Source: Candidatus Uhrbacteria bacterium CG10_big_fil_rev_8_21_14_0_10_48_11
Lineage (GTDB): Bacteria; Patescibacteriota; Patescibacteriia; GWA2-46-9
Assembly (NCBI GenBank): GCA_002793855.1
Contig: PFET01000009.1
Coordinates: 21,749-85,748 of the forward strand
Length of the DNA stretch: 64,000 nucleotides
Direction: 5' to 3'
In this document: positions 1 to 64,000 of the stretch, in pieces
How positions within the stretch are numbered: position 1 is the first letter of the stretch
Layout: each line of letters begins with the position of its first letter
Notes under the pieces: model-generated
Database searches by the model: none
The model's input: only the letters and a program-made list of their open reading frames with translations
What the model was told of the DNA's origin: nothing
Program-made: the position numbers and the translations under genes

Positions 1-1109
1 GACCCAACACCGTTTCTTTGGCGCAGGGGATACCATCATTTGATACCCCAAAAGAAATTAAGAAAGCAACCATAACGGCGCTGAACGCCGGACGTGTTGC
101 TAAGTATTCACTCGCACCCGGACTTATCGAGCTGCGCGAGTTAATCGAGGGGTCTTTGGCAGAGGAGGGGTCGCAGTACGACGCGCAATCTGAAATTATT
201 GTAACGGCAGGTTCAATTGAAGCTATTAGCTCAACTATGCTGGCGCTACTAGAGCCGCTTGATGAGGTGATTCTTTTTTCACCCAGCTATGTATCCTACA
301 ACCAATCGATACGTCTCGCTGGTGCTAAACCTGTATATGTTGCGCTAGATGAAGCTAGTGGTTGGCAATTTGACAAAGAGGCTTTTCTTGCGGCGCTGAA
401 CAAAAAGACAAAAGCGGTGCTTATCTGTAACCCTAACAATCCAACGGGAACCATTTTTGACAAACAGCAGCTTTTGGCAATTGCCGAAATTGCATACGAT
501 CGGGGCATCTATATTATCATGGATGAAGTTTATAAAGATTTTCTCTACGAAGAAGATAAGACATCTCTTTATTCGCTGACTCAAGAAGTACGTTATCGTG
601 ACCTCGTAATTCGTATTTATAGTTTTTCAAAAGCGTTTTCTATGACCGGCTGGCGAGTGGGCTACCTAGTAGCTGCCGAACAAAACGCAAGAAAGATTTT
701 AGCGGTTCATGATGCGCTCGTAACTTGCGCGCCCGTCATATCCCAGTACGCCGCGATCAAGGCACTCGAAATGCCAAGAAAAGCATGGCTTACGTATTTA
801 AACGAATACAAGGGTCGTCGTAATCTTATGTATGATCACCTAAACAGAATTTCCGCACTGCACTTTACAGTACCAAGCGCTGCATATTTTTTCTTTCCAC
901 GAGTAAATGCAACACGCATACGCGATTATCATAACTCTGAAATGTTGTCATTGGCGTTACTACAGGTCGCCGGTGTAGCGGTCGTACCTGGTGCTGCTTT
1001 TGGTCCTTCTGGGGAACATCACTTACGTCTTTCCTTTGGTCGGGATAGAACTACTATCAATGAAGGGATGAAACGTCTTAGTGATTTCTTTGCCGCCTAT
1101 GCGTTATAG
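1..1109 (+). CDS. Class I/II (aspartate-family) PLP-dependent aminotransferase. The 5' end is truncated by the window edge, because the frame stays open back to base 3.
   Basis: The translation carries the SFSKAFSMTGWRVGY lysine-PLP motif region and the N-terminal substrate-binding segment. There is no in-frame stop upstream of the first listed codon. Confidence 0.75.
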   Translation, partial: PNTVSLAQGIPSFDTPKEIKKATITALNAGRVAKYSLAPGLIELRELIEGSLAEEGSQYDAQSEIIVTAGSIEAISSTMLALLEPLDEVILFSPSYVSYNQSIRLAGAKPVYVALDEASGWQFDKEAFLAALNKKTKAVLICNPNNPTGTIFDKQQLLAIAEIAYDRGIYIIMDEVYKDFLYEEDKTSLYSLTQEVRYRDLVIRIYSFSKAFSMTGWRVGYLVAAEQNARKILAVHDALVTCAPVISQYAAIKALEMPRKAWLTYLNEYKGRRNLMYDHLNRISALHFTVPSAAYFFFPRVNATRIRDYHNSEMLSLALLQVAGVAVVPGAAFGPSGEHHLRLSFGRDRTTINEGMKRLSDFFAAYAL

Positions 1110-1788
1110 CATCAAAAAAGTATTAAGCTGGTTCTTATGCGCGTTAGCTCGCTATCGACTTGGCCGTAGTCATACGGTGGTGGTGGCCGTCGCAGGCATC
1201 GTTGGGAAATCAACAGCCAAGAGAACCGTAGCAAAAAAACTTAAAAAATTCGGCGAGGTTTTTGTATCAAAGAAAAATTACAATACCGAAATTGGTTTAC
1301 CTTTAACCTTACTTGATCTTGAGCCACCTTACAGTCAAACAGTAGGGGAGTGGGGGACCATTTTGTATCGTGCTTTCGTGCGAGCCTTTTTTTCTCCTCC
1401 ACTCCCTCGTCTTGCGGTAGTAGAATTTGGTGTTGCAGAAAAAGGGGATATGCTACAACTGCTAAAAATTGTTACGCCAATAGTTGCCGTCATTACTAAC
1501 ATTTCGGTTTCAGACTTTAACTCGCAGACAACCCTAGAAGACTTAAGTATAGAGTTTGCTGTACTTGCAGCCAGCGTGCCCAAGCAAGGCCTAGTTGTAC
1601 TTAATGGTGATAACAATTACGCAAAAATAGTAAAGAGTGCGGCAAAAGCACGTATCATTACCTATGGCGCTAAAGAGGGAAACGAGGTTCATCCAGTAGC
1701 ACCTAAAGTTATGAGTAGCGCTAGCGATACGGCAACGTTGGCTGCTACAATAATTAGCGATTTTATTAGTCAGCGTGGTACGCCTTAG
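1099..1788 (+). CDS. Mur ligase family protein resembling only the central domain of MurF. It is degenerate and short, about 230 aa.
   Basis: It has a P-loop-like VAVAGIVGKSTAKRT and NYNTEIGLPLTLL (MurF: NNEIGVPLTLL). It also has VVEFGVAEKGDM...IVAVITNIS...GLVVLNGDNNY, matching the MurF central domain. No N-terminal or C-terminal Mur domains are present. The NIGxAH histidine is replaced (NISVSDF). The start is taken at MRYSIKK. The ORF track's earlier start at 1081 overlaps the aminotransferase more. Confidence 0.5.
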   Translation: MRYSIKKVLSWFLCALARYRLGRSHTVVVAVAGIVGKSTAKRTVAKKLKKFGEVFVSKKNYNTEIGLPLTLLDLEPPYSQTVGEWGTILYRAFVRAFFSPPLPRLAVVEFGVAEKGDMLQLLKIVTPIVAVITNISVSDFNSQTTLEDLSIEFAVLAASVPKQGLVVLNGDNNYAKIVKSAAKARIITYGAKEGNEVHPVAPKVMSSASDTATLAATIISDFISQRGTP

Positions 1789-1790
1789 TT

Positions 1791-2621
1791 ATGCAACAAA
1801 AAAGATTTCGTTGGAAATTTCAACCCTCACCCAGAGCACCGTATCGAGCCCCAGCACAAAAATCCACCAGACGTGGCAGACCCTTTCCGGTAAAAAGCGT
1901 GCTTGTGGTGCTCCTGATAGGTAGTTTCTACCTTGTATTTGGCACTAGGACGTTTGCTGTCACCGGTGTAACGGTAACGGGGACTCGCTACCTTGAAAAG
2001 CAGCAAATGATTGAAAAGGTAGACGCAATACTTTCTGAAAATCGTTGGTTTTTCATACCTGCTCGCAATTTCTTTTTTGTGCCCACCGCACAAGTAAGCG
2101 CTGCGCTCAGTAACATTCGCCTTGAGCGTATCACTGTAAAAAAATCTTTTCCAAACGGCTTATCGATAACAGTTGTTGAAAAGCAACCTAAAGCAGCGTG
2201 GCGTGCAGGCGATAAATGGTATGAACTAGACAAAAAGGGTATTATTATTAATCAAATTGTATTACCAAGCACCGATGCGCTTAAAGTTACGTTTGCTAAC
2301 TCGTTAGAAACTGGTGCAATCGGAAAGCAAATTATTCAACCCTCACTACTTAATACTGTATTAGCAGTAAATGCAAACCTTCCGGATTTACCAATTACAA
2401 AGGTGTCCGAATACGTTATTGATACGCAGAATAGTTACTCTATAGGACTTAGGGATACACAAGGTATTACCATCTACTTTTCGACAGAGTTGCCGCTGTC
2501 TATCCAAACGAATAAGTTGTCGGTCTTCTACGCAGAAAAAACTAGAACAGAACCGGATTGGTTGGCTAACATAGACTACATAGATCTTCGCTACGGTAGT
2601 ACAAAGGTCTACTATAAGTAG
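1791..2621 (+). CDS. ftsQ: Cell division protein FtsQ/DivIB-like, with one N-terminal TM helix plus a POTRA domain.
   Basis: It has a basic N-terminus and a hydrophobic segment VLVVLLIGSFYLVF. Then comes a POTRA-like segment VTGVTVTG.RYL....I....... ITVKKSFPNGLSITVVEKQPKAAWR...YELDKKG. It lies next to a Mur-ligase-like gene, as in dcw clusters. Confidence 0.55.
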   Translation: MQQKRFRWKFQPSPRAPYRAPAQKSTRRGRPFPVKSVLVVLLIGSFYLVFGTRTFAVTGVTVTGTRYLEKQQMIEKVDAILSENRWFFIPARNFFFVPTAQVSAALSNIRLERITVKKSFPNGLSITVVEKQPKAAWRAGDKWYELDKKGIIINQIVLPSTDALKVTFANSLETGAIGKQIIQPSLLNTVLAVNANLPDLPITKVSEYVIDTQNSYSIGLRDTQGITIYFSTELPLSIQTNKLSVFYAEKTRTEPDWLANIDYIDLRYGSTKVYYK

Positions 2622-2995
2622 TAATATTGTACGACACATAAGACTAGCCAGCTGCAGCAGAGGGTACTACGTGCCAACGCATCCCATGACACCAATAGTC
2701 AAAATGCCGTGCGCTAACACGATACTAATTTATACAGGAACCATGAAGGAAGTTTAAAATAACTTTAGTCTAATTTTTTGAAGTTACTAATTTTAAATAA
2801 ACTTAAAGGCAACGTTGTTAATTGAATAGAAAATTACGTACAGAATCGCATACCAAGTCATCACGTTAAATAGAAGTGCGCTAAGGTCATATTTAAGCGT
2901 CGTATAAGATATATTGTGCGACTCATTTATGATTTCTTTTTCTTAGCAACTACCCTTCCCCCCGCAACAATTATACAAAGAATACCACCGTCTGA

Positions 2996-3739
2996 TCACA
3001 GTTTTTCGTATTTTACAAAGAGATAATCTGTGCTTGACTCTCTCTGGTGACGTACCGATAGATACACCATGAGAAATGCAGCGCAATACAAAATGCGGAA
3101 AATAACCAAGTGCCAGTCGGTAACTAATTTTGCGAGGTCAATGACACCAAAGAAAACATACAAAAATATTGCTATGTCGTAGAGTATCTCGTAACCTGCT
3201 GCTTTTGCCTTAACTCCCCCACCGCGCCACGTTTTAAACTCTACTGCGAAGCTATAAACAAGCGCTACAATAATGGCTCCGATTGACACACGGAAAAGTA
3301 CTGCAGAAATAGGATTTGCAACTGCCTCTGCCGTAAAAAAAGTAATCGGTTCGAAAATAATCCCATTTGGCTGCGCCAGAAACCAACTACCCACTATGCC
3401 AACGATAACCGCTACGGTAGTCAGTATTTTAGCGACTAAAGGGCTCTTGAACACTTTTCTGCCAATGTAGTAATAAAGCGGAATGCCGCTAATGAATACC
3501 GTTGTCTGACTCATTACCGCAGAGGCAAAACGAGGGAAATCTTCTACCCCAAAGCCGATCATTGCATTTCTATAGGCATTTTGAGCCCACAGAAGGCCCG
3601 TAAACAGCCAGAACAGCCCATAGGAGACCATCATATGGTTTAAGTGCCTAGAAAACAGCTCGTAGACCAGTATAAAGGCAACGATAGAAATAACTGCCGT
3701 AACAAAAGCGTGAAATATAAGTCCTATACTAATAACCAT
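2996..3739 (-). CDS. Polytopic membrane protein of unknown function.
   Basis: It has six to seven hydrophobic helices. I moved the start to the internal Met (MVISIGL) that sits just downstream of the stop of the upstream M23 peptidase gene. The longer ORF-track version overlaps that gene by about 140 nt. Confidence 0.4.
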   Translation of the reverse strand: MVISIGLIFHAFVTAVISIVAFILVYELFSRHLNHMMVSYGLFWLFTGLLWAQNAYRNAMIGFGVEDFPRFASAVMSQTTVFISGIPLYYYIGRKVFKSPLVAKILTTVAVIVGIVGSWFLAQPNGIIFEPITFFTAEAVANPISAVLFRVSIGAIIVALVYSFAVEFKTWRGGGVKAKAAGYEILYDIAIFLYVFFGVIDLAKLVTDWHLVIFRILYCAAFLMVYLSVRHQRESSTDYLFVKYEKL

Positions 3740-3746
3740 AAAACCA

Positions 3747-4964
3747 TTAAGGCAAAAACATCTTAGGGTCAACGACAATGCCATTATCGTGTACCTCGAA
3801 GTGCAAATGCGGACCAGTACTGTATGGGCCGGTGCCTGGCTTACCTGGTGTTGCGCCAGAAAGAGCAATGACCTGACCTTGAGTAACAAAGGTGTCTACG
3901 GAAACGAATACCTTAGATACGTGACCGTACACGGTTGTTAGACCACCGTCGTTAACCAACACAACATACCAGTAGTTACTAGGGTTACCGGTTCTGACTT
4001 TCGCCACGTAACCAGAAGCGGCCGCCAGTATTGGCGTACCCTGAGCTGCCCGGATATCAATAGCGTCGTGGGTAAATAAGTAGTTAAAAGGATAGTCGGG
4101 ATCGTGAAATCTAGTGGTAATTTTATTTTTTGGTACTGGCCAAATAAGGCGAGGGGCAGGGCCATTCGTTTCTATGCCATGCGAGCGAAGCTTGTCACGT
4201 ACCGTTTGCTCTAAAGCAGCAACCGCTCTCGTTGCCTGTTCTTGCTGATCTTTAACTTGTTGCAACAGATCTGCAAACTTCTGCTCTGATGATTTCGTCT
4301 GCTTTAAAAGATAACTTTTTAAAGACTGCTGGTCTGATAAATCTAGCGACTGTTGGTGCAAATCGTCAGCAGCTGAAATAAGTTCGCCTCTCTTGTTTTC
4401 AACAAGCTGTTTTTCTTCAGCAAGGGCCTCCTGCTCTGCCTTTACTTGCACAATGAGATTGTCCATTCTGTTTTGGAGGGTATGCAAATTCTGCAACCGC
4501 CCATAAAAACTAAAAAAATTCTCTGTTGTAAAAAGTGCCTGCAATGGTGAGCGACTTTTTTCCCGAACGATATAGCGCAATAATGCTCCAAGGTCCCCTC
4601 GATACGTTTTAACTTTCTGCTCCCCATCCTTAATCTGGTTTTCGACGCTGTTTATTTCCAAATTAACCTTTTCAATGTTCAGCTGCGCGGCTTCTATGCC
4701 TACTTGTGTTTTGGAAATCTCGTCGCTCAATATACCCATCTGGTTAGCAAGCGTCCTTGTTTCGCTCTGCTTTTGCTTAAGACTTTTTTGATACTCAGCG
4801 GCCGTATCTTCTAGTTTTTTTATTTCTTCTTGCTTCGCGTTAATTTGCTGTTGCAGCGCATTAACTTCGGGGCTGTCAGCCGCTTTTGCCGTAGCGTTTA
4901 CTGTAGACACTAAGGTGCCAAGTAAAATAAATAACGTCGTGATGAAAAAAACTTTTCTACTCAT
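3747..4964 (-). CDS. Secreted M23 (LytM-family) peptidase with an N-terminal coiled coil, EnvC-like.
   Basis: It has a signal peptide MSRKVFFITTLFILLGTLVSTVNA and about 230 aa of heptad-rich Q/E/K/L sequence. The C-terminus has M23 motifs HDAIDI...GTPILAAASGYV...YGH...GPHLHFEV. Confidence 0.75.
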   Translation of the reverse strand: MSRKVFFITTLFILLGTLVSTVNATAKAADSPEVNALQQQINAKQEEIKKLEDTAAEYQKSLKQKQSETRTLANQMGILSDEISKTQVGIEAAQLNIEKVNLEINSVENQIKDGEQKVKTYRGDLGALLRYIVREKSRSPLQALFTTENFFSFYGRLQNLHTLQNRMDNLIVQVKAEQEALAEEKQLVENKRGELISAADDLHQQSLDLSDQQSLKSYLLKQTKSSEQKFADLLQQVKDQQEQATRAVAALEQTVRDKLRSHGIETNGPAPRLIWPVPKNKITTRFHDPDYPFNYLFTHDAIDIRAAQGTPILAAASGYVAKVRTGNPSNYWYVVLVNDGGLTTVYGHVSKVFVSVDTFVTQGQVIALSGATPGKPGTGPYSTGPHLHFEVHDNGIVVDPKMFLP

Positions 4965-6471
4965 GCTGCGAACTTAATTTTTGAGAAGCTAAAGTAATTC
5001 TGTTAATAGTTTCTTGTTTTCCTACAACAGAAGCTAAAGAAAAAGGGCTCGGACTAACCGCCTCACCAGAAAGCGCAACTCTGAGTGGCCATAGGGTCTC
5101 CCCTACCCCAAGCTTCTTATCTGTAATAAATTGCCGTAATATTTTCTCTAGCATCTCTTCGGTGTAGTCACTTTCCGCAATTGTCTGCATATACTCTTCT
5201 AACATTTTGAGTGTTTCTATGGTATTGACTGCTGTAGACTTTTTGGCAATGAGTAGTTCTCCGGCATAGTCATCTTTTGGTTCCAGGTAGGTTGTAATAG
5301 CCGCACCTGTCTCATCAAGCTGTTGTAATCTATTCTGAACTGCCAATAACGACTTTTCGAGTAGCCCGTTAGAAATTTTCTTCCCGCTAACGGGAAGAAC
5401 CATTTCTCTGTTTCCTTTGGCTACCATAGATTGTAGCACGAAGGGCAGTGCTAATTGAATAAATCTTTGTGGCGGCAATGCCTTAATATACTGGCCATTC
5501 ATCCATCTCAATTTTTCCTCATTAAATATTGCTCCGGCAGCGTGTACATCCTCGAGTCTAAACTCTTCGCTTATCTGCTGTCTTGTTAGCATTTCTTTTT
5601 CGCCTTTAGGGTGCCAACCGAGCAGTGCGAGAAAATTGATCATTGCTTCTGGCAAAAATCCTCTATCGCGAAACGAAAGCGCGCTTAAATCGCCGTGACG
5701 TTTGCTCAATTTTGAACGATCTGTACCAAGAATTAATGGCACATGAGCAAAGACCGGTGGCTGCCAGTCAAAAGCTTTGTAGAGTGCCAAGTGTTTTGGT
5801 GTTGAAGAAATCCATTCTTCACCACGAATGACCGTGGTAATTTCCATAAGGTGATCGTCGATGACTACCGCCAAGTGGTAGGTCGGCCAACCGTCACTTT
5901 TGACGAGAACCTGATCATCTATAAGCGCATTAGAAAACGAAATCTCGCCTCTGATTTTATCGGCAAAGGTACTCTCGCCCTCTGTGGGCATTTTAAGGCG
6001 GAGGACGTAGGGTTCGGTGTTCATCTTTTTTTTGGCTTCCGCCAACGGTAGTGAACGGCAGTAACGATCATACCCTGTTGGCTTTTTATCGCGCTGCTGA
6101 CCCTCTCGCATTTCCTGCAGCCGCTCTGCGGTACAGAAGCAAGGATAGAGAGTCCCCTTCTCTTTTAGCTCTTCGATGTACGGCTTATAGATAGCAAGTC
6201 GCTCAGACTGTCGATATGGACCAAAAGCACCACCAATATCTGGGCCCTCGTCGTGGGTTATACCATACCAGTTAAGTGCCTCAAAAATAGCCTTTTCTGA
6301 TTCTGGTACAAAACGATTACGGTCAGTGTCTTCAATTCTCACAATCAATTCGCCTCTGGTGCTCTTAACATGCAGCCACTGCAAGAGCGCTATCCAAATG
6401 CTACCAATGTGTGGCATCCCTGTTGGAGAAGGCGCAAATCGCGTTCGTTCTTTTTGGTTACTTGTTGACAT
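4957..6471 (-). CDS. gltX: Glutamate--tRNA ligase.
   Basis: HIGH motif PTGMPHIGS and KMSKS-type LSKRHG. The RFAPSPTG start is typical of class I GluRS. Confidence 0.9.
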   Translation of the reverse strand: MSTSNQKERTRFAPSPTGMPHIGSIWIALLQWLHVKSTRGELIVRIEDTDRNRFVPESEKAIFEALNWYGITHDEGPDIGGAFGPYRQSERLAIYKPYIEELKEKGTLYPCFCTAERLQEMREGQQRDKKPTGYDRYCRSLPLAEAKKKMNTEPYVLRLKMPTEGESTFADKIRGEISFSNALIDDQVLVKSDGWPTYHLAVVIDDHLMEITTVIRGEEWISSTPKHLALYKAFDWQPPVFAHVPLILGTDRSKLSKRHGDLSALSFRDRGFLPEAMINFLALLGWHPKGEKEMLTRQQISEEFRLEDVHAAGAIFNEEKLRWMNGQYIKALPPQRFIQLALPFVLQSMVAKGNREMVLPVSGKKISNGLLEKSLLAVQNRLQQLDETGAAITTYLEPKDDYAGELLIAKKSTAVNTIETLKMLEEYMQTIAESDYTEEMLEKILRQFITDKKLGVGETLWPLRVALSGEAVSPSPFSLASVVGKQETINRITLASQKLSSQHE

Positions 6472-7687
6472 GAGATAGTTGATCTAAGGCGATATGAAGC
6501 ATAGCGTGACGTACTGGATTGACGACCGAATAGATATCTTTTTTTTCTACCCAGCGCCAGTCAACGTGTTCAAGCTGGTCCAGCGCAAAATCATTATCAT
6601 TTCCGACAAAGCGCAGATAAAAAATAGTTTGTTTCTGTCCGCGATAACCGTAGCGTCGATTGTTTACCGATAAAAGTTCGTTGTTTTGATAACGAGTCTT
6701 CCAGCTATAACGATACACGTTTTTTCGAGTTCTGCCTAAAACTTCGAACTTATCCGTACCGAGTTCCTCGTAAAGTTCTCTTTGTATGGCAAGACTGAGC
6801 CTTTCTCCCGGCTCTACACCCCCTTGCGGTAATTGCCAATGTCCTGGCTGATCTTTACGCTCTACAACTAGTACTTTACCTTGTTTATTCATTATAAAAC
6901 CGACAACACTAGTACGGTAACGGAGGCTCACTGAAAACATCCACCTCATTACAAGCAAAGGAAAACCAATAATAGCCCTTCTGATTCTATTTATCCGCCA
7001 CGGTTCACGCAACAACCGCCACAACCACTCTACCCCGAAACGGCGCATTAGTTTTGGCGCGCGTCTGACCCTCCCAGCCAAAATATCTAAACTACCACCA
7101 ACACCAATTGCCACCTTAACGCTTGGACAGTCTTTTAGAAAAGTATGCATCCACTTCTCCTGCTGACCGTGACCAAGAGCAACAATAAGCACGGTGGGTT
7201 TTGTCTTTTGTATGCGCTCTATAACGGCTTCGTGCTCATGGTCGTTCAGTACAGAAAACGAATTCTGATACTGATACGTTCCAAGTGGCGGAGCAAACGC
7301 ACCAGCAACTGTAGCATGAAATTTTTTCTTAGCTATCTCCGTCGCCTTCGTTAACACGCTGGATGTTGCCCCTAGAAAAAAAAAGCTATGTTGTTTTGGC
7401 AGATCGGTTAAAAGTGTTACTAAAAAATCAATTCCCGTTACTCGTTTTAGTCGAAGTCCATAAACGGCCCTGCAGGCAAGAACAAGACCTATGCCGTCTG
7501 GAAGTGCCATAACTGCCTCATTTAATGCCCTGCGAAATTCAGCGTCAGCGTGAGCAAGTACTACCATCTCAGGGTTAGGCGTTACCACATAGCGTTGCTC
7601 GGTCTCGTTGCACCAACGCGCAACAGAAGCGCTCGCGGCTTCTAGCGAAATATCATCGAGCACTATCCGGAAACAACTATGGCGCAT
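6458..7687 (-). CDS. Fusion protein. The N-terminal domain is a WecB/TagA/CpsF-family glycosyltransferase and the C-terminal domain is a NUDIX hydrolase.
   Basis: The N-terminal about 240 aa end in GVEWLWRLLREPWRINR, the characteristic C-terminus of the WecB/TagA/CpsF family. The C-terminal about 150 aa contain a perfect Nudix box GGVEPGERLSLAIQRELYEELG. The start is taken at MRHSCFRIV (Met 38 of the ORF-track protein), which gives an 11-nt overlap with the upstream gene. Confidence 0.65.
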   Translation of the reverse strand: MRHSCFRIVLDDISLEAASASVARWCNETEQRYVVTPNPEMVVLAHADAEFRRALNEAVMALPDGIGLVLACRAVYGLRLKRVTGIDFLVTLLTDLPKQHSFFFLGATSSVLTKATEIAKKKFHATVAGAFAPPLGTYQYQNSFSVLNDHEHEAVIERIQKTKPTVLIVALGHGQQEKWMHTFLKDCPSVKVAIGVGGSLDILAGRVRRAPKLMRRFGVEWLWRLLREPWRINRIRRAIIGFPLLVMRWMFSVSLRYRTSVVGFIMNKQGKVLVVERKDQPGHWQLPQGGVEPGERLSLAIQRELYEELGTDKFEVLGRTRKNVYRYSWKTRYQNNELLSVNNRRYGYRGQKQTIFYLRFVGNDNDFALDQLEHVDWRWVEKKDIYSVVNPVRHAMLHIALDQLSHVNK

Positions 7688-8243
7688 AACGCAGAGGTAC
7701 CTCCTTGCAAACCGTATACCTAAGCCCTTCGGACCCAAGGTCGCTGCGGTAAAGATTAACTTTTGTTGCCTGCCACGTGGGTGGCGCCAAGTTGGCATCT
7801 TGTGAAATTTTTGATTCTGAAATGCTTTGCTGTTCTTTTAACCTTCCTACTGTAACGTGAGGAATCCATGTTTTACTGTCATAGCCAAAATGGGCATTGT
7901 TGAGTTCATTCTTAAGCAAGGTATGCAGTTTTCTAAAAGCACCGCTTACGTCATTTACTCCGCAAGTAACCACTCGGGCATTGACAGCGCTTGGAAAACA
8001 CACTAGCGAACCTAGAGCTAATGCAAAATTATCAGCTTCTGAGCCAACGGTAGCGGTTATCCTGCAGAGGGTAGCAAGTCCCTCATCGCTTACTGCCGGA
8101 AAGAAAAAAAGAGTACTATGAATATGCTCCCTTCCCACAATTCGAAATTGAGGGTTACTTTGTAAAAGTTGACGACCAACTGTCTGAATATACTCCTTAA
8201 CCGCATCTGGCACGGATATTGCTATAAAGTATCTAGATGGCAT
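7677..8243 (-). CDS. 2H phosphoesterase (ThpR/LigT-like RNA 2',3'-cyclic phosphodiesterase).
   Basis: Two H-x-T/S-x motifs sit in the expected spacing: HIHSTLFF and HVTVGRL. The start is taken at MPSRYFIAI. Confidence 0.6.
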   Translation of the reverse strand: MPSRYFIAISVPDAVKEYIQTVGRQLLQSNPQFRIVGREHIHSTLFFFPAVSDEGLATLCRITATVGSEADNFALALGSLVCFPSAVNARVVTCGVNDVSGAFRKLHTLLKNELNNAHFGYDSKTWIPHVTVGRLKEQQSISESKISQDANLAPPTWQATKVNLYRSDLGSEGLRYTVCKEVPLRYAP

Positions 8244-8289
8244 AGCTGAATTGTAGCACACCTCGTGTACTGGGTTTAACGGTAATGTA

Positions 8290-8318
8290 TTGACCTTTTT
8301 TTCTTAAACATTTACGAT
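8290..8318 (+). promoter_or_regulatory. Candidate sigma-70-type promoter of clpB (TTGACC, 17 nt, TACGAT).
   Basis: TTGACC lies at 8290-8295 and TACGAT at 8313-8318. The spacer is 17 nt. The element sits directly upstream of the CIRCE element. Confidence 0.35.
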
Positions 8319-8319
8319 G

Positions 8320-8346
8320 TTAGCACTCTATAGTTATGAGTGCTAA
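8320..8346 (+). promoter_or_regulatory. CIRCE element (HrcA operator), a perfect match to the consensus TTAGCACTC-N9-GAGTGCTAA.
   Basis: The sequence reads TTAGCACTC tatagttat GAGTGCTAA and ends 9 nt upstream of the clpB ATG. Confidence 0.75.
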
Positions 8347-8355
8347 CATACCAAA

Positions 8356-10992
8356 ATGACAAACTTTACCACAAAATCGCAGGAAGCCATGCAGCGCGCC
8401 TATCGTTTAGCATCAGAGCGCCAGCACCAACAAATCGAACCGCTTCATCTTTTTGCGGCACTTTTGAGCCAAGATGAAGGGATTGTACCACCAGTACTTA
8501 AACAACTCGAGGTTCCAACCCTTGCTCTTAAGGAAACGGTGCATGGTGAACTTGAGAAAATACCCAAAGTCGGTGATGGCGGCGTTGCTCAACTCTATCT
8601 AAGCCAGCAGATGGCAGAGGTAATGAAGCGCGCTGACGAAGAAGCGACTCACCTTAAAGATGACTATATTAGTACTGAGCATTTCTTTTTGGCATTGACT
8701 GAGGTACCCAGCACTGCTGCTTCCACCCTTAAAAATTATGGCGTTACCTACGATGCCGTACTTAAAGTATTGGTAGATGTGCGAGGCAACCAACGCGTTT
8801 CCGACGCAGAACCTGAGTCTAAATTTCAGGCGCTTGAAAAATATTCTAAGAATCTGACCTCTCTGGCTCGCGCAAATAAGCTTGATCCGGTTATTGGACG
8901 GGACGACGAAATACGGCGCGTTATGCAGGTGCTTAGTCGCAGAACAAAAAATAACCCGGTTCTTATTGGTGAGGCAGGTACCGGAAAAACCGCCATCGCA
9001 GAAGGTCTTGCGCAACGAATTGCGGCGGGAGACATACCGGAATCACTGGCCGACAAAGATCTTGTCGCGCTCGATATTGGCTCTATGCTTGCGGGAGCAA
9101 AATTTCGTGGAGAGTTTGAAGATCGCCTCAAAGCCGTACTAAAAGAAATTGATGCTTCGTCCGGTAAAATTATTTTGTTCATTGACGAACTGCATACCTT
9201 GATTGGTGCTGGTGGTGCTGAAGGTGCAATCGATGCCGCCAATATGCTTAAACCTGCTTTGGCTAGAGGTGAGCTGCACGCTATTGGCGCTACTACGCTA
9301 CAAGAGTACCAACGACACATCGAAAAAGATCCGGCACTAGAACGTCGGTTTCAACCAGTCTATGTAGGTGAACCAACCCTTGAAGACACGGTGGCTATTT
9401 TGCGCGGCATCAAAGAGCGTTACGAAGTTCACCATGGGGTTCGCATTACAGACGCTGCGGTTGTTGCGGCAGCGGAACTTTCCCAGCGTTATATCACTGA
9501 CCGCTTTCTTCCTGATAAAGCAATTGACCTTATTGACGAAGCCGCTTCGGCCTTGCGAATGGAAATTGACAGCCTGCCAACCGAACTTGATAAACTAGAG
9601 CGTCGCATTAGGCAACTTGAAATTGAAAAGCAAGCTTTAAAAAAAGAAACTGATCAGGCTTCAAAAGAACGTCTAGAGAAATTAGAGCAAGAACTTTCAG
9701 GCAGCAAAGAAAAGGCTGACCAGCTTTCTGTTCACTGGAAAAATGAAAAAGAAATTATCAGTCGCATACGAACAGCAAAGAAACAAATTGATGAGCTACG
9801 GCAAACATCCGATATTTTTGAACGCGGATCTGATTTTCAAAAAGTTGCGGAGATTAGATATGGTAAAATACCCGATCTTGAAAAAGAAGTTTCAGCGCAA
9901 GAAAAAAAATTGGTAGCCATGCAAAAAGAAACTGGCCAACGTATTCTGACGGAGGAAATTACACCAGAAGATATTGCCCGCGTTGTTGCCCGCTGGACAG
10001 GTATACCGGTAGAAAAAATGCTCGAAGAAGAGAGCGCCAAGCTTGCCCGCGCCGAAGAGGAGCTCGAAAAACGTGTCGTTGGCCAACAAAAGGCAATAAG
10101 CTCAGTTGCCAACGCTCTCAGACGTTCGCGTGCAGGCATTGCGGAAGAAGGGCGTCCTATTGGGAGCTTCCTCTTTGTTGGTCCAACTGGCGTCGGTAAA
10201 ACTGAACTTGCCAGAGCGCTTGCTTCTTTTATGTTTAATGACGAACAGGCAATGGTACGAGTCGATATGTCCGAGTATATGGAACGACACAGTACGGCTA
10301 AGTTCATCGGCTCCCCTCCCGGGTACGTCGGGTACGAAGAAGGCGGCCAGCTTACTGAAAAAATTCGCCGGCGGCCGTATTCTGTTGTACTGTTTGATGA
10401 AATCGAAAAAGCGCACCCAGACATTTTTAACCTGCTTTTACAAATCTTAGAAGACGGTCGTTTGACAGACGCCAAAGGACGGGTCGCAAGCTTCAAAAAT
10501 GCCATCATTGTGATGACCTCAAACCTTGGTAACGAAATAATTCAAGAATACTCACTGGGATTTGCGGATGACGAAAAGCAGGCGCAGGAAAAAGAGGAAG
10601 AGATGGACACGCGCGTTCTTGGGGTAATAAAGAAAACAATGAAGCCGGAGTTTATTAACCGCATTGACGACATCATAGTATTCAGACACCTGACTAAGCG
10701 TGATTTGGATACTATTGTTGATCTTCAACTTTCACTGGTTTCTAAACGACTTGAGACAAAACATATATCGCTTGACGTTAGCGACAAGGCAAAAAAGTTT
10801 CTCATCCGTGCCGGCTACAGTACAGAGTATGGCGCGCGACCACTCAAGCGAACAATTCAGACGCTAATTCTCGACCCGCTAGCAAAGAAAATTGTTGAGG
10901 GAAAAATTACCTCCGCCACTACTGTAACCATCGATAGCGACGGCAAAAAAATAAGCCTAAAAACAAAACAAGCTAACAAAAAATCAAACTAG
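8356..10992 (+). CDS. clpB: Chaperone ClpB, a class-1 AAA+ disaggregase.
   Basis: It has a Clp-N domain and two AAA modules (GEAGTGKT and GPTGVGKT Walker A). A long coiled-coil middle domain sits between them. The C-terminal D2-small domain is present. Confidence 0.95.
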
Positions 10993-11718
10993 GTCTTTCG
11001 TCGCCTGACTACCCTCGCTAACTTCTGATATGGTGCCAGGCATCCAAAGAAGCCCATAATAAAGCAGAATGATGCCGGCGACCATGGCGGTAGCGCCTAA
11101 CACAATCCTCTCAACAAAAATGATTTTTGGGACAATCAAAATTGAAAGCGCTGAAAGCATTAAAGAAAACATCCCCGCAGCAAGATAGGCGGACCGACGA
11201 AAAACCACCATGTCGCTACGTCCCCTGTAACCGAGATAGAGAAAGGTTAGAGTAAAGGTAAGCGTGGTAGTACCAGCGACTACTCCAGTATAGCTACGCA
11301 GCCACTGCTCATACTGAGGCCACCAAAACACGTAAGGTCCAACCACTTCTCGTACGCTCGGTGAAGGATTAAGAAGCAGCCCAATAAAAAAAACGAGTCC
11401 AGCTGTGGCGAGAATAATTCCCGAAATAACGCCCCACTCCCTGCGGTCTAAAAAAATAAACGGTATCTGGATAAGAAGGACGCAAGAGACGTAAATAAAG
11501 AGATTTCCTATTGCGTCAATAACGGCGTTACCTACTCCGCTGGCAACAATGCCACCAAGCGCATAATTTAAAAACATAATCGTTACAACGGCAAACCATG
11601 CACCAAAATACCAAAGGGCTTCGTTTTTTCTCTGACGGTAAAGCGAAAAGACGCGCGTCGTTGCTCCAAGGGAAACGAGCGCGCTAATGAAACTAGCTAT
11701 GGGGATAATTGGAATCAT
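10984..11718 (-). CDS. Polytopic membrane protein of unknown function.
   Basis: It has about seven hydrophobic helices and no recognisable motif. The start is taken at MIPIIPIAS. It overlaps the clpB stop by 9 nt in the convergent direction. Confidence 0.4.
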   Translation of the reverse strand: MIPIIPIASFISALVSLGATTRVFSLYRQRKNEALWYFGAWFAVVTIMFLNYALGGIVASGVGNAVIDAIGNLFIYVSCVLLIQIPFIFLDRREWGVISGIILATAGLVFFIGLLLNPSPSVREVVGPYVFWWPQYEQWLRSYTGVVAGTTTLTFTLTFLYLGYRGRSDMVVFRRSAYLAAGMFSLMLSALSILIVPKIIFVERIVLGATAMVAGIILLYYGLLWMPGTISEVSEGSQATKDLV

Positions 11719-11807
11719 GTCTGCTACAGTATAGCACACCAGTTTGAGCTACCAAAAAAACAACGCCTTTTCTGTATACGTTTTGCGAAGGTTGCTATAC
11801 TAATCTT

Positions 11808-13658
11808 ATGAAATATCTTCTTGTTACGCCGAGGATACATTTACCCCGAGGTGTTCGCCAGTCTTATACCTATACCCTGTCAAATGCTAATACTGAGACC
11901 GTTGGGACCGGTACTCTTTGCGTTGTTCAATTCCGTTCGAGGAACGTAATAGGCATGGTTGAAGAGGTAGTGCGGCAACCCCTTAATGCTAAAAAGTTAA
12001 AATCAGTTACCACCATACTCCCCTACCCTCCGCTATCCGACACACAATTGTCGCTGCTCAATGAGCTTGCCCGAAGGTATGCAGCAACAAGAACTCAAGC
12101 AGTGCGAACAGTAGTACCTGACTTTCCGTTGCGCTTTATTCCGTCTGTTGAAAAAAGGACGGTAAGACGTAAATCTATAAAAGTAAAAAATATATCCAAG
12201 CTTTATCGTTATCTCACAAAAGCCAAGGGATCGCTCGTCATTACCGGCCGTGAAATGAACCCTACCGATAAAGCCATCGCTGACTATATTGTTACCCAAG
12301 CAAACAAAGGACAAGTACTTTGTTTATTTCCTGACCGCTACTCGCTAGAATGGGCTCTTCACCACTTTAGTGCGCAGCAAAATAGACGACCTAGTATTTA
12401 CCATGCAGGACTTTCTAAATCTACCCTAGCAACCACGTGGAAAAAAATTGCAACTGGAGAAGCGCAAATTATTTTTGGTACCCGTACAGCACTTTTTGCT
12501 CCTTTTGCCTCGCTCTGCTCTATTCTAGCTTTTAATGCCAGCGACGACAGCTACCGCTCCTGGGACATGCAGCCGCACTATGACGCCAGGGAGCTTGCAA
12601 TGGTTGTTGCAAAAAATAAAATGCCAAACTTTCTTTTTGCGGTGTTGCCATCATTCAGTATAACCGCGGGAGTTCCGCTTGTTCGCGTTCCTGCCACTAC
12701 CTTACCAAAACGCGTTGCTTTTGATCGCCGCGCTCTACCATACACGGAACGAAAAAAAATATTACCCGAAGAACTTATAAAAAAGATAGCTGCTGAAGAT
12801 AAACCTGTGCTTGTTTTTGCCAACAAACGTGGTTACGCTGCTCTTGTCTGTAGAGATTGCGGTTACCTGCCACGGTGCGAAAGTTGCGATCGAGCGCTCG
12901 TTTTAAAGTCTAAAAAAACAATAGCGACACTGCACTGTGAACGATGCAACGTAAACATTTCTACGCCAGAAACTTGCCCAGAGTGTACGGGGGCAAGTTT
13001 TCACTTTGTGGGAGCAGGAGTAGAAAGAATTGCGGAAGCCATTAAGAATGCCTTTCCTACTAAAACGGTACAAATCCTAAGTGCTAGCAATAAACAAAAC
13101 GTTATTCTTGCCAGTACTCTTGAAAATATACGACGGGATACCGTCGATATCATCGTGGCGACTGCTGTTATTTTGCCACGACTTTGGACCGTGCCAACGT
13201 TTGACCTTACTATTGTACTCGGTGCCGAGGGACTTTTTTTGCAGACTGATTGGCAGGCAAGTGAACGTGTTCTGGCTACCCTCGAGCAGCTAAGCGCACA
13301 TACCAGCGGCGAACTTATGGTCGACACCTACGGAAATGAAGACCCTGCGCTCAAAGCGTTTCTGGCAGGAACGACTGCTGATTTTTATAAACAAGAAATT
13401 AAACTGAGAAAGAAATTTAACTACCCGCCGTATGGAACGATTCTTACCCTGAGTGGTACTAGTAAAGAGCTAGACACACTCGCGGCAGTACTAAAAAAGG
13501 GCCAACTGGCAATCATAGAAATTATTTTACAACGCGAGGTCGGGGGCGCTATCAAAATGATAATACTTAAAGTAAGTAAAGAGGCTAGCCTTAAACCGCT
13601 TTTTGCTCTGCTGACCAGCGCCATTAAAGTTGACGTCAATCCAACAACGCTGTTATAG
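11808..13658 (+). CDS. priA: Primosomal protein N' (PriA) homologue with degenerate Walker A and B motifs.
   Basis: It has an N-terminal 3'-DNA-binding-domain-like segment and a helicase core alignable to PriA (IIFGTRTALFAPF, PHYDARE). The cysteine-rich zinc region is CRDCGYLPRCESCDRALV...LHCERCN....CPEC. GxTGSGKT is replaced by ITGREMNPTDK, and DEEHD by NASDD. Confidence 0.75.
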   Translation: MKYLLVTPRIHLPRGVRQSYTYTLSNANTETVGTGTLCVVQFRSRNVIGMVEEVVRQPLNAKKLKSVTTILPYPPLSDTQLSLLNELARRYAATRTQAVRTVVPDFPLRFIPSVEKRTVRRKSIKVKNISKLYRYLTKAKGSLVITGREMNPTDKAIADYIVTQANKGQVLCLFPDRYSLEWALHHFSAQQNRRPSIYHAGLSKSTLATTWKKIATGEAQIIFGTRTALFAPFASLCSILAFNASDDSYRSWDMQPHYDARELAMVVAKNKMPNFLFAVLPSFSITAGVPLVRVPATTLPKRVAFDRRALPYTERKKILPEELIKKIAAEDKPVLVFANKRGYAALVCRDCGYLPRCESCDRALVLKSKKTIATLHCERCNVNISTPETCPECTGASFHFVGAGVERIAEAIKNAFPTKTVQILSASNKQNVILASTLENIRRDTVDIIVATAVILPRLWTVPTFDLTIVLGAEGLFLQTDWQASERVLATLEQLSAHTSGELMVDTYGNEDPALKAFLAGTTADFYKQEIKLRKKFNYPPYGTILTLSGTSKELDTLAAVLKKGQLAIIEIILQREVGGAIKMIILKVSKEASLKPLFALLTSAIKVDVNPTTLL

Positions 13659-13665
13659 TCGGCCT

Positions 13666-14136
13666 ATGGCAACTATTTTACCATTGGTAACGCTCCCAGA
13701 CGAACGATTACACCAGCCGTCTGAAAAAGTGAGTCTTGCAGGGCTACAGCAACCAAGAATACAGACACTAATAGATGACATGATTGCGACCATGTGGAAG
13801 GCCGATGGTGTTGGTATTGCTGCGGTTCAGATTGGTAAACAGTTGCGTCTGGTTATTATTACCGACGGTGATACGCCAATAGAGCTTATTAATCCAAAAA
13901 TTTTATACCGTTCGCTTTCAAAAGACTCAATGGAGGAAGGCTGCCTTTCAGTTCCTGGTTTCTACGGTCCGGTGCGCCGCCCTAGAAGCGTCTACGCCCG
14001 TGCCTACAATCGACACGGAAAAAAGATAAGCATTAAGGCTACTGGTTTCATTGCTCGTATTATTCAACACGAAGTTGATCACACGAACGGTATCTTATTT
14101 GTTGACCGTGCGGATAGGGTGCTTCCAAACGAATAG
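13666..14136 (+). CDS. def: Peptide deformylase.
   Basis: Motifs GIGIAAVQIG, EGCLSVPG and QHEVDH are present. The start is taken at MATILPLVTLPDERL. Confidence 0.85.
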   Translation: MATILPLVTLPDERLHQPSEKVSLAGLQQPRIQTLIDDMIATMWKADGVGIAAVQIGKQLRLVIITDGDTPIELINPKILYRSLSKDSMEEGCLSVPGFYGPVRRPRSVYARAYNRHGKKISIKATGFIARIIQHEVDHTNGILFVDRADRVLPNE

Positions 14137-14144
14137 TTATTACT

Positions 14145-15062
14145 ATGGTGAAACCACGCGTTCTCTTCGTGGGAACAGGTTTTTTTGCCGCGACAATACT
14201 TGAGGCGCTTTTTGACACTAGCACGCTAGTCGGCGCAGTTACGCAACCACCTCGACCGCAAGGAAAAAATAAAGAACGACTAGACAACCCAGTCGCCGTT
14301 GTTGCCAAAGAAAAGAACGTGCCGTTACTAACGCCGGATAAAATTGGAACGAGTTTTGAAGTGCTAGAAGCGCTAACACCCGACGTTCTTGTTGTTGCAG
14401 ACTATGGTCAAATCATACCCGAGCGCATACTGCTTTTGCCCCCGCACGGGGCGCTGAACCTTCACCCTTCGCTGCTGCCAAGGCATCGTGGCGCTACACC
14501 AATTGAGTCTGCAATTTTAGAAGGAGACGATATAACCGGGGTTACCTTAATGGTTATGGATAGCAAAATGGATCACGGCCCCGTTGTTGCAGTCATAGAG
14601 CATAAACTTAGCGGTAACGAAACAGTGCTAGAACTTGAAGCGGTACTCGCGAGCAAAGCAGCAGCGCTACTTACTTCTACCTTACCAAACTACCTTGAGG
14701 GTACTGTTACCCCCCACGCCCAAGAACATAGCAAGGCAACTTTTTGTAAAATGCTTACCCGCGAGAAAGGCTACATTGACGGCAGCACAACGGTTTTGCA
14801 AGCGCTCAGAATGTACAGGGCGTACCAACCATGGCCAGGGATATGGACAACGGTAACAGTGAATAACAAACCCAAACGATTAAAGCTCCTTAAGGTAAAA
14901 GAGTGGAAAGATTTCTTACCAGAAGATACTAATGTGCTATTTAGAAATGACGACAAACTTGGTTTAAAACTTGCCGACGGCGCGCTGATAATTGAAGAAG
15001 CACAACTTGAAGGCAAAAAAGTGCAGCCAGCAAAAGACCTCATTAACGGACTCAGAGTTTAA
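14145..15062 (+). CDS. fmt: Methionyl-tRNA formyltransferase.
   Basis: The formyltransferase core LNLHPSLLPRHRGATPIESAIL is present, followed by a C-terminal Fmt domain. The def-fmt pair is the usual one. Confidence 0.85.
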   Translation: MVKPRVLFVGTGFFAATILEALFDTSTLVGAVTQPPRPQGKNKERLDNPVAVVAKEKNVPLLTPDKIGTSFEVLEALTPDVLVVADYGQIIPERILLLPPHGALNLHPSLLPRHRGATPIESAILEGDDITGVTLMVMDSKMDHGPVVAVIEHKLSGNETVLELEAVLASKAAALLTSTLPNYLEGTVTPHAQEHSKATFCKMLTREKGYIDGSTTVLQALRMYRAYQPWPGIWTTVTVNNKPKRLKLLKVKEWKDFLPEDTNVLFRNDDKLGLKLADGALIIEEAQLEGKKVQPAKDLINGLRV

Positions 15063-15070
15063 GACGTTAA

Positions 15071-15110
15071 AGGAAAAGGGCCGCGCAACGTATAGAACGC
15101 GCGCGGCCCC
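15071..15110 (-). terminator. Intrinsic terminator hairpin between the convergent fmt and the LysM gene. Its U-tract is on the minus strand.
   Basis: GGGCCGCGC (15078-15086) pairs with GCGCGGCCC (15102-15110). The minus-strand continuation is TTTTCCTTT. Confidence 0.45.
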
Positions 15111-15128
15111 TTCGATACTGCGTCATCC

Positions 15129-15473
15129 CTACTCCGGCGACCTTGCCAGCCAGAGAGGGAGGTCAATTTCTTCGCCCGGACGCAACGAGTGCATCCAGGC
15201 ATCCGGACGACTGTCATTACAGAAGTACCCCTTGGTGCGCCGAATACCAGCGCAGGTATGGACATACTCCTCTTCGAGATAGCTGCTCAGCAGCAGCACA
15301 TCTTTGACAGTCAACCGGTGCGACCGTGCGATACTCCAAAGCGTGTCACCACACTGTACGACGTATCGTTCGATTTCGGAGTTGCTCTCCGACTCTACTT
15401 TGGCGCTTGCGCCAAAGTCACAGCCAGAAGCAAAACACGAAACCATACAAACCAACAGAACCCTCCGCCACAT
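15129..15473 (-). CDS. LysM-domain lipoprotein.
   Basis: A lipobox CFASGC follows a hydrophobic signal. The LysM motif is YVVQCGDTLWSIARSHRLTVKDVLLL. Confidence 0.6.
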   Translation of the reverse strand: MWRRVLLVCMVSCFASGCDFGASAKVESESNSEIERYVVQCGDTLWSIARSHRLTVKDVLLLSSYLEEEYVHTCAGIRRTKGYFCNDSRPDAWMHSLRPGEEIDLPLWLARSPE

Positions 15474-15512
15474 CACCACTACCTCCGTTGTTCCGCCCAA
15501 AAAACGTCGGCT

Positions 15513-17015
15513 CTACCTCGGAACATTAGGCAAAGTCGAACCCATGTTTATAGCACGATTTTCGCTCCCCGTCAACCCGGGTGCGTAAAATAGCAATGCA
15601 AGTAACACAAGCCCTATACCAAGCGGATGATTTAAATACGGACTCCCTATGTTTACCATCAAAACTGCAAGAACACCAAAAAGTAAGCCGAGCTCTGTAA
15701 CTTTTTTTTGGTATCCCCAATAGATAATGCAACTAATTAGTAGCCCATAGGAAGCAATCCCAAGAAGTCCAAGTTTTAACCACATATCAAGGTAACCCCA
15801 CTCAAAAGCGGTTGTTATGTATAGTCCGCTACTGTTTTCCTCGCGCACGCGAGGATCGTTACTAATGTAGGTTACGCTACTACCAAAACCGTTGCCGATA
15901 AACTGATGTTTTTCTATTTGTTTCCATAGGGGCGAAAGCTCATTCCATCGACTTGACGCTGCCGCGTCGCTCGCTGTTAAACGCTCGTCAAGCGAAAACT
16001 TAGCTCCTGACGGCGTACCAGGAAAGGGTACGGCAACGACAGCTACAACGACAAGGTATCCTATTAGTACGGACAACGCCGAGAAACCAACCGATCGAAT
16101 TGCCTCTACCATGCGTCGACTAGCTAGCAACCACACTACGGCTAACATAAGTACACCAACCCACCCAAGCCAAAAGCTTCTTGAATAACTAACGATAAGC
16201 GCAGCCGCCAAAAAGCTGACATAAAGTACAGCTTTGCCATAATGCCAAACTGGTCGATGCACGTGCGAGAGCACCGCATAAATCCATACCACCAATAGGT
16301 AGATCTGGCTTTGTATAAAGATGCGATAAAGCCCTGTACCGAGTGGGGTAAACTCCCCTATCTTACTGTCTCTCAGCCACATGTAAATATCTGGCACGAA
16401 ATACTGAAAATAGGAATGGGTGAATACGTAAAATAACAATACTGTTTTTACGGCAAGATAACCGGCGGCAACAAACAAGAGATGAACACAGTCTTTGAAA
16501 AAATCTTTATCCGCGATGACCACTAACAGTGGTACGACAAGCGCAAAGTAAAGGTAAGCATTAGCGTCAAAAAAAACGGCCCCAAAGTTTGCCCCAGAAA
16601 GTACCCCGCGAACAAACGCCAACCCAATAAAGAAAGCGAGTGGACCCATTACCGCCAACAATGCTTTACCTGAAGGCTTACTTAATTGTAGACGGAGCTC
16701 TTTTACGTGCAGTACGCTTGCGGCCATAAGCAAAAGATAGAAGGCAATGCGCATAGACACCTGTGTTTCGCCAAGTTGAAGCCAAAGTAGGTATCCGTGT
16801 GACCCCACAAAAAGCTCGGCAAAAGCAACGAGTACCGCATACTTATAGTTCGTCAGCGCAAGGATGACATAGGCAACAAAAAGTATTACAAAAAAAGCGG
16901 TTCGGAATGAAGGCTCAAAATAAGCAAAAAAAGACAGCACGTCAACCAAGACAAAAAGGGGTAGCCAAACTCTTGTTGTCATCTGTTCTGGAAATAGTGC
17001 TCTTGTAATCGTCAT
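15513..17015 (-). CDS. Wzy_C / O-antigen-ligase-family polytopic membrane protein (WaaL/PglL-like).
   Basis: It has about 12 TM helices. An SRSFWLGWVG motif and an HQFIGNGFGS...YITTAFEWGYLDMWLKLGLLG periplasmic-loop region are typical of the O-antigen ligase / O-oligosaccharyltransferase family. It is the last gene of a glycan operon. Confidence 0.5.
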   Translation of the reverse strand: MTITRALFPEQMTTRVWLPLFVLVDVLSFFAYFEPSFRTAFFVILFVAYVILALTNYKYAVLVAFAELFVGSHGYLLWLQLGETQVSMRIAFYLLLMAASVLHVKELRLQLSKPSGKALLAVMGPLAFFIGLAFVRGVLSGANFGAVFFDANAYLYFALVVPLLVVIADKDFFKDCVHLLFVAAGYLAVKTVLLFYVFTHSYFQYFVPDIYMWLRDSKIGEFTPLGTGLYRIFIQSQIYLLVVWIYAVLSHVHRPVWHYGKAVLYVSFLAAALIVSYSRSFWLGWVGVLMLAVVWLLASRRMVEAIRSVGFSALSVLIGYLVVVAVVAVPFPGTPSGAKFSLDERLTASDAAASSRWNELSPLWKQIEKHQFIGNGFGSSVTYISNDPRVREENSSGLYITTAFEWGYLDMWLKLGLLGIASYGLLISCIIYWGYQKKVTELGLLFGVLAVLMVNIGSPYLNHPLGIGLVLLALLFYAPGLTGSENRAINMGSTLPNVPR

Positions 17016-17878
17016 GGTCGAAACGCTTTAGGAATGAAAGTTAATAGTAGGGCCGGCAAAAGCGCAAGATAGCTAGCGGCAGCAACAATAATTTTGCCAA
17101 TACTTCTAAAGTGCTTTCGTGCATATTGCCGAGCGCTTTTAGAAAAAAACCATTGCCGCCAGAGCGGGCTACGCTGACCAAATGAGTGACCGCCGACATG
17201 CCTTGCCGTAGCCCACGGAACAAAAAAAATCAAACTGCCAATCTCTTTTGCACGCTTACAAAAATCTACCTCTTCAAACCAGATAAAAAAACGTTCGTCA
17301 AACCCGTTTAGTGAATCGAAAGTAGTTTTGCGAACAGCAAAGCACGCCCCCATCACCTGATCTACTTCACGTAACGTACTGTAATTAAAACTAGAAAGTA
17401 AATACCGACGCAACGGCAATATTGAGCTAAAAAAATGCTGCACCTTGAGCAAATTTAAGGCGAGCACAAAAACGCTCGGAAACGTGCGGACAGAAGCTTG
17501 AATGCTGTTGTCAACGTTTAGCATTTTAGGGCCAACAACCCCGACAAACGGTTGTGCTCTAAAAAAACGCGTAATACCTTCCAAGCATTGCGGCTGAAGC
17601 ACGGTATCTGGATTTAGAAAAACAAGATACTCGCACTCTTGAAGAACGCTGGCACCTTCGTTGCACGCTTTTGCAAAACCAAGATTCGTAGTATGTAATG
17701 AGAGTTTTATTCTGTTTTGGTACGTTTTGAGTAGCGCTACAGTTCCGTCTTTTGATCCATTATCTACGACCACAACTTCTACACCAGAACCATCCTGTAG
17801 AACGTTTGGAATACTTTCAAGACACGCGGCAATTGTTGCCACAGAATTCCACGTTACTATAACAATACCAATGTTCAT
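17012..17878 (-). CDS. Family 2 glycosyltransferase.
   Basis: IVIVTWNS...VVVVDNGSKDGT and a DXD-like region are present. The 4-nt overlap indicates translational coupling in the operon. Confidence 0.75.
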   Translation of the reverse strand: MNIGIVIVTWNSVATIAACLESIPNVLQDGSGVEVVVVDNGSKDGTVALLKTYQNRIKLSLHTTNLGFAKACNEGASVLQECEYLVFLNPDTVLQPQCLEGITRFFRAQPFVGVVGPKMLNVDNSIQASVRTFPSVFVLALNLLKVQHFFSSILPLRRYLLSSFNYSTLREVDQVMGACFAVRKTTFDSLNGFDERFFIWFEEVDFCKRAKEIGSLIFFVPWATARHVGGHSFGQRSPLWRQWFFSKSARQYARKHFRSIGKIIVAAASYLALLPALLLTFIPKAFRP

Positions 17879-18609
17879 AATGGCAGTTGATGTTTTTCGA
17901 TAATACGCTGTCGAGCGCTAGCGTACGCTCGATACCAACGCGGCGCCCAACCAAAATGCCTAAGCAACCACGCGGACAGCGGGTAGCACAAACGAGGCCG
18001 CCAACTACTTATGCCACGTCTTAGGAATACATTTCTCGCTCTAAAAAGTACGGCATCGACGAATAAACCATAGTGACCCTGCTCTGCCATCGTTAGCCAT
18101 AAATCCCAGTCCTGAAACCGAACCAATGATTCGTCAAAACCGCAATAAGCAGCTCGACGAATAAGCGCACTGGTATGAATATAATTTTGTCGTCTTAGGG
18201 CGGCAACGTCAAACGGTCGTGAGCGAATAAGTTTTCTACCAAACCGATGCGAAGCGTACACGTAAAACGTCTCAGGGTGCGACTGAAGGGCCGTCAGATA
18301 CTTCTCTAGCATTGTGGATTTGGCAATAATATCCGCATCGAGGAAAATGAGGTACTCACCTTTTGCCAACTGCGCCCCAATATTTCTTGCTTTTGGTGCG
18401 CCAGAGTGAGCGATACGCCGATAACTGCACGATAACGATTTAAACCTTGGGTCTATCAGATATTGCTTTACCGCTTCTTCCGTATTGTCGGTCGAACCAT
18501 CATCGATAATGAGCACCTCATCTGGCAAACGAGTTTGCGCTGCCAACGACTCCACGCAACCCTTAAGTGCTTTCGCATGGTTGTAGCTGGGTATAATGAC
18601 GCTAATCAT
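17875..18609 (-). CDS. Family 2 glycosyltransferase.
   Basis: MISVIIPSYNHAKAL...VLIIDDGSTDNT...FLDADII. Confidence 0.75.
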   Translation of the reverse strand: MISVIIPSYNHAKALKGCVESLAAQTRLPDEVLIIDDGSTDNTEEAVKQYLIDPRFKSLSCSYRRIAHSGAPKARNIGAQLAKGEYLIFLDADIIAKSTMLEKYLTALQSHPETFYVYASHRFGRKLIRSRPFDVAALRRQNYIHTSALIRRAAYCGFDESLVRFQDWDLWLTMAEQGHYGLFVDAVLFRARNVFLRRGISSWRPRLCYPLSAWLLRHFGWAPRWYRAYASARQRIIEKHQLPL

Positions 18610-19729
18610 TTTTTTTTACCGCTGACAAAAAAGTGTTAACGACGCGTTCTTGCCCAAAACGATTTTTTACTAACTGCTGTCCCGCGCTACCCATTGCACG
18701 ACGTTTTCCCGCATTTTGCAACAATGAGAGAATTTGTTCTCCGAGCGCTTTTGTATCTTCCTCTGCAATAAGGCTGCCGCTTACCCCGTCTTCCATTCCC
18801 TCTGGCACTCCCCCGTGGCGCGACCCTATTACCGGCAGTCCTGCCGCACTTGCCTCGAGTAGCGCAATACCAACTCCTTCTGTGTCGCCATTTTTTAGCG
18901 TCAGTGGCGTCAGGATAAAAATGTCCGCCGCTATTCGCCAGCTCCGTGCTGTCCTGTCATCTACCTCACCCAAAAATACAATGCGATCAGGATGACTCGT
19001 TTTGCTAGCGAACTTTTTTAATTGCTCTTCAAATGACCCCTTACCAATAACATAATAAGTTACTTCGGGTAAAACTTTCCAGACCGTTTCCAATGCGTCA
19101 ATCACCAACTGAACACCCTTACGCTCGACTAAACGACAAATCGTTAACAGTGCATAACCATGGCCAACGTGCAGTCGCTCTCGTGCTTCCTCTTTTTGTT
19201 CTCGTGATGACTCTACTTCTACTATAGGATAGATAACGGCAATTTTATTACGCGAAATGCCCAGCGCAATAACTTTTTTTTCAATAAACTGATTAGCGGC
19301 CAATACAACGTCTGCCCGCTTTAAAATGCGCCTTATAAGCCAGCGACGACGCACTACTTTTGCGGCGACGGTAATATCCATCCCGTGCACAAACACGGCG
19401 TACCGAATATGCTTGAAAAATGACGCCGCCCACAGGGCAGTGCCAATGGGTAGCACCTGTCCTGCAATAAATAGCTCATGCTCACGCCCTTTTTCTTTGT
19501 TTAGCAGCAAAACCCAAAATAATTTTCTCCACTTTAACAATCCCGCTTCAGCTAGTAACGGCTGGCGCACAATGGAAAACGGTAGCTCAGTGTCGTTCTC
19601 GTTTTTTGGTAGTGGTGCGTAAACACGCAACTGAGGCGCAAGAGCACACGCCAACGCTTCGTACATTCTTCCAACACCGCCACGGTCTGGAGGGAAATCA
19701 ATAGTGAAAAGGGTAAACATCTCATTCAT
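18602..19729 (-). CDS. GT4 (GT-B fold) glycosyltransferase.
   Basis: The C-terminal EGVGIALLEASAAGLPVIGSRHGGVPE motif is present. The start is taken at MNEMFTLF, to avoid a 38-nt overlap with the flippase gene. Confidence 0.75.
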   Translation of the reverse strand: MNEMFTLFTIDFPPDRGGVGRMYEALACALAPQLRVYAPLPKNENDTELPFSIVRQPLLAEAGLLKWRKLFWVLLLNKEKGREHELFIAGQVLPIGTALWAASFFKHIRYAVFVHGMDITVAAKVVRRRWLIRRILKRADVVLAANQFIEKKVIALGISRNKIAVIYPIVEVESSREQKEEARERLHVGHGYALLTICRLVERKGVQLVIDALETVWKVLPEVTYYVIGKGSFEEQLKKFASKTSHPDRIVFLGEVDDRTARSWRIAADIFILTPLTLKNGDTEGVGIALLEASAAGLPVIGSRHGGVPEGMEDGVSGSLIAEEDTKALGEQILSLLQNAGKRRAMGSAGQQLVKNRFGQERVVNTFLSAVKKND

Positions 19730-19730
19730 A

Positions 19731-21218
19731 CTATAACCCTTCCGGTGGTAGTGGTTGTACATTACCACCTACTGGCCTACGCATTAACCCAAGCAAAAAC
19801 CGGACATCGTTCATGGTTATCTCACGAGTCAACACTAATACGAACCCATAGCAAATTGCCGCAAGACCGACGATCGCGAAAAGCGGTAGGGCGGGTAAGG
19901 AAGCTGAAACGATATAGCCCATTATTACTGCTGCCAAACCAACCCTAATAGCGCTCACGAACATGGTCGACCACGAAATACGCACAACGCGCGATGCAAA
20001 AACCGCGTCTAAAATAAAGTAGCAGGCGTTTGAAACAAACCAGGCAGCGCTTGCCCCAAGGTAACTATAAGCTGGAATCCAGAAAAGATTACAGACAACA
20101 TTTACCGCTAAGCTGACGCCAATAATTGCCGTTTGCCAGTGCTGTCTGTTGGTTGCGTTAAGTAACGAACCCAACGGAAATGACAGAAATACAAAAATAA
20201 GACTCGGTACCAATATGCGAACCGCCTCCGCTGATGGTCCATACGACACGCCAAGACGCTGCACAAAATTGTCGGCAAGCAGGTAGATACCAACGGCAAT
20301 AGGCACACCGATGATCAGCAGATAACGGAGGGCCCGATCAACGGTGCGCTTTAACAAATCTGGAGCAGAAACATAGAAGCTACTCAATGCAGGATAGAGA
20401 GCCGCCACAAACGCCGCCGGTATAAAAGCAAACGCATTCATGGTTTTGGCGGCAACGCTATAGAGGCCGACCGCGGAGTTCCCTTGCAGGATACTTAAAA
20501 GTACCGAATCTAACTGCACGTAGGCGGTGGAAAACACACCTGCAATTGCAAAGGGTACGGCAAGGCGCAGTAAAAACTTGGCCGTTGTTTTGCTAAAAGA
20601 CGGACGCCAAGGTTGTCCGACTCGACGGCTTAAGTAGTTACCAAGAAGCACGTAGGAAAATAAACTGCCAACAAGTATGGCAACCGAAACGTTGAAGGCT
20701 GACGGAAACAAAAAAAGCGCCGCTACCCCGACGGCTAGCACGCCAATTTTTTGAACAATAATGACAATAGATTCAAACCACAAATTTTGCCATCCTCTAA
20801 ATATGCTAGTGCCTGTTAACACTAAAGAATCGGCCATCATAATGATACCGGCAATAGCTACCACACTGATGCCTGGATGAGGAATGCCAAAATAGTTTAG
20901 AGATACTATCGTCGCCATAAGGGCGCCGTAGACAAGCACCCCAAGAACAAGCTTCATGCCAAGCGTTGTGCGATAAAATTTTTCGGTTCGTTCTGGACTG
21001 CGGGCAATTTCTCGCACCAGTACCTGTGCAAGGCCAATATCTACGCCAATTGAAAAAAGGCTACTAAAGGCAAAGGCGCCGACATACTCCCCTGTTCCGA
21101 CATCTCCAAGCAGTTTAGCAATAAGCAAAAAAAACAGAAAAGCAATTGCTTTCTGGATAACCAGTGCCGTAGTGAGGTAGGTAGTATTCTTTGCAATTGT
21201 TCTTGCTTCCTCTGACAT
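19731..21218 (-). CDS. Polysaccharide biosynthesis protein / oligosaccharide flippase (Wzx, MOP superfamily).
   Basis: It is about 495 aa with 12-14 TM helices. Its position at the head of the GT operon fits a flippase. Confidence 0.7.
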   Translation of the reverse strand: MSEEARTIAKNTTYLTTALVIQKAIAFLFFLLIAKLLGDVGTGEYVGAFAFSSLFSIGVDIGLAQVLVREIARSPERTEKFYRTTLGMKLVLGVLVYGALMATIVSLNYFGIPHPGISVVAIAGIIMMADSLVLTGTSIFRGWQNLWFESIVIIVQKIGVLAVGVAALFLFPSAFNVSVAILVGSLFSYVLLGNYLSRRVGQPWRPSFSKTTAKFLLRLAVPFAIAGVFSTAYVQLDSVLLSILQGNSAVGLYSVAAKTMNAFAFIPAAFVAALYPALSSFYVSAPDLLKRTVDRALRYLLIIGVPIAVGIYLLADNFVQRLGVSYGPSAEAVRILVPSLIFVFLSFPLGSLLNATNRQHWQTAIIGVSLAVNVVCNLFWIPAYSYLGASAAWFVSNACYFILDAVFASRVVRISWSTMFVSAIRVGLAAVIMGYIVSASLPALPLFAIVGLAAICYGFVLVLTREITMNDVRFLLGLMRRPVGGNVQPLPPEGL

Positions 21219-21266
21219 GTAGCTTTAGGGTAGCATACATATCCCCCTTCCGAATATAAGCAATTT

Positions 21267-21818
21267 TTAGTTTGCTAACCGGTCTACGGGAACAATAGTT
21301 ATCGTTTGCGGCTGATTACCATGTGGGTATTTCGCCACAAAAATATCTACGGTCGGGTACTCTCGAACACGGTCAAGCCAATGCGCATAACGGTCTTCGC
21401 ACGCGTACTCCTTCCCGTCTATTTCAATTTTAGTCCCTAAGGCAAGAAAACTCGGACAGGCGACAGCACCAAGGTATACAGGTTTTCCGCTTGCCATCAA
21501 GCACTTCCCATTACGAATATTATGACAGCTATCGGTGTAGCTATACTGCGTCACAATAGCTGTAAACGTCTCAGCGACAATCTCTCTCGTAGGTGTAGCA
21601 ATGCTATTAGTTGATTCGGGAGCGGCTGCAATACCTGCCAATGGACCGTATAGCACTCCGACCGCAAGCACAACAAAAAGAACGCCCTGAGCAACTCTAG
21701 TTGAAGCGCCTCTTAAGGCTTTATTTGTGGTTATAAGGGCCTGTTCGAGGCCAACTACTATAAACCAACGAATAGCATTCGCGACCAGGATGAGGTGTAC
21801 TAATACCATAATAACCAT
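21267..21818 (-). CDS. Membrane-anchored 3D/RlpA-like double-psi beta-barrel domain protein, a putative cell-wall glycan-binding or lytic protein.
   Basis: An N-terminal TM helix is present. The C-terminus reads GKPVYLGAVACPSFLALGTKIEIDGKEYACEDRYAH...TVDIFV, resembling 3D/RlpA DPBB domains. Confidence 0.4.
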   Translation of the reverse strand: MVIMVLVHLILVANAIRWFIVVGLEQALITTNKALRGASTRVAQGVLFVVLAVGVLYGPLAGIAAAPESTNSIATPTREIVAETFTAIVTQYSYTDSCHNIRNGKCLMASGKPVYLGAVACPSFLALGTKIEIDGKEYACEDRYAHWLDRVREYPTVDIFVAKYPHGNQPQTITIVPVDRLAN

Positions 21819-21825
21819 ATAAAAA

Positions 21826-21858
21826 GCCTGCTTTTTGCAAAAAGCAGGTTCGCACTAT
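21826..21858 (-). terminator. Rho-independent terminator of the ribosomal-protein operon.
   Basis: The perfect palindrome CCTGCTTTTT gc AAAAAGCAGG is followed on the minus strand by CTTTTTATAT. It lies about 100 nt after the rpsI stop. Confidence 0.6.
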
Positions 21859-21957
21859 CCTAGCAAAAAATATGAATCCCGTCAAGGTAACAAAACAAAT
21901 AAAAAAGGGCGCGTTGGTCGCACTCTTTTTTTTATTAATTCTATTTTAAAAAAATTG

Positions 21958-22422
21958 TTATCGCTTCTGCCACTGCGGTGCCCGTCTAGCACCCTTTAAT
22001 CCTGGCTTCTTTCGCTCTTTCACTCTCGGATCTCTAGTCAACCAACCCATTTTTCGTAATGTTGGGCGTACCTCTTCGTTATTGACAACAAGCGCTCTAG
22101 CTACGCCCAATCGAATCGCCTCCGCTTGACCTCTCATGCCGCCGCCAGCCACCTTAACCGTAATATCAGTAGTGTCGTTCATACCAACCAAAGGTAATGG
22201 TGCGGTAATCGCCTCCTGCTGAAGCTTGTGAGGAAAATACTCCTCCAACTTCTTACCATTTACGGTAATAACACCTTTACCTTTAAGATGCAGTCGAACT
22301 CTCGCTACGGCACTTTTTCGTCGACCAACGGTTTGTATAAAATTACGAGGTTCTTTGACTGTCGCCTTGTTTACCGGTTTACTTAGTGGTTTTTTTGCAG
22401 TTTTGGTAGAAGTTGTTGGCAT
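21958..22422 (-). CDS. rpsI: Ribosomal protein S9, with a Lys-rich N-terminal extension.
   Basis: GGGMRGQAEAIRLGVARAL ... KKPGLKGARRAPQWQKR. Confidence 0.9.
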   Translation of the reverse strand: MPTTSTKTAKKPLSKPVNKATVKEPRNFIQTVGRRKSAVARVRLHLKGKGVITVNGKKLEEYFPHKLQQEAITAPLPLVGMNDTTDITVKVAGGGMRGQAEAIRLGVARALVVNNEEVRPTLRKMGWLTRDPRVKERKKPGLKGARRAPQWQKR

Positions 22423-22427
22423 AGTAG

Positions 22428-22784
22428 CTAGTTAATCTTCAAGCGGAAAAATTGCGCCCTGCGTAGTTTTGTTTTTGGAAGCATCTGCCACACGGCTCTA
22501 CGCAGTACTTCCGCTGGATCTTTTTCCCAAATTTCACGCATAGGTTTAGTTTTGAGTCCTCCAGGATAACCGCTGTAGTGGTAATACTTCTTCTGCTTCA
22601 TTTTTTCACCAATAATCTTCGCTGCTGCAATATTCACCACCTCAACTGGTTGACCGCTATCGGTGTTAGGGGCCCAATTCGGCATATGCTTTCCTTGCAA
22701 TCGCTTCACCGCCTCGGTAGCAATTCTACCAATGCTCTTACCGTTGGCGTCAATCGTAAGTACTTTTTTCTTCGTATCTGCCAT
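22428..22784 (-). CDS. rplM: Ribosomal protein L13.
   Basis: GKSIGRIATEAVKRLQGKH...YYHYSGYPGG. Confidence 0.9.
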   Translation of the reverse strand: MADTKKKVLTIDANGKSIGRIATEAVKRLQGKHMPNWAPNTDSGQPVEVVNIAAAKIIGEKMKQKKYYHYSGYPGGLKTKPMREIWEKDPAEVLRRAVWQMLPKTKLRRAQFFRLKIN

Positions 22785-22788
22785 ATCG

Positions 22789-23139
22789 TTATACTAGTTC
22801 AATCGTAGCAGTAGACGCACCGTCACCCTGCCGACTACCTGTTTTAGTTATTCTGGTATAGCCGCTGTCTCGCTTTGCGTATCGTGGTCCGAGATCTTCC
22901 AATGCCTTAGTTACCGCATTTTTTACCGGCAACGTCTGCAACAAACGTCGACGTGCAGTTACATCATTCTTCTTGGCAATAGTAATTACGGTATCAACCA
23001 TCCCCCGAACCGCTTTCGCCTTAGCAAGTGTCGTCGTCACTTTCTCGTAGAGAATAATGCTGGACACCAGATTACGAAGCATGAGCTCTCGTGGTGCTTT
23101 TTTTCTATCAAGTGTCTTGGTTTTTTGACGATGACGCAT
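22789..23139 (-). CDS. rplQ: Ribosomal protein L17.
   Basis: MRHRQKTKTLDRKKAPRELMLRNLVSSII. Confidence 0.9.
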   Translation of the reverse strand: MRHRQKTKTLDRKKAPRELMLRNLVSSIILYEKVTTTLAKAKAVRGMVDTVITIAKKNDVTARRRLLQTLPVKNAVTKALEDLGPRYAKRDSGYTRITKTGSRQGDGASTATIELV

Positions 23140-23144
23140 ATCGC

Positions 23145-23972
23145 TTACTCTTTAGTAGCTTTCTTTACGTTCTTTTTCTCCAATGCCTCCTCCTTTTCTG
23201 AAGTTTCTTCGCTGACCGTTTCGCTAACTTCCTGCACCTCTTCTTCTGTATCAGTATCAGCTACCAGCGTTTCAACCTCCATTTCGTTCACCTTACCAAC
23301 AGCGGCAAATTGAGCAACTAGAACTTTCGTGGCGTCCTTTACCGCCTCTTCTGGCGTCAACGTTGCATCCGTCTCAATGTTCATAAGCAATCGGTCGTAG
23401 TTGATCATCTGTCCTACTCGTGCGCTCTCTACAATAAAAGAAACTCTGCGTACTGGGGAGAAGAAAGAATCTACGGCAATCGTACCAATTTCTCTACCAG
23501 CCGCATCGCCTGTTTCTGTCATTTGATATCCTCGCCCCTTGGCTACCCAAATATCCATTTCAATTGCAGCATCTTTAGCCGTAAGCGTAGCAATGGTTAA
23601 TTCCGGATTAACAATTTCTACGTCGCTATTTTTATCAATATCTTTTGCCGTCACTGCTTTTTCTCCCTTGGCAGCTAGATGCAACTTAATTGGTTCATCG
23701 CTAAAAACTCGCATACGTAGCTCTTTGAGGTTCATTATAATTTGCAGCATATCTTCTGCAACTTTTGGTAACGCCGCAAATTCATGCGGCGCACCGGCAA
23801 TTTTCACGGCCGTAACTGCTGCACCCGGCAGTGACGAAAGCAGCACCCTGCGCAAGGCGTTGCCAACCGTCGTACCATACCCAGGATAAAGCGGCTCTAC
23901 TATTAAACGACCGCCTGTGCTTGTTTCGCCGGCTTCAAAAGTAACAACTGAAGGAAGGTTGATGTCCAACAT
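23145..23972 (-). CDS. rpoA: DNA-directed RNA polymerase alpha subunit. It has the N-terminal domain plus an acidic tail, and no alpha-CTD.
   Basis: The NTD is conserved (TTVGNALRRVLLSSLPGAAVTAVKIAGAPHEF). The last about 45 aa are acidic and low-complexity (EEEVQEVSETVSEETSEKEEALEKK). There is no helix-hairpin-helix CTD. Confidence 0.9.
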   Translation of the reverse strand: MLDINLPSVVTFEAGETSTGGRLIVEPLYPGYGTTVGNALRRVLLSSLPGAAVTAVKIAGAPHEFAALPKVAEDMLQIIMNLKELRMRVFSDEPIKLHLAAKGEKAVTAKDIDKNSDVEIVNPELTIATLTAKDAAIEMDIWVAKGRGYQMTETGDAAGREIGTIAVDSFFSPVRRVSFIVESARVGQMINYDRLLMNIETDATLTPEEAVKDATKVLVAQFAAVGKVNEMEVETLVADTDTEEEVQEVSETVSEETSEKEEALEKKNVKKATKE

Positions 23973-23984
23973 ACGTATAAAAAA

Positions 23985-24596
23985 TTAGCGAGAATAGAAC
24001 TCGACGACGAGCGTCATATTAATGTTTGGTGGAAAGTCATCATGGGCGGGGAAGCCCGTTACCTTACCTTCTAGAGCCTTTTCATCAACGGATAGCCAAG
24101 AAGTGGCGGTCGTCCCCTGACGCCCTGCAGAGATGCTCTTCCACAACGCACTACCTTTTACCGACGGTTTAAGAGTAATAACCTCACCAGCCCTAACCTG
24201 ATAGGATGGAATAGTCACTCGCTTGCCATTGATCAAAACAAAACCGTGCCCAACAAGCTGCCTTGCCTGTGCTCTCGTTCTGGCAAATCCCATACGGAAA
24301 ATGACGTTGTCCAATCTACGCTCAAGCAGTTGCAAGAAAAACTCTGCCGTGTTGCCACTCTTGCTTGCCGCTTTTTCGTAGTAACCACTGAACTGCTTCT
24401 CCATAACCCCGTAAAGGTATTTCGTCTTCTGCTTTTCTCGCATCTGCGTACCAAATTCTGTGAGTCGCCGATACCCCTTCGTCCCATGCACCCCTGGTGG
24501 CTGCTGCCGCTTTACGGCAGGACACTTGTCGCTAGTGCATACTCGCTCACCGACACGCCGACACATTCTATGCTTTGGTCCAAGTAATTTACCCAT
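23985..24596 (-). CDS. rpsD: Ribosomal protein S4.
   Basis: The N-terminal Zn-ribbon-like CRRVGERVCTSDKC is present, with an S4 RNA-binding domain. Confidence 0.9.
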   Translation of the reverse strand: MGKLLGPKHRMCRRVGERVCTSDKCPAVKRQQPPGVHGTKGYRRLTEFGTQMREKQKTKYLYGVMEKQFSGYYEKAASKSGNTAEFFLQLLERRLDNVIFRMGFARTRAQARQLVGHGFVLINGKRVTIPSYQVRAGEVITLKPSVKGSALWKSISAGRQGTTATSWLSVDEKALEGKVTGFPAHDDFPPNINMTLVVEFYSR

Positions 24597-24604
24597 AGTA
24601 AGTA

Positions 24605-25060
24605 TTAAACGCGCCGCGCACGTGGCCTACGGCAGCCATTATGAGGAATAGGCGTAATATCTCTAATAGTAGAAACCGCAATATTATTTGCGTGCAACGC
24701 CCGAATTGCTGCTTCTCGTCCAGATCCTACCCCTTTGACGTAAACGCTAACCTCTTGCAGCCCATATGCCTTACTACGCTCGACCGCATCTCGTACAATG
24801 ACGCCTGCGGCGTACGGTGTAGATTTTTTTGGTCCCCTGAAACCTACGCGGCCAGCGCTAGACCAGCTAATCACGTTACCGTTAAGATCAGTCAAGGTAA
24901 CCACGGTATTGTTGTAGGTTGCCTGAATATGAGCTTCGCCTTGGCTAACCTGACGAGCTTTCTTTCCGCGCTTTCCGCGGACAGCCTTAGTCGGCTTACT
25001 GGCATCGGTCTCAGCTGTGTTGGCTTCCGTAAAAGGAATTGTTGTTGTTTCTTCAGCCAT
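24605..25060 (-). CDS. rpsK: Ribosomal protein S11.
   Basis: STPYAAGVIVRDAV...VKGVGSGREAAIRAL. Confidence 0.9.
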   Translation of the reverse strand: MAEETTTIPFTEANTAETDASKPTKAVRGKRGKKARQVSQGEAHIQATYNNTVVTLTDLNGNVISWSSAGRVGFRGPKKSTPYAAGVIVRDAVERSKAYGLQEVSVYVKGVGSGREAAIRALHANNIAVSTIRDITPIPHNGCRRPRARRV

Positions 25061-25065
25061 AGTGT

Positions 25066-25452
25066 TTAGGTCTTAGCAAGTGTTCTCTTACCGCTACCCA
25101 TAGTTCTGCGCACGTTACCTCGCACCGTACGGGTGTTGGTCTTAGTTCTCTGCCCGCGAGCCGGAAGATGCTTTGCGTGTCTACTGCCGCGATAGGAACC
25201 AATATCTTTAATTCTCATTATATTTCCGATGACCTCTCTGCGTAAATCTCCTTCTACGCGAAGCTTCTTTTCTATGTACTCGCGCAACAAGGCAACCTGA
25301 TCATCAAGCAAATCCTTTGTTCTGGTATCCACGTTAATTTTTGTCTCAGACAAAATCTTTTTGGACACCGATAGTCCAATGCCATAAATGTAGGTAAGCG
25401 CAACTTCAATGCGCTTTTCGTTAGGTATAGTAACACCAGCAATTCTTGCCAT
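25066..25452 (-). CDS. rpsM: Ribosomal protein S13.
   Basis: [26 protein letters not shown]. Confidence 0.9.
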
Positions 25453-25458
25453 AAATTA

Positions 25459-25572
25459 TTATCCTTGACGCTGTTTATGCTTTGGCGTACGACAAATCAC
25501 TCGCAACTTTCCTTTGCGACGAATCACTCGACACTGAATACAAATTTTCTTTACAGACGCTCTAACTTTCAT
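25459..25572 (-). CDS. rpmJ: Ribosomal protein L36 (37 aa). It is not in the ORF track.
   Basis: Minus-strand translation gives [37 protein letters not shown]. Confidence 0.8.
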
Positions 25573-25581
25573 TGAATCAAA

Positions 25582-25833
25582 TTAGTATCGGTAAGTAATT
25601 CGACCCTTAGTAAGATCGTAGGGGGTCATTTCCATGCGCACTCGATCCCCTGGAACAATGCGTATTCTAAATTTCCTCATTTTTCCTGACAGGTGAGCAA
25701 GCACTGCAGGACCATTGTCGAGCTTCACTCGGAAAGTAGCCGCCGGCAATAGCTCGGCAACCTGCCCGTCAACCTCTAGGAAATCCTTGGAGTTCGGGGC
25801 GGAAGTTGTATCCTCTGCGTTTAATTCGCCTAT
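25582..25833 (-). CDS. infA: Translation initiation factor IF-1, with a non-canonical start codon (AUA proposed). It is not in the ORF track.
   Basis: Translation gives ...[68 protein letters not shown], clearly IF-1. The frame opens right after a TAA. No ATG, GTG or TTG occurs before the conserved core. GAAGGT lies 5 nt upstream of an in-frame ATA at 25833-25831. Confidence 0.7.
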
Positions 25834-26009
25834 ACGTACCTTCTGTTAGTCGGCAATAACTACCAAGACAAAAAATAAAAATTCTTAGCAAATTTCAGAT
25901 TCTGAGTAAACTAAAAAAGCCTAGAATTTCTAAGGAAAAACCCATCAATAGGTCGTAATTCCTTTGTTTCTGCAACTTGTCTGCAGTGTCGAATAGAATA
26001 CATTGCCAG

Positions 26010-26669
26010 CTAAAGAATGTCAAGGGTAAAATTGAATGATTCTGAGCGGTATGGCAACCATGGCCAAAAGGATGGCCAAACTGAAATCTTTACATCGGTA
26101 ATGCCGCGCAGAAGCATCAATTTTTGAACTAATACTATTGGTTTTTTTGCGGCCACCATTTTAGCCATGCTGCCAAAATCATAGACGGGTATTGCCAGCC
26201 CCGAGACGGAAGTATTCATCCGCAAAACGTCACCACTATCTGCTACTGCCTTGGTAACGCGTACCTCTATGCTTGCTTTGTCTAAGACGGTATTGGTGGC
26301 TAACAATCTCTTAAGTTCATCATTCTCAAGATTCAATAAATCGTCCTTTTTAAAGGCAACCCCAGTGGTGAGAAGAGGATCTGAAACCACAAAGTGATCT
26401 TGGGCGTCATCAGTCCTTACCAGAAGGGGGAAAATTTGATCGTTTGGTTGCACCTCTACTTGCTCAGCAGGAATGGTAGCGAGCGCAGGTAGAGAATGGT
26501 CAATACTGGGATCCAAAACTACGTTCATAGTTGTTCTGGCGGGTTCTCCGCTTACGCTCACAGTAACGCTTGCTTTTGGAATAAAAAAAACAAACAATAC
26601 ACAACTAAGCAGTACTATTGAACCTCCAATAAACCACCAAGCAACGCGATGCCAACGCACAAACAACAT
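26010..26669 (-). CDS. Membrane-anchored hypothetical protein.
   Basis: One N-terminal TM helix is followed by about 190 aa with no motif I recognise. Confidence 0.4.
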   Translation of the reverse strand: MLFVRWHRVAWWFIGGSIVLLSCVLFVFFIPKASVTVSVSGEPARTTMNVVLDPSIDHSLPALATIPAEQVEVQPNDQIFPLLVRTDDAQDHFVVSDPLLTTGVAFKKDDLLNLENDELKRLLATNTVLDKASIEVRVTKAVADSGDVLRMNTSVSGLAIPVYDFGSMAKMVAAKKPIVLVQKLMLLRGITDVKISVWPSFWPWLPYRSESFNFTLDIL

Positions 26670-26681
26670 TGTAAAACTAAA

Positions 26682-28607
26682 CTACGATACCGTAGCTCTA
26701 ATTCTACGAATTCCTCGCGAAACCGCTTCCTCTTTCTTAATCTTTACCTTCCCCACTTGCGCTGTGTGCGCCACATGAGGACCGCCACATACTTCTTTAC
26801 TAAAATCGCCAACTGTGTACACCTTCACTTTTTCTCCGTAACGATCTTCAAACAACCCCAAAGCGCCGAGTTTCTCCGCCTCGGCAAAGGTCATTTCTTT
26901 CCATGAAACAGGCAAATCAGCTTCAACGGCACCGTTTACTTCACGTTCTATTGCTTCGAGCTGCTCTGACGTTACTTTTTCATTGTGCGAAAAATCAAAT
27001 CGAAGTCTATCGCGAGTTATGTTTGAGCCTTTTTGGAATACGTGCTTACCAAGTACTCTACGAAGTGACTCGTGCAAAAGGTGAGTAGCAGTATGCAAAC
27101 GAGTGCATTCCCATGAATCGTCAGCAAGTCCGCCATGAAATTTTTTTATCTCCCCGCCTTTAGAGAGTAGCTGATGCTGCTCGAATTCTTGCTTAAACTC
27201 TTCAAGTATTTTCTCTCTGTCAAAAAAATTTTCGGCATTTTCAAGCCCTAATTCCGGTAAAATAACACGTTCTACTTCTTCTAAACTTAACTCTACTGGA
27301 AAACCATAGGTCGCATACATTGTAAACAAATCACGACCAGTTAACCGCTTTCCTGCAGTTAAAATAGTGTCGTTCACAATTTTACGCAGCTCCCGCTCAC
27401 CTCGAACCAAAGTCTGGCGAAACTTTTGTTCTTCCGCGCCGATAGCTTCAGCTATTAGCTGCTGGCGCTTAACCAAGTACGGATAAACTTCTTCATACGC
27501 TTGCACAACCGGCCTTACCAATCGATGTAAGGTGTTAGGCTCCATTGCCAACATGTCCGCGTGTCGCACCACGCGCCGCAAGAGACGTCGAACCACATAT
27601 CCTTGCTCTTTATTGGACGGTTCCGCACCATCGCCTATCAAAAAAACGCTTGCGCGAATATGATCGGCAATTACCCGAAAGGACCACTTGAGCGCAGGGG
27701 CACAGTTAGCGTAAGATTGCCCCGATAGCTGTTCTATCTGTTGAACAGTGAAGTGCAAACCTTCAACGGTCGAAAACACATCGGGATTATTGTTAGCAGC
27801 CGCGGTCAATCGTTCTAGCCCACCTCCAAAATCGACATTTCTTTGCGGAAGCGGATCAAACCCGGTTTTTGTTCTTTGGTATTCCATAAAAACCGAATTG
27901 CCAATCTCCATAAAACGGCCACAGTCGCAATTTGGATGACAAAACGCTCCATAGGCAGGATCGTGTTTGATTTCAGTAAATTCGTAAAAGATTTCACTAT
28001 CAGGTCCTCCGGGTTCACCCTCTGGCATTTTGTCAGGCAACCCAACTCTGCTCCACCAATTTTTTGACGCATCGTAATAAAAAATTCTTCCCCCTTTCAT
28101 GCCATTGCGAGAACCTTCCTCAATGGAACCAATAACGACATCTTTCGCGTCGATTCCTTTTTCTTTAAAAAGGCTTTTCCATAGAGCAACAGACTCGTCG
28201 TCTCGCGGAATACTATTTTCTTCACTGCCGGAAAACACAGTAACATAGAGATGCTTCGGATCTATGCCAAGCTTCTCTGTCAAAAAAACAAAGCACCATG
28301 GAAGTTGTTCAGCTTTAAAATAGTCTCCAAGTGACCAGTTGCCGAGCATTTCAAAAAAAGTGGTGTGACGATTGTCCCCCACCTCCTCCATATCTTCCGC
28401 GCGAAAACATTTTTGCGAATCAGCCAACCGCTTCCCTTCCGGATGCTGCTCTCCAAGAAGATACGGTATTAACACCTGCATTCCCGAACCGGTAAATAGT
28501 GTGGTAGGGTCGTTGTCTGGGATGAGTAACCCAGAAGCAATAACTCGATGCTCCAAATCAGCAAAATAGGAAAGATATTTTTTTCTGATTTCGTTTGCTG
28601 TCATAGT
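26682..28607 (-). CDS. alaS: Alanine--tRNA ligase, short form that ends after the editing domain, with no C-Ala domain.
   Basis: The class II core is present: FTGSGMQ...RHTTFFEMLGNWSLGDYFK. Editing-domain motifs HTATHLLH and CGGPHV are present. It is 641 aa from MTANEIRKKY. Confidence 0.85.
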   Translation of the reverse strand, partial: TMTANEIRKKYLSYFADLEHRVIASGLLIPDNDPTTLFTGSGMQVLIPYLLGEQHPEGKRLADSQKCFRAEDMEEVGDNRHTTFFEMLGNWSLGDYFKAEQLPWCFVFLTEKLGIDPKHLYVTVFSGSEENSIPRDDESVALWKSLFKEKGIDAKDVVIGSIEEGSRNGMKGGRIFYYDASKNWWSRVGLPDKMPEGEPGGPDSEIFYEFTEIKHDPAYGAFCHPNCDCGRFMEIGNSVFMEYQRTKTGFDPLPQRNVDFGGGLERLTAAANNNPDVFSTVEGLHFTVQQIEQLSGQSYANCAPALKWSFRVIADHIRASVFLIGDGAEPSNKEQGYVVRRLLRRVVRHADMLAMEPNTLHRLVRPVVQAYEEVYPYLVKRQQLIAEAIGAEEQKFRQTLVRGERELRKIVNDTILTAGKRLTGRDLFTMYATYGFPVELSLEEVERVILPELGLENAENFFDREKILEEFKQEFEQHQLLSKGGEIKKFHGGLADDSWECTRLHTATHLLHESLRRVLGKHVFQKGSNITRDRLRFDFSHNEKVTSEQLEAIEREVNGAVEADLPVSWKEMTFAEAEKLGALGLFEDRYGEKVKVYTVGDFSKEVCGGPHVAHTAQVGKVKIKKEEAVSRGIRRIRATVS

Positions 28608-28657
28608 ATTGCTAGTATATTGACAATTCTTTACCCTGACAAGATGGGTAAAAAACA

Positions 28658-29374
28658 TTGTATACTAAAAGCATGCCAGAACGAATTAATAAATTTATAG
28701 CGGCTCGAAGTCAATGGTCGCGCCGACAAGCAGACGAATTGATTGCTCGAGGTTTAGTAACCGTAAATGGAACGCCTGTAACCCCTGGTGCGACTGTCAC
28801 TGATGCCGATACGGTTACGGTCAATGGGATGACCATTTCTGCCCCGGCTGCGTTGCTCTATCTCATGCTTAATAAACCAATCGGCTATATTACCACGACT
28901 GATCGACGTATGTCCGACAATGTACTCGATCTTGTCCCTTCGACCCAAAGACTTTTTCCTGTTGGGCGTCTCGATGTGTTGTCCTCTGGATTACTACTAC
29001 TGACTAATGACGGCGAGCTCACGAACCGACTAACCCATCCTCGCTTTGAGCACGAAAAGGAGTATGTGGTTGAGGTCGATAAAACACTTACTGAGGACAA
29101 ACTTGATGTACTGCGACACGGTATTCGTTTACGCGATAAACTAACTTTACCAGCTAAAGTACGGCGACTTACCGACCGCGGATTCAGTATCGCTATCAGA
29201 GAGGGTAAAAATAGACAAATTAGAAGGATGTGTGAGTATGTTGGATATAACGTAATAAATCTACGCAGAACCAGAGTGCTTTCACTCTCTCTGGGCAACC
29301 TAACGGTTGGCCGCTGGCGCTATCTGTCCGCTGAAGAGATAACACACCTTCGCCGCGACACAGGACTGCTTTAG
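28658..29374 (+). CDS. RsuA/RluB-family rRNA pseudouridine synthase with an S4 domain.
   Basis: S4 motif INKFIAARSQWSRRQADELIARGLVTVNG and catalytic GRLDVLSSGLLLLTNDGEL. A later start at MPERINKF (28673) is possible. Confidence 0.75.
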   Translation: MYTKSMPERINKFIAARSQWSRRQADELIARGLVTVNGTPVTPGATVTDADTVTVNGMTISAPAALLYLMLNKPIGYITTTDRRMSDNVLDLVPSTQRLFPVGRLDVLSSGLLLLTNDGELTNRLTHPRFEHEKEYVVEVDKTLTEDKLDVLRHGIRLRDKLTLPAKVRRLTDRGFSIAIREGKNRQIRRMCEYVGYNVINLRRTRVLSLSLGNLTVGRWRYLSAEEITHLRRDTGLL

Positions 29375-30456
29375 TCCGCTGCAATGATACCCCCCCCAAC
29401 GACCCTATCTTTATCGTACACAACAAGTGATTGGCCTGGCGCTACAGCACGTTGTGGTTCAGTAAAGCGAAAACGACAGCCCGTCTCTTCATGCGCAATG
29501 CACTCCACTTTTTGCAATGGTTGGCGATAACGTATACGCGCACTGTACTTCATTCCAATTTTTGGTGATTCGTTTATCCAATGCTCTTTTTCAATACGTA
29601 CCATTTTTCTATACAGCACCTTATCACTATTTCCCTCAGCTACTGTTACTACATTATTCTCAATATCTGTTCCGGCAACGTAATACGGTAGTTTTGCATT
29701 AAGGGCAAGACCATGACGCTGACCGATTGTATACAACGCTGCACCTTTATGCCCACCCACTACTTCCCCACTCGCAGTAATAACTTTGCCATCTTTTTGG
29801 GGTATCCTCGTCTGTAGAAATGTTTCCAGCGGCACTTTACCAATAAAGCAAATACCCTGAGAATCGGGCTTTTGTGCATTAGGAAGGTTTATTTGCAAAG
29901 CGAGCTTACGAACTTGCGCTTTCTTGAGTTCGCCAACAGGGAAAAAACTGTGGGCCAACGCAAATTGTGTAAGTGCCCATAAGAAGTACGATTGATCTTT
30001 TGTGGAATCGACACCAGCTAAAAGTTGTGCTCCTGATTGGTGCTGCTCGACTCGCGCATAGTGGCCCGTCGCTATTGCGTCGGCTCCTTCATAAAGGGCA
30101 CGCTTTAAAAAAGAGTCAAACTTGATAATACGATTGCATAACACATCAGGATTTGGTGTTCTTCCAGCTGCGTACTCTTGGAAAAAATTATCCACTACTG
30201 CACGCTGATATTCTTCGACGAAGTCATACGTTTTAAAAGGTATACGTAGCATGGCAGCAACTGCCAGAGCGTCCCGCCTCTCTTTTCGCCAGCTGCAACT
30301 GTCGTTAAATTGCAATCCCGAATCTGTCTGTAATCCTTCCCAACATTTTAAATAAACGCCTGTTACGTCGTACCCTTTTTGCTGCAACAAAAAAGCTGCG
30401 GTAGCCGAATCAACACCACCAGAAAGTCCTACATAAACTTTTTTCTTCTTATGCAT
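29371..30456 (-). CDS. mnmA: tRNA-specific 2-thiouridylase.
   Basis: PP-loop VGLSGGVDSATAA and the C-terminal MnmA domain are present. Confidence 0.85.
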   Translation of the reverse strand: MHKKKKVYVGLSGGVDSATAAFLLQQKGYDVTGVYLKCWEGLQTDSGLQFNDSCSWRKERRDALAVAAMLRIPFKTYDFVEEYQRAVVDNFFQEYAAGRTPNPDVLCNRIIKFDSFLKRALYEGADAIATGHYARVEQHQSGAQLLAGVDSTKDQSYFLWALTQFALAHSFFPVGELKKAQVRKLALQINLPNAQKPDSQGICFIGKVPLETFLQTRIPQKDGKVITASGEVVGGHKGAALYTIGQRHGLALNAKLPYYVAGTDIENNVVTVAEGNSDKVLYRKMVRIEKEHWINESPKIGMKYSARIRYRQPLQKVECIAHEETGCRFRFTEPQRAVAPGQSLVVYDKDRVVGGGIIAAD

Positions 30457-30499
30457 TTACAGCCTCGCCAGCTAAGTTAAACTCTATACTACCATGCTT

Positions 30500-30733
30500 C
30501 TAGATTCTATCGGCATATCGCAGCACAGACACAAAAAATACAAGAAAAAAAACAGCAAACACCATTATAAGCGATCGGCCATGATGAATCTTTTGCTCAA
30601 TAGTAAATGCCGCAAAAGTAGCAAATGCGCCCCAGACAATCGATGGTTGCACATTTTTACGCGAAAAAAGCGTGTCTTCTTTTAAATGAATCTTCTCGCT
30701 CTTTTTTGCTACGTAATCAGACTCGTACTTCAT
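30500..30733 (-). CDS. Small 2-TM membrane protein, the last gene of the candidate operon.
   Basis: Its 77 aa include two hydrophobic helices. It starts 2 nt after the ATPase stop. Confidence 0.35.
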   Translation of the reverse strand: MKYESDYVAKKSEKIHLKEDTLFSRKNVQPSIVWGAFATFAAFTIEQKIHHGRSLIMVFAVFFLVFFVSVLRYADRI

Positions 30734-30735
30734 TG

Positions 30736-32550
30736 CTAACTTAACGTAATCGTTTGGCCTGGTTGCACGATACTTCCCTTTGAGGTATTTTGTTCATTTG
30801 TTTCTCTTGCACTTTTCAGATGCTCATCGCCTTGCTTTTTTTCTACAAATGGTTCAGCTTCTTTTTGTTTAACCTCATCGTCACTTTTATTTTCTATTGC
30901 AACTACGTTATTGATCACCAGAGGTATTTTCTCTTTTACGACGGCTGGTTTACTTGCTGGAACCGCACCCTGTCTGCCTTTCGCTCGCTCACTGCGTATG
31001 CGACTGAGGCACTCTTTGCAGTAAACAGGGCGTTTTCCATCTGGCTTAAAAGACAGCTTAGTAGGCTTACCGCACTCATTACAAACCGCATCATAGCTTA
31101 ACACGTTCTTTACTGGTTCGCTGGCTAATAACTGTTTCGCCTCAGACTGAGTTGCCGTCTTTGGCACTGCTGTTTTGTGGCTAGTAACAACTTGCGCACT
31201 TCTAGATCGTTCTGTTCTCGGAGGCGCGGAACTGGCAGCTTTGTGCAAATCTACGGCTTCTTGTTCGAGGGTACTTGCCCAGCGCGAAATCTTGTCTTCG
31301 ATAATTTCTCGCTCTTTTGCGTACCGCTCTCTAGACACACGAATAACTTTTTCACGATTACCGTAATTATTCGCTACCGGCTTAAGCGTATTTGCGGAAA
31401 ATGGCGTTGAGGCAACGCCATCAATCATTAACTTAAGGTAAATCTGCCACTTTGCTAGGTTAACCAAATCTTCTTCAGTGAAATAAGGGCTAAACTCTTT
31501 AACCAACAACTCCGCGTCAGTAGCGCCTACACGAAAGCATACAATCGTACCAACGTTACCAAAAACGGCAGCCTGCACTTCCTCGTCTAACTGTTCGACG
31601 TACTGATGTGCGATAATAAGGTTGAGGCGGTACTTACGGGCCTCTGACAAAATATTTGCAAACGACTCGGTGGCAAAGTTTTGAAATTCGTCGACATAAA
31701 GATAAAAATCTTTTCGCTCTTCTTCTGGCGTATCAATACGACCCATAGCTGCCAATTGAATTTGCGTAATCATCATTGCTCCCAGTAGAGCAGAAGTATC
31801 TTCTCCAATTCTTCCTTTTGATAAATTCAAAATAAGAATTTTTTGATTATCCATGATGTCACGAATATCAATAGAAGACTTTACCTGTCCCACAACATTG
31901 CGAATGAGAGCATTGGACAAAAACTGCCCAACTTTATTCTGAATTGGCGCAATAGCTTCCGCCTGAAAACGATCTGGATACTTTGAATATTCGTCTACCC
32001 AAAAACTTCTCACGACTGGATCCTGAATTTTTTCAATGACGCGTTTACGGTACGCTTTGTCCGTCAAAATGCGCAGTACACCAAGTAATGTTGATCCTGG
32101 ATAATCGAGTAAGGCGAGAATGGCATTCCGAAGCACGTACTCAAGTCGCGGTCCCCAAGAATCTGCCCAAATCTTTTTAAACACACCTACCAGTCCAGAA
32201 GCGATAAGATGCCGCACTTCGGGATTAACAGATTCTAAAATATTAAAAGCGATGGGAAAATTTAAATCTGCGGGGTTGAAATACACCACGTCATTTACCC
32301 TATTTGAAGGTATGAGCGGTAGTGTAGCTTCGGCCAGCTCACCGTGCGGATCAATAACCGCAATGCCGTTACCCGCCATAATGTCTGAATACACCATCTG
32401 CTTCAAAAGTTCAGACTTGCCCATACCGGTTTTACCGATAATGTACATGTGGCGACGCCGATCATCCCGTCGAATACCAAAAAGGCGGCACTTATCTCGG
32501 TAGTTCGTTTCAGCAAAAAAAGTTATATCTTGGTTGTTTGTGTTTAGCAT
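30736..32550 (-). CDS. Soluble P-loop ATPase related to the TraG/VirD4/TraD coupling-protein family. It has no N-terminal TM segment and carries a C-terminal Zn ribbon.
   Basis: Walker A IIGKTGMGKS is followed by VIDPHGEL. Walker B and the family signature read YLYVDEFQNFATES...ARKYRLNLIIAHQYVEQLDEEVQAAVFGNVGTIVCFRVGATDAELLVKEFS (compare the TraG-D_C pattern DEFxNL...Q...QL...N.gt.i.f). The C-terminal zinc ribbon is CNECGKPTKLSFKPDGKRPVYCKEC, followed by a Lys/Glu-rich tail. Confidence 0.6.
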   Translation of the reverse strand: MLNTNNQDITFFAETNYRDKCRLFGIRRDDRRRHMYIIGKTGMGKSELLKQMVYSDIMAGNGIAVIDPHGELAEATLPLIPSNRVNDVVYFNPADLNFPIAFNILESVNPEVRHLIASGLVGVFKKIWADSWGPRLEYVLRNAILALLDYPGSTLLGVLRILTDKAYRKRVIEKIQDPVVRSFWVDEYSKYPDRFQAEAIAPIQNKVGQFLSNALIRNVVGQVKSSIDIRDIMDNQKILILNLSKGRIGEDTSALLGAMMITQIQLAAMGRIDTPEEERKDFYLYVDEFQNFATESFANILSEARKYRLNLIIAHQYVEQLDEEVQAAVFGNVGTIVCFRVGATDAELLVKEFSPYFTEEDLVNLAKWQIYLKLMIDGVASTPFSANTLKPVANNYGNREKVIRVSRERYAKEREIIEDKISRWASTLEQEAVDLHKAASSAPPRTERSRSAQVVTSHKTAVPKTATQSEAKQLLASEPVKNVLSYDAVCNECGKPTKLSFKPDGKRPVYCKECLSRIRSERAKGRQGAVPASKPAVVKEKIPLVINNVVAIENKSDDEVKQKEAEPFVEKKQGDEHLKSARETNEQNTSKGSIVQPGQTITLS

Positions 32551-32556
32551 AACCTT

Positions 32557-33981
32557 CTAAGCTGTCGGTAAATCTGCGGGTGGTTTTGGATTTACCTCTC
32601 CTTCCTGCCGCTTCGTCTCACTGGGGTAATTAGTGCCAATTTCGCTCGCGTAGGGCAAAGTAACTGGTGGGGAGGTGTGCTTAAAGTCCGTCTTTTGAAC
32701 TGCTGCTCTAATGGGGGTCGTTTCAGTCATCATTGGAAAATGCCAAAGTGTGGCCAACTCTTCGATATTCATAACATACGGTTCTCGGCCAAACTCAAAC
32801 TCACGCTCTTTGTATCGATGCATCAGTTTTCTGCGCTTCAAATTTTTTCGCCAATCGGTAAAAAAGTAGTTAGCATGAACGCCGACGTGTTTTGTGTCAG
32901 GCTTAAGAGAATTTAAGTTTTCGGTGTTAAATTGCTTAATGGCGCCAATGAACGCCTCACGTCCATGCTGTACATTAAACCGTTCTTTGGTGGCAATATA
33001 AACAAATCGAATTTTTGTTTCGTAGCCTATCTTTTTGACCTTCATTGACATCGCCTCAATACGATCCCTGTCGTAGGGCGAAAGTAGCAATAACCCGCCA
33101 AGTGAGCCTTTCTCCTGATGCCCCTCTTCGAGTACACCCGAACCACCACCAAATTGATTCGACGCGGACTGCCCAAACTTTTGAATTTCTCCTGCGATGC
33201 TAGACAGTAGCGAGCCCGTCTCCTTTGCGTGACCCATAGTATCCTTAATTTTATGAATCACTTCTTTCTTCCACGAGTTTGTTATAGGCAAAATAATAAT
33301 CTGTAGCCACAGCTGTTCACCCGGACCAAGTTTACCCATTGTTTCTATAACAGCGTTCATCGGGTCTTTCATCTCTTTACTCATTATGTGCTCAAACTCT
33401 ACGTAGGTACGAATAGGTAGCGCCTCATTCTCTACATAAACGACCTCTGTACCGTACATATCATAGCGCTCGTCGGGATACACCGTCGGATACCCCTCCA
33501 CATAATCTTCTACTTCAGTAATTTGAGCGTCTGGATACTGACTATACACCGCCGCTTCCACTAAGTCTCGGAACTTGTCAACCGTTCTAATCAAAAACTG
33601 AACGTATCCTTCAATACTTACAATTTCTAAAGAGAAGGACTCCTGCACGGCACCATACCAATATTTTTCCAGCATTGTTTTTGTGCCATGTGCACCAGCA
33701 AGATGAGCAAAAATATTTTCAACTGCTTTTGGTGATTGCACGTTATCTCGTGGCACATCTATCGCCAGAAGTACCCAATGACACTTTTGTCTTTGGTACT
33801 CTCTCTTAATGTAGCGCATCCAAAAAAACCATCCGAGCCGCACAAAAGCAATAACAAAAATAATCCACCCACCGTGAATCACCAAATAGAAAAAAAGTTC
33901 CCAGCTAGCAATGAGCGGAGAAGCGCCGTATATGGCTGCATGCAGTAACTCAGCAAAACGTGACGGTGTTGCAACGTCCAT
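32557..33981 (-). CDS. Membrane protein with 2 N-terminal TM helices and an uncharacterised soluble domain of about 400 aa.
   Basis: Hydrophobic helices LIASWELFFYLVIHGGWIIFVIAFV and WFFW lie near the N-terminus. The rest has no motif I recognise. It is wedged between the regulator and the ATPase with gaps of 3 nt and 6 nt. Confidence 0.45.
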   Translation of the reverse strand: MDVATPSRFAELLHAAIYGASPLIASWELFFYLVIHGGWIIFVIAFVRLGWFFWMRYIKREYQRQKCHWVLLAIDVPRDNVQSPKAVENIFAHLAGAHGTKTMLEKYWYGAVQESFSLEIVSIEGYVQFLIRTVDKFRDLVEAAVYSQYPDAQITEVEDYVEGYPTVYPDERYDMYGTEVVYVENEALPIRTYVEFEHIMSKEMKDPMNAVIETMGKLGPGEQLWLQIIILPITNSWKKEVIHKIKDTMGHAKETGSLLSSIAGEIQKFGQSASNQFGGGSGVLEEGHQEKGSLGGLLLLSPYDRDRIEAMSMKVKKIGYETKIRFVYIATKERFNVQHGREAFIGAIKQFNTENLNSLKPDTKHVGVHANYFFTDWRKNLKRRKLMHRYKEREFEFGREPYVMNIEELATLWHFPMMTETTPIRAAVQKTDFKHTSPPVTLPYASEIGTNYPSETKRQEGEVNPKPPADLPTA

Positions 33982-33984
33982 AGA

Positions 33985-35199
33985 TTAGGCTTGCTGAACA
34001 AGATGGTAATTACCTTCTTTGTCTTTCGTAAACATTGTAGAATTGAGAAGCGCCAAATGAATTGTCTGTTTCTTTACCATTCGTCGTTCAAGTACGGCGC
34101 GTACTATCTGCTCTCGCTTCATACTGCCCTCTTTTTGAAGCAACTCACGAACAACATCAACTACGGTACCTGGCTGGTATCCCCACTCTCTAAGCGCGTA
34201 AAGCCCACGGCCAACAAGAACAAACCGTTTGTCTAAAATGAGTTCGTTATGAACCGATGGCGCCTTGGCAACTTTCGAATCAAAATGCATCGAATTAATT
34301 TTTTCGGTAATCACATTAAAATGTAAGGGCTTTCCGTGATGCCGAAGAATTAAATAAATTTTATCATTCATTCGTCGCGGATGAATGGTTTGCCAAGAAC
34401 GCATCCCCCACTCTCCAAAAATATTCTGCGCAAGCTCACCAGCTGCTGATAAATAGGCGGTCAGGACGCGATTTTCTTCCTCGGTAGTTGGTGGGTCATT
34501 TGTACCCGGAGAGCCAATAAACTCTCTTGCAATATGTACTGGTTCAGCCACTAGTTGTTGACGGCGCTCAAGGTAAAAAGGTTGTTGCCGAAAGCGTTGT
34601 AGAAGATCGCCACGCTCTATCGGGTATCCTACCGTTTTTATTGCTTCCACAAACGATTCTACTGCTCCCTTTAGTAATGCTGTATCAACGCCAGTTAAAA
34701 CATAAATTGGGCGAAGACAAACATCGTCTTCCCGGTATTCAACAAAACCATCAAGTAAATGGTCGAGCAAAAAATGTAGGCAGGCTTTTGTCGAAGCTTC
34801 ATGTTTTTCGTCACCGATCCTTCCTTGCGAGTAATCCAGGAGCTGATCTATAAAAAAAACTGCCTCTAACGCGCCTCCGTAACTACGCAACAGGTATTCT
34901 GTTGTTCTGATGAACAACTTTAGCTCCTCGTTCTTTGCGGAGAGCGCCCGCAATTTGTCTACAGAAGATTTAGCAATTTGACGGATACGTTCTCTGGTAA
35001 CCGATAACTGATCTCCAATCTCTTCCAGCGTTTCTGTTTGACCCCCTTCTGGAATTGCAAATCTGCGACGAACAACATCGGCCTCGCGGTCCGCTAGGGT
35101 GCTAAGCAGATGATTCACTACCGCGACAGGGTCAAACGTACGTATTTCTTCTGCGTGTCGCTGGGCAATTAATTTATCTAAAATACTATACTCTGACAT
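33985..35199 (-). CDS. Putative DNA-binding or transcription protein. It has an N-terminal sigma-70 region-4 helix-turn-helix and a C-terminal HARE-HTH-like winged helix.
   Basis: Residues about 35-85 read LADREADVVRRRFAIPEGGQTETLEEIGDQLSVTRERIRQIAKSSVDKLR, matching sigma-70 region 4.2. Residues about 290-360 read IYLILRHHGKPLHFNVITEKI........ILDKRFVLVGRGLYALREWGY, matching the HARE-HTH pattern of RpoE/delta (Pm.f.ei...DgRF..lg.g.WgLr.W). Confidence 0.55.
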   Translation of the reverse strand: MSEYSILDKLIAQRHAEEIRTFDPVAVVNHLLSTLADREADVVRRRFAIPEGGQTETLEEIGDQLSVTRERIRQIAKSSVDKLRALSAKNEELKLFIRTTEYLLRSYGGALEAVFFIDQLLDYSQGRIGDEKHEASTKACLHFLLDHLLDGFVEYREDDVCLRPIYVLTGVDTALLKGAVESFVEAIKTVGYPIERGDLLQRFRQQPFYLERRQQLVAEPVHIAREFIGSPGTNDPPTTEEENRVLTAYLSAAGELAQNIFGEWGMRSWQTIHPRRMNDKIYLILRHHGKPLHFNVITEKINSMHFDSKVAKAPSVHNELILDKRFVLVGRGLYALREWGYQPGTVVDVVRELLQKEGSMKREQIVRAVLERRMVKKQTIHLALLNSTMFTKDKEGNYHLVQQA

Positions 35200-35266
35200 G
35201 ATTTTATGGGCTAATACAAAAGATCAAAAATACTATCTTATTTTATGTGCTATTTTAAATTTCCGA

Positions 35267-35302
35267 TAAAATTATAATAGCATAAAACGAATAATCTGTC
35301 AA
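35267..35302 (-). promoter_or_regulatory. Near-consensus sigma-70-type promoter for the operon beginning at 35199.
   Basis: The minus strand reads TTGACA (35302-35297), then a 17-nt spacer, then TATTAT (35279-35274). That is about 70 nt upstream of the ATG. Confidence 0.45.
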
Positions 35303-35354
35303 CGTCAAAGCGACGCAGTCTAGCTTCGCTTCCTACATCTCTAAACTTGTAAAA

Positions 35355-36305
35355 TTAGTAACGTGCGATTCGTCGCTTTTCTTTCCAGCTATACCAGCTA
35401 ATCAAAAGTGGCGAAGCTATAAAAATTGAACTGTAGGTACCAACGAAAATACCAATGGTAAGTGCTAGTACGAAATAGTGAATACTTTCTCCACCAAAGA
35501 CCAAAGTAAAAATAAGCACGAGCAATGTCGTAAACGAAGTGTTTATCGATCGACCCATTGTTTCGTTTAAGCTCCGGTTTACAACTCGGGAAAAAGAATC
35601 AGTGGCGCGATGCAAGTTCTCTCTAATACGATCAAATACAACAATGGTATCGTGAACCGAAAATCCAAGTAAGGTCAGTAGTGCAGTAATGAAAAGCACG
35701 TTTACTTCAACACCAAGGTAGTGTCCAAGAATAGAAAAAATACCAACCGTAATAATGGTGTCGTGAAAGAGAGCGATAATGGCCGCCGTTCCAAACTGCC
35801 ATGAGGGTACCGGACGAGAAACCTTTCTGAACGCCCAAGCGATATACAGAATGATTGCCCCCAAAACAGCACTCAATGCAAAAATTGATTTTTGTCGTAG
35901 CTCAGCTCCAATAGTAGGACCGATGGCGGTAAAACGCTCTTCGCTAATACTATCCCCTTTCTCTCCGCCAAATGTTTTCTCTAATGCTGCGAGTAAGGTC
36001 GCGTGATCCTCTTCGCTTAACGCCTTACCTTCTTTGGCGCCTATTCGCAGAGTTGCCCCATTGGTACCAATGGGAGTAATGTCTACGGTTCCAATAGTTT
36101 CTAGTACCGCCGCTGAAATGTCCGCTATCGCTGGACGATTACCAGCAAAGGTAATTTCCATTAACGATCCCCCAGTAAAATCAATACCGTATTTGAGTCC
36201 CCACCCTGGAAGTAAAATAGCCAGCGCGCACAGTAGCACCAAGGTACCCGAAAAGAGGTAGGCAATTCTGCGATAACCAACAATATTTATATTTGTACGT
36301 CTCAT
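35355..36305 (-). CDS. secF: Protein-export membrane protein SecF.
   Basis: It has six TM helices with a SecF periplasmic loop and a 4-nt overlap with secD. Confidence 0.85.
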   Translation of the reverse strand: MRRTNINIVGYRRIAYLFSGTLVLLCALAILLPGWGLKYGIDFTGGSLMEITFAGNRPAIADISAAVLETIGTVDITPIGTNGATLRIGAKEGKALSEEDHATLLAALEKTFGGEKGDSISEERFTAIGPTIGAELRQKSIFALSAVLGAIILYIAWAFRKVSRPVPSWQFGTAAIIALFHDTIITVGIFSILGHYLGVEVNVLFITALLTLLGFSVHDTIVVFDRIRENLHRATDSFSRVVNRSLNETMGRSINTSFTTLLVLIFTLVFGGESIHYFVLALTIGIFVGTYSSIFIASPLLISWYSWKEKRRIARY

Positions 36306-38110
36306 ACTTCGGTCGAATTATTTTTTCGCGCCACGCCATAAAGCCACAGTCGTTTACTTGTACCGTTAGCCACCACAAGCCTTAAGAATGTACGAGTAAC
36401 GATAATCGCGCTAAACATACTTACCAAAATACCAAGAGCGAGCGTCAACGCAAACCCACGAACAACGCTGGTTCCAAACCAGTAAAGAATCGTACAGGTA
36501 AGAAGCGAGGATACATTTGAATCGCGAATGGACGTCCAAGCACGCTGGAAACCAACTTCGATAGCTGATTGTAGCGGCCTTGCCTCAGCAAGCTCTTCCC
36601 TAAGGCGTTCAAAAATAAGCACGTTGGCGTCCACTGCCATACCAATAGAGAGAATAAACCCAGTTACTCCTGCAAGCGTCAACGTTACTGGCCAAAACTT
36701 GAAAAGCGCTAGGGCAATGCTGGCGTACACCAGCAAAGCAAACACCGACAAAAGACCCGGCAAGCGATAGTAAAGAATCATAAACAGTGCAACTAGAAGA
36801 AACCCGATAAACGCCGCTTCTAAACTCTGCTGAACTGCAACGGCGCCAAGCTTAGCCCCGATGGTTTGCTGCGAAACAAGTGCGATTGGTACTGGCAATG
36901 CACCGGCATTCAAACGCTGTGCTAACAGTTTTGCCTCGTCAATAGTGAAGCTTCCAGTAATAACCGCCTCGCCACCAACAATTGCCTGTTGGACTGTTGG
37001 GACACTAATCGGCTGACCATCAAGGAAAATACCAACCGGTTTACCAATATCACGCTGCGTAATTTCTTCAAAAAGTTTCGATCCTTCTGCGTTAAAGCGT
37101 AGCTGCACCTGCGGCTGGTTTGTCTGCTGGGCAAAAACGACCGTTGCTTTATCAAGCTGCTTACCTGATAACTGAGTGTTCTTCCAGCCAGCGTTTGGGT
37201 CATTTGGCAAAAAATCTCGGGCCGACGGAGCACTGATAAGAATATGACGAGCGTGAACCTCTTGAACCCCGTCGCTGTTGGTTCTCTCGTCAAGACGTTG
37301 TATCACATGATGCCCATAAGCGGTTTTGATAGGCGTTTGGGTAATCTGATTTTCTTTGAGTTGGTTAAAGAGTGCGTCACCGAATTCTGCCACAACGCTG
37401 GCTTTCGTGATGTAGTCAAGGTCACCGCCATTGTCTTTCGAGCCGGGATCATCAGAAAGCTCTTTCGCAATTTTTGCAAAATCTTCTCCGGCATTGAGGC
37501 GCTTAATAACCGATTCGGCTTTACGCTTGGCAGCCGCCTGTCCGTCATCAATCTGTTTTTGCTGGGCTGGCGTAATGGTCGGAGCTACCGCATTTTCATC
37601 CTGCTCTTTAAATTCTAGCAATGGCGTCTCACCGATCTGCTTAATGGCATCATCCACGTTCTCTACACCCGCAAGTTCAACCAATACGCGCCACTGGTTC
37701 CCAGAGCGTTCTGTTTGTACCACTGGCTCAGCAACACCAAAGGCGTTCACGCGCCGCTCAATGACGTCACGGACGCCCTCAAGCGCTGAGACCTTATCAC
37801 TGTCAGGAATTTTACTGGTATCCGCGTCATAAAGTAACTGCGTCCCGCCAACAAGATCAAGGCCGAGTCGAAACGGCGTATCGACAAAGTACGGAACGCC
37901 AGCCTTCAATACTCCCCCAACCCAACCCAAACCAGTCGGATACTGCTTAGCACCGAGTTCTGCTAATTTTGGATTTACCGCATCTACCGCCTTATTGTAA
38001 TAAACAGGATAGTTATAAAGTCCCGCAACAATAGTAAGCACGATGATTGCCACGAAGGTCCACCGAACTCGTCCTCGGCGGGTGCGGAAGGTAACGCGTA
38101 CGCCCATCAA
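36302..38110 (-). CDS. secD: Protein-export membrane protein SecD carrying a parvulin-like insertion in the periplasmic P1 region.
   Basis: The SecD N-terminal TM and P1 base (LGLDLVGG) are present, as are the head subdomain (IFLDGQPISVPTVQQAIVGGEAVITGSFTIDEAKLLAQRLNAGALP) and the C-terminal six TM helices. Residues about 175-300 are alignable to parvulin PPIase (see finding). Confidence 0.85.
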   Translation of the reverse strand: MMGVRVTFRTRRGRVRWTFVAIIVLTIVAGLYNYPVYYNKAVDAVNPKLAELGAKQYPTGLGWVGGVLKAGVPYFVDTPFRLGLDLVGGTQLLYDADTSKIPDSDKVSALEGVRDVIERRVNAFGVAEPVVQTERSGNQWRVLVELAGVENVDDAIKQIGETPLLEFKEQDENAVAPTITPAQQKQIDDGQAAAKRKAESVIKRLNAGEDFAKIAKELSDDPGSKDNGGDLDYITKASVVAEFGDALFNQLKENQITQTPIKTAYGHHVIQRLDERTNSDGVQEVHARHILISAPSARDFLPNDPNAGWKNTQLSGKQLDKATVVFAQQTNQPQVQLRFNAEGSKLFEEITQRDIGKPVGIFLDGQPISVPTVQQAIVGGEAVITGSFTIDEAKLLAQRLNAGALPVPIALVSQQTIGAKLGAVAVQQSLEAAFIGFLLVALFMILYYRLPGLLSVFALLVYASIALALFKFWPVTLTLAGVTGFILSIGMAVDANVLIFERLREELAEARPLQSAIEVGFQRAWTSIRDSNVSSLLTCTILYWFGTSVVRGFALTLALGILVSMFSAIIVTRTFLRLVVANGTSKRLWLYGVARKNNSTEV

Positions 38111-38241
38111 GAGAACACCCGGTCCTCGAAAAATGAAGACAATACCGGCACCGAGCCACTCAAAGGGCTTTGCAAGCAGTGCCCCAAGTTGCCGAAGCGG
38201 CCTAAATAGCTTTACATTTGGTTTCTTCAGATTGTTTCTAC

Positions 38242-38262
38242 AGAAAAATCCCCTTGCGGGGT
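38242..38262 (-). terminator. Candidate rho-independent terminator downstream of the NUDIX pseudogene.
   Basis: The minus strand reads CCCC gcaa GGGG followed by ATTTTTCTG. Confidence 0.4.
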
Positions 38263-38348
38263 AAGCGAAACTTATAGTAGCAAAACTGAGAACGAGCGCA
38301 AGTGAGCCTACTAGTTAACGCTACCGTGCGGTCACTCGGTAGCGTTTG

Positions 38349-38812
38349 TTATAGTTCTTCCCTTTCTAGTAGTGAAAAATCAAGAAGCGTCCCCTCTTTG
38401 TCAAAAAGAAAGTCTCCGGTAAATCTTTTCCCTGTAATGAGTAGCGGGTACCGGTGGTGATCATCCGGAAACATTGACCCGTAGGGAATGTTCTCGACGG
38501 TAAACCACTTCGGTTTCATTTCTTCGGTCTCTACTATTTTACCACCATAGGCACCAACTTTAAAACGTGTACTTCGTGAACGAGTTCTCCACTGTTCGTT
38601 GTAAAATTGAGAATGCCAACTTTTTCAATCTGCTGCGCAACGACTCCAGACTCTTCTTCTAGCTCCCTCTTTGCCGCTTCTTCTATGGTCTCTTCTGTTT
38701 CTACCTTGCCACCAAAACCATCCCACTTTCCCGCGCCAAACCTGCGCTTCTTTAAACCAAGTAAGCTGTTTGCGTGCTGATAAACGATACAGAGATTGTA
38801 AAGTTTTTTCAT
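38349..38812 (-). pseudogene. MTH1/MutT-like NUDIX (8-oxo-dGTPase-type) gene interrupted by a 1-nt frameshift in a T-run.
   Basis: The first frame (92 aa) reads LGLKKRRFGAGKWDGFGGKVETEETIEEAAKRELEEESG...HEVHVL. The second frame continues VGAYGGKIVETEEMKPKWFTVENIPYGSMFPDDHHRYPLLITGKRFTGDFLFDKEGTLLDFSL. Together they align along the full length of an MTH1-type NUDIX protein. The break is at cacgTTTTaaag, about 38565. Confidence 0.6.
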
Positions 38813-38895
38813 TTACGTAAGAAAATTTTGCGTTGCTTTTCTTGCTGCTTTATCTATGCCCTGCCCTTTAATAACAACATCATCGCCCTAAACTC

Positions 38896-41625
38896 CTACT
38901 TCCCATGACACTTCTTATATTTCTTACCTGAGCCGCATGGACATGGTTCGTTGCGTCCAATTTTTTCTGAACGAATTTGTTGTGTGCTTGTCGTAACATT
39001 TCCGCCTTCCGGAACCGAAACTGCTGGTGTTCGCTCTGACATCGTCTTTGCGGGTGCGGAGAACGTCACATTCTGCCTACCCATCATAGAGGGGGCAACA
39101 TCAACCGCAACACCAACTTTGTAGATGCTGTAAACAACCTGTTTTCGAATGAGGTCGAGGAGATCAGTAAATAACTTAAACGCCTCTCGCTTGTACTCAA
39201 CAAGCGGGTCTCGCTGACCGTAGCTGCGAAGTCCGATTCCTTGGCGCAGATGATCCATCGCTTCGAGGTGTTCAATCCATAGCGTATCAATAGCACGAAG
39301 CAATAATGAACGCTCAGCAAGCAGAAAAACTCGTTGCTCTTGCGGCAGTGCTGCTGCCACATGTTCACGCAAGCGTCCGTACGCTGCTGTAGCGTCATCG
39401 ATTATGCGCGTAATAAGTGCGTCACGTTTCGCTACAAGCGTATGCTCTTCGGCAGTACTTGAAAGTTCTGCAATGGCCGTTTCCACCTCCGTAGATACCG
39501 GATAAATCGTTCTGATTACCTGACTAATTTCTTTACTGTCCCAATCCCCTGTTTCTTCCGCGCGGGTGTGGAAAGCAACCACTGTTTCAATTTCTTCGGT
39601 AATCATTTTCATAATCTCCGGCTCTAACAAATCTTCAGCACTTTCCATACTGGCTTTAAAGTTGTCGAGCACGCGGTGACGTAAACGATAGACCGTTTCT
39701 CGATGCTTATTGATAACGTCGTCGTACTCGACCAAATGTTTTCGAATATCAAAGTTGTGGCCCTCAACCCGTCGCTGTGCTGATTCAAGCGCCTTTGAAA
39801 CCATATTGTTTTCTATTGGCATATCTTCTGGAACGCCTAGTCGCTCCATCATATTCTTGATGCGCTCAGAGCTAAAAATGCGCATCAAGTCATCCTCCAG
39901 TGAAACGTAAAACTGTGAGGATCCGGGGTCACCCTGACGCCCCGAACGTCCACGCAGCTGGTTATCGATACGTCTTGATTCGTGTCGTTCGGTGCCGATA
40001 ACGTGAAGCCCTCCGGCATCAAGCGCCTGCTGGTGCGCCTGCTGCCATGCTGTAAATTCCTCACCGTCCACTGGTTTACCGTCAACCAGTTCTGGTGGCG
40101 GACCGCCAAGAATAATGTCGACACCGCGACCGGCCATATTGGTCGCAAGGGTAACCGCCCCGACACGACCGGCTTCGGCAATGATGCTTGCTTCTCGTTC
40201 ATGGTTTTTAGCGTTTAACATTTGATGCGGCACGCCAGACTCTAATAGCAACTGGCTGAGGCGCTCGTTCTTTTCGATTGAAATAGTACCAATTAAAACC
40301 GGCTGTCCTTTTTCATAACGTTCTTTTACCTCTCGAACGACCGCCAAAAACTTTCCGTGCTCTGTTTTGTAAATGCGGTCAGACAAGTCCTTACGAACCA
40401 TTGGGCGGTTGGTGGGGACAACAACGACTTCTAATTTGTAAATCTTATGGAATTCTTCTGCTTCGGTTTCTGCGGTACCGGTCATACCAGCCAGTTTTTC
40501 GTAGAGCCGGAAGTAGTTCTGGAAGGTGATGGTAGCAAGGGTCTGGCTTTCCCGCTGAATTTTTACGTTTTCTTTTGCTTCTATTGCCTGGTGAAGTCCC
40601 TCGGAGTAGCGTCGCCCCTGCATAAGACGACCGGTAAACTCGTCAACAATAATTACCTCGCCATCTTTTACCACGTAATCACGATCTCGCTTGTAAAGGC
40701 GCTCAGCTTTAAGTGCTTGCTCGATGTGGTGCACCGTTTCCATGCCTCCGGCAGCATAAATATTCTCAACGTTCAGTAGCTTTTCAAGTTTGGCGATACC
40801 GGCCTCGGTCAGCGTAGCCGCGCGCATTTTTTCATCAACGTTATCGTCAACCTCTGGCTCTAGTCGCCTGATAAGCTCGGCAAATTGGTAGTAACGATCG
40901 TTGGACTCTTCCGCTGGAGCAGAAATGATAAGTGGCGTTCTCGCTTCGTCAATAAGAATACTATCGACCTCGTCAACGATAGCATAAGCCAAGTCTCGCT
41001 GTACTCGGTCTTCTACTCGAGACACCATATTGTCCCGTAGGTAATCAAACCCAAATTCGTTGTTAGTGCCGTACGTGATGTCGCAAGCGTATGCCTCTCT
41101 GCGCGTTACAGGGAGCAGTTCTCGAGTCTTAGGATCATAACGGAAAGCAGCATCGTGCTGAATACTGCCAACGGTCATACCCAGCGAATCAAAAACGCCC
41201 CCCATCCACTGGCACTGGAAGCGCGCCAGATAGTCGTTGACGGTAACAAGATGCGCCCCCTTGCCGTTAAGTGCATTGGTGTACAGTGGCGCGGTAGCGG
41301 TAAGCGTTTTTCCTTCACCGGTTTTCATTTCAGCAATAGTGCCGCGATGAAGAATTATTCCCCCCATCAGCTGAACGTCAAACTGCCGCTGGTTCAATGT
41401 TCGCCTTGCCGCTTCACGGACGACAGCAAAAGCTTCTGGCAATAAATCATCTATCGTTTCCCCTTCTTTGAGACGACGGCGAAACGCCTCCGTCTGTTGA
41501 CGAAGCTCTTCGGAACTCAATTTTTGAATCGACTCTTCCCACCCGTTAATGGCTTCAACGGTTTTACGAACGCTTTTTAGCGCCCGCTCGTTTGGGTTAC
41601 CTAACAGACTAGTTAAAAAGCTCAC
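38896..41625 (-). CDS. secA: Preprotein translocase ATPase SecA with a C-terminal zinc-binding motif.
   Basis: The full SecA architecture is present and the C-terminus reads [15 protein letters not shown]. The start is proposed at GTG 41625 ([17 protein letters not shown]...), matching the SecA N-terminus. The ORF track started earlier, at a TTG right after a stop. Confidence 0.9.
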
Positions 41626-41695
41626 GATAGTATGATTACTAAGTAAAGTCCCCGCCGTTTGGCGAGGAAAGCGCAACTACACCTGCACCGCAGTT

Positions 41696-42019
41696 TTACG
41701 CTTTTCCCCTACTTTTGTCGAGGCGTTTTGTTTTGAGGCGGTTCATTTCTTTTTTTAACTCATCACGTAACACATCAATCGCTCGATACATATCAGCGGC
41801 GTAGGCTTCAGCAAAAAAAGTGTGCTTTGGTATTGCCACTTTAGCACCGCTTCGAAAAAGCTTTTCCCCTTTTTGGTGATGCTGGGTAGTGCGCTCTACC
41901 TCGACCTCTATTCTGAGTACGTCAGGATAAAATTTAACTAGCGCTCCAATTTTTTGCTGTACGTATGTATCTAGCGCTGAAGTTAGCTCAATATCTATTG
42001 CTTTTATGTGTATGTTCAT
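41696..42019 (-). CDS. hpf: Ribosome hibernation promoting factor / RaiA family, short form.
   Basis: MNIHIKAIDIELTSALDTYVQQKIGAL...FFAEAYAADMYRAIDVL. Confidence 0.7.
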   Translation of the reverse strand: MNIHIKAIDIELTSALDTYVQQKIGALVKFYPDVLRIEVEVERTTQHHQKGEKLFRSGAKVAIPKHTFFAEAYAADMYRAIDVLRDELKKEMNRLKTKRLDKSRGKA

Positions 42020-42064
42020 ACACAGAAACGATACCACAAATGTTCGACAAAAGCAACGTAAAAA

Positions 42065-43150
42065 TTAAAGCGGTGGCGACGAAAAACCAACAAAATATGC
42101 TTCAGCTTCTAGCTGTATCCCAAACCTGTTCTTAACTGCCATTTGTATATCTTTTGCTAAGCTAACAAGCTCAGCCGATGAGGCGCTGCCAAGATTGACT
42201 AGCGCCAATGCTTGCTTAGGTGAAATGCCTACTGAACCTCGTTGGTAACCCCGATTAAATCCTGCGTGCTCGATGAGCCAGGCGGCGGATAGCTTTACCT
42301 TGCAATCCCCTGCCGGCCAAGTAACGAGCTCTAGTCCTGCTTCCTTAAGCTGTTCATTTAGAGCGTCCGCGCTATTGCTATCCAGAATGGGATTGGTAAA
42401 AAAAGAACCAACACTTTTACTAAACGGTTCGTCAGGACTTAGAAGCATAGCCTTTGCTCTACGCAAAGACAGTACTGCATTACGAACAGCACTTAAGCTT
42501 GGCTTTTGTTTCTTCTCGTCAAGAAATTTCTTAAGCTGTTCATAGGCGACAAATCCGGTAGCATTTTTTTTAAGAAGAAAGGCGACAGAAAGTATGACGT
42601 AGCCATTTTTCCACTTCTTAAAGTTGCTGGTTCGATAGCCAAATCCGCACTCTGGCACGGAAAATTTAACCACCTTGCCGTCCTCTATAGCAAGCGCCTC
42701 AACGGTTTCAATACTAGCGCTGACCTCTTGGCCGTAAGCACCGATATTCTGAACCGGCGCGGCACCAACCGTTCCGGGTATCCCGCTTAAACACTCGACG
42801 CCAGCCAGCCCTCGCTCTACACAAAAAGCTACAAACGCATCCCACGACACTGCTGCCTCGGCAACCACTTTTGTTGCTGTAGCGGTACTTTCGGTAACTG
42901 TTAGATTGCGGGCAACATAGCGGATAACGACCCCCCGAAAACCCTCATCGGAAAAAAGAATGTTACTTCCCTCACCAAGAATAAAAAACGCAAGTCCTGC
43001 TTCTTTTGCAGCCGCCAGCACCGCCAAAAGTTCCTGGACCGTTCTTGCTTCGACGTAGTAATCAGCAACCCCGCCAACACCCAGTGATGAATGGCGAGCC
43101 AATAACTCTCTTTCTTTTACCGGCAATGATAGTTTTTCTAAAAATGACAT
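42065..43150 (-). CDS. murB: UDP-N-acetylenolpyruvoylglucosamine reductase.
   Basis: A FAD-binding domain (LGVGGVADYY) and the MurB C-terminal domain are present. Confidence 0.85.
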   Translation of the reverse strand: MSFLEKLSLPVKERELLARHSSLGVGGVADYYVEARTVQELLAVLAAAKEAGLAFFILGEGSNILFSDEGFRGVVIRYVARNLTVTESTATATKVVAEAAVSWDAFVAFCVERGLAGVECLSGIPGTVGAAPVQNIGAYGQEVSASIETVEALAIEDGKVVKFSVPECGFGYRTSNFKKWKNGYVILSVAFLLKKNATGFVAYEQLKKFLDEKKQKPSLSAVRNAVLSLRRAKAMLLSPDEPFSKSVGSFFTNPILDSNSADALNEQLKEAGLELVTWPAGDCKVKLSAAWLIEHAGFNRGYQRGSVGISPKQALALVNLGSASSAELVSLAKDIQMAVKNRFGIQLEAEAYFVGFSSPPL

Positions 43151-43153
43151 ACC

Positions 43154-44536
43154 TTACGATAGTAACTTTTCTGCAACCTGCCAGACATCACCCGCCCCCA
43201 TGGTCACTACGACCGCAGGCCCAGCTTCAGATCCTACGGCAACAACTGCGTCTTCAAAACTATCAACGCAGACCACTTTCGCCTGTTGTCTCTTTTCTAC
43301 CGCTTGACCTAGTGCGTGGTGGTCAATTATTTTTTCTTTCTCCCGAGCTGACGCGTAGATGGGAGGCAGAATAACCACGTCGGCTTTCGACAACGCTTCA
43401 GCAAAATTATCCAGTAACTCTGCAGTTCTACTGTAGGTATGACCTTGAAACACAATTATCAACTTTCTATCCTTGTACCCACTTCTTAGTGCTTTGATAA
43501 CCGCACTAATTTCTGCCGGATGATGTGCGTAGTCGTCAATGATAATGTTATCATTACTGGTACCTCTGAGCTCGAAGCGTCGGGCTGTGCCGTGAAACTG
43601 CTCTAGCGATCTGGCGCTTATGTCAACGCTCACACCTGCCTCATCTGCAACGACAATGGCAGAAAGCGCATCAAGTGCGTAGTGCTCACCGGGAAGATGC
43701 AAACGATAGTTACCATAAAATTCCCCTTTTTTATAAACCTGAAAAGTCGTCTGTCCGTTGTCGATCAAAACACTTTTTGCCTGCCAGTCGCAACCGTTAG
43801 AAAGACCAAACGTTACAACCGTTGCTTTAACCACCTCTTTAAGCAACATACTTTTCTTGTCGTCTCCCGGTAGTACGACAACGCCATCTTCTGGAACTCG
43901 CTTAACAAATGCTGAAAAAACTTCTCGGTAGGCCTCTGCGTCCTTAAAAAAATCAGGATGATCAAAATCAATATTGGTAACAATGACAACTCGGGGATGA
44001 TAGTACTGCAATTTATTCTGGTATTCATCGGCCTCAAACACAAACCATTCGCCAAGACCAGTTCTGGCATTACTCCCCCACGAGCGCACCGGCGCACCGA
44101 CAACAGCCGTCGGATCAAGTCCGGCAGTTTCCATAATAGAGGCAAGCATTGCTGTCGTCGTTGTCTTGCCGTGCGAACCGGCAACCGCCACCGATCTCGA
44201 GTACCCGTCGATCAGTAGGCCAAGTGCCTCTGGATAGCTCCACTGTGGTATAGCAAGTTCGTCAGCTGCTTGCCGTTCAACATTGCTGTCGTCGTAGGCG
44301 GTAGAGTAAATGACTGCTGCGGTATTTATAGTAAGGTGCGCCACATCGAACGTCTCAGCGACCAAAATATTTAATCTCTTTAGCACACTGTCAGTTGGAA
44401 ATGTTTCCGCGCTGTCTGAACCACTGACACTATACCCTTGGCGCAAAAAAATTTCCGCGAGTGCCGTCATGCCAACACCCTTGATACCAATAAAATGAAG
44501 CCGTGCGGGTGGATCTGGAAATGGCATCGAGCTCAT
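43154..44536 (-). CDS. murC: UDP-N-acetylmuramate--L-alanine ligase.
   Basis: HFIGIKGVGMTALAEIF...GYSVSGSD, with Mur ligase middle and C-terminal domains. Confidence 0.85.
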   Translation of the reverse strand: MSSMPFPDPPARLHFIGIKGVGMTALAEIFLRQGYSVSGSDSAETFPTDSVLKRLNILVAETFDVAHLTINTAAVIYSTAYDDSNVERQAADELAIPQWSYPEALGLLIDGYSRSVAVAGSHGKTTTTAMLASIMETAGLDPTAVVGAPVRSWGSNARTGLGEWFVFEADEYQNKLQYYHPRVVIVTNIDFDHPDFFKDAEAYREVFSAFVKRVPEDGVVVLPGDDKKSMLLKEVVKATVVTFGLSNGCDWQAKSVLIDNGQTTFQVYKKGEFYGNYRLHLPGEHYALDALSAIVVADEAGVSVDISARSLEQFHGTARRFELRGTSNDNIIIDDYAHHPAEISAVIKALRSGYKDRKLIIVFQGHTYSRTAELLDNFAEALSKADVVILPPIYASAREKEKIIDHHALGQAVEKRQQAKVVCVDSFEDAVVAVGSEAGPAVVVTMGAGDVWQVAEKLLS

Positions 44537-45591
44537 AGTGGTTTGCGTCCAAGTTCGCTATCAACCAGCGCTAAATAGTCGTTCGTCCCGTCTTTAATAA
44601 GTTTATGCAGCGCTTCACCTAGCGCCACTCGCTCCCCCTCATTATCAAGCAGTGTAAAAACGGCTCGCCTAAGCGTATCGGCGGTAAGCTCTGCTTGTGG
44701 CATAACCACAGCGGCGTGGTTAGCGGCAAGAAATGATGCATTTTCTTCTTGGTGGGAGTGCGGCATAGGGATGACAATAGCGGGTTTGCGAAGTTGCGCA
44801 AGTCCAGAAAGGGTACCCATACCGGCACGGGTGATGACAACAGAAGCAACGGCATACATATCAGGAAGTTCACCAACGACCAACTCTATTGCCCGATAAC
44901 GATCTTCCTTCACAGAGTCAACTTTCTTTCCTTTGCCAGTTATATGCAGCACAAAAACGCGTTTCGTTAGTTCCGGAAGCGCCGCCAGCAATAGGCTGTT
45001 AATCGCCAGCGCGCCTGTGCCGCCGCCTATGACTAACACCACCGGCAAACCAGCTGGCAGTGCGTAGTGCTTACGAATTCTATCAACGTCACCTTCGTAA
45101 ATCGATGGCGGTATCAAATTACCAATGGCGGTTGTCCCCTCTTTGGCCCAAACGCTTGTTCGAACGGTTGCTGTAAACCTTACCAATTGTAATGCTAGAC
45201 CATCGCGTTTATCTTGTTCGTGAAGTAGCACTGGAATACGGAAACACCAGGCTGCCCAAACCACCGGCACGGCCACGTAAGCGCCAGCAGAAATTACCAA
45301 CGAAGGTCTACCAAAAATAAATATACCCACGGTTTGTAAAAAACCTACAAAAACAAATAAAGGAGCCGTTACATTTTTTGCGCTCCAGTACCGTCGCAGT
45401 TTCCCGGACGCTATGCGGTAATAGGGTAAGTGGTACGGTGCAACGATAAAGCGCTCTGGCCCGCGCCACGTACCGAACCATACAAAATCATAATTTCGAT
45501 TGTTATTGTTTGCTAATTCGACAAGTGCCAAAAGTGACGTAACTGAACCGAGCGTTCCTCCGCCCGCTAGTACAATAGAGCGCCTTTTCAT
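44533..45591 (-). CDS. murG: Undecaprenyldiphospho-muramoylpentapeptide beta-N-acetylglucosaminyltransferase.
   Basis: A GT28 N-terminal domain (LAGGGTLGSV) and C-terminal domain are present, in a dcw context. Confidence 0.85.
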   Translation of the reverse strand: MKRRSIVLAGGGTLGSVTSLLALVELANNNNRNYDFVWFGTWRGPERFIVAPYHLPYYRIASGKLRRYWSAKNVTAPLFVFVGFLQTVGIFIFGRPSLVISAGAYVAVPVVWAAWCFRIPVLLHEQDKRDGLALQLVRFTATVRTSVWAKEGTTAIGNLIPPSIYEGDVDRIRKHYALPAGLPVVLVIGGGTGALAINSLLLAALPELTKRVFVLHITGKGKKVDSVKEDRYRAIELVVGELPDMYAVASVVITRAGMGTLSGLAQLRKPAIVIPMPHSHQEENASFLAANHAAVVMPQAELTADTLRRAVFTLLDNEGERVALGEALHKLIKDGTNDYLALVDSELGRKPL

Positions 45592-46706
45592 ACCTCCACT
45601 GTCGACTGGCGTGAAATATTTGCAACGATACCAATGGCTGCCATAGAAACGGCAAGTGCTGTTCCTCCGTAGCTCACAAACGGCAACGGGAGGCCGGTAA
45701 GCGGCAACAAGCCAAGCATGGCGCCAATGTTAATGATTGATTGCACCAGTAGCCAGAGCATAATCCCAGCACCTAGGTAGCGGCCAAAATCATCTGGCGA
45801 GTGTTCTGCAATTTTAAAACCTCGAATGAACACGTACACCAGTAAACCGATAAAAGCAACCGAGAGCAAAAAACCAAGCTCTTCACCAATGACTGCAAAG
45901 ATAGAATCACCACTTGCTTCAGGCAGGTACTGAAACTTCGCTTGCGAATGTCCGTAGCCTCTCCCCCAAAAACCACCAGAACCAATGGCCAAAAAAGCTT
46001 GATTAATGTGGTAGCCAATGCCTTGCGGATCTAGTTCTGGCTTTAAGAAAATGAGCAAACGGTTAAAACGGTACGGAGCAAGTGCAATTAGCCCACCTAC
46101 TGCAGCTACGCCAGCAACCAGTAGAAGAAAAAAATGCCGAAGTGGAGCACCGGATAAAAAGTACAAAACAACAGTAGCAATAGCAATTACCATCGTTGTT
46201 CCCAGATCTGGTTCAAGAACAATTAAGCCAAGAACGGTACCAAGCAATACAATAAAAGGAAGAAATCCTTCACGTAAACTACCTAGCTTTTGTTGCTTAG
46301 CGGCAAACCACGATGCCAGATAAACAATGAGTCCAAGCTTTGCTAGTTCACTTGGCTGAAAGGTAATACCAGCAAGGCCTATCCATCGACGGGCGCCACC
46401 GTAGATTTGACCGATACCCGGAATGAGCACAACCGCCAACAAAAAAACCGAAACCGAGAATAGCGGCAAGGCAAAACGGCGTATTTTTTTGTAATCAAAA
46501 AAATAAAAAAAAGCAAACCCAATCAGCCCAGGAGTAAGGCCAACTGCCAGCTGTCGCTGTAAGAAATAATACGCATCCCCATAACGACTAATAGCGGTCG
46601 GAGAGCTAGCCGAGGTAAGCATTAGTAAACCGAAGAGAAGTAAAATGCCAACCGCCGCAAGAAACCGATAGTCCGGCACACCTAGCTTTATTCTTTTTTC
46701 AGTCAT
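45588..46706 (-). CDS. ftsW: SEDS-family peptidoglycan glycosyltransferase (FtsW/RodA).
   Basis: It has ten TM helices and SEDS motifs. The start is taken at MTEKRIKLG, to abut the mraY stop. Confidence 0.8.
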   Translation of the reverse strand: MTEKRIKLGVPDYRFLAAVGILLLFGLLMLTSASSPTAISRYGDAYYFLQRQLAVGLTPGLIGFAFFYFFDYKKIRRFALPLFSVSVFLLAVVLIPGIGQIYGGARRWIGLAGITFQPSELAKLGLIVYLASWFAAKQQKLGSLREGFLPFIVLLGTVLGLIVLEPDLGTTMVIAIATVVLYFLSGAPLRHFFLLLVAGVAAVGGLIALAPYRFNRLLIFLKPELDPQGIGYHINQAFLAIGSGGFWGRGYGHSQAKFQYLPEASGDSIFAVIGEELGFLLSVAFIGLLVYVFIRGFKIAEHSPDDFGRYLGAGIMLWLLVQSIINIGAMLGLLPLTGLPLPFVSYGGTALAVSMAAIGIVANISRQSTVEV

Positions 46707-47758
46707 AGTGTTACCCGGTCGATTAGAAAGAAGGCAAGCCCTAACATAGTAACCACTCCAGTAATAACCCAAAAGCGCATCACAATTTTTGGCTCCGTCC
46801 AGCCAATAGCTTCCAAATGATGATGAAACGGTGAGGAGAGTAAAAGTTTATGTTTAAACACTTTTTTAGAAACAGTCTGCGCAATAACCGATGCCGAATC
46901 GATGACCAAAATAAGTCCAAAAAGCGGAAGCAGTAATGCCGTGTTTGTTAGCATTGCCAAAACGCCGACCACAACACCAAGTGACATCGCACCGGTATCG
47001 CCCAAGAAAAAACGTGCAGGATGGATGTTGAACCAGAGAAATGCCAGTAATGCACCGGCGAGCACCGCAATAAATGCGGCGAGATCGTAACGGTCTTGAG
47101 CGAAACTTATGACGGCATAGGCGGCAAGAATAATAAGTAGCACCCCACCAGCAAGACCATCCAAACCGTCAGCCTCGTTAACCGAAAAGGCAGTTGAAAA
47201 GATAACGATAAAAAACACTACTAGGTACCACCAGCCTATGGTGATGTCCCCCATAAGCGGTATATGAATAGTGTCCCATCCTAGTTTGAAGTAAAACCAC
47301 CATCCGCCGATTGCAGCGATAATGGCATAGAGGAACAGACGATGTTTTACCGTTAACCCTCCACTCTTAGCGCCGACTCCCCAAACGTTAAGTAGGTCAT
47401 CGACAAAGCCAACCAACGCTGCTGCTAAGAGTACAGCAAGTGGCAACCACGTTTCAGCTCTAGTAAGAAAATTGAGCGCACCAAATTGTTCTGGAAAAAA
47501 AGCAGCAAGCGCCCAGAAAAAAAGAGTGATAAAAGCGGTTGTTAGCCATACCAAAATACCCCCCATAGTAGGAGTACCCTGCTTATGCAAGTGCAGCTTA
47601 GAAAAAATTGGCGTGTCCCCGCTTGATCGCACATTCTTTTTAAGCTTGAACCGATACAAGAGGTTTGTCAGAAACGGCGTCCATGCCATAGCAAGCGCGA
47701 AGGATAGCACCGCTAAAAGAAGCATCCGTAATATTGCAAAAAGTGCAACGGTGGACAT
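46703..47758 (-). CDS. mraY: Phospho-N-acetylmuramoyl-pentapeptide transferase.
   Basis: The MraY/WecA polyprenyl-phosphate transferase family is recognisable by the DD..DGLDGL region (NEADGLDGLAGG). Confidence 0.85.
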   Translation of the reverse strand: MSTVALFAILRMLLLAVLSFALAMAWTPFLTNLLYRFKLKKNVRSSGDTPIFSKLHLHKQGTPTMGGILVWLTTAFITLFFWALAAFFPEQFGALNFLTRAETWLPLAVLLAAALVGFVDDLLNVWGVGAKSGGLTVKHRLFLYAIIAAIGGWWFYFKLGWDTIHIPLMGDITIGWWYLVVFFIVIFSTAFSVNEADGLDGLAGGVLLIILAAYAVISFAQDRYDLAAFIAVLAGALLAFLWFNIHPARFFLGDTGAMSLGVVVGVLAMLTNTALLLPLFGLILVIDSASVIAQTVSKKVFKHKLLLSSPFHHHLEAIGWTEPKIVMRFWVITGVVTMLGLAFFLIDRVTL

Positions 47759-47760
47759 GA

Positions 47761-48126
47761 CTAGTAGTTTACGTACACCGTCAATACGCTGGCAACGAGA
47801 ACGAGAAGCATAACCGCCACTGTTCCCGTTGCCAAAAAGTAGCTTGTTACTTTATCGCGACGCCAAACAAAAACACCGAGAGTTATGTTGATAAGTAGCA
47901 ACGCCAGTGCTGCAGCCGGTAATAACATTGCCGTTTGCCAACTGCCCAAAAAATCAATTCCAAAATAAACGTTGTAATGCAATGAAAGTGCATCTTCTCT
48001 TGGTAAAAAGCGGTAGAAAGCAGCGGCTGAGAGCGCACAAAAGGCAAAGCTCAGCCCGTAGGCATAGCGATTGGTACGGTCACGAAAAAAGACGCCAATC
48101 TGCGCCAAGTACGGTAATCTTATCAT
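47761..48126 (-). CDS. Small (121 aa) 3-TM membrane protein immediately upstream of mraY.
   Basis: Hydrophobicity pattern only. It sits 3 nt from the mraY start. Confidence 0.4.
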   Translation of the reverse strand: MIRLPYLAQIGVFFRDRTNRYAYGLSFAFCALSAAAFYRFLPREDALSLHYNVYFGIDFLGSWQTAMLLPAAALALLLINITLGVFVWRRDKVTSYFLATGTVAVMLLVLVASVLTVYVNY

Positions 48127-48339
48127 AGAACCATCCTACCACACCGCGCCATTGAAACAAGCAGTCAGACCAGAATCGTTTGCATTTTGGCAACTGCCCG
48201 CTACAATGAAACAACGTGCTATGAACACAACATCATTTGTCGCAGCAAATGCATTCATCGTTCGCGAGGGCAAAGCACTGGCGAGCCACAAGCGAATTAT
48301 ATTTGAAACCTACCGCAAACAGCGGCATAGTTACGTCTA

Positions 48340-49287
48340 ATGTTTACTTTGCTACTCCTCGTTGTCGGTTTCGCGCTCTTGATTAAAGGTGCAGACGTAC
48401 TTGTCGAGGGAGCCTCTTCCTTAGCGAGGCGCTTACATATTTCTCCTCTTGTGGTTGGCCTTACTGTTGTTGCCTTTGGTACGTCGGCACCAGAACTGGT
48501 AGTCAACATCATTGCCAACCTTCAAGGAGAATCTGCCCTTGCCATTGGAAACATCATCGGTAGCAATATTGCAAACATCTTACTTATTCTTGGTGTTGCC
48601 GGAATGATTCGACCACTCAGCGTTACCCGCAACACCGTTTGGCGCGAAATCCCCTTTTCACTACTGGCTATGCTCGTCTTGGCGGCGCTCGCCAACGACG
48701 CCCTTATTGACGGCGCTGGTGTTTCGGTCCTGAGCCGCATTGACGGGTTGGTGCTGCTTGCGTTCTTTCTCGTCTTTTTAAGTTACTCATTTAGCAAAAG
48801 TAAACCTGTTACCACCGATCTGCGAGAAGAGCGACTTCCGTCTGTTTTGCGGTCGACTATGTACATTACGCTTGGCATTCTGGGGCTGGCGCTCGGTGGT
48901 AAACTCGTAGTTGATAGTGCAACAACTATAGCGATTATGCTTGGCTTATCACAAACTTTTATTGGGCTTACCTTGGTAGCTCTCGGCACATCGCTTCCCG
49001 AGCTTGCCACAACCATTGTAGCTGCTCACAAACGAAAAACTGACATCGCTATAGGAAACATCGTCGGTTCAAATATCTTCAACGTATTCTGGATTCTGGG
49101 GCTTAGTGCCATTATTCATCCTATTAGCTACACTATGATCTTAAACCGTGACGTAGGTGTTGCGGTGTTGGCCAGTGTCCTACTAATGAGCTTTGTTCTA
49201 GGTAATGGTCGTAGTCTACAACGCGGCCAAGGGTTCGTTCTTGTTCTCTTCTATATTGTCTATCTCGTTACGCTTACCTTAAGCTAG
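48340..49287 (+). CDS. CaCA-family sodium/calcium exchanger (YrbG-like).
   Basis: Two alpha-repeat motifs are present, GTSAPELVVNI and GTSLPELATTI. Confidence 0.8.
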   Translation: MFTLLLLVVGFALLIKGADVLVEGASSLARRLHISPLVVGLTVVAFGTSAPELVVNIIANLQGESALAIGNIIGSNIANILLILGVAGMIRPLSVTRNTVWREIPFSLLAMLVLAALANDALIDGAGVSVLSRIDGLVLLAFFLVFLSYSFSKSKPVTTDLREERLPSVLRSTMYITLGILGLALGGKLVVDSATTIAIMLGLSQTFIGLTLVALGTSLPELATTIVAAHKRKTDIAIGNIVGSNIFNVFWILGLSAIIHPISYTMILNRDVGVAVLASVLLMSFVLGNGRSLQRGQGFVLVLFYIVYLVTLTLS

Positions 49288-49323
49288 CACTTGGCAGTTT
49301 TTCTTCCGTACTGTCAAAAAAAA

Positions 49324-49332
49324 TGGTATAGT
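49324..49332 (+). promoter_or_regulatory. Extended -10 element (TGgTATAGT) ending 6 nt before the pilB ATG. This suggests a leaderless pilB transcript.
   Basis: TGGTATAGT lies at 49324-49332 and the ATG at 49339. No Shine-Dalgarno sequence is visible. Confidence 0.3.
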
Positions 49333-49338
49333 AAAACT

Positions 49339-51090
49339 ATGTTTACCGACAAACAGCTGGTAAAAATTATTGATTCCAGTGGCATTTTTTCTGCTCCAGA
49401 TATTAAAAAGTACCAAGGCGAAGCAGACGCTAAAAGACAACCGTTGGAAAATTTCCTACTCGGTAAGCGCCTAATTTCTGAAGATAGCCTTTACGAAAAT
49501 GCTGCCGGCGTATACAGTGTTCCCTTTATAAAACTTAGAGGTAAGCCAATTAGAAAGGACGTTCTCTTCTTGGTACCAGAACCACTTGCCAAACACTACC
49601 AAATCATTGCCTACGATACCGAAGGTGACGATACCATCAAAGTAGTAAGCACTGACCCTGAAAATTTGCAGGCCGTTGAGTTTTTACGCAAAAAAACGGC
49701 CAAAAAGATAGAGCTCTCTTTGACCACTCCTGACGAGTGGCAAGAGCTAATGAAGCAGTACCACAAAAGTCTCCAGGCTGAGTTTAGTGAGCTATCAGCA
49801 AAACCAGGGAAAAAATCTACCACCAAGGCTGGCTCGAAGAAGATTGATAAGGACCTAAAAGAACTTGCCGAAGATCTTCCCGTTATTGGGGTTGTCGATA
49901 CGATTCTGGAGTACGCCATATTTGAAGGCGCGTCGGACATTCACATTGAGCCCACTGAAAAAGATCTTAACGTCCGCTATCGAATTGATGGTGTCTTGAA
50001 GAATGTCATGAACCTTCCCAAAACAATCCAACCCGGCGTGACTGCTCGTATCAAGGTACTCTCTACGCTGAAGCTAGACGAACATCGCCTCCCACAGGAT
50101 GGTCGTTTTAAGATTGAAACGGAAGAATACAGAGTTGCGTTTCGTGTTTCTGTTTTGCCAACATTTGATGGGGAAAAAATTGTATTGCGTCTTCTCGATG
50201 AAGGTAGCCAAATACTGACTCTCGCTCAGCTCGGACTACAACCCAAAGAGCTTGATCTGCTACAGATAAACATAACGAAGCCGCACGGTATGATTCTGGT
50301 TACCGGCCCTACAGGTTCCGGAAAGACGACGACACTCTACACAGTTCTTAACGTGCTGAACAAACCAGAGGTTAACATTTCTACCGTAGAAGATCCCATC
50401 GAGTACCGTATGCAGGGCATTAACCAAAGTCAGGTAAACCCAAAAATAGGTTATACCTTCGCTATGGGCCTACGTGCGTTACTGCGTCAAGACCCAAACA
50501 TTATCATGGTTGGAGAAATTCGAGATTTAGAAACTGCTGAAATCGCCGTCAATGCCGCAATGACCGGTCACCTTCTCCTTTCTACACTGCACACCAATGA
50601 CGCCGTCACGGCAATACCTCGCTTGTTTGATATGGGCATCCCGCCATTCTTGGTGGCCTCCACTACAAATATGGTCATGGCGCAACGATTGGTCCGTCGC
50701 ATCTGTAGCCTCTGCATTTCAAGTTATACGCTAGACAAGGCAGCACTAGATGAACTTAAAAAACAATTCGATCTAGGAGCGATTCTCAATGCATTGGTTC
50801 GTCATGGCAGTGTCGCGAAAAAAACAAAATCTTTTGGTGATCTACTTTTTTACCGAGGTAAAGGTTGTAAACAGTGCGGTGATGACGGCTATCGCGGCCG
50901 CGTTGGCGTCTATGAAATATTAAATATCAGCAAAGAAGTAAATGATGCTATTCTACGAAAAGCGAGCCGTGAAGAGCTCGTAGAGCTTGCCAGAAAACAA
51001 GGAATGACAACTCTCCTTGAGGACGGCTTCCTTAAGGCAAAGGCTGGTATAACCACCATAGAAGAGGTGCTCAGGGTAACCCAAGAATAG
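49339..51090 (+). CDS. pilB: Type IV pilus assembly ATPase (GspE/PilB family).
   Basis: It has a T2SSE N-terminal domain, a GPTGSGKTTT Walker A, Asp and His boxes, and a tetracysteine motif (CSLC...CKQCG). The ORF-track alternative start is the TTG at 49291. Confidence 0.85.
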   Translation: MFTDKQLVKIIDSSGIFSAPDIKKYQGEADAKRQPLENFLLGKRLISEDSLYENAAGVYSVPFIKLRGKPIRKDVLFLVPEPLAKHYQIIAYDTEGDDTIKVVSTDPENLQAVEFLRKKTAKKIELSLTTPDEWQELMKQYHKSLQAEFSELSAKPGKKSTTKAGSKKIDKDLKELAEDLPVIGVVDTILEYAIFEGASDIHIEPTEKDLNVRYRIDGVLKNVMNLPKTIQPGVTARIKVLSTLKLDEHRLPQDGRFKIETEEYRVAFRVSVLPTFDGEKIVLRLLDEGSQILTLAQLGLQPKELDLLQINITKPHGMILVTGPTGSGKTTTLYTVLNVLNKPEVNISTVEDPIEYRMQGINQSQVNPKIGYTFAMGLRALLRQDPNIIMVGEIRDLETAEIAVNAAMTGHLLLSTLHTNDAVTAIPRLFDMGIPPFLVASTTNMVMAQRLVRRICSLCISSYTLDKAALDELKKQFDLGAILNALVRHGSVAKKTKSFGDLLFYRGKGCKQCGDDGYRGRVGVYEILNISKEVNDAILRKASREELVELARKQGMTTLLEDGFLKAKAGITTIEEVLRVTQE

Positions 51091-51091
51091 T

Positions 51092-52213
51092 ATGGCAATA
51101 ACCTACGTAGACGAAAAAACCAACGAGGTTGCTGCGACCCCTGCAACGGAAAAACGATCCCGAAAAATGCCATGGGAAAGCTTGAGCACCAAGCAGGTAC
51201 TATTTTTGACACAACAGTTGCAAATTATGATGCATGCCGGTGTCCCACTAACAAAGACACTTGAAACGTTAAAAGCACAAGCAACTACAAAGTACCTACG
51301 GACACTACTTGAAAGAATAGAGGCTGACGTCGAGCAAGGGAAATCGTTGGCCGATGCCTTGCGTCCTTACGAAAAAGATTTCGGAGAGCTCATGATTAAT
51401 ATGATTGCTGCCGGTGAAGCCAGTGGTCGACTCGACGAAGTACTCGAGCAGCTCTATCTCCAAATGAAAAAAGATAATGAAATTGTTTCGCGCGTGCGTG
51501 GTGCCCTCATTTATCCAGCAATCGTAGTAGCCGCAATGTTTGGTATTGGTACTTTTATGATTGTCTTTGTTGTACCGAAACTTATTGGACTTTTTCAAGA
51601 AGTAAAAGTATCGCTTCCTTTACCGACTCGTATCCTTATTGCCATGAGCGATTTTTTTACCCACCATGGCTTCATCGCGGCCACTTCAATTACAGCTTTT
51701 ATTTTATTGTTTGCGTGGACCATTAGACAACCTTGGGGTAAAAAAGTATGGCACACCATACTACTCCACTCCCCTGTCATAGGAGCAATTATTAAAAAGG
51801 TAAATGTGGCACGTTTCGCAAGGACAGTTAGTTCTTTTTTAAAAACAGATATCCCTGTCGTAAAAACATTAGAAACAACGGCGCACGTCTTGGGAAATGT
51901 TCACTATCAAAATGCTCTTATTGATGCCTCTCAAAAAATAACTAAAGGCATTACCTTGGGAGAAGCACTGCGGCCACATAAAAATCTTTTTAACCCAACT
52001 ATTTTGCAAATGATCTCTGTTGGTGAGCAGGCCGGTAAGCTTGATGATATGCTTGCTGAGGCGGCAAATTTTTACGAAGCAGAAGTGAACCAAACCATGG
52101 AAACGCTTCCTTCGTTGCTCGAACCGATTTTGATGATTTTACTTGGTTTTGGTGTAGGTGGTATGGCGGTAGCCATTATTCTACCTCTGTACACGTTGAC
52201 ACAGGCATTTTAG
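51092..52213 (+). CDS. pilC: Type IV pilus inner-membrane platform protein (GspF/PilC family).
   Basis: Two T2SSF repeats and three TM helices. It abuts pilB. Confidence 0.85.
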   Translation: MAITYVDEKTNEVAATPATEKRSRKMPWESLSTKQVLFLTQQLQIMMHAGVPLTKTLETLKAQATTKYLRTLLERIEADVEQGKSLADALRPYEKDFGELMINMIAAGEASGRLDEVLEQLYLQMKKDNEIVSRVRGALIYPAIVVAAMFGIGTFMIVFVVPKLIGLFQEVKVSLPLPTRILIAMSDFFTHHGFIAATSITAFILLFAWTIRQPWGKKVWHTILLHSPVIGAIIKKVNVARFARTVSSFLKTDIPVVKTLETTAHVLGNVHYQNALIDASQKITKGITLGEALRPHKNLFNPTILQMISVGEQAGKLDDMLAEAANFYEAEVNQTMETLPSLLEPILMILLGFGVGGMAVAIILPLYTLTQAF

Positions 52214-52217
52214 CTAT

Positions 52218-53285
52218 ATGGATTTTTCATTTTCTCTACGAAGCCCAAGACCTCCCTCTGCTTTCGGTCTTGATCTTTCAGACGATACTCTAAAAATTGC
52301 CCAGCTACGTTACCACGGTAAAAAAATTACCGTCGACGTACTAATAGAGAAACGGCTACCCGCAAAAGCAATTGTAGACGGTGAAATAAAAAATATTGAT
52401 GCAGTAAGCGAGGCACTAGCTACTGTTTATGGTGAGCAACGACATAAGCTTATTTCTAGTGCCATTATCGCCCTTCCTGAGGCGCAAACCTTTATTACCA
52501 CTATTACGGTTCCCAAAAAGGGCAATACTGCCTTAAAGCAACTGTTGCAAGAAGCCCTGCCGGAATATCTACCCGACAGTGTTGATAAACTTTATATTGA
52601 CACGCAGACTTTGTCCGAGAACGACACGAGCTGGATTGTACTTGTTGGCGCAGCACCACAAATTTTAGTTGAACCATACTTAGCTATTGCGGAACGTGCT
52701 GGCGTGTCGCCTCTCGTTCTTGATATTGAGCCAATTGCAACGGCAAATGCACTTATCCCCCACGCAGAAACGACGCCCAAAACAAGAGCAATAATAAACC
52801 TAGGACAACGCCGAGGAAATCTTATCCTGCACAGCTCCGGTTCTGTTCTTTTCACTGCTAGCCTCCCTATTTCAGGGGAAGCTGTTACCGAAGAATTAAA
52901 GGAACAACTTAAAATCACGAAAGAGCAAGCAGAAAAAACAAAGCGCTTATGCGGGTTAGACCCTAAAAAATGTGAGGGCGTGCTTCGGCAGGTGCTTGAA
53001 CGCATGGTTCAACAGCTGCTTGAACGCATCGGAGAGAACCAAAAATACTACCGAGACCACTTTGCTGCAGCAACCAAAATTGAGGAAATTATTCTTGCGG
53101 GTGGTGGCGCGCACCTCATCGGGCTTGATACAGTGCTCTCGGATGCCTTGGGTATTCCTGTACGATTAGGTACACTATGGGAAAATGTATCAGTTGAGAC
53201 ACCTCCGGAACTTGAATCAGAGCTTCGCTATGCAACAGTAGTTGGACTAGCAGAAAGAGCTCTCAACGACGAAGCAACGCTATGA
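52218..53285 (+). CDS. pilM: Type IV pilus assembly protein PilM (actin-like ATPase fold).
   Basis: FtsA/PilM-like sequence in its operon position. Confidence 0.8.
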   Translation: MDFSFSLRSPRPPSAFGLDLSDDTLKIAQLRYHGKKITVDVLIEKRLPAKAIVDGEIKNIDAVSEALATVYGEQRHKLISSAIIALPEAQTFITTITVPKKGNTALKQLLQEALPEYLPDSVDKLYIDTQTLSENDTSWIVLVGAAPQILVEPYLAIAERAGVSPLVLDIEPIATANALIPHAETTPKTRAIINLGQRRGNLILHSSGSVLFTASLPISGEAVTEELKEQLKITKEQAEKTKRLCGLDPKKCEGVLRQVLERMVQQLLERIGENQKYYRDHFAAATKIEEIILAGGGAHLIGLDTVLSDALGIPVRLGTLWENVSVETPPELESELRYATVVGLAERALNDEATL

Positions 53286-53824
53286 TACTGACCTTAAACC
53301 TCATCCCAGAATCGATAAAGCAAAGGGTTCGAATGCAACGACTCTACGGTATGCTTAAAACTACACTGGTAGTAACAGCTTTATTCGTACTGGTCATGGG
53401 AATCTTCGTGCTTATCGGCAGACTAATTTTACAACAGCAATTTACGCGCATTGTAAACGAAACAACTCTAATAACGGCAAGCAACCGAAAAGTTGAAGGT
53501 GAGATTAGAGACCTTAACGGTAAAGTAATAACTGCCAAAAAAATTATAACCAGTACAAACCCCTGGGCGGAGTTAGTTTACGAAATAGTATCTATTTTAC
53601 CCAACGAAGTAACCGTACACTCAATTGGTGTTACAGATAAAGGACAAAGTACTATTACTGGTGTCGCTACGACCCGCGACGCGCTTTTGGCATTTAAAGA
53701 TTCTTTAGAAAAATCTCCATTTGCAACTGATATTGCGCTGCCAATTACCGACTTATTGAAACGCGAAGACGCTCCTTTTACCATCACTTTTACAGTAAAA
53801 CTAGATGCGGTTACCAAACGTTAA
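53282..53824 (+). CDS. pilN: PilN-like bitopic membrane protein.
   Basis: One N-terminal TM helix, then a coiled coil and a ferredoxin-like fold region. It overlaps pilM by 4 nt. Confidence 0.6.
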   Translation: MILTLNLIPESIKQRVRMQRLYGMLKTTLVVTALFVLVMGIFVLIGRLILQQQFTRIVNETTLITASNRKVEGEIRDLNGKVITAKKIITSTNPWAELVYEIVSILPNEVTVHSIGVTDKGQSTITGVATTRDALLAFKDSLEKSPFATDIALPITDLLKREDAPFTITFTVKLDAVTKR

Positions 53825-54386
53825 CATTAGTCGACAGCACCTTTGGATGATGGCTTTTGTCACCATTGTGTTTGCGGTGCCGGTTGGCATTATACTACCT
53901 AACGCTCTTCAAATTAAATCTACGGCCAACGCTATATATAGTCAGTACTACTTTCTAGAAGAGCGCAATCGCCTAGGCTACGACATCCGCAAAGCCAGCA
54001 AAGACTACGGCCAAGCGCTTCCTTACATCGATCAACTGGAGTCGCTATCTATTGCTAAAGGAGATGAACTTACTTTCATTACAGCCGTTGAATCTTTGGC
54101 GGATGATTACAAGGTAACGGTTTCACTCAATCTTTCACTTGATAAAGCTACTTCTGAAAGAAACGGGCACCTACCATTCACCTTGCTGGTAAATGGTACC
54201 TTTGCGCATACGATGACCTACCTAGGAGCCCTCAGAACACTTCCGATGACAACCAGCATTACTAAACTTAGCATTGCCAAAAAAACATTTTCTGCTAAAG
54301 ATCGTTCTCTTTCGTCTGCAGACTTGATTTCTGCCACGCTAGAAGGTTTTGTCTATCGTACAACAGTTGCTACTACCGCAAAGTAA
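53805..54386 (+). CDS. PilO-like bitopic membrane protein.
   Basis: One N-terminal TM helix, about 190 aa, following pilN. Confidence 0.45.
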   Translation: MRLPNVNISRQHLWMMAFVTIVFAVPVGIILPNALQIKSTANAIYSQYYFLEERNRLGYDIRKASKDYGQALPYIDQLESLSIAKGDELTFITAVESLADDYKVTVSLNLSLDKATSERNGHLPFTLLVNGTFAHTMTYLGALRTLPMTTSITKLSIAKKTFSAKDRSLSSADLISATLEGFVYRTTVATTAK

Positions 54387-54393
54387 TAACCAT

Positions 54394-54744
54394 ATGAAAT
54401 TACCAATAAATTACATTATTAAATACAGTAGAGTTGCTATCGGTATGGCTATGATGGCAATATTTGCCGGCGTCGTTTGGTTCCTTTACCAAAATGTCTA
54501 CCAGCCACTAACGCAAGCGACTTTTCTTGCAGAGCTTGAGTCGCGTGTTGCCCTCGTTGGAGTCAATAAGAATGACCTAAAAGAAGTGTTAGAGACCATA
54601 AAAACAAACGCTCACCCTCCCGAGATTGACTGGACACAAACGAGAAATCCCTTTATTGAAGGGCAAATTCTAAATACCGATACTTCCTCGCAGTTAGGAG
54701 GAACAACACTACCAACCGAGGCACCTCTGCCTAAGCAGCCTTGA
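54394..54744 (+). CDS. Small bitopic membrane protein in the PilP position.
   Basis: One TM helix and a Thr/Pro-rich C-terminus. The start is taken at MKLPINY. Confidence 0.35.
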   Translation: MKLPINYIIKYSRVAIGMAMMAIFAGVVWFLYQNVYQPLTQATFLAELESRVALVGVNKNDLKEVLETIKTNAHPPEIDWTQTRNPFIEGQILNTDTSSQLGGTTLPTEAPLPKQP

Positions 54745-54803
54745 CCGAAAAACATAATATTGCTATAGTCATCGCTACGTAATTCATTTACCCTTAGTCC
54801 TGT

Positions 54804-55085
54804 ATGGCCCATAAAAAAGCTGGTGGATCTACCTCCCTTGGACGGGATTCCCACGGACAACGCCTCGGCGTTAAAGTACCTGACGGTAAGCTCGCCACCG
54901 CCGGCAGTTTTATCATACGACAACGTGGCACTCATATTCGACCTGGTAAAAACGTCGGTCGCGGTGGAGATGACAGTCTGTTTGCAAAAGTAAACGGCAT
55001 TGTTAAATTTTCTGCCAAGAAAGTGCGCACTTACACCGGTCATATCAAGCGTGTTGGTTTTGTGCGCGTTGACGAACAAGCGTAG
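54804..55085 (+). CDS. rpmA: Ribosomal protein L27.
   Basis: [24 protein letters not shown]. Confidence 0.9.
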
Positions 55086-55110
55086 GACAAAACCTTTCTG
55101 TTTAGCAACT

Positions 55111-55137
55111 AAAAAAAGCCCCGTACGGGGCTTTTTT
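55111..55137. terminator. Bidirectional rho-independent terminator.
   Basis: AAAAAAA AGCCCCG TAC GGGGCT TTTTTT. It forms a perfect 7-bp GC-rich stem flanked by an A-tract and a T-tract. Confidence 0.75.
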
Positions 55138-55161
55138 AGTATGGCATTTCGCCTTGCTGAC

Positions 55162-55347
55162 TTAGGTATGCTCTTCGCTTTCGATATGGGCATTAAGCTT
55201 AACTACAAGGATTTCGTCCCAGCTTGCTGCTTCGTCCAAGCCGGCACTCCTCGCTGCCTCATAAGGTAGAGTGTTTGCCTGCTCATTTTTTTGCTGCTTA
55301 ATAGCATCGAGGGTGGTTCCTTTAGGCAATCCAAGCGTCTCTACCAA
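55162..55347 (-). CDS. Possible small protein (61 aa) between pyrG and the terminator.
   Basis: It is an open frame with an ATG, but I see no recognisable motif. It sits between a strong terminator and the pyrG 3' end. Confidence 0.25.
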   Translation of the reverse strand: MVETLGLPKGTTLDAIKQQKNEQANTLPYEAARSAGLDEAASWDEILVVKLNAHIESEEHT

Positions 55348-55444
55348 AATTTCGCAACTAGCACCTCGCGCGGATTCTACTCCGCCTCTTGCTCTCCTAC
55401 ATTTTCGTGTGTTTCCCGCATATGCTATAGCAGAATTTTAATAG

Positions 55445-57088
55445 TTACTTTTTTACCTTTTTTCTTTCTGTACTTCGTTTTTTCGCTGCCCTAATGAACG
55501 CCCGAAAGAGCGGGTTTGGTAAGAGTGGTCTTGAGGTAAACTCGGGATGGAACTGCGTCCCTACAAAAAAGGGATGATCAATAGCTTCTATAATTTCTAC
55601 CAACTCCCCATCTGGCGAAAGGCCCGCAAGGCGCATACCCTTCTTCATGAATCGGTCACGATACTTGTTATTAAACTCGTAACGATGGCGATGACGCTCC
55701 TGAATGGTTCGCTTGCTGTATGCTTCACGGCTAAGCGAGTCGGCACTGAGCACTGCAGGATAACTACCAAGACGCATCGTCGCGCCATAGTTCTTGTCCT
55801 TCAACTTTTGCACCTGATCCAACATGGTATGAATGACTGGGTTCTTGGCTTCAGCGTCAAATTCTTCGCTCGTCGCATCCTTAATACCGCAAACGTCGCG
55901 AGCAAATTCTACGGCCGCAAGTTGCATACCAAGGCATAAACCGAAGTACGGTATTTTTTGCTCCCGCACGTATTTTATCGATCGTATTTTTCCTTCAACC
56001 CCACGGTTACCAAAACCACCTGGTACAATAATCCCATCAAACTGATTAAGCTCTTTTACCTTGCGAGCGTCTTTTTCGTATTCTTCTGCGTTAAGCCAAC
56101 TAATTTCCGGCTGACGTCCCTCTGCCCAGGCTGCGTGCCTTACGGCTTCAATGACTGAAATGTAGGAGTCCGAAAGGGTAAAATTTCCAGTACCAAAGTA
56201 TTTTCCAACAATGCCAATTTTTACCGGCTCTTGTAGACGACGAATTTTGGCGACTAACTTACGCCACTCGTCCATATTTTTCTTCTTCGGCTTTAGCTTT
56301 AACTTGGTGAGCAGTTTGTCGCTTAATTTTTCTCGTTCAAAATTAACCGGTATTTCATAAATAGAAGCAACGTCAGGAGCTGAAATTGCGGCGCTTGGTT
56401 CGATACCGCAAAAAATAGCAAGACGCTTTCTTCTTGGGGCGTCAATTTCTTTTTCCGCGCGACACAAAATAAAATCAGCCTGCAGCCCTGCAGAGTTTAA
56501 TGACCGCGACGCGTACTGTGTTGGTTTTGTTTTCATCTCCCCAACCGCCTTCGGTATCGGAAGGTAGCTCACTAGCACCAAGGCTACATCTTCTGGATGC
56601 TTCAACTTAAGTATACGAATGGCTTCAAGGAACAAAATGTTTTGATATTCACCAACGGTGCCCCCTATCTCAATAACGGTAACGTCAGCCTTGCCGCGTT
56701 TTCCCGCCACGTTAATGCGTCGAATAATTTCATTTGGAATATCTGGCACCACCTCAACATCTTCGCCGTCGTAGCCCAAGTTTCTCTCTCTTTCAATGAC
56801 GCTCTGGTACACTTGTCCGGTCGTAATGTAATTTGCACGCGTTGAGGTAATACCTGTAAAACGTTCGTAGTTACCAAGATCTTGATCGGCCTCGATTCCG
56901 TCTTCGCCGACAAACACTTCACCGTGCTCTGTAGGACGAATGGTTCCGGCATCAATATTGATGTACATATCACATTTTACAACGGCAACCTTGTACCCAC
57001 GACTTTGTAAAATTTTTGCAATTGAAGCCGTTGATACCCCCTTACCGACACTTGACATAACACCACCTACAACGAAAATATATTTCAT
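55445..57088 (-). CDS. pyrG: CTP synthase.
   Basis: The N-terminal synthetase P-loop is VGGVMSSVGKG. The C-terminal class-I glutamine amidotransferase has GLCLGMQ. Confidence 0.9.
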   Translation of the reverse strand: MKYIFVVGGVMSSVGKGVSTASIAKILQSRGYKVAVVKCDMYINIDAGTIRPTEHGEVFVGEDGIEADQDLGNYERFTGITSTRANYITTGQVYQSVIERERNLGYDGEDVEVVPDIPNEIIRRINVAGKRGKADVTVIEIGGTVGEYQNILFLEAIRILKLKHPEDVALVLVSYLPIPKAVGEMKTKPTQYASRSLNSAGLQADFILCRAEKEIDAPRRKRLAIFCGIEPSAAISAPDVASIYEIPVNFEREKLSDKLLTKLKLKPKKKNMDEWRKLVAKIRRLQEPVKIGIVGKYFGTGNFTLSDSYISVIEAVRHAAWAEGRQPEISWLNAEEYEKDARKVKELNQFDGIIVPGGFGNRGVEGKIRSIKYVREQKIPYFGLCLGMQLAAVEFARDVCGIKDATSEEFDAEAKNPVIHTMLDQVQKLKDKNYGATMRLGSYPAVLSADSLSREAYSKRTIQERHRHRYEFNNKYRDRFMKKGMRLAGLSPDGELVEIIEAIDHPFFVGTQFHPEFTSRPLLPNPLFRAFIRAAKKRSTERKKVKK

Positions 57089-57537
57089 AAGTATGTTTGT
57101 TCTTGTACAGAAAGATAAATAGTTACCTCTCCCACCTTGGGAACAGAGATAACGATTGGATGCTTACCGATTGTTTTGATCGGTTCAGCCAATTTAATGT
57201 CAGCTTCAGAAATGAAAAATTTTTTGCCCACAAGCAAGGCGACAATCTCTTGCGGATGTACCGCCGAAAAAAGTGTCCCCTGGTCATTGCTCTTCTTTTT
57301 AAGTGAAAATGCTTTGCCAGAAATCCGCTCTAGGACGCTGGCCATCTTTTGTTGCTTCATGACACGCCCTCGCTCCTGCTGAGCCATACCGGTCTTTAGC
57401 ACCTTAACGCGCTCGGTGCTGGCCGGTTCAGCAAGCCCGTTAGCCACCAGGTAATTCCGTGCGTATCCTTCACGCACCTCTCGTATACTACCGGCTACGC
57501 CTAATGATGGCACATTTTTTTTTAAAATAACTCTCAT
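57085..57537 (-). CDS. rplI: Ribosomal protein L9.
   Basis: MRVILKKNVPSLGVAGSIREVREGYARNYLVANGLA. The start is taken at that Met. Confidence 0.8.
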   Translation of the reverse strand: MRVILKKNVPSLGVAGSIREVREGYARNYLVANGLAEPASTERVKVLKTGMAQQERGRVMKQQKMASVLERISGKAFSLKKKSNDQGTLFSAVHPQEIVALLVGKKFFISEADIKLAEPIKTIGKHPIVISVPKVGEVTIYLSVQEQTYL

Positions 57538-57541
57538 AAAT

Positions 57542-58807
57542 CTAGCGAAGTAACTGCAAGGCGCGCTCAAGCACGGGATCAGTATCAGCGCTATCCTTCT
57601 CTGGTGTCTTTACCTCAACATCAGGCGCAATACCACCGTCGGCGATAGACCGACCTTTTGGTGTTAACCATTTCGCAACAGTAATCTTAACCGCTGAACC
57701 ATCAGGCAAGTCGCGAAGTTCTTGCACCGAACCCTTACCAAAGGTATTCTCCCCAACAAGCGTCGCCAAGCCATCGTCTTGCAAAGCTCCCGCCACGATC
57801 TCGGCCGCACTCGCACTACCACCGTTCACCAAAACAATGGTCGGCTTACCGTGAAGTTTCGCTATACCTCGATGTTGATGTTCGTTTGTTATACCTCCTT
57901 TAAATTGCTCAACAACGATTGGTCCATCGTCTACCCAATAACTCGCAACATCGACAGCACCCTCTAAATACCCGCCAGGATTATTTCTAAGATCTAAAAT
58001 GATGGCGCGGGGATTACTGGCGAGGAGTGTATCAACCATTTTGGCAAAATTATCCGACGTATCTTCATTAAAATGGGTAACATTAATGTAGCCAATATCC
58101 TTTACCCCTTTTGCTGTTGCTGAAATAAGCTTGCTATCAACTGATGCAATCGTAATAGTGTCGCGAGTAACATCCACGTCAAACACCTTATGCTCACCAT
58201 TAATTCTTTCTAGTGTTAACTTTACGGAACTTCCACGTGGTCCTCGAATTCGGGAAACTGCCTCAACGAGTGTCATTCCGGTGGTATCAGTGCCGTCTAT
58301 TGCTCGAATGGTATCTCCTGCTTCTATTTTTGCTTTAGCAGCCGGCGTATCAGCAAGTGGGGCGATAACAACAATCTGCTCGTTCTTTACTCCGATTTCC
58401 ATACCTATCCCTTCGAAACTTCCTGATAATTCAGAGGTAAAATCTGCGGCTGTTTTTGGATCTAAAAATACAGTGTAGGGATCGCCGACACCAGCCACAA
58501 GTCCAGAAAGGGCACCGTACAATAACTTTGTATCAGCAATAGGTCGTTGCACGTAATTATTTTGCAATAAATTCCACACCTGCCAAAAGAGGGAGAAATT
58601 TACATCGTTCGAAAGAAAGGCCCGCGCTGTCGTGTCCTTGCCTGCAACCGTACCACTACCTAGCGCCTCTTGAATACCTCTCTCTTGACCACTCTTGTAG
58701 CCAGCAATAAAAAAAATGGCGAGTAGTGCCAAGATACTAACCACTGAAAAAAACTTCCTTCTGGAGGAAGCACCACTGTTTAGCCTGAGACCTGGTAAGG
58801 TAACCAT
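57542..58807 (-). CDS. ctp: S41 carboxyl-terminal processing protease with a PDZ domain.
   Basis: An N-terminal TM helix and a PDZ domain are present. The S41 catalytic region reads GGSASAAEIVAGAL...GKGSVQ. Confidence 0.8.
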   Translation of the reverse strand: MVTLPGLRLNSGASSRRKFFSVVSILALLAIFFIAGYKSGQERGIQEALGSGTVAGKDTTARAFLSNDVNFSLFWQVWNLLQNNYVQRPIADTKLLYGALSGLVAGVGDPYTVFLDPKTAADFTSELSGSFEGIGMEIGVKNEQIVVIAPLADTPAAKAKIEAGDTIRAIDGTDTTGMTLVEAVSRIRGPRGSSVKLTLERINGEHKVFDVDVTRDTITIASVDSKLISATAKGVKDIGYINVTHFNEDTSDNFAKMVDTLLASNPRAIILDLRNNPGGYLEGAVDVASYWVDDGPIVVEQFKGGITNEHQHRGIAKLHGKPTIVLVNGGSASAAEIVAGALQDDGLATLVGENTFGKGSVQELRDLPDGSAVKITVAKWLTPKGRSIADGGIAPDVEVKTPEKDSADTDPVLERALQLLR

Positions 58808-58895
58808 ACGTGCATAGTAGCAGAGGGCCTAAGTAGGCGTCAAAGTGAGTTGCTTTGGGGGTATCTTTTCTGCTACGATGCAACCACGAAACACT

Positions 58896-60158
58896 ATGCA
58901 CGAACAAATATACATCGTTGGGGGCAAAGAGCTTACGGGTACTATTGAAGTCCAAGGTGCCAAGAATGCCGGCCTAAAAATGCTTGCAGCAGCTCTTCTT
59001 TCTGAAGAGCCATGCACCATTACCAACTTGCCAAAAATTGAGGATATTGAGCGAATGAAAGAACTTGTGGTATCGCTTGGCGCAAAAATAACTACCTCCC
59101 CACAAGGCACGACTATTGTTGCCAAACAACTGCAAACGACCTTAGAGCCTACAATTACTGGCAAGCTTCGTGCTTCTGCTATTCTTGCTGGACCACTGCT
59201 GGCACGCACCGGAGAGGTCTTTCTCCCTTACCCAGGTGGCTGTAATCTCGGAGAACGTCCTATTGATATCTTTCTTAGCGCTTTTCGTGCGCTCGGTGTC
59301 GCAGAAGAAGAATCCGAAAAAGGATTTCGCCTAACTGCACCCCACGGCCTCGTCGGTGCTACTATTTTGCTTTCTCGGGTAAGCGTTACGGTAACCGAAA
59401 CCGCAATGATGGCAGCCACACTTGCTAAGGGTACCACTACTATTAAAAATGCTGCCATGGAACCTGAGATACCGGCACTCGCTGACTACCTTAATCGTTG
59501 TGGCGCAAAGATAACTGGTGCAGGAACAAGTACTATCAGTATCGTCGGGGTTGAACGCATTGCTGGCGCGGAAATTACGCTCATACCTGATCGTCTTGAT
59601 ACTGGTACCTTTGCCCTACTCGGTGCTATAACAAATAGCGAAATTACTATTGCAAATGCCGAGCCAAATCATCTCGAAATTTTTTGGCAACAATTGGAAC
59701 GTATTGGTGCCAACTTCACGATTGAAGGAAATACCATTAGAACCCACCACCACAATGGTCTTATTGCGCAAAACATTACTACTCATGAGTACCCTGGTTT
59801 TCCAACGGATCTTCAGGCCCCCTACACGGTTGCCATGACTCAGGCCTCTGGTATGTCACTTATCCATGAAACCATTTTTTCTGGACGTCTGTTCTATACT
59901 GATCAGCTACGCTCAATGGGTGCAAACATTATAATGTGCGACCCCTATCGTGTCATCGTCAATGGACCTACAAAACTACGGGGTAGGTTTTTAACGAGTC
60001 CCGACATTCGTGCTGGCATCGCACTTATTCTAGCTGGACTGGTGGCGGAGGGCGAAACGCGAATAGATAACATTTATCAAATTGATCGTGGGTACGAGGA
60101 TATCGTTGGGCGACTTAAAAAACTAGGTGCTGACATTAGCAGAAATCGTCCAGCTTAA
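58896..60158 (+). CDS. murA: UDP-N-acetylglucosamine 1-carboxyvinyltransferase.
   Basis: The EPSP synthase fold is present. The start is taken at MHEQIYIVGGKELTG. The conserved LGERPID loop is present in the form CNLGERPIDIF. Confidence 0.85.
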   Translation: MHEQIYIVGGKELTGTIEVQGAKNAGLKMLAAALLSEEPCTITNLPKIEDIERMKELVVSLGAKITTSPQGTTIVAKQLQTTLEPTITGKLRASAILAGPLLARTGEVFLPYPGGCNLGERPIDIFLSAFRALGVAEEESEKGFRLTAPHGLVGATILLSRVSVTVTETAMMAATLAKGTTTIKNAAMEPEIPALADYLNRCGAKITGAGTSTISIVGVERIAGAEITLIPDRLDTGTFALLGAITNSEITIANAEPNHLEIFWQQLERIGANFTIEGNTIRTHHHNGLIAQNITTHEYPGFPTDLQAPYTVAMTQASGMSLIHETIFSGRLFYTDQLRSMGANIIMCDPYRVIVNGPTKLRGRFLTSPDIRAGIALILAGLVAEGETRIDNIYQIDRGYEDIVGRLKKLGADISRNRPA

Positions 60159-60163
60159 GTCGT

Positions 60164-61534
60164 ATGAACTTTCGCATTAGACGTTTAATTTTCTGGTCGT
60201 TTATTATTGCCTTTTTTTTACTGTCCCCATTTATTATTTTTTATACCGCAGGGTATCGTATCAGCGAAGACGGCTCATTGAGAATTATTAAAACGGGTAC
60301 GCTTATTCTTTCTTCGACACCGCGGCAAGCGTCGATTATACTAAACGGTACGGACAGCGGAAAAGTTACCCCAACTATCATTAAGGGGCTTACCCCTGGT
60401 CGTTACGAAGTAACATTAACAAAAAAGGGATACTTGCCATGGAAAAAACGCATTACCGTTCAGGAGAACAATGCGACCTTTGTCAGCGACGTTAGACTAT
60501 TCAAAGACACTGCTCCTGTTGAGCTCCTAAACAAAACAAATTTGTCATTGTGGTCAAAACCACGAGGGACGCAAATACTTGTTATCGCAAAATCAAATGA
60601 AGCACCGCACTCCTTCGAGCTAAGTCTACTTGCCAAAAATCCTGCAGCGCCTATTGTTCCACTAGCTTCACTTGATGGCGACAGTCTTACCCCAATGGAT
60701 TGGTCAGAAGATGAAACAAGAATCATTATACAACTTGATAAAGAGTGGGTTCTACTTAACCTTGCGACGCACCAAACAACAACACTAAGCTCGTCGGAAA
60801 TTCTAGCGGGGACTTTTGCTCTTCATTATTCTGATAACGGATTACTTTATGCGGCAACGCCTAAACAAATTTACCTACTAGAAAAACAGGCTAGTAAATT
60901 TGTTCCAAGGCCGGTTAACCAAAGCGCATCTGCCTCAACGGTTACAGGACATATAGACGACTTTTGGATAGCGAATAGTAAACTTTATGAAGCTGTTAGT
61001 TTAAATGAAGGATCTTCGTTGCTTCGCGTCTCTAAGCTTGGTTCACTTAATACTGCTTCCGTTGCGCTTGTTGATAGCGGTACCTACCATTATCTAGATA
61101 GCGATGCGACAACCCTACTGTTAACGCACAACAGCGACGTATTGATATATGATATTAGTTCTCTGGCGCCTACCTTAAGGACAACTATTGCTGGCTCGAT
61201 GGAAGCAGTTATTGCTGATACTGGTGCTATTTTATACACGAGAGGCTTTGAATTGCAACGCTACTCTGCTGCCACCAACTCCCACACGCTGCTCGTACGA
61301 ACAACCACACCACTTACTAGTATAGGTTGGCTACCGGGTTCACAGTACGCCCTATTTAGCACAAACAACAATGTATACGCCATCGATACCGAAGGACCAG
61401 AGCTCTATACTTCATGGCTATTACTGCACTACGACGCCTTACAGGGCTACGCCAGCACCGTAGACGGCTCTATTCTGTACTTTGCCGGACAAATGCCTGA
61501 TGGTACCAGTGGACTATTCGAACGTTCACTTTAA
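60164..61534 (+). CDS. Membrane-anchored PEGA-domain protein with a large C-terminal beta-rich region.
   Basis: An N-terminal TM helix and a PEGA motif (ASIILNGTDSGKVTPTIIKGLTPGRYEVTLTKKGYLPW) are present. Confidence 0.55.
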   Translation: MNFRIRRLIFWSFIIAFFLLSPFIIFYTAGYRISEDGSLRIIKTGTLILSSTPRQASIILNGTDSGKVTPTIIKGLTPGRYEVTLTKKGYLPWKKRITVQENNATFVSDVRLFKDTAPVELLNKTNLSLWSKPRGTQILVIAKSNEAPHSFELSLLAKNPAAPIVPLASLDGDSLTPMDWSEDETRIIIQLDKEWVLLNLATHQTTTLSSSEILAGTFALHYSDNGLLYAATPKQIYLLEKQASKFVPRPVNQSASASTVTGHIDDFWIANSKLYEAVSLNEGSSLLRVSKLGSLNTASVALVDSGTYHYLDSDATTLLLTHNSDVLIYDISSLAPTLRTTIAGSMEAVIADTGAILYTRGFELQRYSAATNSHTLLVRTTTPLTSIGWLPGSQYALFSTNNNVYAIDTEGPELYTSWLLLHYDALQGYASTVDGSILYFAGQMPDGTSGLFERSL

Positions 61535-63378
61535 AGCTCTTCGCTTGATAGAGTGTTATTGTCTGATACTGCAGGACTTTCTGCATTCAGCTGTTTTGCC
61601 TCTGGGGTATCTGAACCGACAAGCCAACGCTCTGGCCATGGTCGATAGTAACTCTTAAATTCTTGGGTCTCGACGTGTCCATCATTATACGTAATGGTAT
61701 ACGTAGCAATAGCCGAACCTCCTGCATGGGCATGCTCTAAAAGCTGTTTGCTAGTTGATGCAATAGTATCTGACTCAACATAAATAGGACTACCGGCAGG
61801 TATGGTCGACAACGTGTGTGGTCCATCTACAACAGCACGGCGACCATCTTTGGTACCATAAAGGTCGAAAGTAATAAGATCTCCCTCTACATGCCCGACT
61901 ATCAGAATGTTCTTGCCTGTATCATTTTTAAAACGAAAATCTGGTCGTGGGGAATAAATCGTCGCATCTAGACCGGGACCAATATACTTGCCCTTGGCAT
62001 CCTTCTCATAGTAACTCACACGGTACGAATGGTTCTGCCGCGTGGTAACCGGCAGACCGGCATTGAGTACTGACCGAAATAGCGTAGTTGAAACCTGACA
62101 CAACCCACCACCAAATTCTGGCACCGTGCGATCGCCCTTAATGACCAGTTCGGGCAGATACCCTGTCGTATTGTCAATTTCACCAAGTGCGCCAATAGTT
62201 GAAAATTCATTATCGGGCGCTATCAAGATACCAGTTAAAAACCGGGTACCATTTTTTATGTTTGCAATGCGGTTCTTAGGACTGCCGGCAAACGTTGTCG
62301 TAGCACTTCCAATAAGCTCCTTAATGCCGAGATCTGCTGCGGAACCATCGACGACCGGTTGCCGTACGGCGACCGGTAATGAAAGTTCACTTACTGCCTC
62401 CTTACCAGCAAGACGCGAGGTGAGCGCCTGACGCAAAAGTGAAATGGTGTCAGCTTCTTCCAGTACGCGGCCGGCACGTGGCGCCGTAAATGAGGTAACC
62501 AAATTATCCTTAATAATTACCTGTAAACTTTGAGCAGAAGTATTGACCCTCTCGGCAATACTCGCCACATACTGAGCAATGGCACGGGTATCAAAACTTA
62601 CTACTAGTCGGTTACCCTCTGAGGATGAAGCGAGAAAACCAGCAAGCTCCTTCGGTGTCACCTCGTAATGGCTACCTTGATAAATAAGCGTCAGGGGCGT
62701 TGCAATGACCCGCTTTACCGAAGCAACCGCATCAACGACGGACTGAGGGTCAACGTGCGGCTGTCTCAAAATCTTTTGAGCCGCAATGGCAGAAAAGTCT
62801 AACGTTGCGGCGGCATTGAGTAAATCGTTCCTCAAACGCTGTTGATCAATGACAAATCCCGGCTTTGTATCGTTCAATATTTGTACCTCGGTCCCCTTTA
62901 TAACAAACCTAATATCTCGCCCAGGCTGGTCATACAGCGCAGCGATACCTGCTATCTCATTAGATAATGCAGCCTCATCAGTTACCAACGGAGAAGAAAT
63001 AACGACTGGCCGACTAAGCACTTGATAAAGCTCTTTTATCTGGTTAGCAAAATTTCCTGTTCTCCCTACGGCAGCAGCTTGCTCAACGGCAGCAGTCGCG
63101 TCAACACGAATTCCAAAACGATCCAGATGCACGAGTTGAGTTTGTCCGTCTAGGGTAACAGGGATGCCAACAGCACTAAAGCTTTGTATTCTTCCTTCAA
63201 GCTTGGCTTCTGCTACCGATACCGGAAGACCACCAACATCAACAGAGCCAATGTGGATGTTCGGCAACACGTGACCCGCATAGGCAATGTGAAATAACGC
63301 AATAGCAGTAATCGCAACTAGTGCGATTACTGCTAACATCAAGACTACTTTTTTCCCCGCTACAGTAAAAATACTCAT
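61531..63378 (-). CDS. VanW-family protein, with one N-terminal TM helix.
   Basis: The VanW domain has the conserved GGGLCQVSTTLF. Confidence 0.65.
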   Translation of the reverse strand: MSIFTVAGKKVVLMLAVIALVAITAIALFHIAYAGHVLPNIHIGSVDVGGLPVSVAEAKLEGRIQSFSAVGIPVTLDGQTQLVHLDRFGIRVDATAAVEQAAAVGRTGNFANQIKELYQVLSRPVVISSPLVTDEAALSNEIAGIAALYDQPGRDIRFVIKGTEVQILNDTKPGFVIDQQRLRNDLLNAAATLDFSAIAAQKILRQPHVDPQSVVDAVASVKRVIATPLTLIYQGSHYEVTPKELAGFLASSSEGNRLVVSFDTRAIAQYVASIAERVNTSAQSLQVIIKDNLVTSFTAPRAGRVLEEADTISLLRQALTSRLAGKEAVSELSLPVAVRQPVVDGSAADLGIKELIGSATTTFAGSPKNRIANIKNGTRFLTGILIAPDNEFSTIGALGEIDNTTGYLPELVIKGDRTVPEFGGGLCQVSTTLFRSVLNAGLPVTTRQNHSYRVSYYEKDAKGKYIGPGLDATIYSPRPDFRFKNDTGKNILIVGHVEGDLITFDLYGTKDGRRAVVDGPHTLSTIPAGSPIYVESDTIASTSKQLLEHAHAGGSAIATYTITYNDGHVETQEFKSYYRPWPERWLVGSDTPEAKQLNAESPAVSDNNTLSSEEL

Positions 63379-63411
63379 GGTGGAGGCTTGCTATCCTCCG
63401 CACCTCTCTTG

Positions 63412-64000
63412 CTACTGCTGGGCTGAGGTTTTGGCGGAATCAATAATAGATTGCAGCTGCGAAATAGGCACGGCACCATTGACCGGCGTCTTCTGACCGT
63501 TGGCAATAATCACTGAGTAGGGCGTACCGGTACCGCCCGCGGCAATTGCCTCATCGTATTGATCTTGTACTTTTTGGGTGTACTTACCGCTAGATAAACA
63601 CTTGTTAAAAGCGTTCACATCCAAACCGGCAGCAGATGCTATTTCTGGTAATGCTGATTCATCTAACGTATTGTTTGACGTAGTTCTACTGAAGAGTTCA
63701 TCAAGATACTTCCAGAATCCATCATTTCCACCAAGTTCTGCTGCGCACTCAGTTGCCTCTGCCTCATGCGGGGCTTTGCTGTGTAGAGAAGCCAATGGGA
63801 AATGGCGGTAAACCCAAGCGACTTCACCATTGTTCTGACTGTACACCTGTTGCAACGTGGTATGGAACTGCTTACAGAAAGGGCACTCGGTGTCAGAATA
63901 TTCAACTATTACAACGGGTGCCTTAGGGTCACCAAGAATGTGGTCGCTTGAGCTAACAGGAGCTATTGTGCCGACGGTAGCTGCGGGAGCTTGGTCATTT
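63412..64000 (-). CDS. DsbA-like thiol:disulfide oxidoreductase. Its 5' end lies beyond the window edge.
   Basis: The minus-strand translation near the window end contains VEYSDTECPFCKQFH, a CxxC thioredoxin-fold motif. The frame is still open at position 64000. Confidence 0.6.
   Translation of the reverse strand, partial: NDQAPAATVGTIAPVSSSDHILGDPKAPVVIVEYSDTECPFCKQFHTTLQQVYSQNNGEVAWVYRHFPLASLHSKAPHEAEATECAAELGGNDGFWKYLDELFSRTTSNNTLDESALPEIASAAGLDVNAFNKCLSSGKYTQKVQDQYDEAIAAGGTGTPYSVIIANGQKTPVNGAVPISQLQSIIDSAKTSAQQ

What the first reader, a model, noticed from the sequence alone, without database searches (positions are those of the whole stretch)
6458..8243. WecB/TagA-family glycosyltransferase fused to a NUDIX hydrolase, adjacent to a ThpR-like 2H phosphoesterase
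A single ORF joins a complete WecB/TagA/CpsF-type domain, which uses UDP-ManNAc-type donors, to a C-terminal NUDIX domain with a canonical Nudix box. The 2H-phosphoesterase gene (two HxT/S motifs) overlaps its 5' end by 11 nt.

NUDIX enzymes hydrolyse nucleoside-diphosphate-X compounds, including UDP-sugars. A covalent fusion to a UDP-sugar-using transferase suggests substrate channelling or proofreading of the sugar-nucleotide pool. I do not recognise this fusion as described.
Basis: partly seen in the sequence, partly recalled or inferred. Interest (0 to 1): 0.55.

Follow-up and report, generated by a model that had tools for sequence, protein, structure and literature searches.

The report
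TagA glycosyltransferase fused to RppH-like Nudix
A real single gene, conserved in hundreds of ultra-small Patescibacteria, joins a cell-envelope sugar transferase to a Nudix hydrolase that looks like the RNA/dinucleotide pyrophosphatase RppH rather than a sugar-nucleotide hydrolase, so the proposed UDP-sugar proofreading role is not what the evidence favours.

Summary
A 409-aa ORF (6458-7687, minus strand) holds a complete GT26 TagA/WecG domain and a canonical Nudix domain. It overlaps a ThpR gene by 11 nt upstream and gltX by 14 nt downstream.

It is not a frameshift artefact. All 120 best database hits share the architecture, and 80 species-level Patescibacteria genomes carry it full length. 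The spacer between domains is fixed at 9 aa in 172 of 198 sequences. AlphaFold gives pLDDT 95 and pTM 0.89.

All TagA catalytic residues are invariant. The Nudix half belongs to the RppH/Ap4A-hydrolase clade, not to sugar-nucleotide hydrolases, and keeps RppH's phosphate and Mg ligands.

The same Nudix is fused to ThpR instead of TagA in sister lineages, at the same locus (ThpR-Nudix, gltX, M23 peptidase). When it is a separate gene it still follows tagA.

My best reading is a bifunctional membrane-peripheral enzyme whose Nudix half acts on 5'-polyphosphate nucleotides or RNA ends. Hydrolysis of TagA's UDP product or donor remains a live rival.

I found no paper describing the architecture; databases annotate it only generically.

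In passing: four related genomes carry a genuine tRNA-Gly(CCC) nested in-frame inside this ORF.

The parts
7677..8243 (-). thpR: RNA 2',3'-cyclic phosphodiesterase (2H/LigT family), 188 aa from the ATG at 8243. Its stop overlaps the fusion's start by 11 nt.
   Evidence: TIGR02258 E 6e-32, 111 bits against a cut-off of 65.7. PF02834 and PF13563. Sequence read. Homologues lie upstream of the fusion in 14 of 80 related loci.
6458..7687 (-). Whole fusion gene: GT26 TagA-like glycosyltransferase plus RppH-like Nudix, 409 aa plus stop.
   Evidence: P0001 is 100% identical at 409 aa. AlphaFold pLDDT 95.2, pTM 0.89.
7079..7687 (-). GT26 catalytic core (aa 1-203), with T36, N38, D64, R82, Q176 and E177.
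   Evidence: PF03808. Profile match to T. italicus TagA 7mpk, E 2.4e-72. Foldseek TM 0.93. Residue mapping. Residue roles from PMC6493773.
6923..7078 (-). TagA C-terminal appendage (aa 204-255) carrying R215, R224, R231 and R234. It ends in a long helix (aa 229-255) that runs straight into the Nudix domain.
   Evidence: Aligned to TagA residues 199-237, including R205, R214, R221 and R224. Helix seen in the model. Spacer length is 9 aa in 172 of 198 homologues.
6461..6922 (-). Nudix domain of the RppH/Ap4A-hydrolase type (aa 256-409).
   Evidence: PF00293. Best NCBIfam hit is RppH PRK00714, 91 bits against a cut-off of 116. PDB: lupin Ap4A hydrolase 1.6e-32 and E. coli RppH 1e-24. Foldseek to RppH, TM 0.77. 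Residue mapping.
6755..6823 (-). Nudix box GGVEPGERLSLAIQRELYEELGT (aa 289-311), with catalytic E304, E307 and E308.
   Evidence: Regex scan. E304 and E308 are 116/116; E307 is E in 108 and D in 5.
4957..6471 (-). gltX (glutamyl-tRNA synthetase). It overlaps the fusion's stop by 14 nt and is the conserved downstream partner.
   Evidence: PF00749 and PF19269. Downstream on the same strand in 66 of 80 related loci, and also after the ThpR-Nudix fusions.
3747..4964 (-). M23 peptidase with a long coiled-coil N-terminus. Last gene of the conserved block.
   Evidence: PF01551. Present in 51 of 80 related loci and in L081-L086.

Best explanation
This is a genuine bifunctional protein of Patescibacteria (CPR).

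The N-terminal two thirds is a complete GT26 (TagA/WecG-type) inverting glycosyltransferase, including the arginine-rich C-terminal appendage. In TagA that appendage completes the active site and binds the membrane. By homology the domain adds the second sugar to a polyprenyl-diphosphate-linked GlcNAc-type acceptor at the cytoplasmic face of the membrane. The donor sugar is not assignable.

A length-invariant helix connects rigidly to a catalytically intact Nudix domain of the RppH/NudH (Ap4A hydrolase) clade. I infer that the Nudix half hydrolyses a 5'-terminal polyphosphate of a nucleotide-type substrate: (p)ppRNA ends, Np4N, or NDP/NTP. I do not think it hydrolyses UDP-sugars.

I further infer that this activity does not depend on TagA chemistry. 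On this reading the fusion provides fixed stoichiometry, membrane placement and mutual structural stabilisation. [quoted passage not shown]

The gene belongs to an ancient CPR block: thpR, tagA-nudix, gltX, M23 peptidase. Neighbouring genes in that block have fused more than once.

What is shown: the architecture, its conservation, the residue conservation, the subfamily assignment and the synteny. What is inferred: the substrates and the autonomy of the two activities.
For: The architecture is real and old.
- All 120 best hits carry PF03808+PF00293, at 34-53% identity.
- 358 species genomes matched, and the best 80 are full length.
- The AlphaFold model has pLDDT 95.2 and pTM 0.89.
- The spacer is 9 aa in 172 of 198 sequences.

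The TagA half looks competent.
- T37, N39, D65, Q167, R214, R221 and R224 are 116/116, and R83 is 102/116. Their roles come from PMC6493773.
- The profile covers the full-length TagA 7mpk, including its tail.
- A Wzx/Wzy/GT2/GT4 glycan cluster and the dcw cluster lie in the same window.

The Nudix half is RppH-type.
- NCBIfam's best hits are RppH models.
- PDB profile hits are Ap4A hydrolase (1.6e-32) and RppH (1e-24). Foldseek to RppH gives TM about 0.77.
- RppH's ligands are conserved: R8, Q37, E53 and E57 are 116/116; Y77 and Q95 are 115; R27 is 101; K140 is R in 110; E120 is E or D in 115. Their roles come from PMC7144940.

The Nudix half appears autonomous.
- The same Nudix is fused to ThpR (18 ThpR-Nudix sequences in the set, about a dozen distinct).
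- Those fusions sit at the same locus before gltX and M23, with no TagA within 8 kb.
- In a rough NJ tree two ThpR-Nudix groups nest inside the TagA-Nudix clade, next to the window's subclade.

There is a precedent: in the RppH-DapF complex the active sites are far from the interface (PMC6061855).
Against: - The invariant spacer, the confident rigid model and the persistence of fusion argue for more than a passive tether. Even when the genes are split, tagA-nudix adjacency is kept (L012, L087-L089).
- UDP is a competitive inhibitor of TagA (PMC6493773), and E. coli RppH can hydrolyse UDP and other NDPs (PMC7144940). Product removal is therefore chemically plausible.
- The base-binding cleft differs from E. 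coli RppH: S32 is H in 94 of 116, and V137 is H in 81 of 116. Substrate specificity may therefore differ.
- RppH equivalog cut-offs are not reached (91 bits against 116).
- I could not check whether genomes with ThpR-Nudix keep a TagA elsewhere, or whether genomes with the fusion have another RppH.
- No coordinates were available to measure the distance between the two active sites.
Confidence: 0.5

Rival explanations
1. Metabolic coupling inside the glycan pathway. The Nudix domain hydrolyses TagA's own nucleotide. The substrate is either the product UDP (ppU to pU + Pi, relieving competitive product inhibition and pulling the reaction) or the donor UDP-HexNAc.
For: The connector is rigid and length-invariant, and the two-domain model is confident. 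Fusion or adjacency is conserved across the family, including the split forms. UDP competitively inhibits TagA, and R221 of the appendage contacts the UDP beta-phosphate (PMC6493773). The Nudix domain follows that appendage directly. E. coli RppH prefers 5'-diphosphate ends and hydrolyses UDP, CDP, GDP and ADP in vitro (PMC7144940). From my own knowledge, Gmm/WcaH in the colanic acid cluster is a precedent for a Nudix in a polysaccharide pathway.
Against: The Nudix subfamily is RppH/Ap4A-type, not sugar-nucleotide-type. The Nudix is retained, fused to ThpR, at the same locus without TagA. E. coli RppH acts only weakly on NDPs at physiological pH, and in its nucleotide-bound structures (described for NTPs) the phosphates do not reach the catalytic site. 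UDP hydrolysis costs an extra ATP to recycle.
Confidence: 0.28
2. An RNA-end or nucleotide-sugar-cap module. ThpR, the GT26 domain and the Nudix act on the same RNA substrates. For example, the module recognises or extends and then removes UDP-HexNAc-type 5' caps (GlcNAc-PP-U-RNA resembles GlcNAc-PP-lipid), with ThpR healing 3' cyclic phosphate ends.
For: ThpR-Nudix fusions link the Nudix to an RNA-end enzyme. The Nudix is RppH-like. gltX is the invariant neighbour. 2H and Nudix enzymes co-occur in RNA-repair neighbourhoods (PMC9503650). TagA crystallises with UDP-GlcNAc bound (7mpk).
Against: There is no direct evidence. Every characterised GT26 enzyme uses a polyprenyl-PP-sugar acceptor. The lipid- and membrane-related appendage and R83 are conserved. 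ThpR is adjacent in only 14 of 80 loci. Synteny within one CPR clade can be inherited without any functional link.
Confidence: 0.05
3. An artefact: two separate genes (tagA and a Nudix gene) merged by a sequencing or assembly frameshift, or by a lost stop codon, in this assembly.
For: Split versions do exist. L012 has four stops in a 75-nt spacer and the Nudix has its own Met. L087 has separate genes, and L089 is frameshifted.
Against: The ORF is uninterrupted. An identical protein occurs on 3 contigs from different sources. More than 190 distinct fused homologues have a fixed spacer. 80 species-level genomes carry full-length fusions.
Confidence: 0.01
4. The Nudix domain acts on the lipid carrier, cleaving undecaprenyl diphosphate or undecaprenyl-PP-sugar at the cytoplasmic face. 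From my own knowledge, some Nudix enzymes hydrolyse prenyl diphosphates.
For: The domain is placed next to a membrane-binding appendage. The cytoplasmic dephosphorylation of de novo Und-PP is poorly understood (own knowledge).
Against: The nucleotide-binding features of RppH are conserved, including the base-stacking R27 and Y77. The ThpR-Nudix fusions have no membrane element. No similarity to prenyl-PP-active Nudix enzymes was seen above that to RppH.
Confidence: 0.04

Closest known systems
TagA/TarA (GT26; N-acetylglucosaminyldiphosphoundecaprenol N-acetyl-beta-D-mannosaminyltransferase; T. italicus structures 5WB4, 5WFG, 7MPK, 7N41)
   Same: Same fold (TM 0.93). The profile aligns over the whole 244-aa enzyme, including the C-terminal appendage. 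T37, N39, D65, Q167, E168, R214, R221 and R224 are all conserved.
   Different: Only 27-29% identity. The NCBIfam TarA equivalog scores 123 bits against a cut-off of 350, so the donor sugar is unassigned. The uracil-stacking Y137 is not alignable. The C-terminal helix continues into a Nudix domain instead of ending.
E. coli RppH (NudH/YgdP) and lupin Ap4A hydrolase (Nudix, ApnA-hydrolase clade)
   Same: Best sequence, profile and fold matches for the C-terminal half. The Mg ligands E53, E56, E57 and E120 are conserved, as are the phosphate ligands R8, R27, Q37, Y77, Q95 and K140 (as R). The Tyr 16 residues after the Nudix box is also kept.
   Different: About 30% identity, below the NCBIfam RppH cut-offs. 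The base-cleft residues differ (S32 to H, V137 to H/N, F139 to V/I). The domain is never free-standing here: it is fused to TagA or to ThpR.
E. coli RppH-DapF complex
   Same: An RppH-type Nudix held in a fixed complex with an enzyme of cell-envelope precursor synthesis. The active sites are far from the interface and no substrate is shared (PMC6061855).
   Different: It is a non-covalent complex with a different partner (an epimerase, not a GT26). DapF binds helices alpha4/alpha5 of RppH, whereas here the partner is joined at the Nudix N-terminus. The interface geometry here is unknown.
GDP-mannose mannosyl hydrolase Gmm/WcaH/NudD (Nudix encoded in the colanic acid cluster)
   Same: A Nudix enzyme associated with polysaccharide synthesis that acts on the sugar-nucleotide donor.
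   Different: Resemblance is weak: NF011963 scores 20 bits against a cut-off of 146, and Foldseek gives TM 0.61 at 18% identity. It is a separate gene, not a fusion.
ThpR/LigT RNA 2',3'-cyclic phosphodiesterase, and 2H-Nudix associations in RNA repair
   Same: The upstream gene is a ThpR equivalog. ThpR-Nudix fusions with the same Nudix occur in Patescibacteria. 2H and Nudix enzymes co-occur in RNA-end clean-up neighbourhoods (PMC9503650).
   Different: Those described systems are phage or conflict-related and tied to KptA or sirtuin. Here the context is housekeeping (gltX, def, fmt, priA), and PADLOC gives only a generic Nudix hit.

Membership tests
GT26 (WecB/TagA/CpsF, PF03808/TIGR00696) | Profile match above the curated cut-offs | tested here: met
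   PF03808 scores 160.7 bits against 27.4. TIGR00696 scores 126.1 bits against 69.
GT26 (WecB/TagA/CpsF, PF03808/TIGR00696) | Catalytic base Asp65 and pocket residues Thr37, Asn39, Arg83, Gln167, Glu168 | tested here: met
   D64, T36, N38 and Q176 are 116/116. E177 is 113/116. R82 is 102/116. Roles from PMC6493773.
GT26 (WecB/TagA/CpsF, PF03808/TIGR00696) | C-terminal appendage with Arg214/Arg221/Arg224, needed for activity and membrane binding | tested here: met
   R224, R231 and R234 are 116/116. The profile aligns to 7mpk residues 199-237.
GT26 (WecB/TagA/CpsF, PF03808/TIGR00696) | TagA fold | tested here: met
   Foldseek TM (target) 0.90-0.93 to 7mpk, 5wb4 and 5wfg.
TagA/TarA sensu stricto (UDP-ManNAc:GlcNAc-PP-Und transferase) | Equivalog-level similarity, and use of UDP-ManNAc with lipid-alpha | tested here: not met
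   NF041710 TarA scores 122.7 bits against a cut-off of 350. Activity is not testable with these tools. No MnaA or TagO was seen in the 64-kb window.
Nudix superfamily (PF00293) | Nudix box GX5EX7REUXEEXGU and a profile match | tested here: met
   The box is at aa 289-311. PF00293 scores 69 bits against 21.1. E304 and E308 are invariant.
RppH/NudH - Ap4A hydrolase clade of Nudix | Closest relatives by sequence and fold are RppH/ApnA hydrolases | tested here: met
RppH/NudH - Ap4A hydrolase clade of Nudix | Phosphate and Mg ligands R8, R27, Q37, Y77, Q95, K140 and E120 | tested here: met
   R258 is 116, R277 is 101, Q288 is 116, Y327 is 115 and Q351 is 115. R393 is R in 110 and K in 3. E373 is E in 70 and D in 45. 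Roles from PMC7144940.
RppH/NudH - Ap4A hydrolase clade of Nudix | NCBIfam RppH equivalog cut-off | tested here: not met
   Best model NF001938 scores 91.1 bits against a cut-off of 116. The domain is therefore RppH-like, not a called RppH orthologue.
RppH/NudH - Ap4A hydrolase clade of Nudix | Pyrophosphohydrolase activity on pppRNA, ppRNA or Np4N | not testable with these tools
   Needs an enzyme assay.
Sugar-nucleotide Nudix hydrolases (e.g. Gmm/NudD) | Profile or fold similarity to a sugar-nucleotide hydrolase exceeding that to other Nudix clades | tested here: not met
   NF011963 scores 20 bits against 146. 1rya/2i8t give TM 0.61-0.64 at 17-18% identity, below RppH.
ThpR/LigT 2H phosphoesterase (neighbouring gene) | Equivalog profile and two H-x-T/S motifs | tested here: met
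   TIGR02258 scores 111 bits against 65.7. HSTL and HVTV motifs are in the translation.
Anti-phage defence system component | Specific PADLOC model hit and a defence-island context | tested here: not met
   Only a generic Nudix hit to the candidate PDC-S07 (42 bits). The context is housekeeping.

The most novel reading that the evidence does not exclude
The GT26 domain, the RppH-type Nudix and ThpR form one functional module that links envelope glycan synthesis to RNA-end chemistry. For example, it could act on nucleotide-sugar (UDP-HexNAc) 5' caps of RNA, whose GlcNAc-PP-uridine head mimics TagA's GlcNAc-PP-lipid acceptor. In that scheme the Nudix would be the decapping step and ThpR would heal 3' ends. 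Alternatively, the GT26 domain could be an obligatory DapF-like activator that ties mRNA decay to cell-wall precursor supply in CPR bacteria.
Probability: 0.06. Interest if true: 0.85.

Novelty: new variant of a known kind. Interest (0 to 1): 0.45.

Why it matters
CPR/Patescibacteria are a large, mostly uncultured part of bacterial diversity, and their envelope biology and RNA turnover are almost unknown. This family is very widespread and rigidly built, and it welds a committed-step envelope glycosyltransferase to an RppH-type pyrophosphohydrolase. The alternative ThpR-Nudix fusions occupy the same locus.

Together these give a concrete, testable handle on two questions:
1. How do these reduced cells process nucleotide or RNA 5' ends?
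2. Is glycan-lipid synthesis driven by removal of its UDP product?

The result also corrects the generic database annotation, which ignores the Nudix half, and it redirects assays from UDP-sugars toward ppRNA, Np4N and UDP.

If the halves are merely co-tethered, the case is a clean example of neighbour-gene fusion in compact genomes and is of modest interest.

Tried and rejected
- A single-protein scan of genome contigs found no confirmed relatives. The scan with an alignment succeeded.
- The afdb50 fold library was unavailable, so I could not list AlphaFold DB entries with the same two-domain fold.
- The promoter and terminator scan of 2600-8500 gave counts no higher than shuffles, so it says nothing about operon boundaries.
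- PADLOC gave only a generic Nudix hit, so the defence-system reading was rejected.
- Six literature searches (TagA/Nudix/fusion; Nudix/WecG/TagA; Patescibacteria/teichoic/TagA; CPR/Nudix/glycosyltransferase; 2H/Nudix/fused) found no description of the architecture.
- The frameshift-artefact reading was rejected on cross-assembly conservation.
- I first suspected that close 140-170 aa Nudix hits were free-standing RppH genes. The three whose contigs I read (L087-L089) all lie directly after a tagA gene, split or frameshifted, and L088 and L089 also lie before gltX. They are therefore the same locus.
- ThpR as an obligatory partner was rejected. It is upstream in only 14 of 80 loci, even with an HMM.
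- I could not obtain model coordinates, so the distance and orientation between the two active sites remain untested.

Full report
**1. What is in the window**

The minus strand carries an uninterrupted ORF at 6458-7798. The likely start is the ATG at 7687, which is preceded by AAGGAGG. This gives 409 aa, the length of its close homologues. It is identical to database protein P0001, found on three contigs from independent sources.

- Pfam assigns residues 60-234 (409-aa numbering) to PF03808 WecG/TagA (E 3.8e-47) and residues 257-385 to PF00293 NUDIX (E 5.4e-19).
- A canonical Nudix box, GGVEPGERLSLAIQRELYEELGT, lies at 6755-6823.
- The upstream gene (7677-8243) is a ThpR/LigT RNA 2',3'-cyclic phosphodiesterase. 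TIGR02258 scores 111 bits against a cut-off of 65.7.
- Downstream, gltX overlaps the fusion's stop by 14 nt, and an M23 peptidase gene overlaps gltX by 8 nt.

The unit is a four-gene, overlap-coupled block.

**2. The fusion is not an artefact**

- All 120 best hits in a 5.8-billion-protein search carry both Pfam domains. They are 385-549 aa long apart from one 273-aa fragment, and 34-53% identical.
- A scan of one genome per GTDB species found 358 matching genomes. The best 80 all encode the full-length fusion.
- Their record titles are Patescibacteria: Uhr-, Falkow-, Jackson- and Komeilibacteria, and Parcubacteria.
- A few titles say 'Gammaproteobacteria' or 'Methanosarcinaceae'. These loci share the CPR synteny, so I take those labels to be placeholders or mis-binning (inference).
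- Across 198 fused sequences, the spacer between the TagA and Nudix profile envelopes is 9 residues in 172 cases. The range is 7-11 apart from two sequences with insertions.
- AlphaFold2 with a 116-sequence alignment gives pLDDT 95.2 and pTM 0.89. One long helix (aa 229-255) runs from the TagA appendage straight into the first Nudix strand. No solved structure covers both halves.

**3. The TagA half**

- A family profile aligns to the full-length T. italicus TagA (7mpk) over residues 3-237, E 2.4e-72. The match includes the C-terminal appendage. Foldseek gives TM 0.93.
- The residues that Kattke et al. identify as catalytic or substrate-binding are Thr37, Asn39, Asp65, Arg83, Gln167, Glu168 and Arg214/221/224 of the appendage (PMC6493773). 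They map to T36, N38, D64, R82, Q176, E177, R224, R231 and R234.
- Six of these residues (T36, N38, D64, R224, R231, R234), plus Q176, are invariant in 116 sequences. E177 is 113/116 and R82 is 102/116.
- The NCBIfam TarA equivalog model is far below its cut-off (123 bits against 350). The protein is therefore a GT26 member with an unassigned donor sugar.
- The window also holds a Wzy_C/GT2/GT2/GT4/Wzx cluster at 15.5-21.2 kb and the dcw cluster (MurB, MurC, MurG, FtsW, MraY) at 42-47.7 kb. Polyprenyl-linked glycan assembly is therefore present in this organism.

**4. The Nudix half**

- NCBIfam's best hits are five RppH models. The best scores 91 bits against a cut-off of 116. GDP-mannose mannosyl hydrolase scores 20 bits against 146.
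- The family profile hits lupin Ap4A hydrolase (1.6e-32) and E. coli RppH (1e-24) ahead of all other Nudix structures.
- Foldseek ranks E. coli RppH first for this half, at TM about 0.77 and 30% identity.
- Gao et al. define RppH's ligands (PMC7144940). The phosphate ligands are R8, N10, R27, Q37, Y77, Q95 and K140. The Mg ligands are E53, E57, Q37 and E120. The base cleft is R27, S32, V137 and F139.
- In the family, R8, Q37, E53 and E57 are 116/116. Y77 and Q95 are 115. E56 is E in 108 and D in 5. R27 is 101. K140 is R in 110. E120 is E in 70 and D in 45.
- The base cleft differs: S32 is H in 94 sequences, and V137 is H in 81.

The domain should therefore be an active hydrolase of a nucleotide 5'-polyphosphate. 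It is RppH-like but is not a called orthologue.

**5. Context and evolution**

In the 80 related loci, gltX follows the fusion on the same strand in 66 and the M23 peptidase follows in 51. Genes further out or upstream include XerC/D, FtsQ, CorA, MurB, ClpB and a radical-SAM/Memo pair. ThpR is upstream in only 14 of 80 loci, even with an HMM.

The decisive result came from searching the Nudix domain alone against 1.84 billion representative proteins. Among the best hits were 323-344 aa proteins that are ThpR-Nudix fusions.

- NCBI names them 'RNA 2',3'-cyclic phosphodiesterase [Patescibacteria]'.
- Their loci (L081-L086) have the same synteny: fmt, def, priA and two unannotated genes on the opposite strand, then ThpR-Nudix, gltX and M23. 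No TagA lies within 8 kb.
- In a rough NJ tree of Nudix domains, two ThpR-Nudix groups nest inside the TagA-Nudix clade, next to the window's own subclade. E. coli RppH and most free-standing Nudix proteins fall outside.

I also looked at three close 'free-standing' Nudix proteins (L087-L089). Each lies directly after a tagA gene, either split or frameshifted, and L088 and L089 also lie before gltX. L012 is a clean split, with four stops in the spacer and a Nudix gene that has its own Met.

The Nudix gene is thus the constant element of the block. It has fused with whichever gene lies upstream, and it survives where TagA is gone.

**6. Interpretation**

The architecture is shown to be real, ancient and structurally constrained, and both halves look catalytically competent. 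The function is inferred.

I favour (about 0.5) two autonomous activities in one membrane-peripheral protein: GT26 glycan-lipid synthesis, and RppH/ApnA-type hydrolysis of (p)ppRNA, Np4N or NDP/NTP.

[quoted passage not shown] There RppH is bound to a cell-wall-precursor enzyme with the active sites far apart (PMC6061855).
- The ThpR fusions point to RNA-end chemistry, in line with 2H-Nudix associations in RNA repair (PMC9503650).

The main rival (about 0.28) is that the Nudix removes TagA's nucleotide.

- UDP competitively inhibits TagA, and the appendage's R221 contacts the UDP beta-phosphate.
- E. coli RppH hydrolyses UDP and other NDPs, though weakly at physiological pH.
- The rigid, length-invariant connector argues for more than a tether.

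Roles in RNA-cap or glyco-RNA chemistry, or in lipid-PP hydrolysis, are possible but unsupported.

**7. Novelty**

I found no paper describing the architecture. Databases name it only 'WecB/TagA/CpsF family glycosyltransferase'. It is a new variant, a new fixed architecture of two known enzyme kinds, and not a new kind of system.

**8. Seen in passing**

- Four related genomes (L005, L006, L009, L014) carry a bona fide tRNA-Gly(CCC) nested in-frame inside this ORF. Details are in the noticed-in-passing list.
- The window also holds a second Nudix gene, MutT/MTH1-like, at 38349-38812. It is split by a frameshift.

Noticed in passing
L005 8785-8859 (ORF 7971-9263); L006 2827-2902 (ORF 1974-3293); L009 1804-1878 (ORF 852-2309); L014 8779-8853 (ORF 7959-9608): A genuine tRNA-Gly(CCC) gene lies on the sense strand inside the coding sequence of the TagA-Nudix gene, in a beta-hairpin of the Nudix domain. 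It occurs in four species-level genomes of the Jacksonbacteria lineage.

Rfam tRNA scores are 70-76 bits against a gathering score of 29. The gene encodes its own CCA end and shows compensatory changes in the acceptor and T stems. The ORF stays open through it and returns to the Nudix frame in all four loci. In L006 a 76-nt variant changes the inserted peptide yet the frame is still restored. Proteins P0039, P0050, P0052 and P0075 carry the insert. A tRNA-Pro(GGG) follows 0.7-1.9 kb downstream in each locus.

It is unknown whether the tRNA is cut out of the mRNA, which would sever the message.
   Followed up: partly
L081-L086, gene at 8001-9017 in L081 (proteins P0198, P0262, P0174, P0271-P0277): ThpR(2H)-Nudix fusion proteins of 323-344 aa occur in Patescibacteria at the same syntenic position as the TagA-Nudix gene: before gltX and M23 peptidase, and opposite fmt/def/priA. 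No TagA lies nearby. They are annotated only as RNA 2',3'-cyclic phosphodiesterase.
   Followed up: partly
window 38349-38812 (-): A second Nudix gene (MutT/MTH1-like, Nudix box GKVETEETIEEAAKRELEEESGV at 38642-38710) lies between secD and secA. It is split into a 92-aa and a 56-aa ORF in different frames. This is a frameshift, meaning either a pseudogene or a sequencing error.
   Followed up: partly
L012 1217-2488; L087 183-1425: These are natural split forms of the fusion: a separate tagA gene (251 or 221 aa) followed by a Nudix gene with its own start. L012 has four stop codons in a 75-nt spacer, and its TagA has VPP in place of the conserved RAP motif.
   Followed up: partly
window 15516-21218 (-): A Wzx/Wzy-type glycan cluster (Wzy_C/O-antigen-ligase-like, two GT2, one GT4, a Wzx flippase) lies about 8 kb from the fusion. 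No initiating phosphoglycosyl transferase was recognised. The adjacent 183-aa ORF (21270-21818) has no Pfam hit.
   Followed up: no
window 36305-38110 (-): SecD carries an inserted PPIC-type peptidyl-prolyl isomerase (rotamase) domain (PF13616/PF00639, aa 169-275) within its periplasmic P1 region. This is an unusual SecD architecture.
   Followed up: no
window 1081-1788 (+) and 43157-44536 (-): A short 235-aa ORF with only the Mur ligase middle domain sits near an aminotransferase and FtsQ at the window start. A full-length MurC-like ligase is in the dcw cluster. The short ORF may be a truncated or divergent Mur-ligase paralogue.
   Followed up: no
L014 7959-9608 (P0078, 549 aa) and L040 7383-9188 (601 aa): Some family members are longer. 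P0078 has an extra PF18924 domain. L040 has an N-terminal extension of about 190 aa that is not ThpR by HMM. Neither was characterised.
   Followed up: no

Follow-up and report, generated by a model that had tools for sequence, protein, structure and literature searches.

Can a PriA protein in which the ATP site has apparently been erased still take part in the restart of replication, and what would be left for it to do there? The question is raised by a gene in a 64,000-nucleotide stretch (64 kb, the window) of the genome of an uncultured Candidatus Uhrbacteria bacterium, a representative of the Patescibacteria or candidate phyla radiation (CPR). At NCBI its product is listed as 'hypothetical protein COV04_02515' and begins at Met50. 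The features on which our argument is built are collected in Table 1.

Table 1. Coordinates within the window of the priA-like gene, of its lost and retained elements and of the genes that follow it
Feature	Positions	Strand	Evidence
priA-like gene, 616 aa, full-length PriA homologue without ATP-binding motifs	11808..13658	+	homology, fold
3' DNA-end binding domain (3'BD), residues 10-104	11835..12119	+	Pfam PF17764
linker, short and poorly conserved, residues 105-130, where E. coli PriA has the winged-helix domain	12120..12197	+	AF2, clade alignment
degenerate Walker A / motif I, GREMNPTD vs GVTGSGKT	12246..12269	+	alignment and structural register
motif Ia-like LCLFPDR (canonical LxLxPEI), partly kept	12318..12338	+	alignment
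GTRTALF motif in helicase lobe 1, kept	12477..12497	+	alignment
degenerate Walker B / motif II, FNAS vs DEEH	12531..12542	+	alignment
loop after motif II, kept, YRSWDMQPHYDARE (canonical YKQxxxPxYxAR)	12552..12593	+	alignments
degenerate motif III, AVLPS vs SATPS	12639..12653	+	alignment
Cys-rich region, 8 Cys (CxxC x4), two putative Zn sites, inserted in helicase lobe 2	12849..12986	+	alignment
motif V position, now clade-specific conserved ATxxILxRLWxLP	13158..13196	+	alignment
degenerate motif VI, QLSAHTSG vs QVxGRAGR	13287..13310	+	alignment
end of lobe 2 (NYPPYG) and C-terminal domain, closing with conserved KVDVNP	13419..13655	+	alignment, AF2
def (peptide deformylase), immediately 3' of priA	13666..14136	+	Pfam PF01327, E=7e-46
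fmt (methionyl-tRNA formyltransferase), completes priA-def-fmt	14145..15062	+	Pfam PF00551, PF02911

The initial annotation of this stretch had aligned the protein with PriA along its full length, and the searches agree with it. The Pfam model PriA_3primeBD is matched over profile positions 2-96 of 96 with E=5e-13 and 49.1 bits, where the cutoff is 22.7, and the LPR..Q..TY and G.LV..FR elements of this domain are kept across the clade alignment; PriA entries of the PDB are matched at E about 1e-35, and TIGR00595 gives 211.9 bits. The AlphaFold (AF2) model (pLDDT 92.3, pTM 0.91) predicts with high confidence two RecA-like lobes in the PriA arrangement, and with this model as a query Foldseek ranks 1-9 are all PriA (E 1.8e-40 to 5.7e-29), the best match being E. 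coli PriA 8FAK (8fak_H; TMq 0.84, rmsd 3.7). The domain order, namely 3'BD, RecA-like lobes, 8-Cys insertion and C-terminal domain, is that of E. coli and K. pneumoniae PriA (8FAK, 6DCR, 4NL4, 6DGD), with which the protein has in common GTRxALF, the YxxxxxPxYxAR loop, NRRG and YPP, whereas the ATP-binding motifs and the winged-helix domain are absent from it and the identity is about 21%. The linker found in place of the latter domain is modelled at pLDDT 50-60, falling below 50 at residues 118-128, and is variable in the clade alignment. Identity to canonical PriAs in general is 21-30%, and the curated equivalog cutoffs are missed, both for TIGR00595 (230.35) and for the PRK05580 sub-models (160-244 bits against cutoffs of 763-1249). 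Pfam DEAD and ResIII do not match the protein, Helicase_C appears at E=0.027, a sub-threshold match that falls in lobe 1 (residues 157-227), and Zn_ribbon_PriA is not significant.

The ATP site is where the protein departs from a canonical PriA. Degenerate Walker A and DEEH boxes had been claimed in the initial annotation, with the relevant segments now located at residues 143-156 (LVITGREMNPTDKA, nt 12234-12275) and 243-249 (NASDDSY, nt 12534-12554). In a MAFFT alignment of 180 sequences, G-REMNPTDK-AI pairs gap-free with canonical G-VTGSGKTE-VY, and LAFNASDD-SYRS with VVDEEHDx-xYKQ; the motif register obtained by HMMER against E. coli PriA is identical, and AF2 shows the beta1/P-loop/alpha1 order, with a strand at 142-146, a loop at 147-154 and a helix at 155-165, and places another strand at 236-241 just ahead of the Walker B position. 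Walker A is degenerate exactly where it had been placed, with Lys changed to Thr, Thr to Asp, and Gly to Met and Pro. The second box is degenerate as well, but its register has to be corrected: the residues that line up with D-E-E-H are F242-N243-A244-S245, so that the box starts one position before the 'NASD' read earlier, with Phe-Asn in place of Asp-Glu. The loss also extends beyond Walker A and B, as motifs III, V and VI are gone too, which leaves none of the SF2 helicase set (I, II, III, V and VI) in place; motif V, canonically GTQxxAKGHxFP, reads ATAVILPRLWTVP, and the change in motif VI removes both arginines. A search for GK[ST], GxxGxGK and DExH/DExD/DExQ over the protein and all six frames of 11701-13760 gave none, no intact GxGKT/DExH being present elsewhere in the protein; mis-registration, a frameshift and a hidden motif are excluded by the alignment register together with the absence of these motifs from the protein and the six frames.

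We infer from these changes that the protein can no longer bind or hydrolyse ATP. NTPase or translocase activity might be preserved by way of a non-canonical nucleotide site, as a weaker second site has been postulated in E. coli PriA, though never located structurally (PMC5778457), and the confident prediction of both RecA-like lobes would agree with it. We find this very improbable for a P-loop that contains Pro and acidic residues and no Lys, in a protein that has lost the Walker B Asp/Glu together with both arginine fingers and whose replacement residues at these sites are unconserved in the clade, which would be unexpected for an active site.

What is retained can be seen from a comparison with the 150 nearest representatives of clusters at 50% identity. 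Motifs I, II and VI are all missing in 67 of them and some are missing in 11, partial forms with only DE.[HQ] kept being found, and the other 72 are canonical. The 67 degenerate sequences differ from one another at the P-loop G/K/T, the Walker B D/E/H and the motif VI arginines, and the conservation of the eight cysteines, GTRxAxF, P256/Y258, E486, R534, PP540-541 and D609 is about that of the 72 canonical ones. The cysteines (C348, C351, C357, C360, C377, C380, C390, C393) align with the invariant ones of the canonical PriAs; seven are invariant in 67/67 degenerate and 72/72 canonical sequences, and C380 is found in 66/67 and 72/72. P175 is kept in 62 of the 67 degenerate representatives against all 72 canonical, G224 likewise in 62/67 against 72/72, R226 in 60/67 (the other seven have K) against 72/72, and F230 in 62/67 against 67/72. 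The loop after motif II, which we take to be the aromatic-rich loop of PriA, has the clade motif SWDxQPxYDxR. Towards the C-terminus both groups keep R534, P540, P541, D609 and P612, and residues 546-616, unmatched by the Pfam model PF18074 (PriA_C), are nonetheless modelled confidently by AF2. The DNA-binding and zinc modules, which the initial annotation expected to be kept, are thus predicted to be present from the Pfam 3'BD match, the eight aligned cysteines and the conserved landmarks.

The same picture is obtained from the orthologues, as had been proposed for comparison. The same motifs are lost in P0002, which at 46% identity is the closest relative, and in 15 other members of the clade, so the losses in the window protein are not a chance feature. 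Within this 17-member clade the P-loop stretch is unconserved and its flanking elements are conserved, and the clade has conserved motifs of its own (ILxRLWxLP, SWDxQPxYD, WRAxE). Degenerate ORFs stay intact at 25-46% identity over many lineages, and the degenerate PriA is, as far as these sequences tell, under selection and not decaying. A functionless relic heading for loss would fit the genome reduction of CPR, and PriA has been described as absent from some intracellular endosymbionts, most mollicutes, A. aeolicus and D. radiodurans (Rocha et al., PMC1193525), the last absence being superseded by the characterisation of the D. radiodurans protein (Lopper 2015, PMC4504706). To such a relic we give the least credit of all the explanations weighed here, considering the full-length intact ORFs in lineages diverged to 25-30% identity, the almost complete invariance of the cysteines, the conservation of the other landmarks, the confident AF2 model and the conserved synteny.

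The named degenerate members belong to CPR/Patescibacteria, the taxonomy of the wider degenerate group being drawn from few named matches (Uhrbacteria, 'Patescibacteria group', Parcubacteria P0200), and the state free of ATP motifs appears to be common among CPR-type PriA sequences. In a neighbour-joining (NJ) tree the degenerate proteins form a long-branched grade or clade, and owing to long-branch attraction this tree is not trusted for a choice between single and multiple origins. A word-indexed protein search with an alignment of 58 degenerate sequences returned 31 matches, four of them new in comparison with the single-sequence query, and missed members of the alignment itself; a scan of genome contigs with the single window protein gave two loci. 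Synonymous sites are saturated against the nearest relative at 46% identity.

Whether this is the priA of its genome or an additional gene can be judged from the neighbourhood. The order priA-def-fmt is found at loci L001 and L003-L009, of which L003-L007 and L009 carry degenerate relatives and L008 a canonical one (for L001, the locus of P0002, it was judged from ORF order and sizes only); among the proteins, it applies to degenerate P0002, P0032, P0039 and P0059 and to canonical P0048. As degenerate and canonical relatives occupy the same slot, the window gene is a positional orthologue and not an extra paralogue. Five PriA queries run with tblastn over the 64 kb gave no second priA. Nor were the known partners PriB/DnaT and DnaD/DnaB/DnaI, which this lineage is not expected to have, seen in the window.

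This orthology disfavours the alternative of the initial annotation, a PriA-derived protein with a different role. Such a neofunctionalised derivative would keep the DNA-binding scaffold for some other process, and restart would be left to a separate canonical PriA or another route. The strong divergence of 21-30% identity to canonical PriAs is in line with it, and the clade-specific ATxxILxRLWxLP in place of motif V, along with conserved SWDxQPxYDxR and WRAxE, might point to a new function and not just to upkeep of the structure. We nevertheless consider it unlikely, since the gene occupies the slot of the canonical PriA of a related lineage, a second priA is absent within the window, and the conserved parts, i.e. 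3'BD, the Cys-rich region and the C-terminal landmarks, are those that serve restart in E. coli.

From the sequence, the model and the analogies given below we suggest that the priA orthologue of this genome has probably turned into a pseudohelicase, an ATP-dead platform which likely still binds forks that have been abandoned and helps the helicase to load. A scaffold devoid of ATPase and helicase activity, as first proposed in the initial annotation, seems to be the best-supported reading of a protein with the catalytic Lys, the P-loop glycines, the Walker B Asp/Glu and the motif VI arginines lost. It builds on homology, fold, motif loss, landmark retention, positional orthology and clade-wide conservation, and extends from these to a presumed lack of ATPase, to fork binding and to a role in restart. 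The protein would recognise abandoned replication forks or D-loops through binding of the 3' end of the nascent leading strand by 3'BD, with DNA-binding surfaces of the lobes and the Cys-rich region joining in, and, once bound, may act as a passive platform for reloading of the replicative helicase, directly or via a partner. As the duplex lagging-strand arm would not be unwound, substrates would be limited to forks with a pre-exposed single-stranded lagging template, or else another helicase would be needed.

A non-catalytic role of this kind is the most likely function by analogy with two known proteins. E. coli PriA K230R is ATPase-dead and yet restart-proficient in the PriA-PriB pathway (PMC5778457), and this mutant (priA300) may be regarded as the laboratory analogue of the natural state of the window PriA; D. 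radiodurans PriA binds forks and DnaB although it neither hydrolyses ATP nor acts as a helicase (PMC4504706). It has also been reported that fork binding alone reshapes PriA to encircle the lagging-strand ssDNA (PMC10175261), and that a duplex lagging strand fails to trigger this fork-binding shape change (PMC13594977).

The D. radiodurans protein (Lopper, Boone and Morrow 2015, PMC4504706) is an orthologue with poor Walker A and B matches, as in the window, for which loss of ATPase and helicase and binding of ssDNA, forks and DnaB were measured, whereas the window protein is known from its sequence and model. The change in the window is more extreme: the published description of Deinococcus-Thermus highlights Lys to Arg in the Walker A GKT and poor motifs I and II (PMC4504706), and in the window none of the motifs I, II, III, V and VI is recognisable. 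It also differs in its host, a member of Patescibacteria/CPR, and in being short (616 aa) and devoid of a winged-helix domain. With Candidatus Uhrbacteria as the host, an origin independent of the Deinococcus-Thermus proteins is likely.

Small size and a missing winged-helix domain are found also in canonical short PriAs of about 640-670 aa from CPR and related lineages (e.g. P0048, P0189, P0190, and P0202, the last from 'Candidatus Gracilibacteria'), which, unlike the window PriA, keep GVTGSGKT, DE[EA]H, SATPS, GTQMxxKGWDxP and QxAGRxGR; P0048 has its Walker A at residue 148 and the same priA-def-fmt locus. The divergent actinobacterial PriA (NCBIfam PRK14873; e.g. Nocardia P0028), described as 'smaller and very divergent' (Rocha et al. 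2005, PMC1193525), resembles the window protein in that motifs I, II and VI are unrecognisable and 3'BD and the cysteines are kept, but it belongs to another lineage with other insertions, and the best PRK14873 matches of the window protein reach only 83-111 bits. Grouping of the two in the NJ tree may be long-branch attraction.

We may go further and speculate, with considerable doubt, that a large share of CPR/Patescibacteria has independently, and perhaps repeatedly, made PriA into an ATP-independent adaptor, in which ILxRLWxLP would form a new partner-binding or locking surface that holds a 'switched-on' conformation with the Cys-rich region rotated, restart in these very small genomes then proceeding via direct PriA-DnaB or PriA-loader contact without a PriA motor. 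The idea of such a conformation comes from the AF2 model, which by Foldseek is closer to fork-bound 8FAK than to apo PriA, and the partial forms that keep only DE.[HQ] would fit a stepwise loss of motifs.

Our search of the accessible literature on PriA in the candidate phyla radiation or Patescibacteria gave nothing relevant. A catalytically dead natural PriA has been shown experimentally only for Deinococcus (PMC4504706); the PriA pseudohelicase is thus already known as a kind, and the window protein adds a CPR example. If the same is true in a proper census, helicase-independent PriA would be a common natural state and not a curiosity, and many natural separation-of-function variants would be at hand for finding the PriA surfaces that are sufficient for replisome reloading. 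Curated models overlook such proteins, this one scoring under the TIGR00595 cutoff and being labelled as hypothetical, and surveys of gene content in CPR may therefore record an absence of priA by mistake.

As far as its sequence allows to judge, the most fitting description of the window protein is that of a PriA orthologue without helicase function: it lacks the catalytic motifs and the curated score of the family and possesses its fold, its N-terminal 3' DNA-end binding domain (3'BD), its zinc region and its synteny. The full-length alignment with PriA claimed in the initial annotation is upheld by the Pfam PriA_3primeBD model, which is passed with 49.1 bits against a cutoff of 22.7, by a phmmer search of PDB sequences that matched PriA chains only (6dcr, 8fak, 4nl4, 6dgd; E about 1e-35), and by an AlphaFold2 model computed from 58 relatives (mean pLDDT 92.3, pTM 0.91, disorder confined to residues 118-128). 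Foldseek against the PDB placed PriA at ranks 1-9, the best being 8fak_H, the E. coli PriA chain of a complex with PriB and a fork (E=1.8e-40, TMq 0.84, rmsd 3.7 Å), followed by other SF2 helicases at E 1e-10 or weaker. On ADP-bound or dsDNA-bound PriA crystal structures the model (window 11808-13655) superposes much less well (TMq 0.61-0.69, rmsd 8-10); its predicted conformation is nearer to the fork-/PriB-bound form, which is suggestive only. Unlike E. coli PriA with its winged-helix domain, the window protein has a short linker (residues 105-130); canonical short PriAs (Walker A near residue 148) also do without this domain. The NCBIfam priA equivalog models score 160-244 bits, each under its curated cutoff, and because TIGR00595 is not reached (211.9 against 230.35), priA may be scored absent in such genomes.

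The identical protein is listed by NCBI as 'hypothetical protein COV04_02515' of Candidatus Uhrbacteria bacterium CG10_big_fil_rev_8_21_14_0_10 (CPR/Patescibacteria), in a version of 567 aa (P0001) that starts at Met50 and cuts off part of the 3'BD. Since the Pfam 3'BD spans residues 10-104 and residues 1-49 (window 11808-11955) are conserved among relatives, we favour the ATG at 11808. The promoter-like site inside the 3' end of the gene has an upstream TG and 10/12 matches and stops 7 nt short of the def start codon (ATG, 13666). This is a consensus match only, and it suggests that def may have a promoter within the priA-like gene and a transcript almost without leader.

Features of the window, with the canonical and window-protein forms of the PriA motifs
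Feature	Position	Strand	Description
priA-like ORF	11808..13658	+	616 aa, one ORF holding all motif sites
Motif I			G-VTGSGKTE-VY; window protein G-REMNPTDK-AI
Motif II			VVDEEHDxxYKQ; window protein LAFNASDDSYRS
Motif III			SATPS; window protein AVLPS
Motif V			GTQxxAKGHxFP; window protein ATAVILPRLWTVP
Motif VI			QVxGRAGR; window protein QLSAHTSG
Promoter-like site	13630-13659	+	TTGACG-18 nt-TATAGT
Peptide deformylase (def)	13666-14136		directly downstream of priA-like gene
Met-tRNA formyltransferase (fmt)	14145-15062		follows def
TraG/TrwB/HerA-like coupling ATPase	within 30736-35199	-	603 aa, treble-clef zinc finger
473-aa ORF	within 30736-35199	-	no Pfam match
Sigma-70 region 4 protein	within 30736-35199	-	HARE-HTH domain
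SecD homologue	36302-38110	-	carries a Rotamase_3 domain (peptidyl-prolyl isomerase, PPIC type) at residues about 168-274
PilB-like T2SSE ATPase with MshEN domain, PilC-like T2SSF protein, PilM, PilN	within 49291-54386	+
193-aa ORF	within 49291-54386	+	no Pfam match

The motif register was taken from an alignment of 180 sequences, in which the window protein was set beside relatives and canonical PriAs. Thr153 stands at the Walker A lysine position and Asp154 at that of the Mg-binding Thr, with Met150 and Pro152 at two P-loop glycine positions; F242-N243-A244-S245 is the counterpart of D-E-E-H, and neither arginine of motif VI is kept. Both LVITGREMNPTDKA (residues 143-156, nt 12234-12275) and NASDDSY (residues 243-249, nt 12534-12554) lie where the initial annotation had placed them. 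The degenerate Walker A that it reported stands, the GREMNPTD register being gapless and in agreement with the model structure (strand 142-146, loop 147-154, helix 155-165; strand 236-241 precedes motif II), while its reading of the DEEH box as NASD was right in degeneracy and trivially shifted in register, as the true FNAS begins one residue upstream; the HMMER pairwise alignment with E. coli PriA confirms the motif II register. The idea that the motifs had been mis-registered and intact ones lie elsewhere fails, because GK[ST], GxxGxGK and DExH/D/Q are absent from the whole protein and from every reading frame of the region.

When 1.84 billion 50%-identity representatives were searched exhaustively with a profile, 15,305 matched at E 1e-3 or better, and motif classes were assigned for the best 150 from their aligned motifs: 72 are canonical (motifs I, II and VI present), 67 degenerate (all three absent) and 11 partial, nine of these with DE.[HQ] as the sole motif. 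The P-loop G/G/K/T, Walker B D/E/H and two motif VI arginines, invariant in canonical proteins, are variable in the 67 degenerate representatives, and conservation is similar in both classes at G224, R226 and F230 of GTRxAxF, at P256 and Y258 in the loop after motif II, and at E486, R534, P540-P541 and D609. Seven of eight zinc-region cysteines are kept in all 67 degenerate and all 72 canonical proteins, and C380 is Cys in 66/67 and 72/72, respectively, which together with the passed 3'BD model bears out the proposal that the DNA-binding and zinc modules are kept. Loss of the ATP site is, to judge from these alignments, a property of the clade with the signature of a pseudoenzyme. Residual NTPase activity at a non-canonical site is unlikely, because the residues replacing those of the ATP site vary within the clade, and a decaying relic is contradicted by ORFs that are intact and conserved over lineages at 25-30% identity.

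The sub-clade of the window protein has 17 representatives (itself, P0002, P0032-P0044, P0046, P0085), in which the P-loop stretch is unconserved and new conserved motifs are found: SWDxQPxYDxR, WRAxE and, at the motif V position, ATxxILxRLWxLP. A search from P0059, which stands for a second degenerate lineage, found canonical and degenerate short PriAs about equally distant (33-47% identity to it), among them the degenerate P0200 ('Candidatus Parcubacteria bacterium') and the canonical P0202 ('Candidatus Gracilibacteria bacterium'). DE.[HQ] was matched without P-loop or motif VI arginines in P0043, P0045, P0057, P0066, P0098, P0106, P0110, P0117 and P0137, most of which look like intermediates in ATP-site erosion; P0043 was rejected as a keeper of the DEEH box, its DEGH being incidental inside FNADDEGH.

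The gene order priA-def-fmt of the window, known also from Bacillus subtilis, recurs at the loci of the degenerate P0032 (31% identity; L005-L007), P0039 (L009) and P0059 (L003, L004), of the canonical short PriA P0048 (L008) and, judged from ORF order and sizes only, of the 46% relative P0002 (L001). In L005-L007 synteny extends over gltX-wecG/NUDIX-ligT-clpB-...-priA-def-fmt-Wzy-GT2-GT2-GT4-flippase. The window gene is a positional orthologue of priA. Less probably, it may be a neofunctionalised paralogue with a canonical priA located elsewhere, as our search (tblastn, five PriA queries), which found no second priA in the window, covered 64 kb of the genome only; against this speak the positional orthology and the conserved modules, which are the ones relevant to restart. 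No replication proteins were recognisable among those encoded in the window.

Three published results lead us to infer that the most likely role of the window protein is that of a non-catalytic restart platform. E. coli PriA K230R (priA300), in which ATPase, helicase and translocase activity are all absent, is nearly wild-type in behaviour and supports the PriA-PriB pathway, not the PriA-PriC one (PMC5778457). D. radiodurans PriA, with poor Walker A and B, neither hydrolyses ATP nor unwinds DNA and binds ssDNA, forks and DnaB (PMC4504706). The E. coli protein changes shape through the very act of fork binding, so that its cysteine-rich region encircles lagging-strand ssDNA and the partner-docking surface is exposed (PMC10175261). 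Abandoned forks or D-loops would remain targets of a non-catalytic PriA, recognised through its 3'BD and through the surfaces with which the lobes and the cysteine-rich region bind DNA, and the bound protein may serve as a passive platform where the replicative helicase is reloaded. Because the conformational change seen in E. coli PriA is not set off when the lagging arm is duplex (PMC13594977), a helicase-dead PriA would be limited to forks with exposed lagging-strand ssDNA or would need another helicase.

The PriA pseudohelicase is not a new concept, being already known as a kind from Deinococcus-Thermus (PMC4504706), and it is its function in the window protein that we infer. Actinobacterial PriA was called 'smaller and very divergent' in 2005 (PMC1193525), and in our 180-sequence alignment a Nocardia PriA, like the window protein, is devoid of motifs I, II and VI. 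This holds for all of P0027-P0031 (P0028 and P0029 from Nocardia sp.), which keep the 3'BD and the zinc cysteines, so degenerate PriAs exist also outside Deinococcus-Thermus and CPR. For P0182-P0185 (P0184 from Demequina sp.) the sole Pfam annotation is the 3'BD (PF17764). Within the literature searched, such proteins appear unreported in CPR/Patescibacteria. In the present case erosion reaches every ATP-site motif, and degenerate forms account for almost half of the sequence clusters nearest to the window protein. The finding puts right both a textbook generalisation and a gap in annotation; it also offers natural separation-of-function variants of PriA.

Elsewhere in the window, the Rotamase_3 domain of the SecD homologue has the N-terminal P1 segment of SecD on one side and the P1 head on the other. 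The genes of the coupling ATPase, the 473-aa ORF and the sigma-70 region 4 protein are three neighbours amid housekeeping genes, and the Pil genes, with the 193-aa ORF, form a type IV pilus assembly cluster.

Follow-up and report, generated by a model that had tools for sequence, protein, structure and literature searches.

A putative split coupling-protein-like ATPase encoded with a DNA-binding partner in Patescibacteria

Introduction

The coupling proteins (T4CPs) of T4SSs, such as TrwB of R388, VirD4, TraD, and DotL, are ATPases whose core carries Walker A and B motifs and an inserted all-alpha DNA-binding domain. TrwB has a two-helix membrane anchor, and in R388 a small gene lies directly upstream of the coupling-protein gene; its product is TrwA, a DNA-binding accessory protein. 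FtsK/SpoIIIE and Streptomyces TraB belong to the same P-loop superfamily; they are anchored in the membrane by their N-terminus, work as ring motors, and recognise DNA through winged-helix modules (the gamma domain in FtsK).

In the Patescibacteria/pGO1-type T4SS, a VirB4-N-terminal-like protein, TrsD, is encoded immediately upstream of its ATPase, VirB4 (PMC12102498). The same study found 5,713 VirD4-like T4CP homologues spread over 2,918 of the 3,035 Patescibacteria genomes it covered (96%), only 148 of them near virB4, and suggested exaptation; partner proteins and architecture are not described there (PMC12102498). The ATPase family considered here, flagged as T4CP-like in the initial annotation of this DNA, had thus not gone unnoticed.

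Results

Organisation of the locus

The stretch of DNA analysed (the window, 64,000 nucleotides) comes from the chromosome of a Candidatus Uhrbacteria member (class ABY1) of the ultra-small Patescibacteria, also called CPR. Four minus-strand ORFs, g1-g2-g3-g4, follow one another with spacers of 3, 6, and 2 nt, as first annotated and as the ORF coordinates confirm (Table 1). Approximately 75 nt 5' of the g1 start codon is a sigma-70-type promoter. The TTGACA-17-TATTAT match reported there is real, but its ranking as the best in the window is shared: a whole-window scan found it to be joint best with a second 11/12 match at 59956(-), which is antisense within a coding region, leaving the operon promoter as the only intergenic 11/12 site. 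No minus-strand terminator-like site was found within the operon or between g4 and mnmA, so the transcript may extend past g4. The GC content of the operon (0.43-0.44) is the same as that of the window. A domain scan of the operon and 50 other window ORFs (92-926 aa, all chosen ORFs of at least 110 aa among them) revealed no VirB4, VirB6, or relaxase domain, bearing out the earlier reading that the window holds no T4SS or relaxase locus; the window likewise lacks an integrase, relaxase, or repeat signature. No described system has the g1-g4 combination, in keeping with the earlier reading.

Table 1. Coordinates of the features of the locus within the window.
Feature	Position	Strand	Remarks
Promoter, sigma-70-type	35274..35302	-	TTGACA-17-TATTAT with TGn extended -10; 11/12 match
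g1, 404 aa	33985..35199	-	Sigma-70 region 4, then string of winged-helix domains including HARE-HTH
g1 sigma-70 region 4 HTH	34945..35109	-	Residues 31-85; Sigma70_r4 E 2.6e-14
g1 HARE-HTH winged helix	34183..34362	-	Residues 280-339; PF05066 E 1e-10
g2, 474 aa	32557..33981	-	DUF8128 protein; predicted membrane anchor and N-terminal half of split ATPase
g2 hydrophobic hairpin	33811..33927	-	N-terminal, residues ~19-57; predicted 2 TM (hydropathy, AF2)
g2 junction motif	32734..32769	-	NIEELATLWHFP, residues 405-416; invariant columns, alignment A1
g3, 604 aa	30736..32550	-	Predicted TM-less TrwB/VirD4-type ATPase (Pfam and NCBIfam profiles)
g3 Walker A	32413..32436	-	GKTGMGKS, residues 39-46; aligned to TrwB Walker A
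g3 Walker B	31687..31704	-	YLYVDE, residues 283-288, then FQNF; aligned to TrwB LFIDEL
g3 zinc ribbon	31000..31095	-	CxxC-x17-CxxC, treble-clef, residues 486-517; profile matches
g4, 77 aa	30500..30733	-	One strong TM segment; lineage-specific

The ATPase and its membrane half

g3 matches the Pfam families TrwB_AAD_bind, DUF87, and TraG-D_C, and its ATPase core aligns to TrwB residues 119-393. A phmmer search of the PDB returned TrwB (E 2.8e-9) and DotL (E 1.8e-6) and only these two, VirB4/TrwK not being matched. Comparison of the fused family (described below) by hhalign gave a probability of 97.3% against TrwB (E 2e-11, 267 columns) and of 3.6% against TrwK. On this sequence evidence, g3 is an ATPase of the TrwB/VirD4 (T4CP) type, unlike the VirB4-type ATPase TrwK of R388. 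The Pfam FtsK_SpoIIIE model aligns only at Walker A and without significance (E 0.085). The C-terminus comprises a zinc ribbon (PF23477, zf_Tbcl_2, E 1.5e-13; TIGR04272, E 3.4e-13), which is extra relative to T4CPs such as TrwB, and a K/E-rich tail. Among the best 150 cluster representatives, the CxxC…CxxC motif occurs in 12 of 80 stand-alone ATPases and in none of 70 fused ones. Hydropathy analysis of g3 detected no hydrophobic segment and agrees, as do the profiles, with the annotated TM-less T4CP-like ATPase ending in a zinc ribbon. Like TrwB, g3 would need a two-helix membrane anchor; unlike in T4CPs, the anchor is on a separate polypeptide, though the two are fused in relatives.

That anchor is the N-terminal hairpin of g2, which the AF2 model resolves into helices 22-36 and 38-66 and which has a conserved HGGW turn. 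A basic stretch follows, and the large g2 domain is therefore predicted to lie in the cytoplasm. What had been called a large unknown domain belongs to a recognised Pfam family: an identical database protein is annotated with PF26449 (DUF8128), which was not matched in the local Pfam copy. g2 matches neither TrsD-type nor VirB4-type profiles, and hhalign against a single TrwK sequence found no DUF8128 similarity at the sequence level. In a Foldseek search with the predicted structure of g2, by contrast, the top eight matches were all TrwK chains, while the T7SS protein EccE scored far more weakly than VirB4. The large domain has a VirB4-like fold in this model, which was built from 20 sequences and on which the resemblance rests, and it may correspond to the VirB4 N-terminal domain specifically. 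Canonical T4CPs have no such domain of approximately 350 residues after their anchor.

Fusions and a shared motif show that g2 and g3 are two halves of one protein, the functional core of the operon. DUF8128 is fused to the N-terminus of the ATPase in 70 of the best 150 ATPase cluster representatives (E down to 1e-113). At one locus, L006, a fused paralogue aligns with g2 residues 311-425 (E 5e-6) and then with g3 residues 12-421 (42% identity, E 2e-119) in one polypeptide. The motif NIEELATLWHFP near the end of g2 recurs in this paralogue and in fused cluster representatives, in which it lies approximately 70 residues ahead of Walker A. Where the two are split, the ATPase is encoded directly 3' of DUF8128 in 46 of 74 loci. 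The annotation's suggestion that the upstream 2-TM protein supplies the membrane part of the ATPase is thus borne out by widespread gene fusions.

TrsD-VirB4 and DUF8128-g3 follow the same logic of an N-terminal domain supplied in trans. DUF8128 is nevertheless a different family by sequence (a TrsD homologue matches PF11130; PMC12102498 Table S3), and whereas TrsD partners a true VirB4 inside T4SS loci, DUF8128 partners a T4CP-type ATPase outside them. A further relative is gp156 of the giant Bacillus phage G (phrog_5156), in which a DUF8128-like N-terminal domain (HMM E 3.7e-16) is fused to a T4CP-like ATPase with 30% identity to g3. The single phrog_5156 profile runs collinearly over both proteins, with g2 at 76-311 and g3 at 407-818. 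Unlike g2/g3, gp156 has no TM hairpin, g1-like partner, or zinc ribbon.

The neighbouring genes g1 and g4

The assignment of a sigma-70 region 4 and a HARE-HTH module to g1 is upheld by profile matches (Table 1). Its region 4 is 31-37% identical to that of primary sigma factors, and its match to the RNAP delta model TIGR04567, at 41.0 bits, falls just below the cutoff of 42. g1 lies directly upstream of the module in 27 of 75 split loci and in all three fused loci, each of the latter in a different neighbourhood; across both forms the genes are separated by 2-30 nt or overlap by 4 nt. All three g1 homologues that were looked up are located at a DUF8128/ATPase module. This conserved linkage makes g1 a genuine partner of g2/g3, as its placement with the ATPase had implied. 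In other lineages its position is taken by a 2-TM protein of approximately 53 aa or is empty.

The standing of g4 is different. Profile searches returned no family for g4; neighbourhood comparison, in which g2-g3 adjacency and g1 linkage recur, did not find it 3' of g3 in other loci, apart from a weak positional counterpart in one (L007, E 0.004). It falls outside the conserved small 2-TM family, and of the two TM segments first ascribed to it, one is strong (49-77) and the other marginal (30-46). Whether g4 belongs to the module is doubtful, and it would be a lineage-specific add-on, if a gene. The four-gene operon is therefore not a conserved unit: g4 is lineage-specific, g1 is replaced or absent elsewhere, and even DUF8128 and the ATPase are neighbours in only 46 of the 74 split loci.

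Genomic setting

DUF8128 is carried by at least 586 species-representative genomes, and the gene order secA-secD-secF-module-mnmA-alaS-ribosomal genes is conserved. The module lies directly 3' of secD-secF in 36 of 75 loci and in seven more with g1 between, secA often being upstream. Searches of plasmid, phage, and viral-contig collections found no g2 homologue. Across 87 loci, no T4SS component occurs among the screened genes or Pfam-annotated neighbours. The module is a core-genome chromosomal feature of Patescibacteria and not a mobile element. In being chromosomal, core, and vertically conserved without linked relaxase or mating-pair-formation genes it differs from T4CPs, and in having no VirB6, VirB8, or VirB2 gene nearby it differs from VirB4/VirB3 systems. 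A distant relative outside the CPR, P0473, is encoded in an integrase-bearing element with a Replic_Relax gene directly 3' and with neither VirB4 nor VirB6 encoded within 9 kb.

Discussion

The module is most likely a membrane-anchored DNA-handling motor, acting alone or serving the CPR T4SS as a coupling protein encoded apart from it. We tentatively favour a self-contained split coupling-protein motor that has g1 as its adaptor and needs no full T4SS, and judge the chances of this version to be somewhat short of even. g2 provides the TM hairpin and the cytoplasmic VirB4-like domain, and g3 the TrwB/VirD4-type P-loop motor, the all-alpha domain, and, in this lineage, the zinc ribbon. Judging from TrwB, VirB4, and FtsK, the two proteins should form a ring ATPase anchored in the membrane, probably hexameric. 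g1, encoded directly upstream as the small gene is in R388, may act as a DNA-binding adaptor in a role like that of the TrwA/TraM-type accessory proteins of conjugative coupling proteins, supplying the motor with DNA or with DNA bound to protein. The motor would then spend ATP moving or remodelling its substrate on the cytoplasmic side of the membrane. The TrwB DNA-binding all-alpha profile, the zinc ribbon, the DNA-binding folds of g1, and the setting of P0473 together suggest that this substrate is DNA, although the module has neither a relaxase nor a channel protein linked to it. Independence from a T4SS is suggested by data from incomplete MAGs and by one Tn-seq statement on a Saccharibacterium T4CP homologue that may differ in architecture. 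On this view, a conjugative coupling protein would have given rise in Patescibacteria to a vertically inherited, chromosomally fixed module.

A somewhat less probable alternative is that the module is the coupling protein 'missing' from the Patescibacteria T4SS, whose VirB4/TrsD/VirB3/VirB6/VirB2-like genes are encoded elsewhere, with DUF8128 docking the ATPase on the inner-membrane complex and g1 recruiting a DNA or protein substrate. In its favour, the ATPase belongs to the T4CP type, no recognisable coupling protein is encoded in Patescibacteria T4SS loci (PMC10633639, PMC12102498), and the 148 homologues near virB4 show that proximity does occur (PMC12102498). VirB3 wraps round the VirB4 N-terminal domain in the R388 machine (PMC9259494), and the pairing of CPR VirB4 with a separate upstream TrsD parallels that of DUF8128 with its ATPase. 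Phage G gp156 directly follows gp153 (TrbL/VirB6-like) and gp155 (VirB4-like ATPase), as would suit a conventional coupling protein working with a T4SS. Against this, the T4CP family is found in 96% of genomes and VirB4 in 80%, one Uhrbacteria genome scored VirB4-negative retains its T4CP, relaxases number only 109 in the 3,035 genomes and do not accompany the module, and the T4CP homologue of S. epibionticum is non-essential while its T4SS is essential (PMC12102498). The 87 loci without a T4SS component among the screened genes or annotated neighbours also count against it, as does ATPase identity of 55-75% across classes, a degree of conservation unusual in a T4SS accessory component. The dispensable homologue could still be squared with a coupling role if the T4SS were essential only for its pilus. 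A VirB4-like N-terminal domain could also serve to dock VirB3/VirB6-type partners, which would speak against a self-contained motor.

Because g1 joins a sigma region 4 to an RNAP-delta-like module, it could be an RNA-polymerase-associated transcription factor that merely regulates, or is co-transcribed with, g2/g3. The many DUF8128 loci with a small 2-TM gene or nothing in place of g1 are compatible with this; its close upstream linkage in split and fused forms and in unrelated neighbourhoods exceeds that usual for a local regulator, and with every homologue looked up lying at the module, we regard mere regulation as improbable.

Many T4CPs export proteins, and the module often directly follows secD-secF. 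g2/g3 might accordingly be a Sec-associated or T7SS-like protein-translocation ATPase, with DUF8128 resembling EccE and the ATPase EccC/FtsK. In fused loci, however, the SecDF linkage is gone while that to g1 is retained, so the proximity to SecDF seems to reflect preserved gene order and not function. The partner that is conserved, g1, is a DNA-binding protein, and both the zinc ribbon and the TrwB DNA-binding-domain profile indicate nucleic acid. The ATPase is of T4CP and not EccC type, no other T7SS (ESX) component occurs among the annotated neighbours, and non-CPR relatives lie beside relaxase-family or T4SS genes. Together these points make protein translocation quite improbable.

It is hardly credible that the genes serve in anti-phage defence or are left over from a mobile element such as an ICE, plasmid, or prophage. 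T4CPs are typically on mobile elements, P0473 lies in an integrase-bearing one, and one PHROG family spans g2 and g3; among defence models, g3 matches PADLOC mad8 (E 1.4e-17) and HerA, while g1 matches MzaA over region 4 only. These defence matches, however, are limited to generic ATPase or HTH cores. Many lineages keep the module at its chromosomal position among sec, mur, tRNA-modification, and ribosomal genes, orthologues occur in at least 586 species, GC is normal, the window shows no integrase, relaxase, or repeat signature, and the plasmid, phage, and viral-contig collections yielded no g2 homologue.

For the favoured DNA-handling motor, candidate physiological roles are DNA uptake, DNA export, or chromosome handling. 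Unlike FtsK, the module has no gamma domain, for which g1 may be the counterpart. According to the literature, ftsK is also present in Saccharibacteria at least, so the module is not a simple FtsK replacement.

Gene organisation and genomic context

The operon contains four open reading frames on the minus strand, at the coordinates originally assigned to them and with the same spacers of 3, 6, and 2 nt (see table). g1 encodes a protein with sigma region 4 and HARE-HTH domains, g2 a DUF8128 protein (PF26449), g3 a type IV coupling protein (T4CP)-like ATPase, and g4 a small protein. The promoter that the initial annotation ranked as the best in the window is present, but a whole-window scan placed it level with one other 11/12 promoter-like site, which lies antisense within a coding region. 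No terminator-like sites were found within the operon or from g4 to mnmA, so the transcript may run beyond g4.

The window has the gene content of an ordinary chromosome. Along the minus strand run ftsW-murG-murC-murB-hpf-secA-nudix-secD-secF-[g1-g2-g3-g4]-mnmA, after which come a pseudouridine synthase gene on the plus strand, alaS, a 219-aa gene, and rpsM-rpsK-rpsD-rpoA-rplQ-rplM-rpsI. Farther off lie genes for ClpB, PriA, and glycosyltransferases, together with a type IV pilus cluster (pilB/pilC/pilM/pilN, 49.3-53.8 kb). A Pfam scan of the operon and 50 other open reading frames (92-926 aa, including every chosen frame of at least 110 aa) found no VirB4, VirB6, or relaxase domains, and no RNA elements were detected in the window with Rfam.

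Coordinates of the features discussed in the text
Feature	Sequence	Position	Strand	Remarks
g1	window	33985-35199	minus	404 aa
g2	window	32557-33981	minus	474 aa
g3	window	30736-32550	minus	604 aa
g4	window	30500-30733	minus	77 aa
Promoter TTGACA-17-TATTAT with TGn extended -10	window	35302..35274	minus	11/12 match (whole-window scan)
secD	window	36302-38110	minus	Rotamase insertion
Type IV pilus cluster	window	49291-54386	plus	14 kb from module
Pfam-less frame	window	10984-11739	minus	
Pfam-less frame	window	21267-21818	minus	
Pfam-less frame	window	26010-26669	minus	
Pfam-less frame	window	53805-54386	plus	
Pfam-less frame	window	54612-55193	minus	
Region of common gene order	window	21958-46772		
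Region of common gene order	L004	541-21509		
Fused paralogue	L006	1-1674	plus	
Second paralogue	L025	16058-17395	minus	
Second paralogue	L065	15938-17299	minus	
Thymidine-kinase-like gene	L013	11091-11720		
Thymidine-kinase-like gene	L015	11178-11843		
Small 2-TM gene	L003	9849-9998		further genes at about 25 other loci
Small 2-TM gene	L018	7775-7936		
Small 2-TM gene	L020	5830-5991		
Small 2-TM gene	L026	7795-7956		
Small 2-TM gene	L015	7710-7877		
Phage G T4SS-like set gp153-gp156	L095 (NC_023719.1)	774-6338		gp156 annotated 'MsbA-like'
P0473 locus	L092	9001-13444		
P0472 and upstream paralogues	L091	3574-9221		

Distribution and synteny

Uhrbacteria are placed in the GTDB class ABY1 of the Patescibacteria, or CPR (PMC12102498 Table S1). 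Patescibacterial homologues of g1, g2, and g3 number in the thousands each, and DUF8128 occurs in at least 586 species in a scan of one genome per species. The 80 best DUF8128 loci carry either Patescibacteria-group labels or uninformative ones ('bacterium', 'uncultured Gammaproteobacteria bacterium'); their common synteny and an identity to g2 of 38-58% lead us to count all of them as Patescibacteria. In these loci, which are the closest relatives of g2 and towards which the counts are biased, an ATPase gene lies immediately 3' of DUF8128 in 46 of 74 evaluable cases, g1 immediately upstream in 27 of 75, and secF immediately upstream in 36 of 75, with g1 intervening in seven more.

A very long common gene order links the window to L004 and L088, loci of distant Patescibacteria: murC-murB-hpf-secA-…-secD-secF-[module]-mnmA-alaS-(unknown)-[infA in L004]-rpsM-rpsK-rpsD-rpoA-rplQ-rplM-rpsI, where the module is g2 and g3, usually with g1. 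The module sits inside this conserved housekeeping block. Relaxase, VirB4, and VirB6 were not found among the screened and Pfam-annotated genes of related CPR loci. A mobile-element origin is rejected, since searches of IMG/VR contigs, PLSDB plasmids, and INPHARED phages detected no homologue of g2, and we conclude that the module is chromosomal and vertically conserved. A link to cell division was likewise dismissed as too weak, dcw genes lying within 8 kb in only 14 of 87 loci.

The g3 ATPase

g3 matches the TrwB_AAD_bind, DUF87, and TraG-D_C models, exceeding the cutoffs of both PF10412 and PF12696, and carries a CxxC-x17-CxxC treble-clef finger (residues 486-517). Its Walker A (GKTGMGKS, G39-S46) and Walker B (YLYVDE, Y283-E288, followed by FQNF) motifs are intact. 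When the all-alpha domain was tested for, g3 matched the TrwB_AAD_bind profile at positions 13-310 of 387. An hhalign comparison of TrwB with the fused family, in which DUF8128 and the ATPase form one polypeptide, gave an alignment over TrwB 119-393 (Prob 97.3%, E 2e-11, 267 columns) that is unbroken at the all-alpha insertion between Walker A and Walker B. TrwB (2.8e-9) and DotL (1.8e-6) are the solved structures closest to g3 in a phmmer search of the PDB; VirB4/TrwK, though in the PDB, was unmatched. Against TrwK, the VirB4 of R388, the same fused family reached only Prob 3.6%, confined to Walker A, and NCBIfam VirB4-like models covered only short P-loop-region stretches of g3, far under cutoff. 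Judged by sequence, the ATPase half is clearly of the T4CP type.

The ATPase had been described as T4CP-like with no transmembrane (TM) anchor of its own, which the TrwB alignment and a hydropathy profile devoid of hydrophobic segments both uphold; the hairpin is instead on g2, or N-terminal in fused relatives. Of the best 150 cluster representatives, 12 of the 80 stand-alone ATPases carry the CxxC…CxxC motif, against none of the 70 fused ones. g3 is unusually conserved, at 55-75% identity across genomes labelled Uhr-, Buchanan-, and Parcubacteria.

Against FtsK_SpoIIIE (PF01580), g3 gave E 0.085 over 23 residues, and the gamma domain is absent. A simple replacement of FtsK by the module is unlikely, as ftsK is found in Saccharibacteria according to the literature. 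The HerA/DUF87 profile PF01935 scored 38 bits, past its cutoff, but this profile overlaps T4CPs; NCBIfam HerA equivalogs reached 13-14 bits against cutoffs of 800-970, and NurA was not found nearby.

g2 and g3 are two halves of one ATPase

A hydrophobic hairpin (about residues 19-57) occupies the N-terminus of g2, and since a basic stretch comes next, the large domain should be cytoplasmic. PF26449 is annotated on P0001, the identical database protein, and on most of its listed homologues, and the C-terminal region carries NIEELATLWHFP…PPxNLP. An AlphaFold model of g2 (pTM 0.71, core pLDDT 80-94, disordered at 251-295 and 420-474) returned only TrwK chains as its top eight Foldseek matches (E down to 5.9e-5, prob 1.0), with EccE3 next. 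From these matches, for which the Foldseek output gives no aligned residue ranges, we infer that the predicted fold corresponds to the VirB4 N-terminal domain (TrwK residues 15-400), a region wrapped by VirB3 with two TM helices (PMC9259494). Neither the DUF8128 alignment nor the fused-protein alignment gave any hhalign signal against the single TrwK sequence, and a PDB profile search with the DUF8128 alignment found no matches; the link to VirB4 is thus one of predicted fold, not of sequence homology.

A paralogue in a related Uhrbacterium, L006, is a single polypeptide in which g2 residues 311-425 (E 5e-6), including the NxEELAxLxHFP…TP motif, are followed by g3 residues 12-421 (42% identity, E 2e-119). 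An exhaustive search with g3 recovered 24,417 cluster representatives at E ≤ 1e-3, of which 7,009 reach E ≤ 1e-30; among the best 150, an N-terminal DUF8128 domain is present in 70 (E 1e-113 to 5e-7). This domain exceeds 300 profile positions in 57 of the 70, and Walker A follows about 70 residues past the junction motif. Several fused forms are 59-62% identical to g3, as near as the stand-alone orthologues, so that fusion and fission must have occurred among close relatives. Both genes also fall within one profile of 824 positions, phrog_5156, g2 at 76-311 and g3 at 407-818. We conclude that a T4CP-type ATPase equipped with a membrane hairpin and a VirB4-like N-terminal fold is divided between g2 and g3; ABY1-type lineages have it split, other lineages fused. 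The fusions bear out the suggestion in the initial annotation that the upstream 2-TM protein is the membrane part of the ATPase. The layout is very probably a VirB3-like hairpin, a VirB4-like N-terminal domain, and a VirD4-like motor, and is valid whether the motor works alone or serves a type IV secretion system (T4SS). We found no description of this combination, and no mention of DUF8128, in the literature.

The L006 paralogue shares a contig with the split g1-g2-g3 cluster, from which it lies about 6 kb upstream; it lacks the zinc ribbon and is followed by a gene for a 241-aa protein and by dnaX. Second paralogues alongside a split module in the same genome also occur at L025 and L065 (42-45% identity to g3).

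g1 and the small proteins

g1 contains Sigma70_r4 at residues 31-85 (E 2.6e-14) and HARE-HTH at 280-339 (E 1e-10), the combination first reported for it, and the rest of its AF2 model consists of winged helices. Sigma regions 2 and 3 are absent in Pfam and NCBIfam searches, only region 4 matching. The RNA polymerase delta model (RpoE, TIGR04567) scored 41.0 against a cutoff of 42 on an internal domain (276-339), and an acidic C-terminal tail of the RpoE type is not in the g1 sequence.

The order secD-secF-g1-DUF8128-ATPase was found at all three loci reached by way of g1 homologues (labelled Nomura-, Kerfeld-, and Buchananbacteria). The three fused loci inspected (L090, L093, and L094) each have a 358-376-aa Sigma70_r4(±HARE-HTH) gene directly upstream, one with a 4-nt overlap, in three different neighbourhoods that all lack secDF. 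No other evidence speaks as strongly for g1 working with the ATPase as this linkage, kept despite fusion and relocation, and we conclude that g1 is its conserved partner. A functional link to SecDF was rejected: adjacency is frequent, but it is lost in fused loci while g1 stays, which suggests conserved gene order.

g4, annotated at first as a 2-TM protein, has one strong hydrophobic segment, but the second is marginal. It has no family match in Pfam or NCBIfam, its single counterpart is a weak one in a related Uhrbacterium (L007, E 0.004), and the genes 3' of g3 differ between loci. The proposed four-gene module is real, conserved, and undescribed, but comprises two to three genes, g4 being unconserved.

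Loci without g1 instead encode a conserved two-TM protein of about 53 aa (…GY.SG..GWWW…), with the consensus MSDxFIRHLI…GYxSGxxGWWWT…Y…YKL and a second variant MEDKVWRxIYSF…, whose gene ends 1-15 nt ahead of DUF8128. An HMM of this family found it at 33 loci, always just before DUF8128 and never with g1, so that the two genes are mutually exclusive upstream of DUF8128 in the loci examined. This protein could be a VirB3-like partner. It is absent from the window, and the idea that g4 is a relocated copy was rejected because the HMM misses g4 along with the rest of the window. Pfam gave nothing significant for this protein, for gp154 of Bacillus phage G, or for several window proteins.

Relatives outside the Patescibacteria

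In Bacillus phage G, gp156 (825 aa) fuses a TM-less DUF8128-like domain (HMM E 3.7e-16) to a T4CP-like ATPase with 30% identity to g3. Its gene lies directly 3' of gp153 (TrbL_4, VirB6-like), gp154 (125 aa), and gp155 (P-loop_TraG/AAA_10, VirB4-like). P0473 (1,227 aa), from a high-GC, non-CPR source, has at its N-terminus a weak DUF8128-like domain, after which come two T4CP-like ATPase domains in tandem; an integrase/excisionase-like pair lies on one side and a Replic_Relax gene directly downstream, and VirB4 and VirB6 were not found within 9 kb. It may be a single-protein DNA-transfer element. Outside CPR, the architecture occurs in DNA-transfer contexts, and in phage G it takes the place of the coupling protein in a minimal T4SS-like set.

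ATPases similar to that of phage G are found in the Bacillus/Geobacillus phages JL, CP-51, Shanette, D6E, and TP-84. At L091, two paralogous genes (568 and 556 aa, 45% identical), one with a weak C-terminal CxxC-x17-CxxC-type finger, lie ahead of the gene for P0472 (755 aa), a TM-less fused DUF8128-ATPase, with overlaps of 4 nt. This set may represent another sub-module within the superfamily.

Possible function of the module

The initial annotation could not assign the gene combination to a described system, and the module is undescribed, but its ATPase family was already in the literature: a 2025 survey found VirD4-like T4CP homologues in 96% of its Patescibacteria genomes (2,918 of 3,035), 5,713 in all, of which just 148 lie near virB4, and VirB4 in 2,417 genomes (80%) (PMC12102498). 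About two T4CP homologues per genome is consistent with one split or fused orthologue plus a fused paralogue. The survey adds that exaptation of these homologues 'cannot be ruled out'.

By analogy with TrwB, VirB4, and FtsK, g2 and g3 would form a hexameric ring at the membrane. The substrate is presumably DNA or nucleoprotein, given the TrwB DNA-binding-domain profile, the zinc ribbon, the DNA-binding folds of g1, and the DNA-transfer contexts of the relatives, with g1 as a putative adaptor akin to TrwA/TraM. A parallel for an N-terminal domain supplied in trans is found in CPR T4SS loci, where TrsD, which resembles the VirB4 N-terminus and can match PF11130, is encoded directly upstream of VirB4 (PMC12102498 Table S3).

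The motor may work alone, without a T4SS, a reading to which we give somewhat less than an even chance. The family is wider spread than VirB4, and VirB4-negative genomes keep a T4CP, among them a Uhrbacteria genome (PMC12102498 Table S3). In S. epibionticum the T4CP homologue is non-essential and the T4SS essential (PMC12102498). The module has its own membrane anchor and putative adaptor and strong sequence conservation, and the P0473 element pairs a relaxase-family gene with no VirB4 or VirB6 in its vicinity.

That the motor instead serves a distant T4SS as its coupling protein is in our judgement a little less likely. This is the canonical role of the T4CP family, and it would fit the phage G gene order, with the VirB4-like domain as a possible docking module. 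CPR T4SS loci have no other coupling protein, and the S. epibionticum T4SS lacks recognisable coupling or relaxase proteins (PMC10633639). A defence system was rejected: PADLOC returned generic ATPase-core matches (mad8, HerA) and MzaA over region 4, leaving g2 and g4 unmatched.

Returning to a motor that works alone, we suggest, quite tentatively, that the module and its multi-winged-helix partner form a stand-alone, T4SS-independent membrane DNA translocase, a near-universal core component of Patescibacteria that kept an ancestral 'VirB4-type N-terminal domain + VirD4-type motor'. It could, for example, be the motor that drives DNA uptake and nucleotide scavenging at the cytoplasmic membrane, or one that handles the chromosome in these ultra-small cells. 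If true, this would link both ATPase families of type IV secretion.

[quoted passage not shown] Here an orphan VirD4-like family gains an anatomy: a DUF8128 membrane/VirB4-like half, a T4CP-type motor half, and a dedicated DNA-binding partner. DUF8128 receives a structural role, and the membrane anchoring of a TM-less coupling protein is explained. The module may supply the coupling protein that the essential Patescibacteria T4SS is missing, or it may be a new DNA motor that works autonomously; it also suggests an evolutionary intermediate of VirB4 and VirD4. The question becomes testable in genetically tractable Saccharibacteria.

Other observations

A thymidine-kinase-like gene (MSLTVITGPMFSGKSTEL…), called by eye, starts 2-4 nt past the ATPase gene in L013 and L015; as a hint of nucleotide salvage it is possible but unsupported. 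Pfam matched nothing at E ≤ 0.1 in five window frames of 183-251 aa. The position of the 219-aa frame after alaS is held by a 561-562-aa gene in L004 and L005. The pilus cluster encodes a PilB-like T2SSE ATPase with MshEN, PilC/T2SSF, PilM, and PilN, then a 193-aa protein. In the window secD, a parvulin-type peptidyl-prolyl isomerase (Rotamase/Rotamase_3) is inserted between SecD_1st and the P1 head; the same insertion is found in SecD of L001, L003, L004, and L087-L089, and in every Patescibacteria SecD with Pfam annotation that was inspected.
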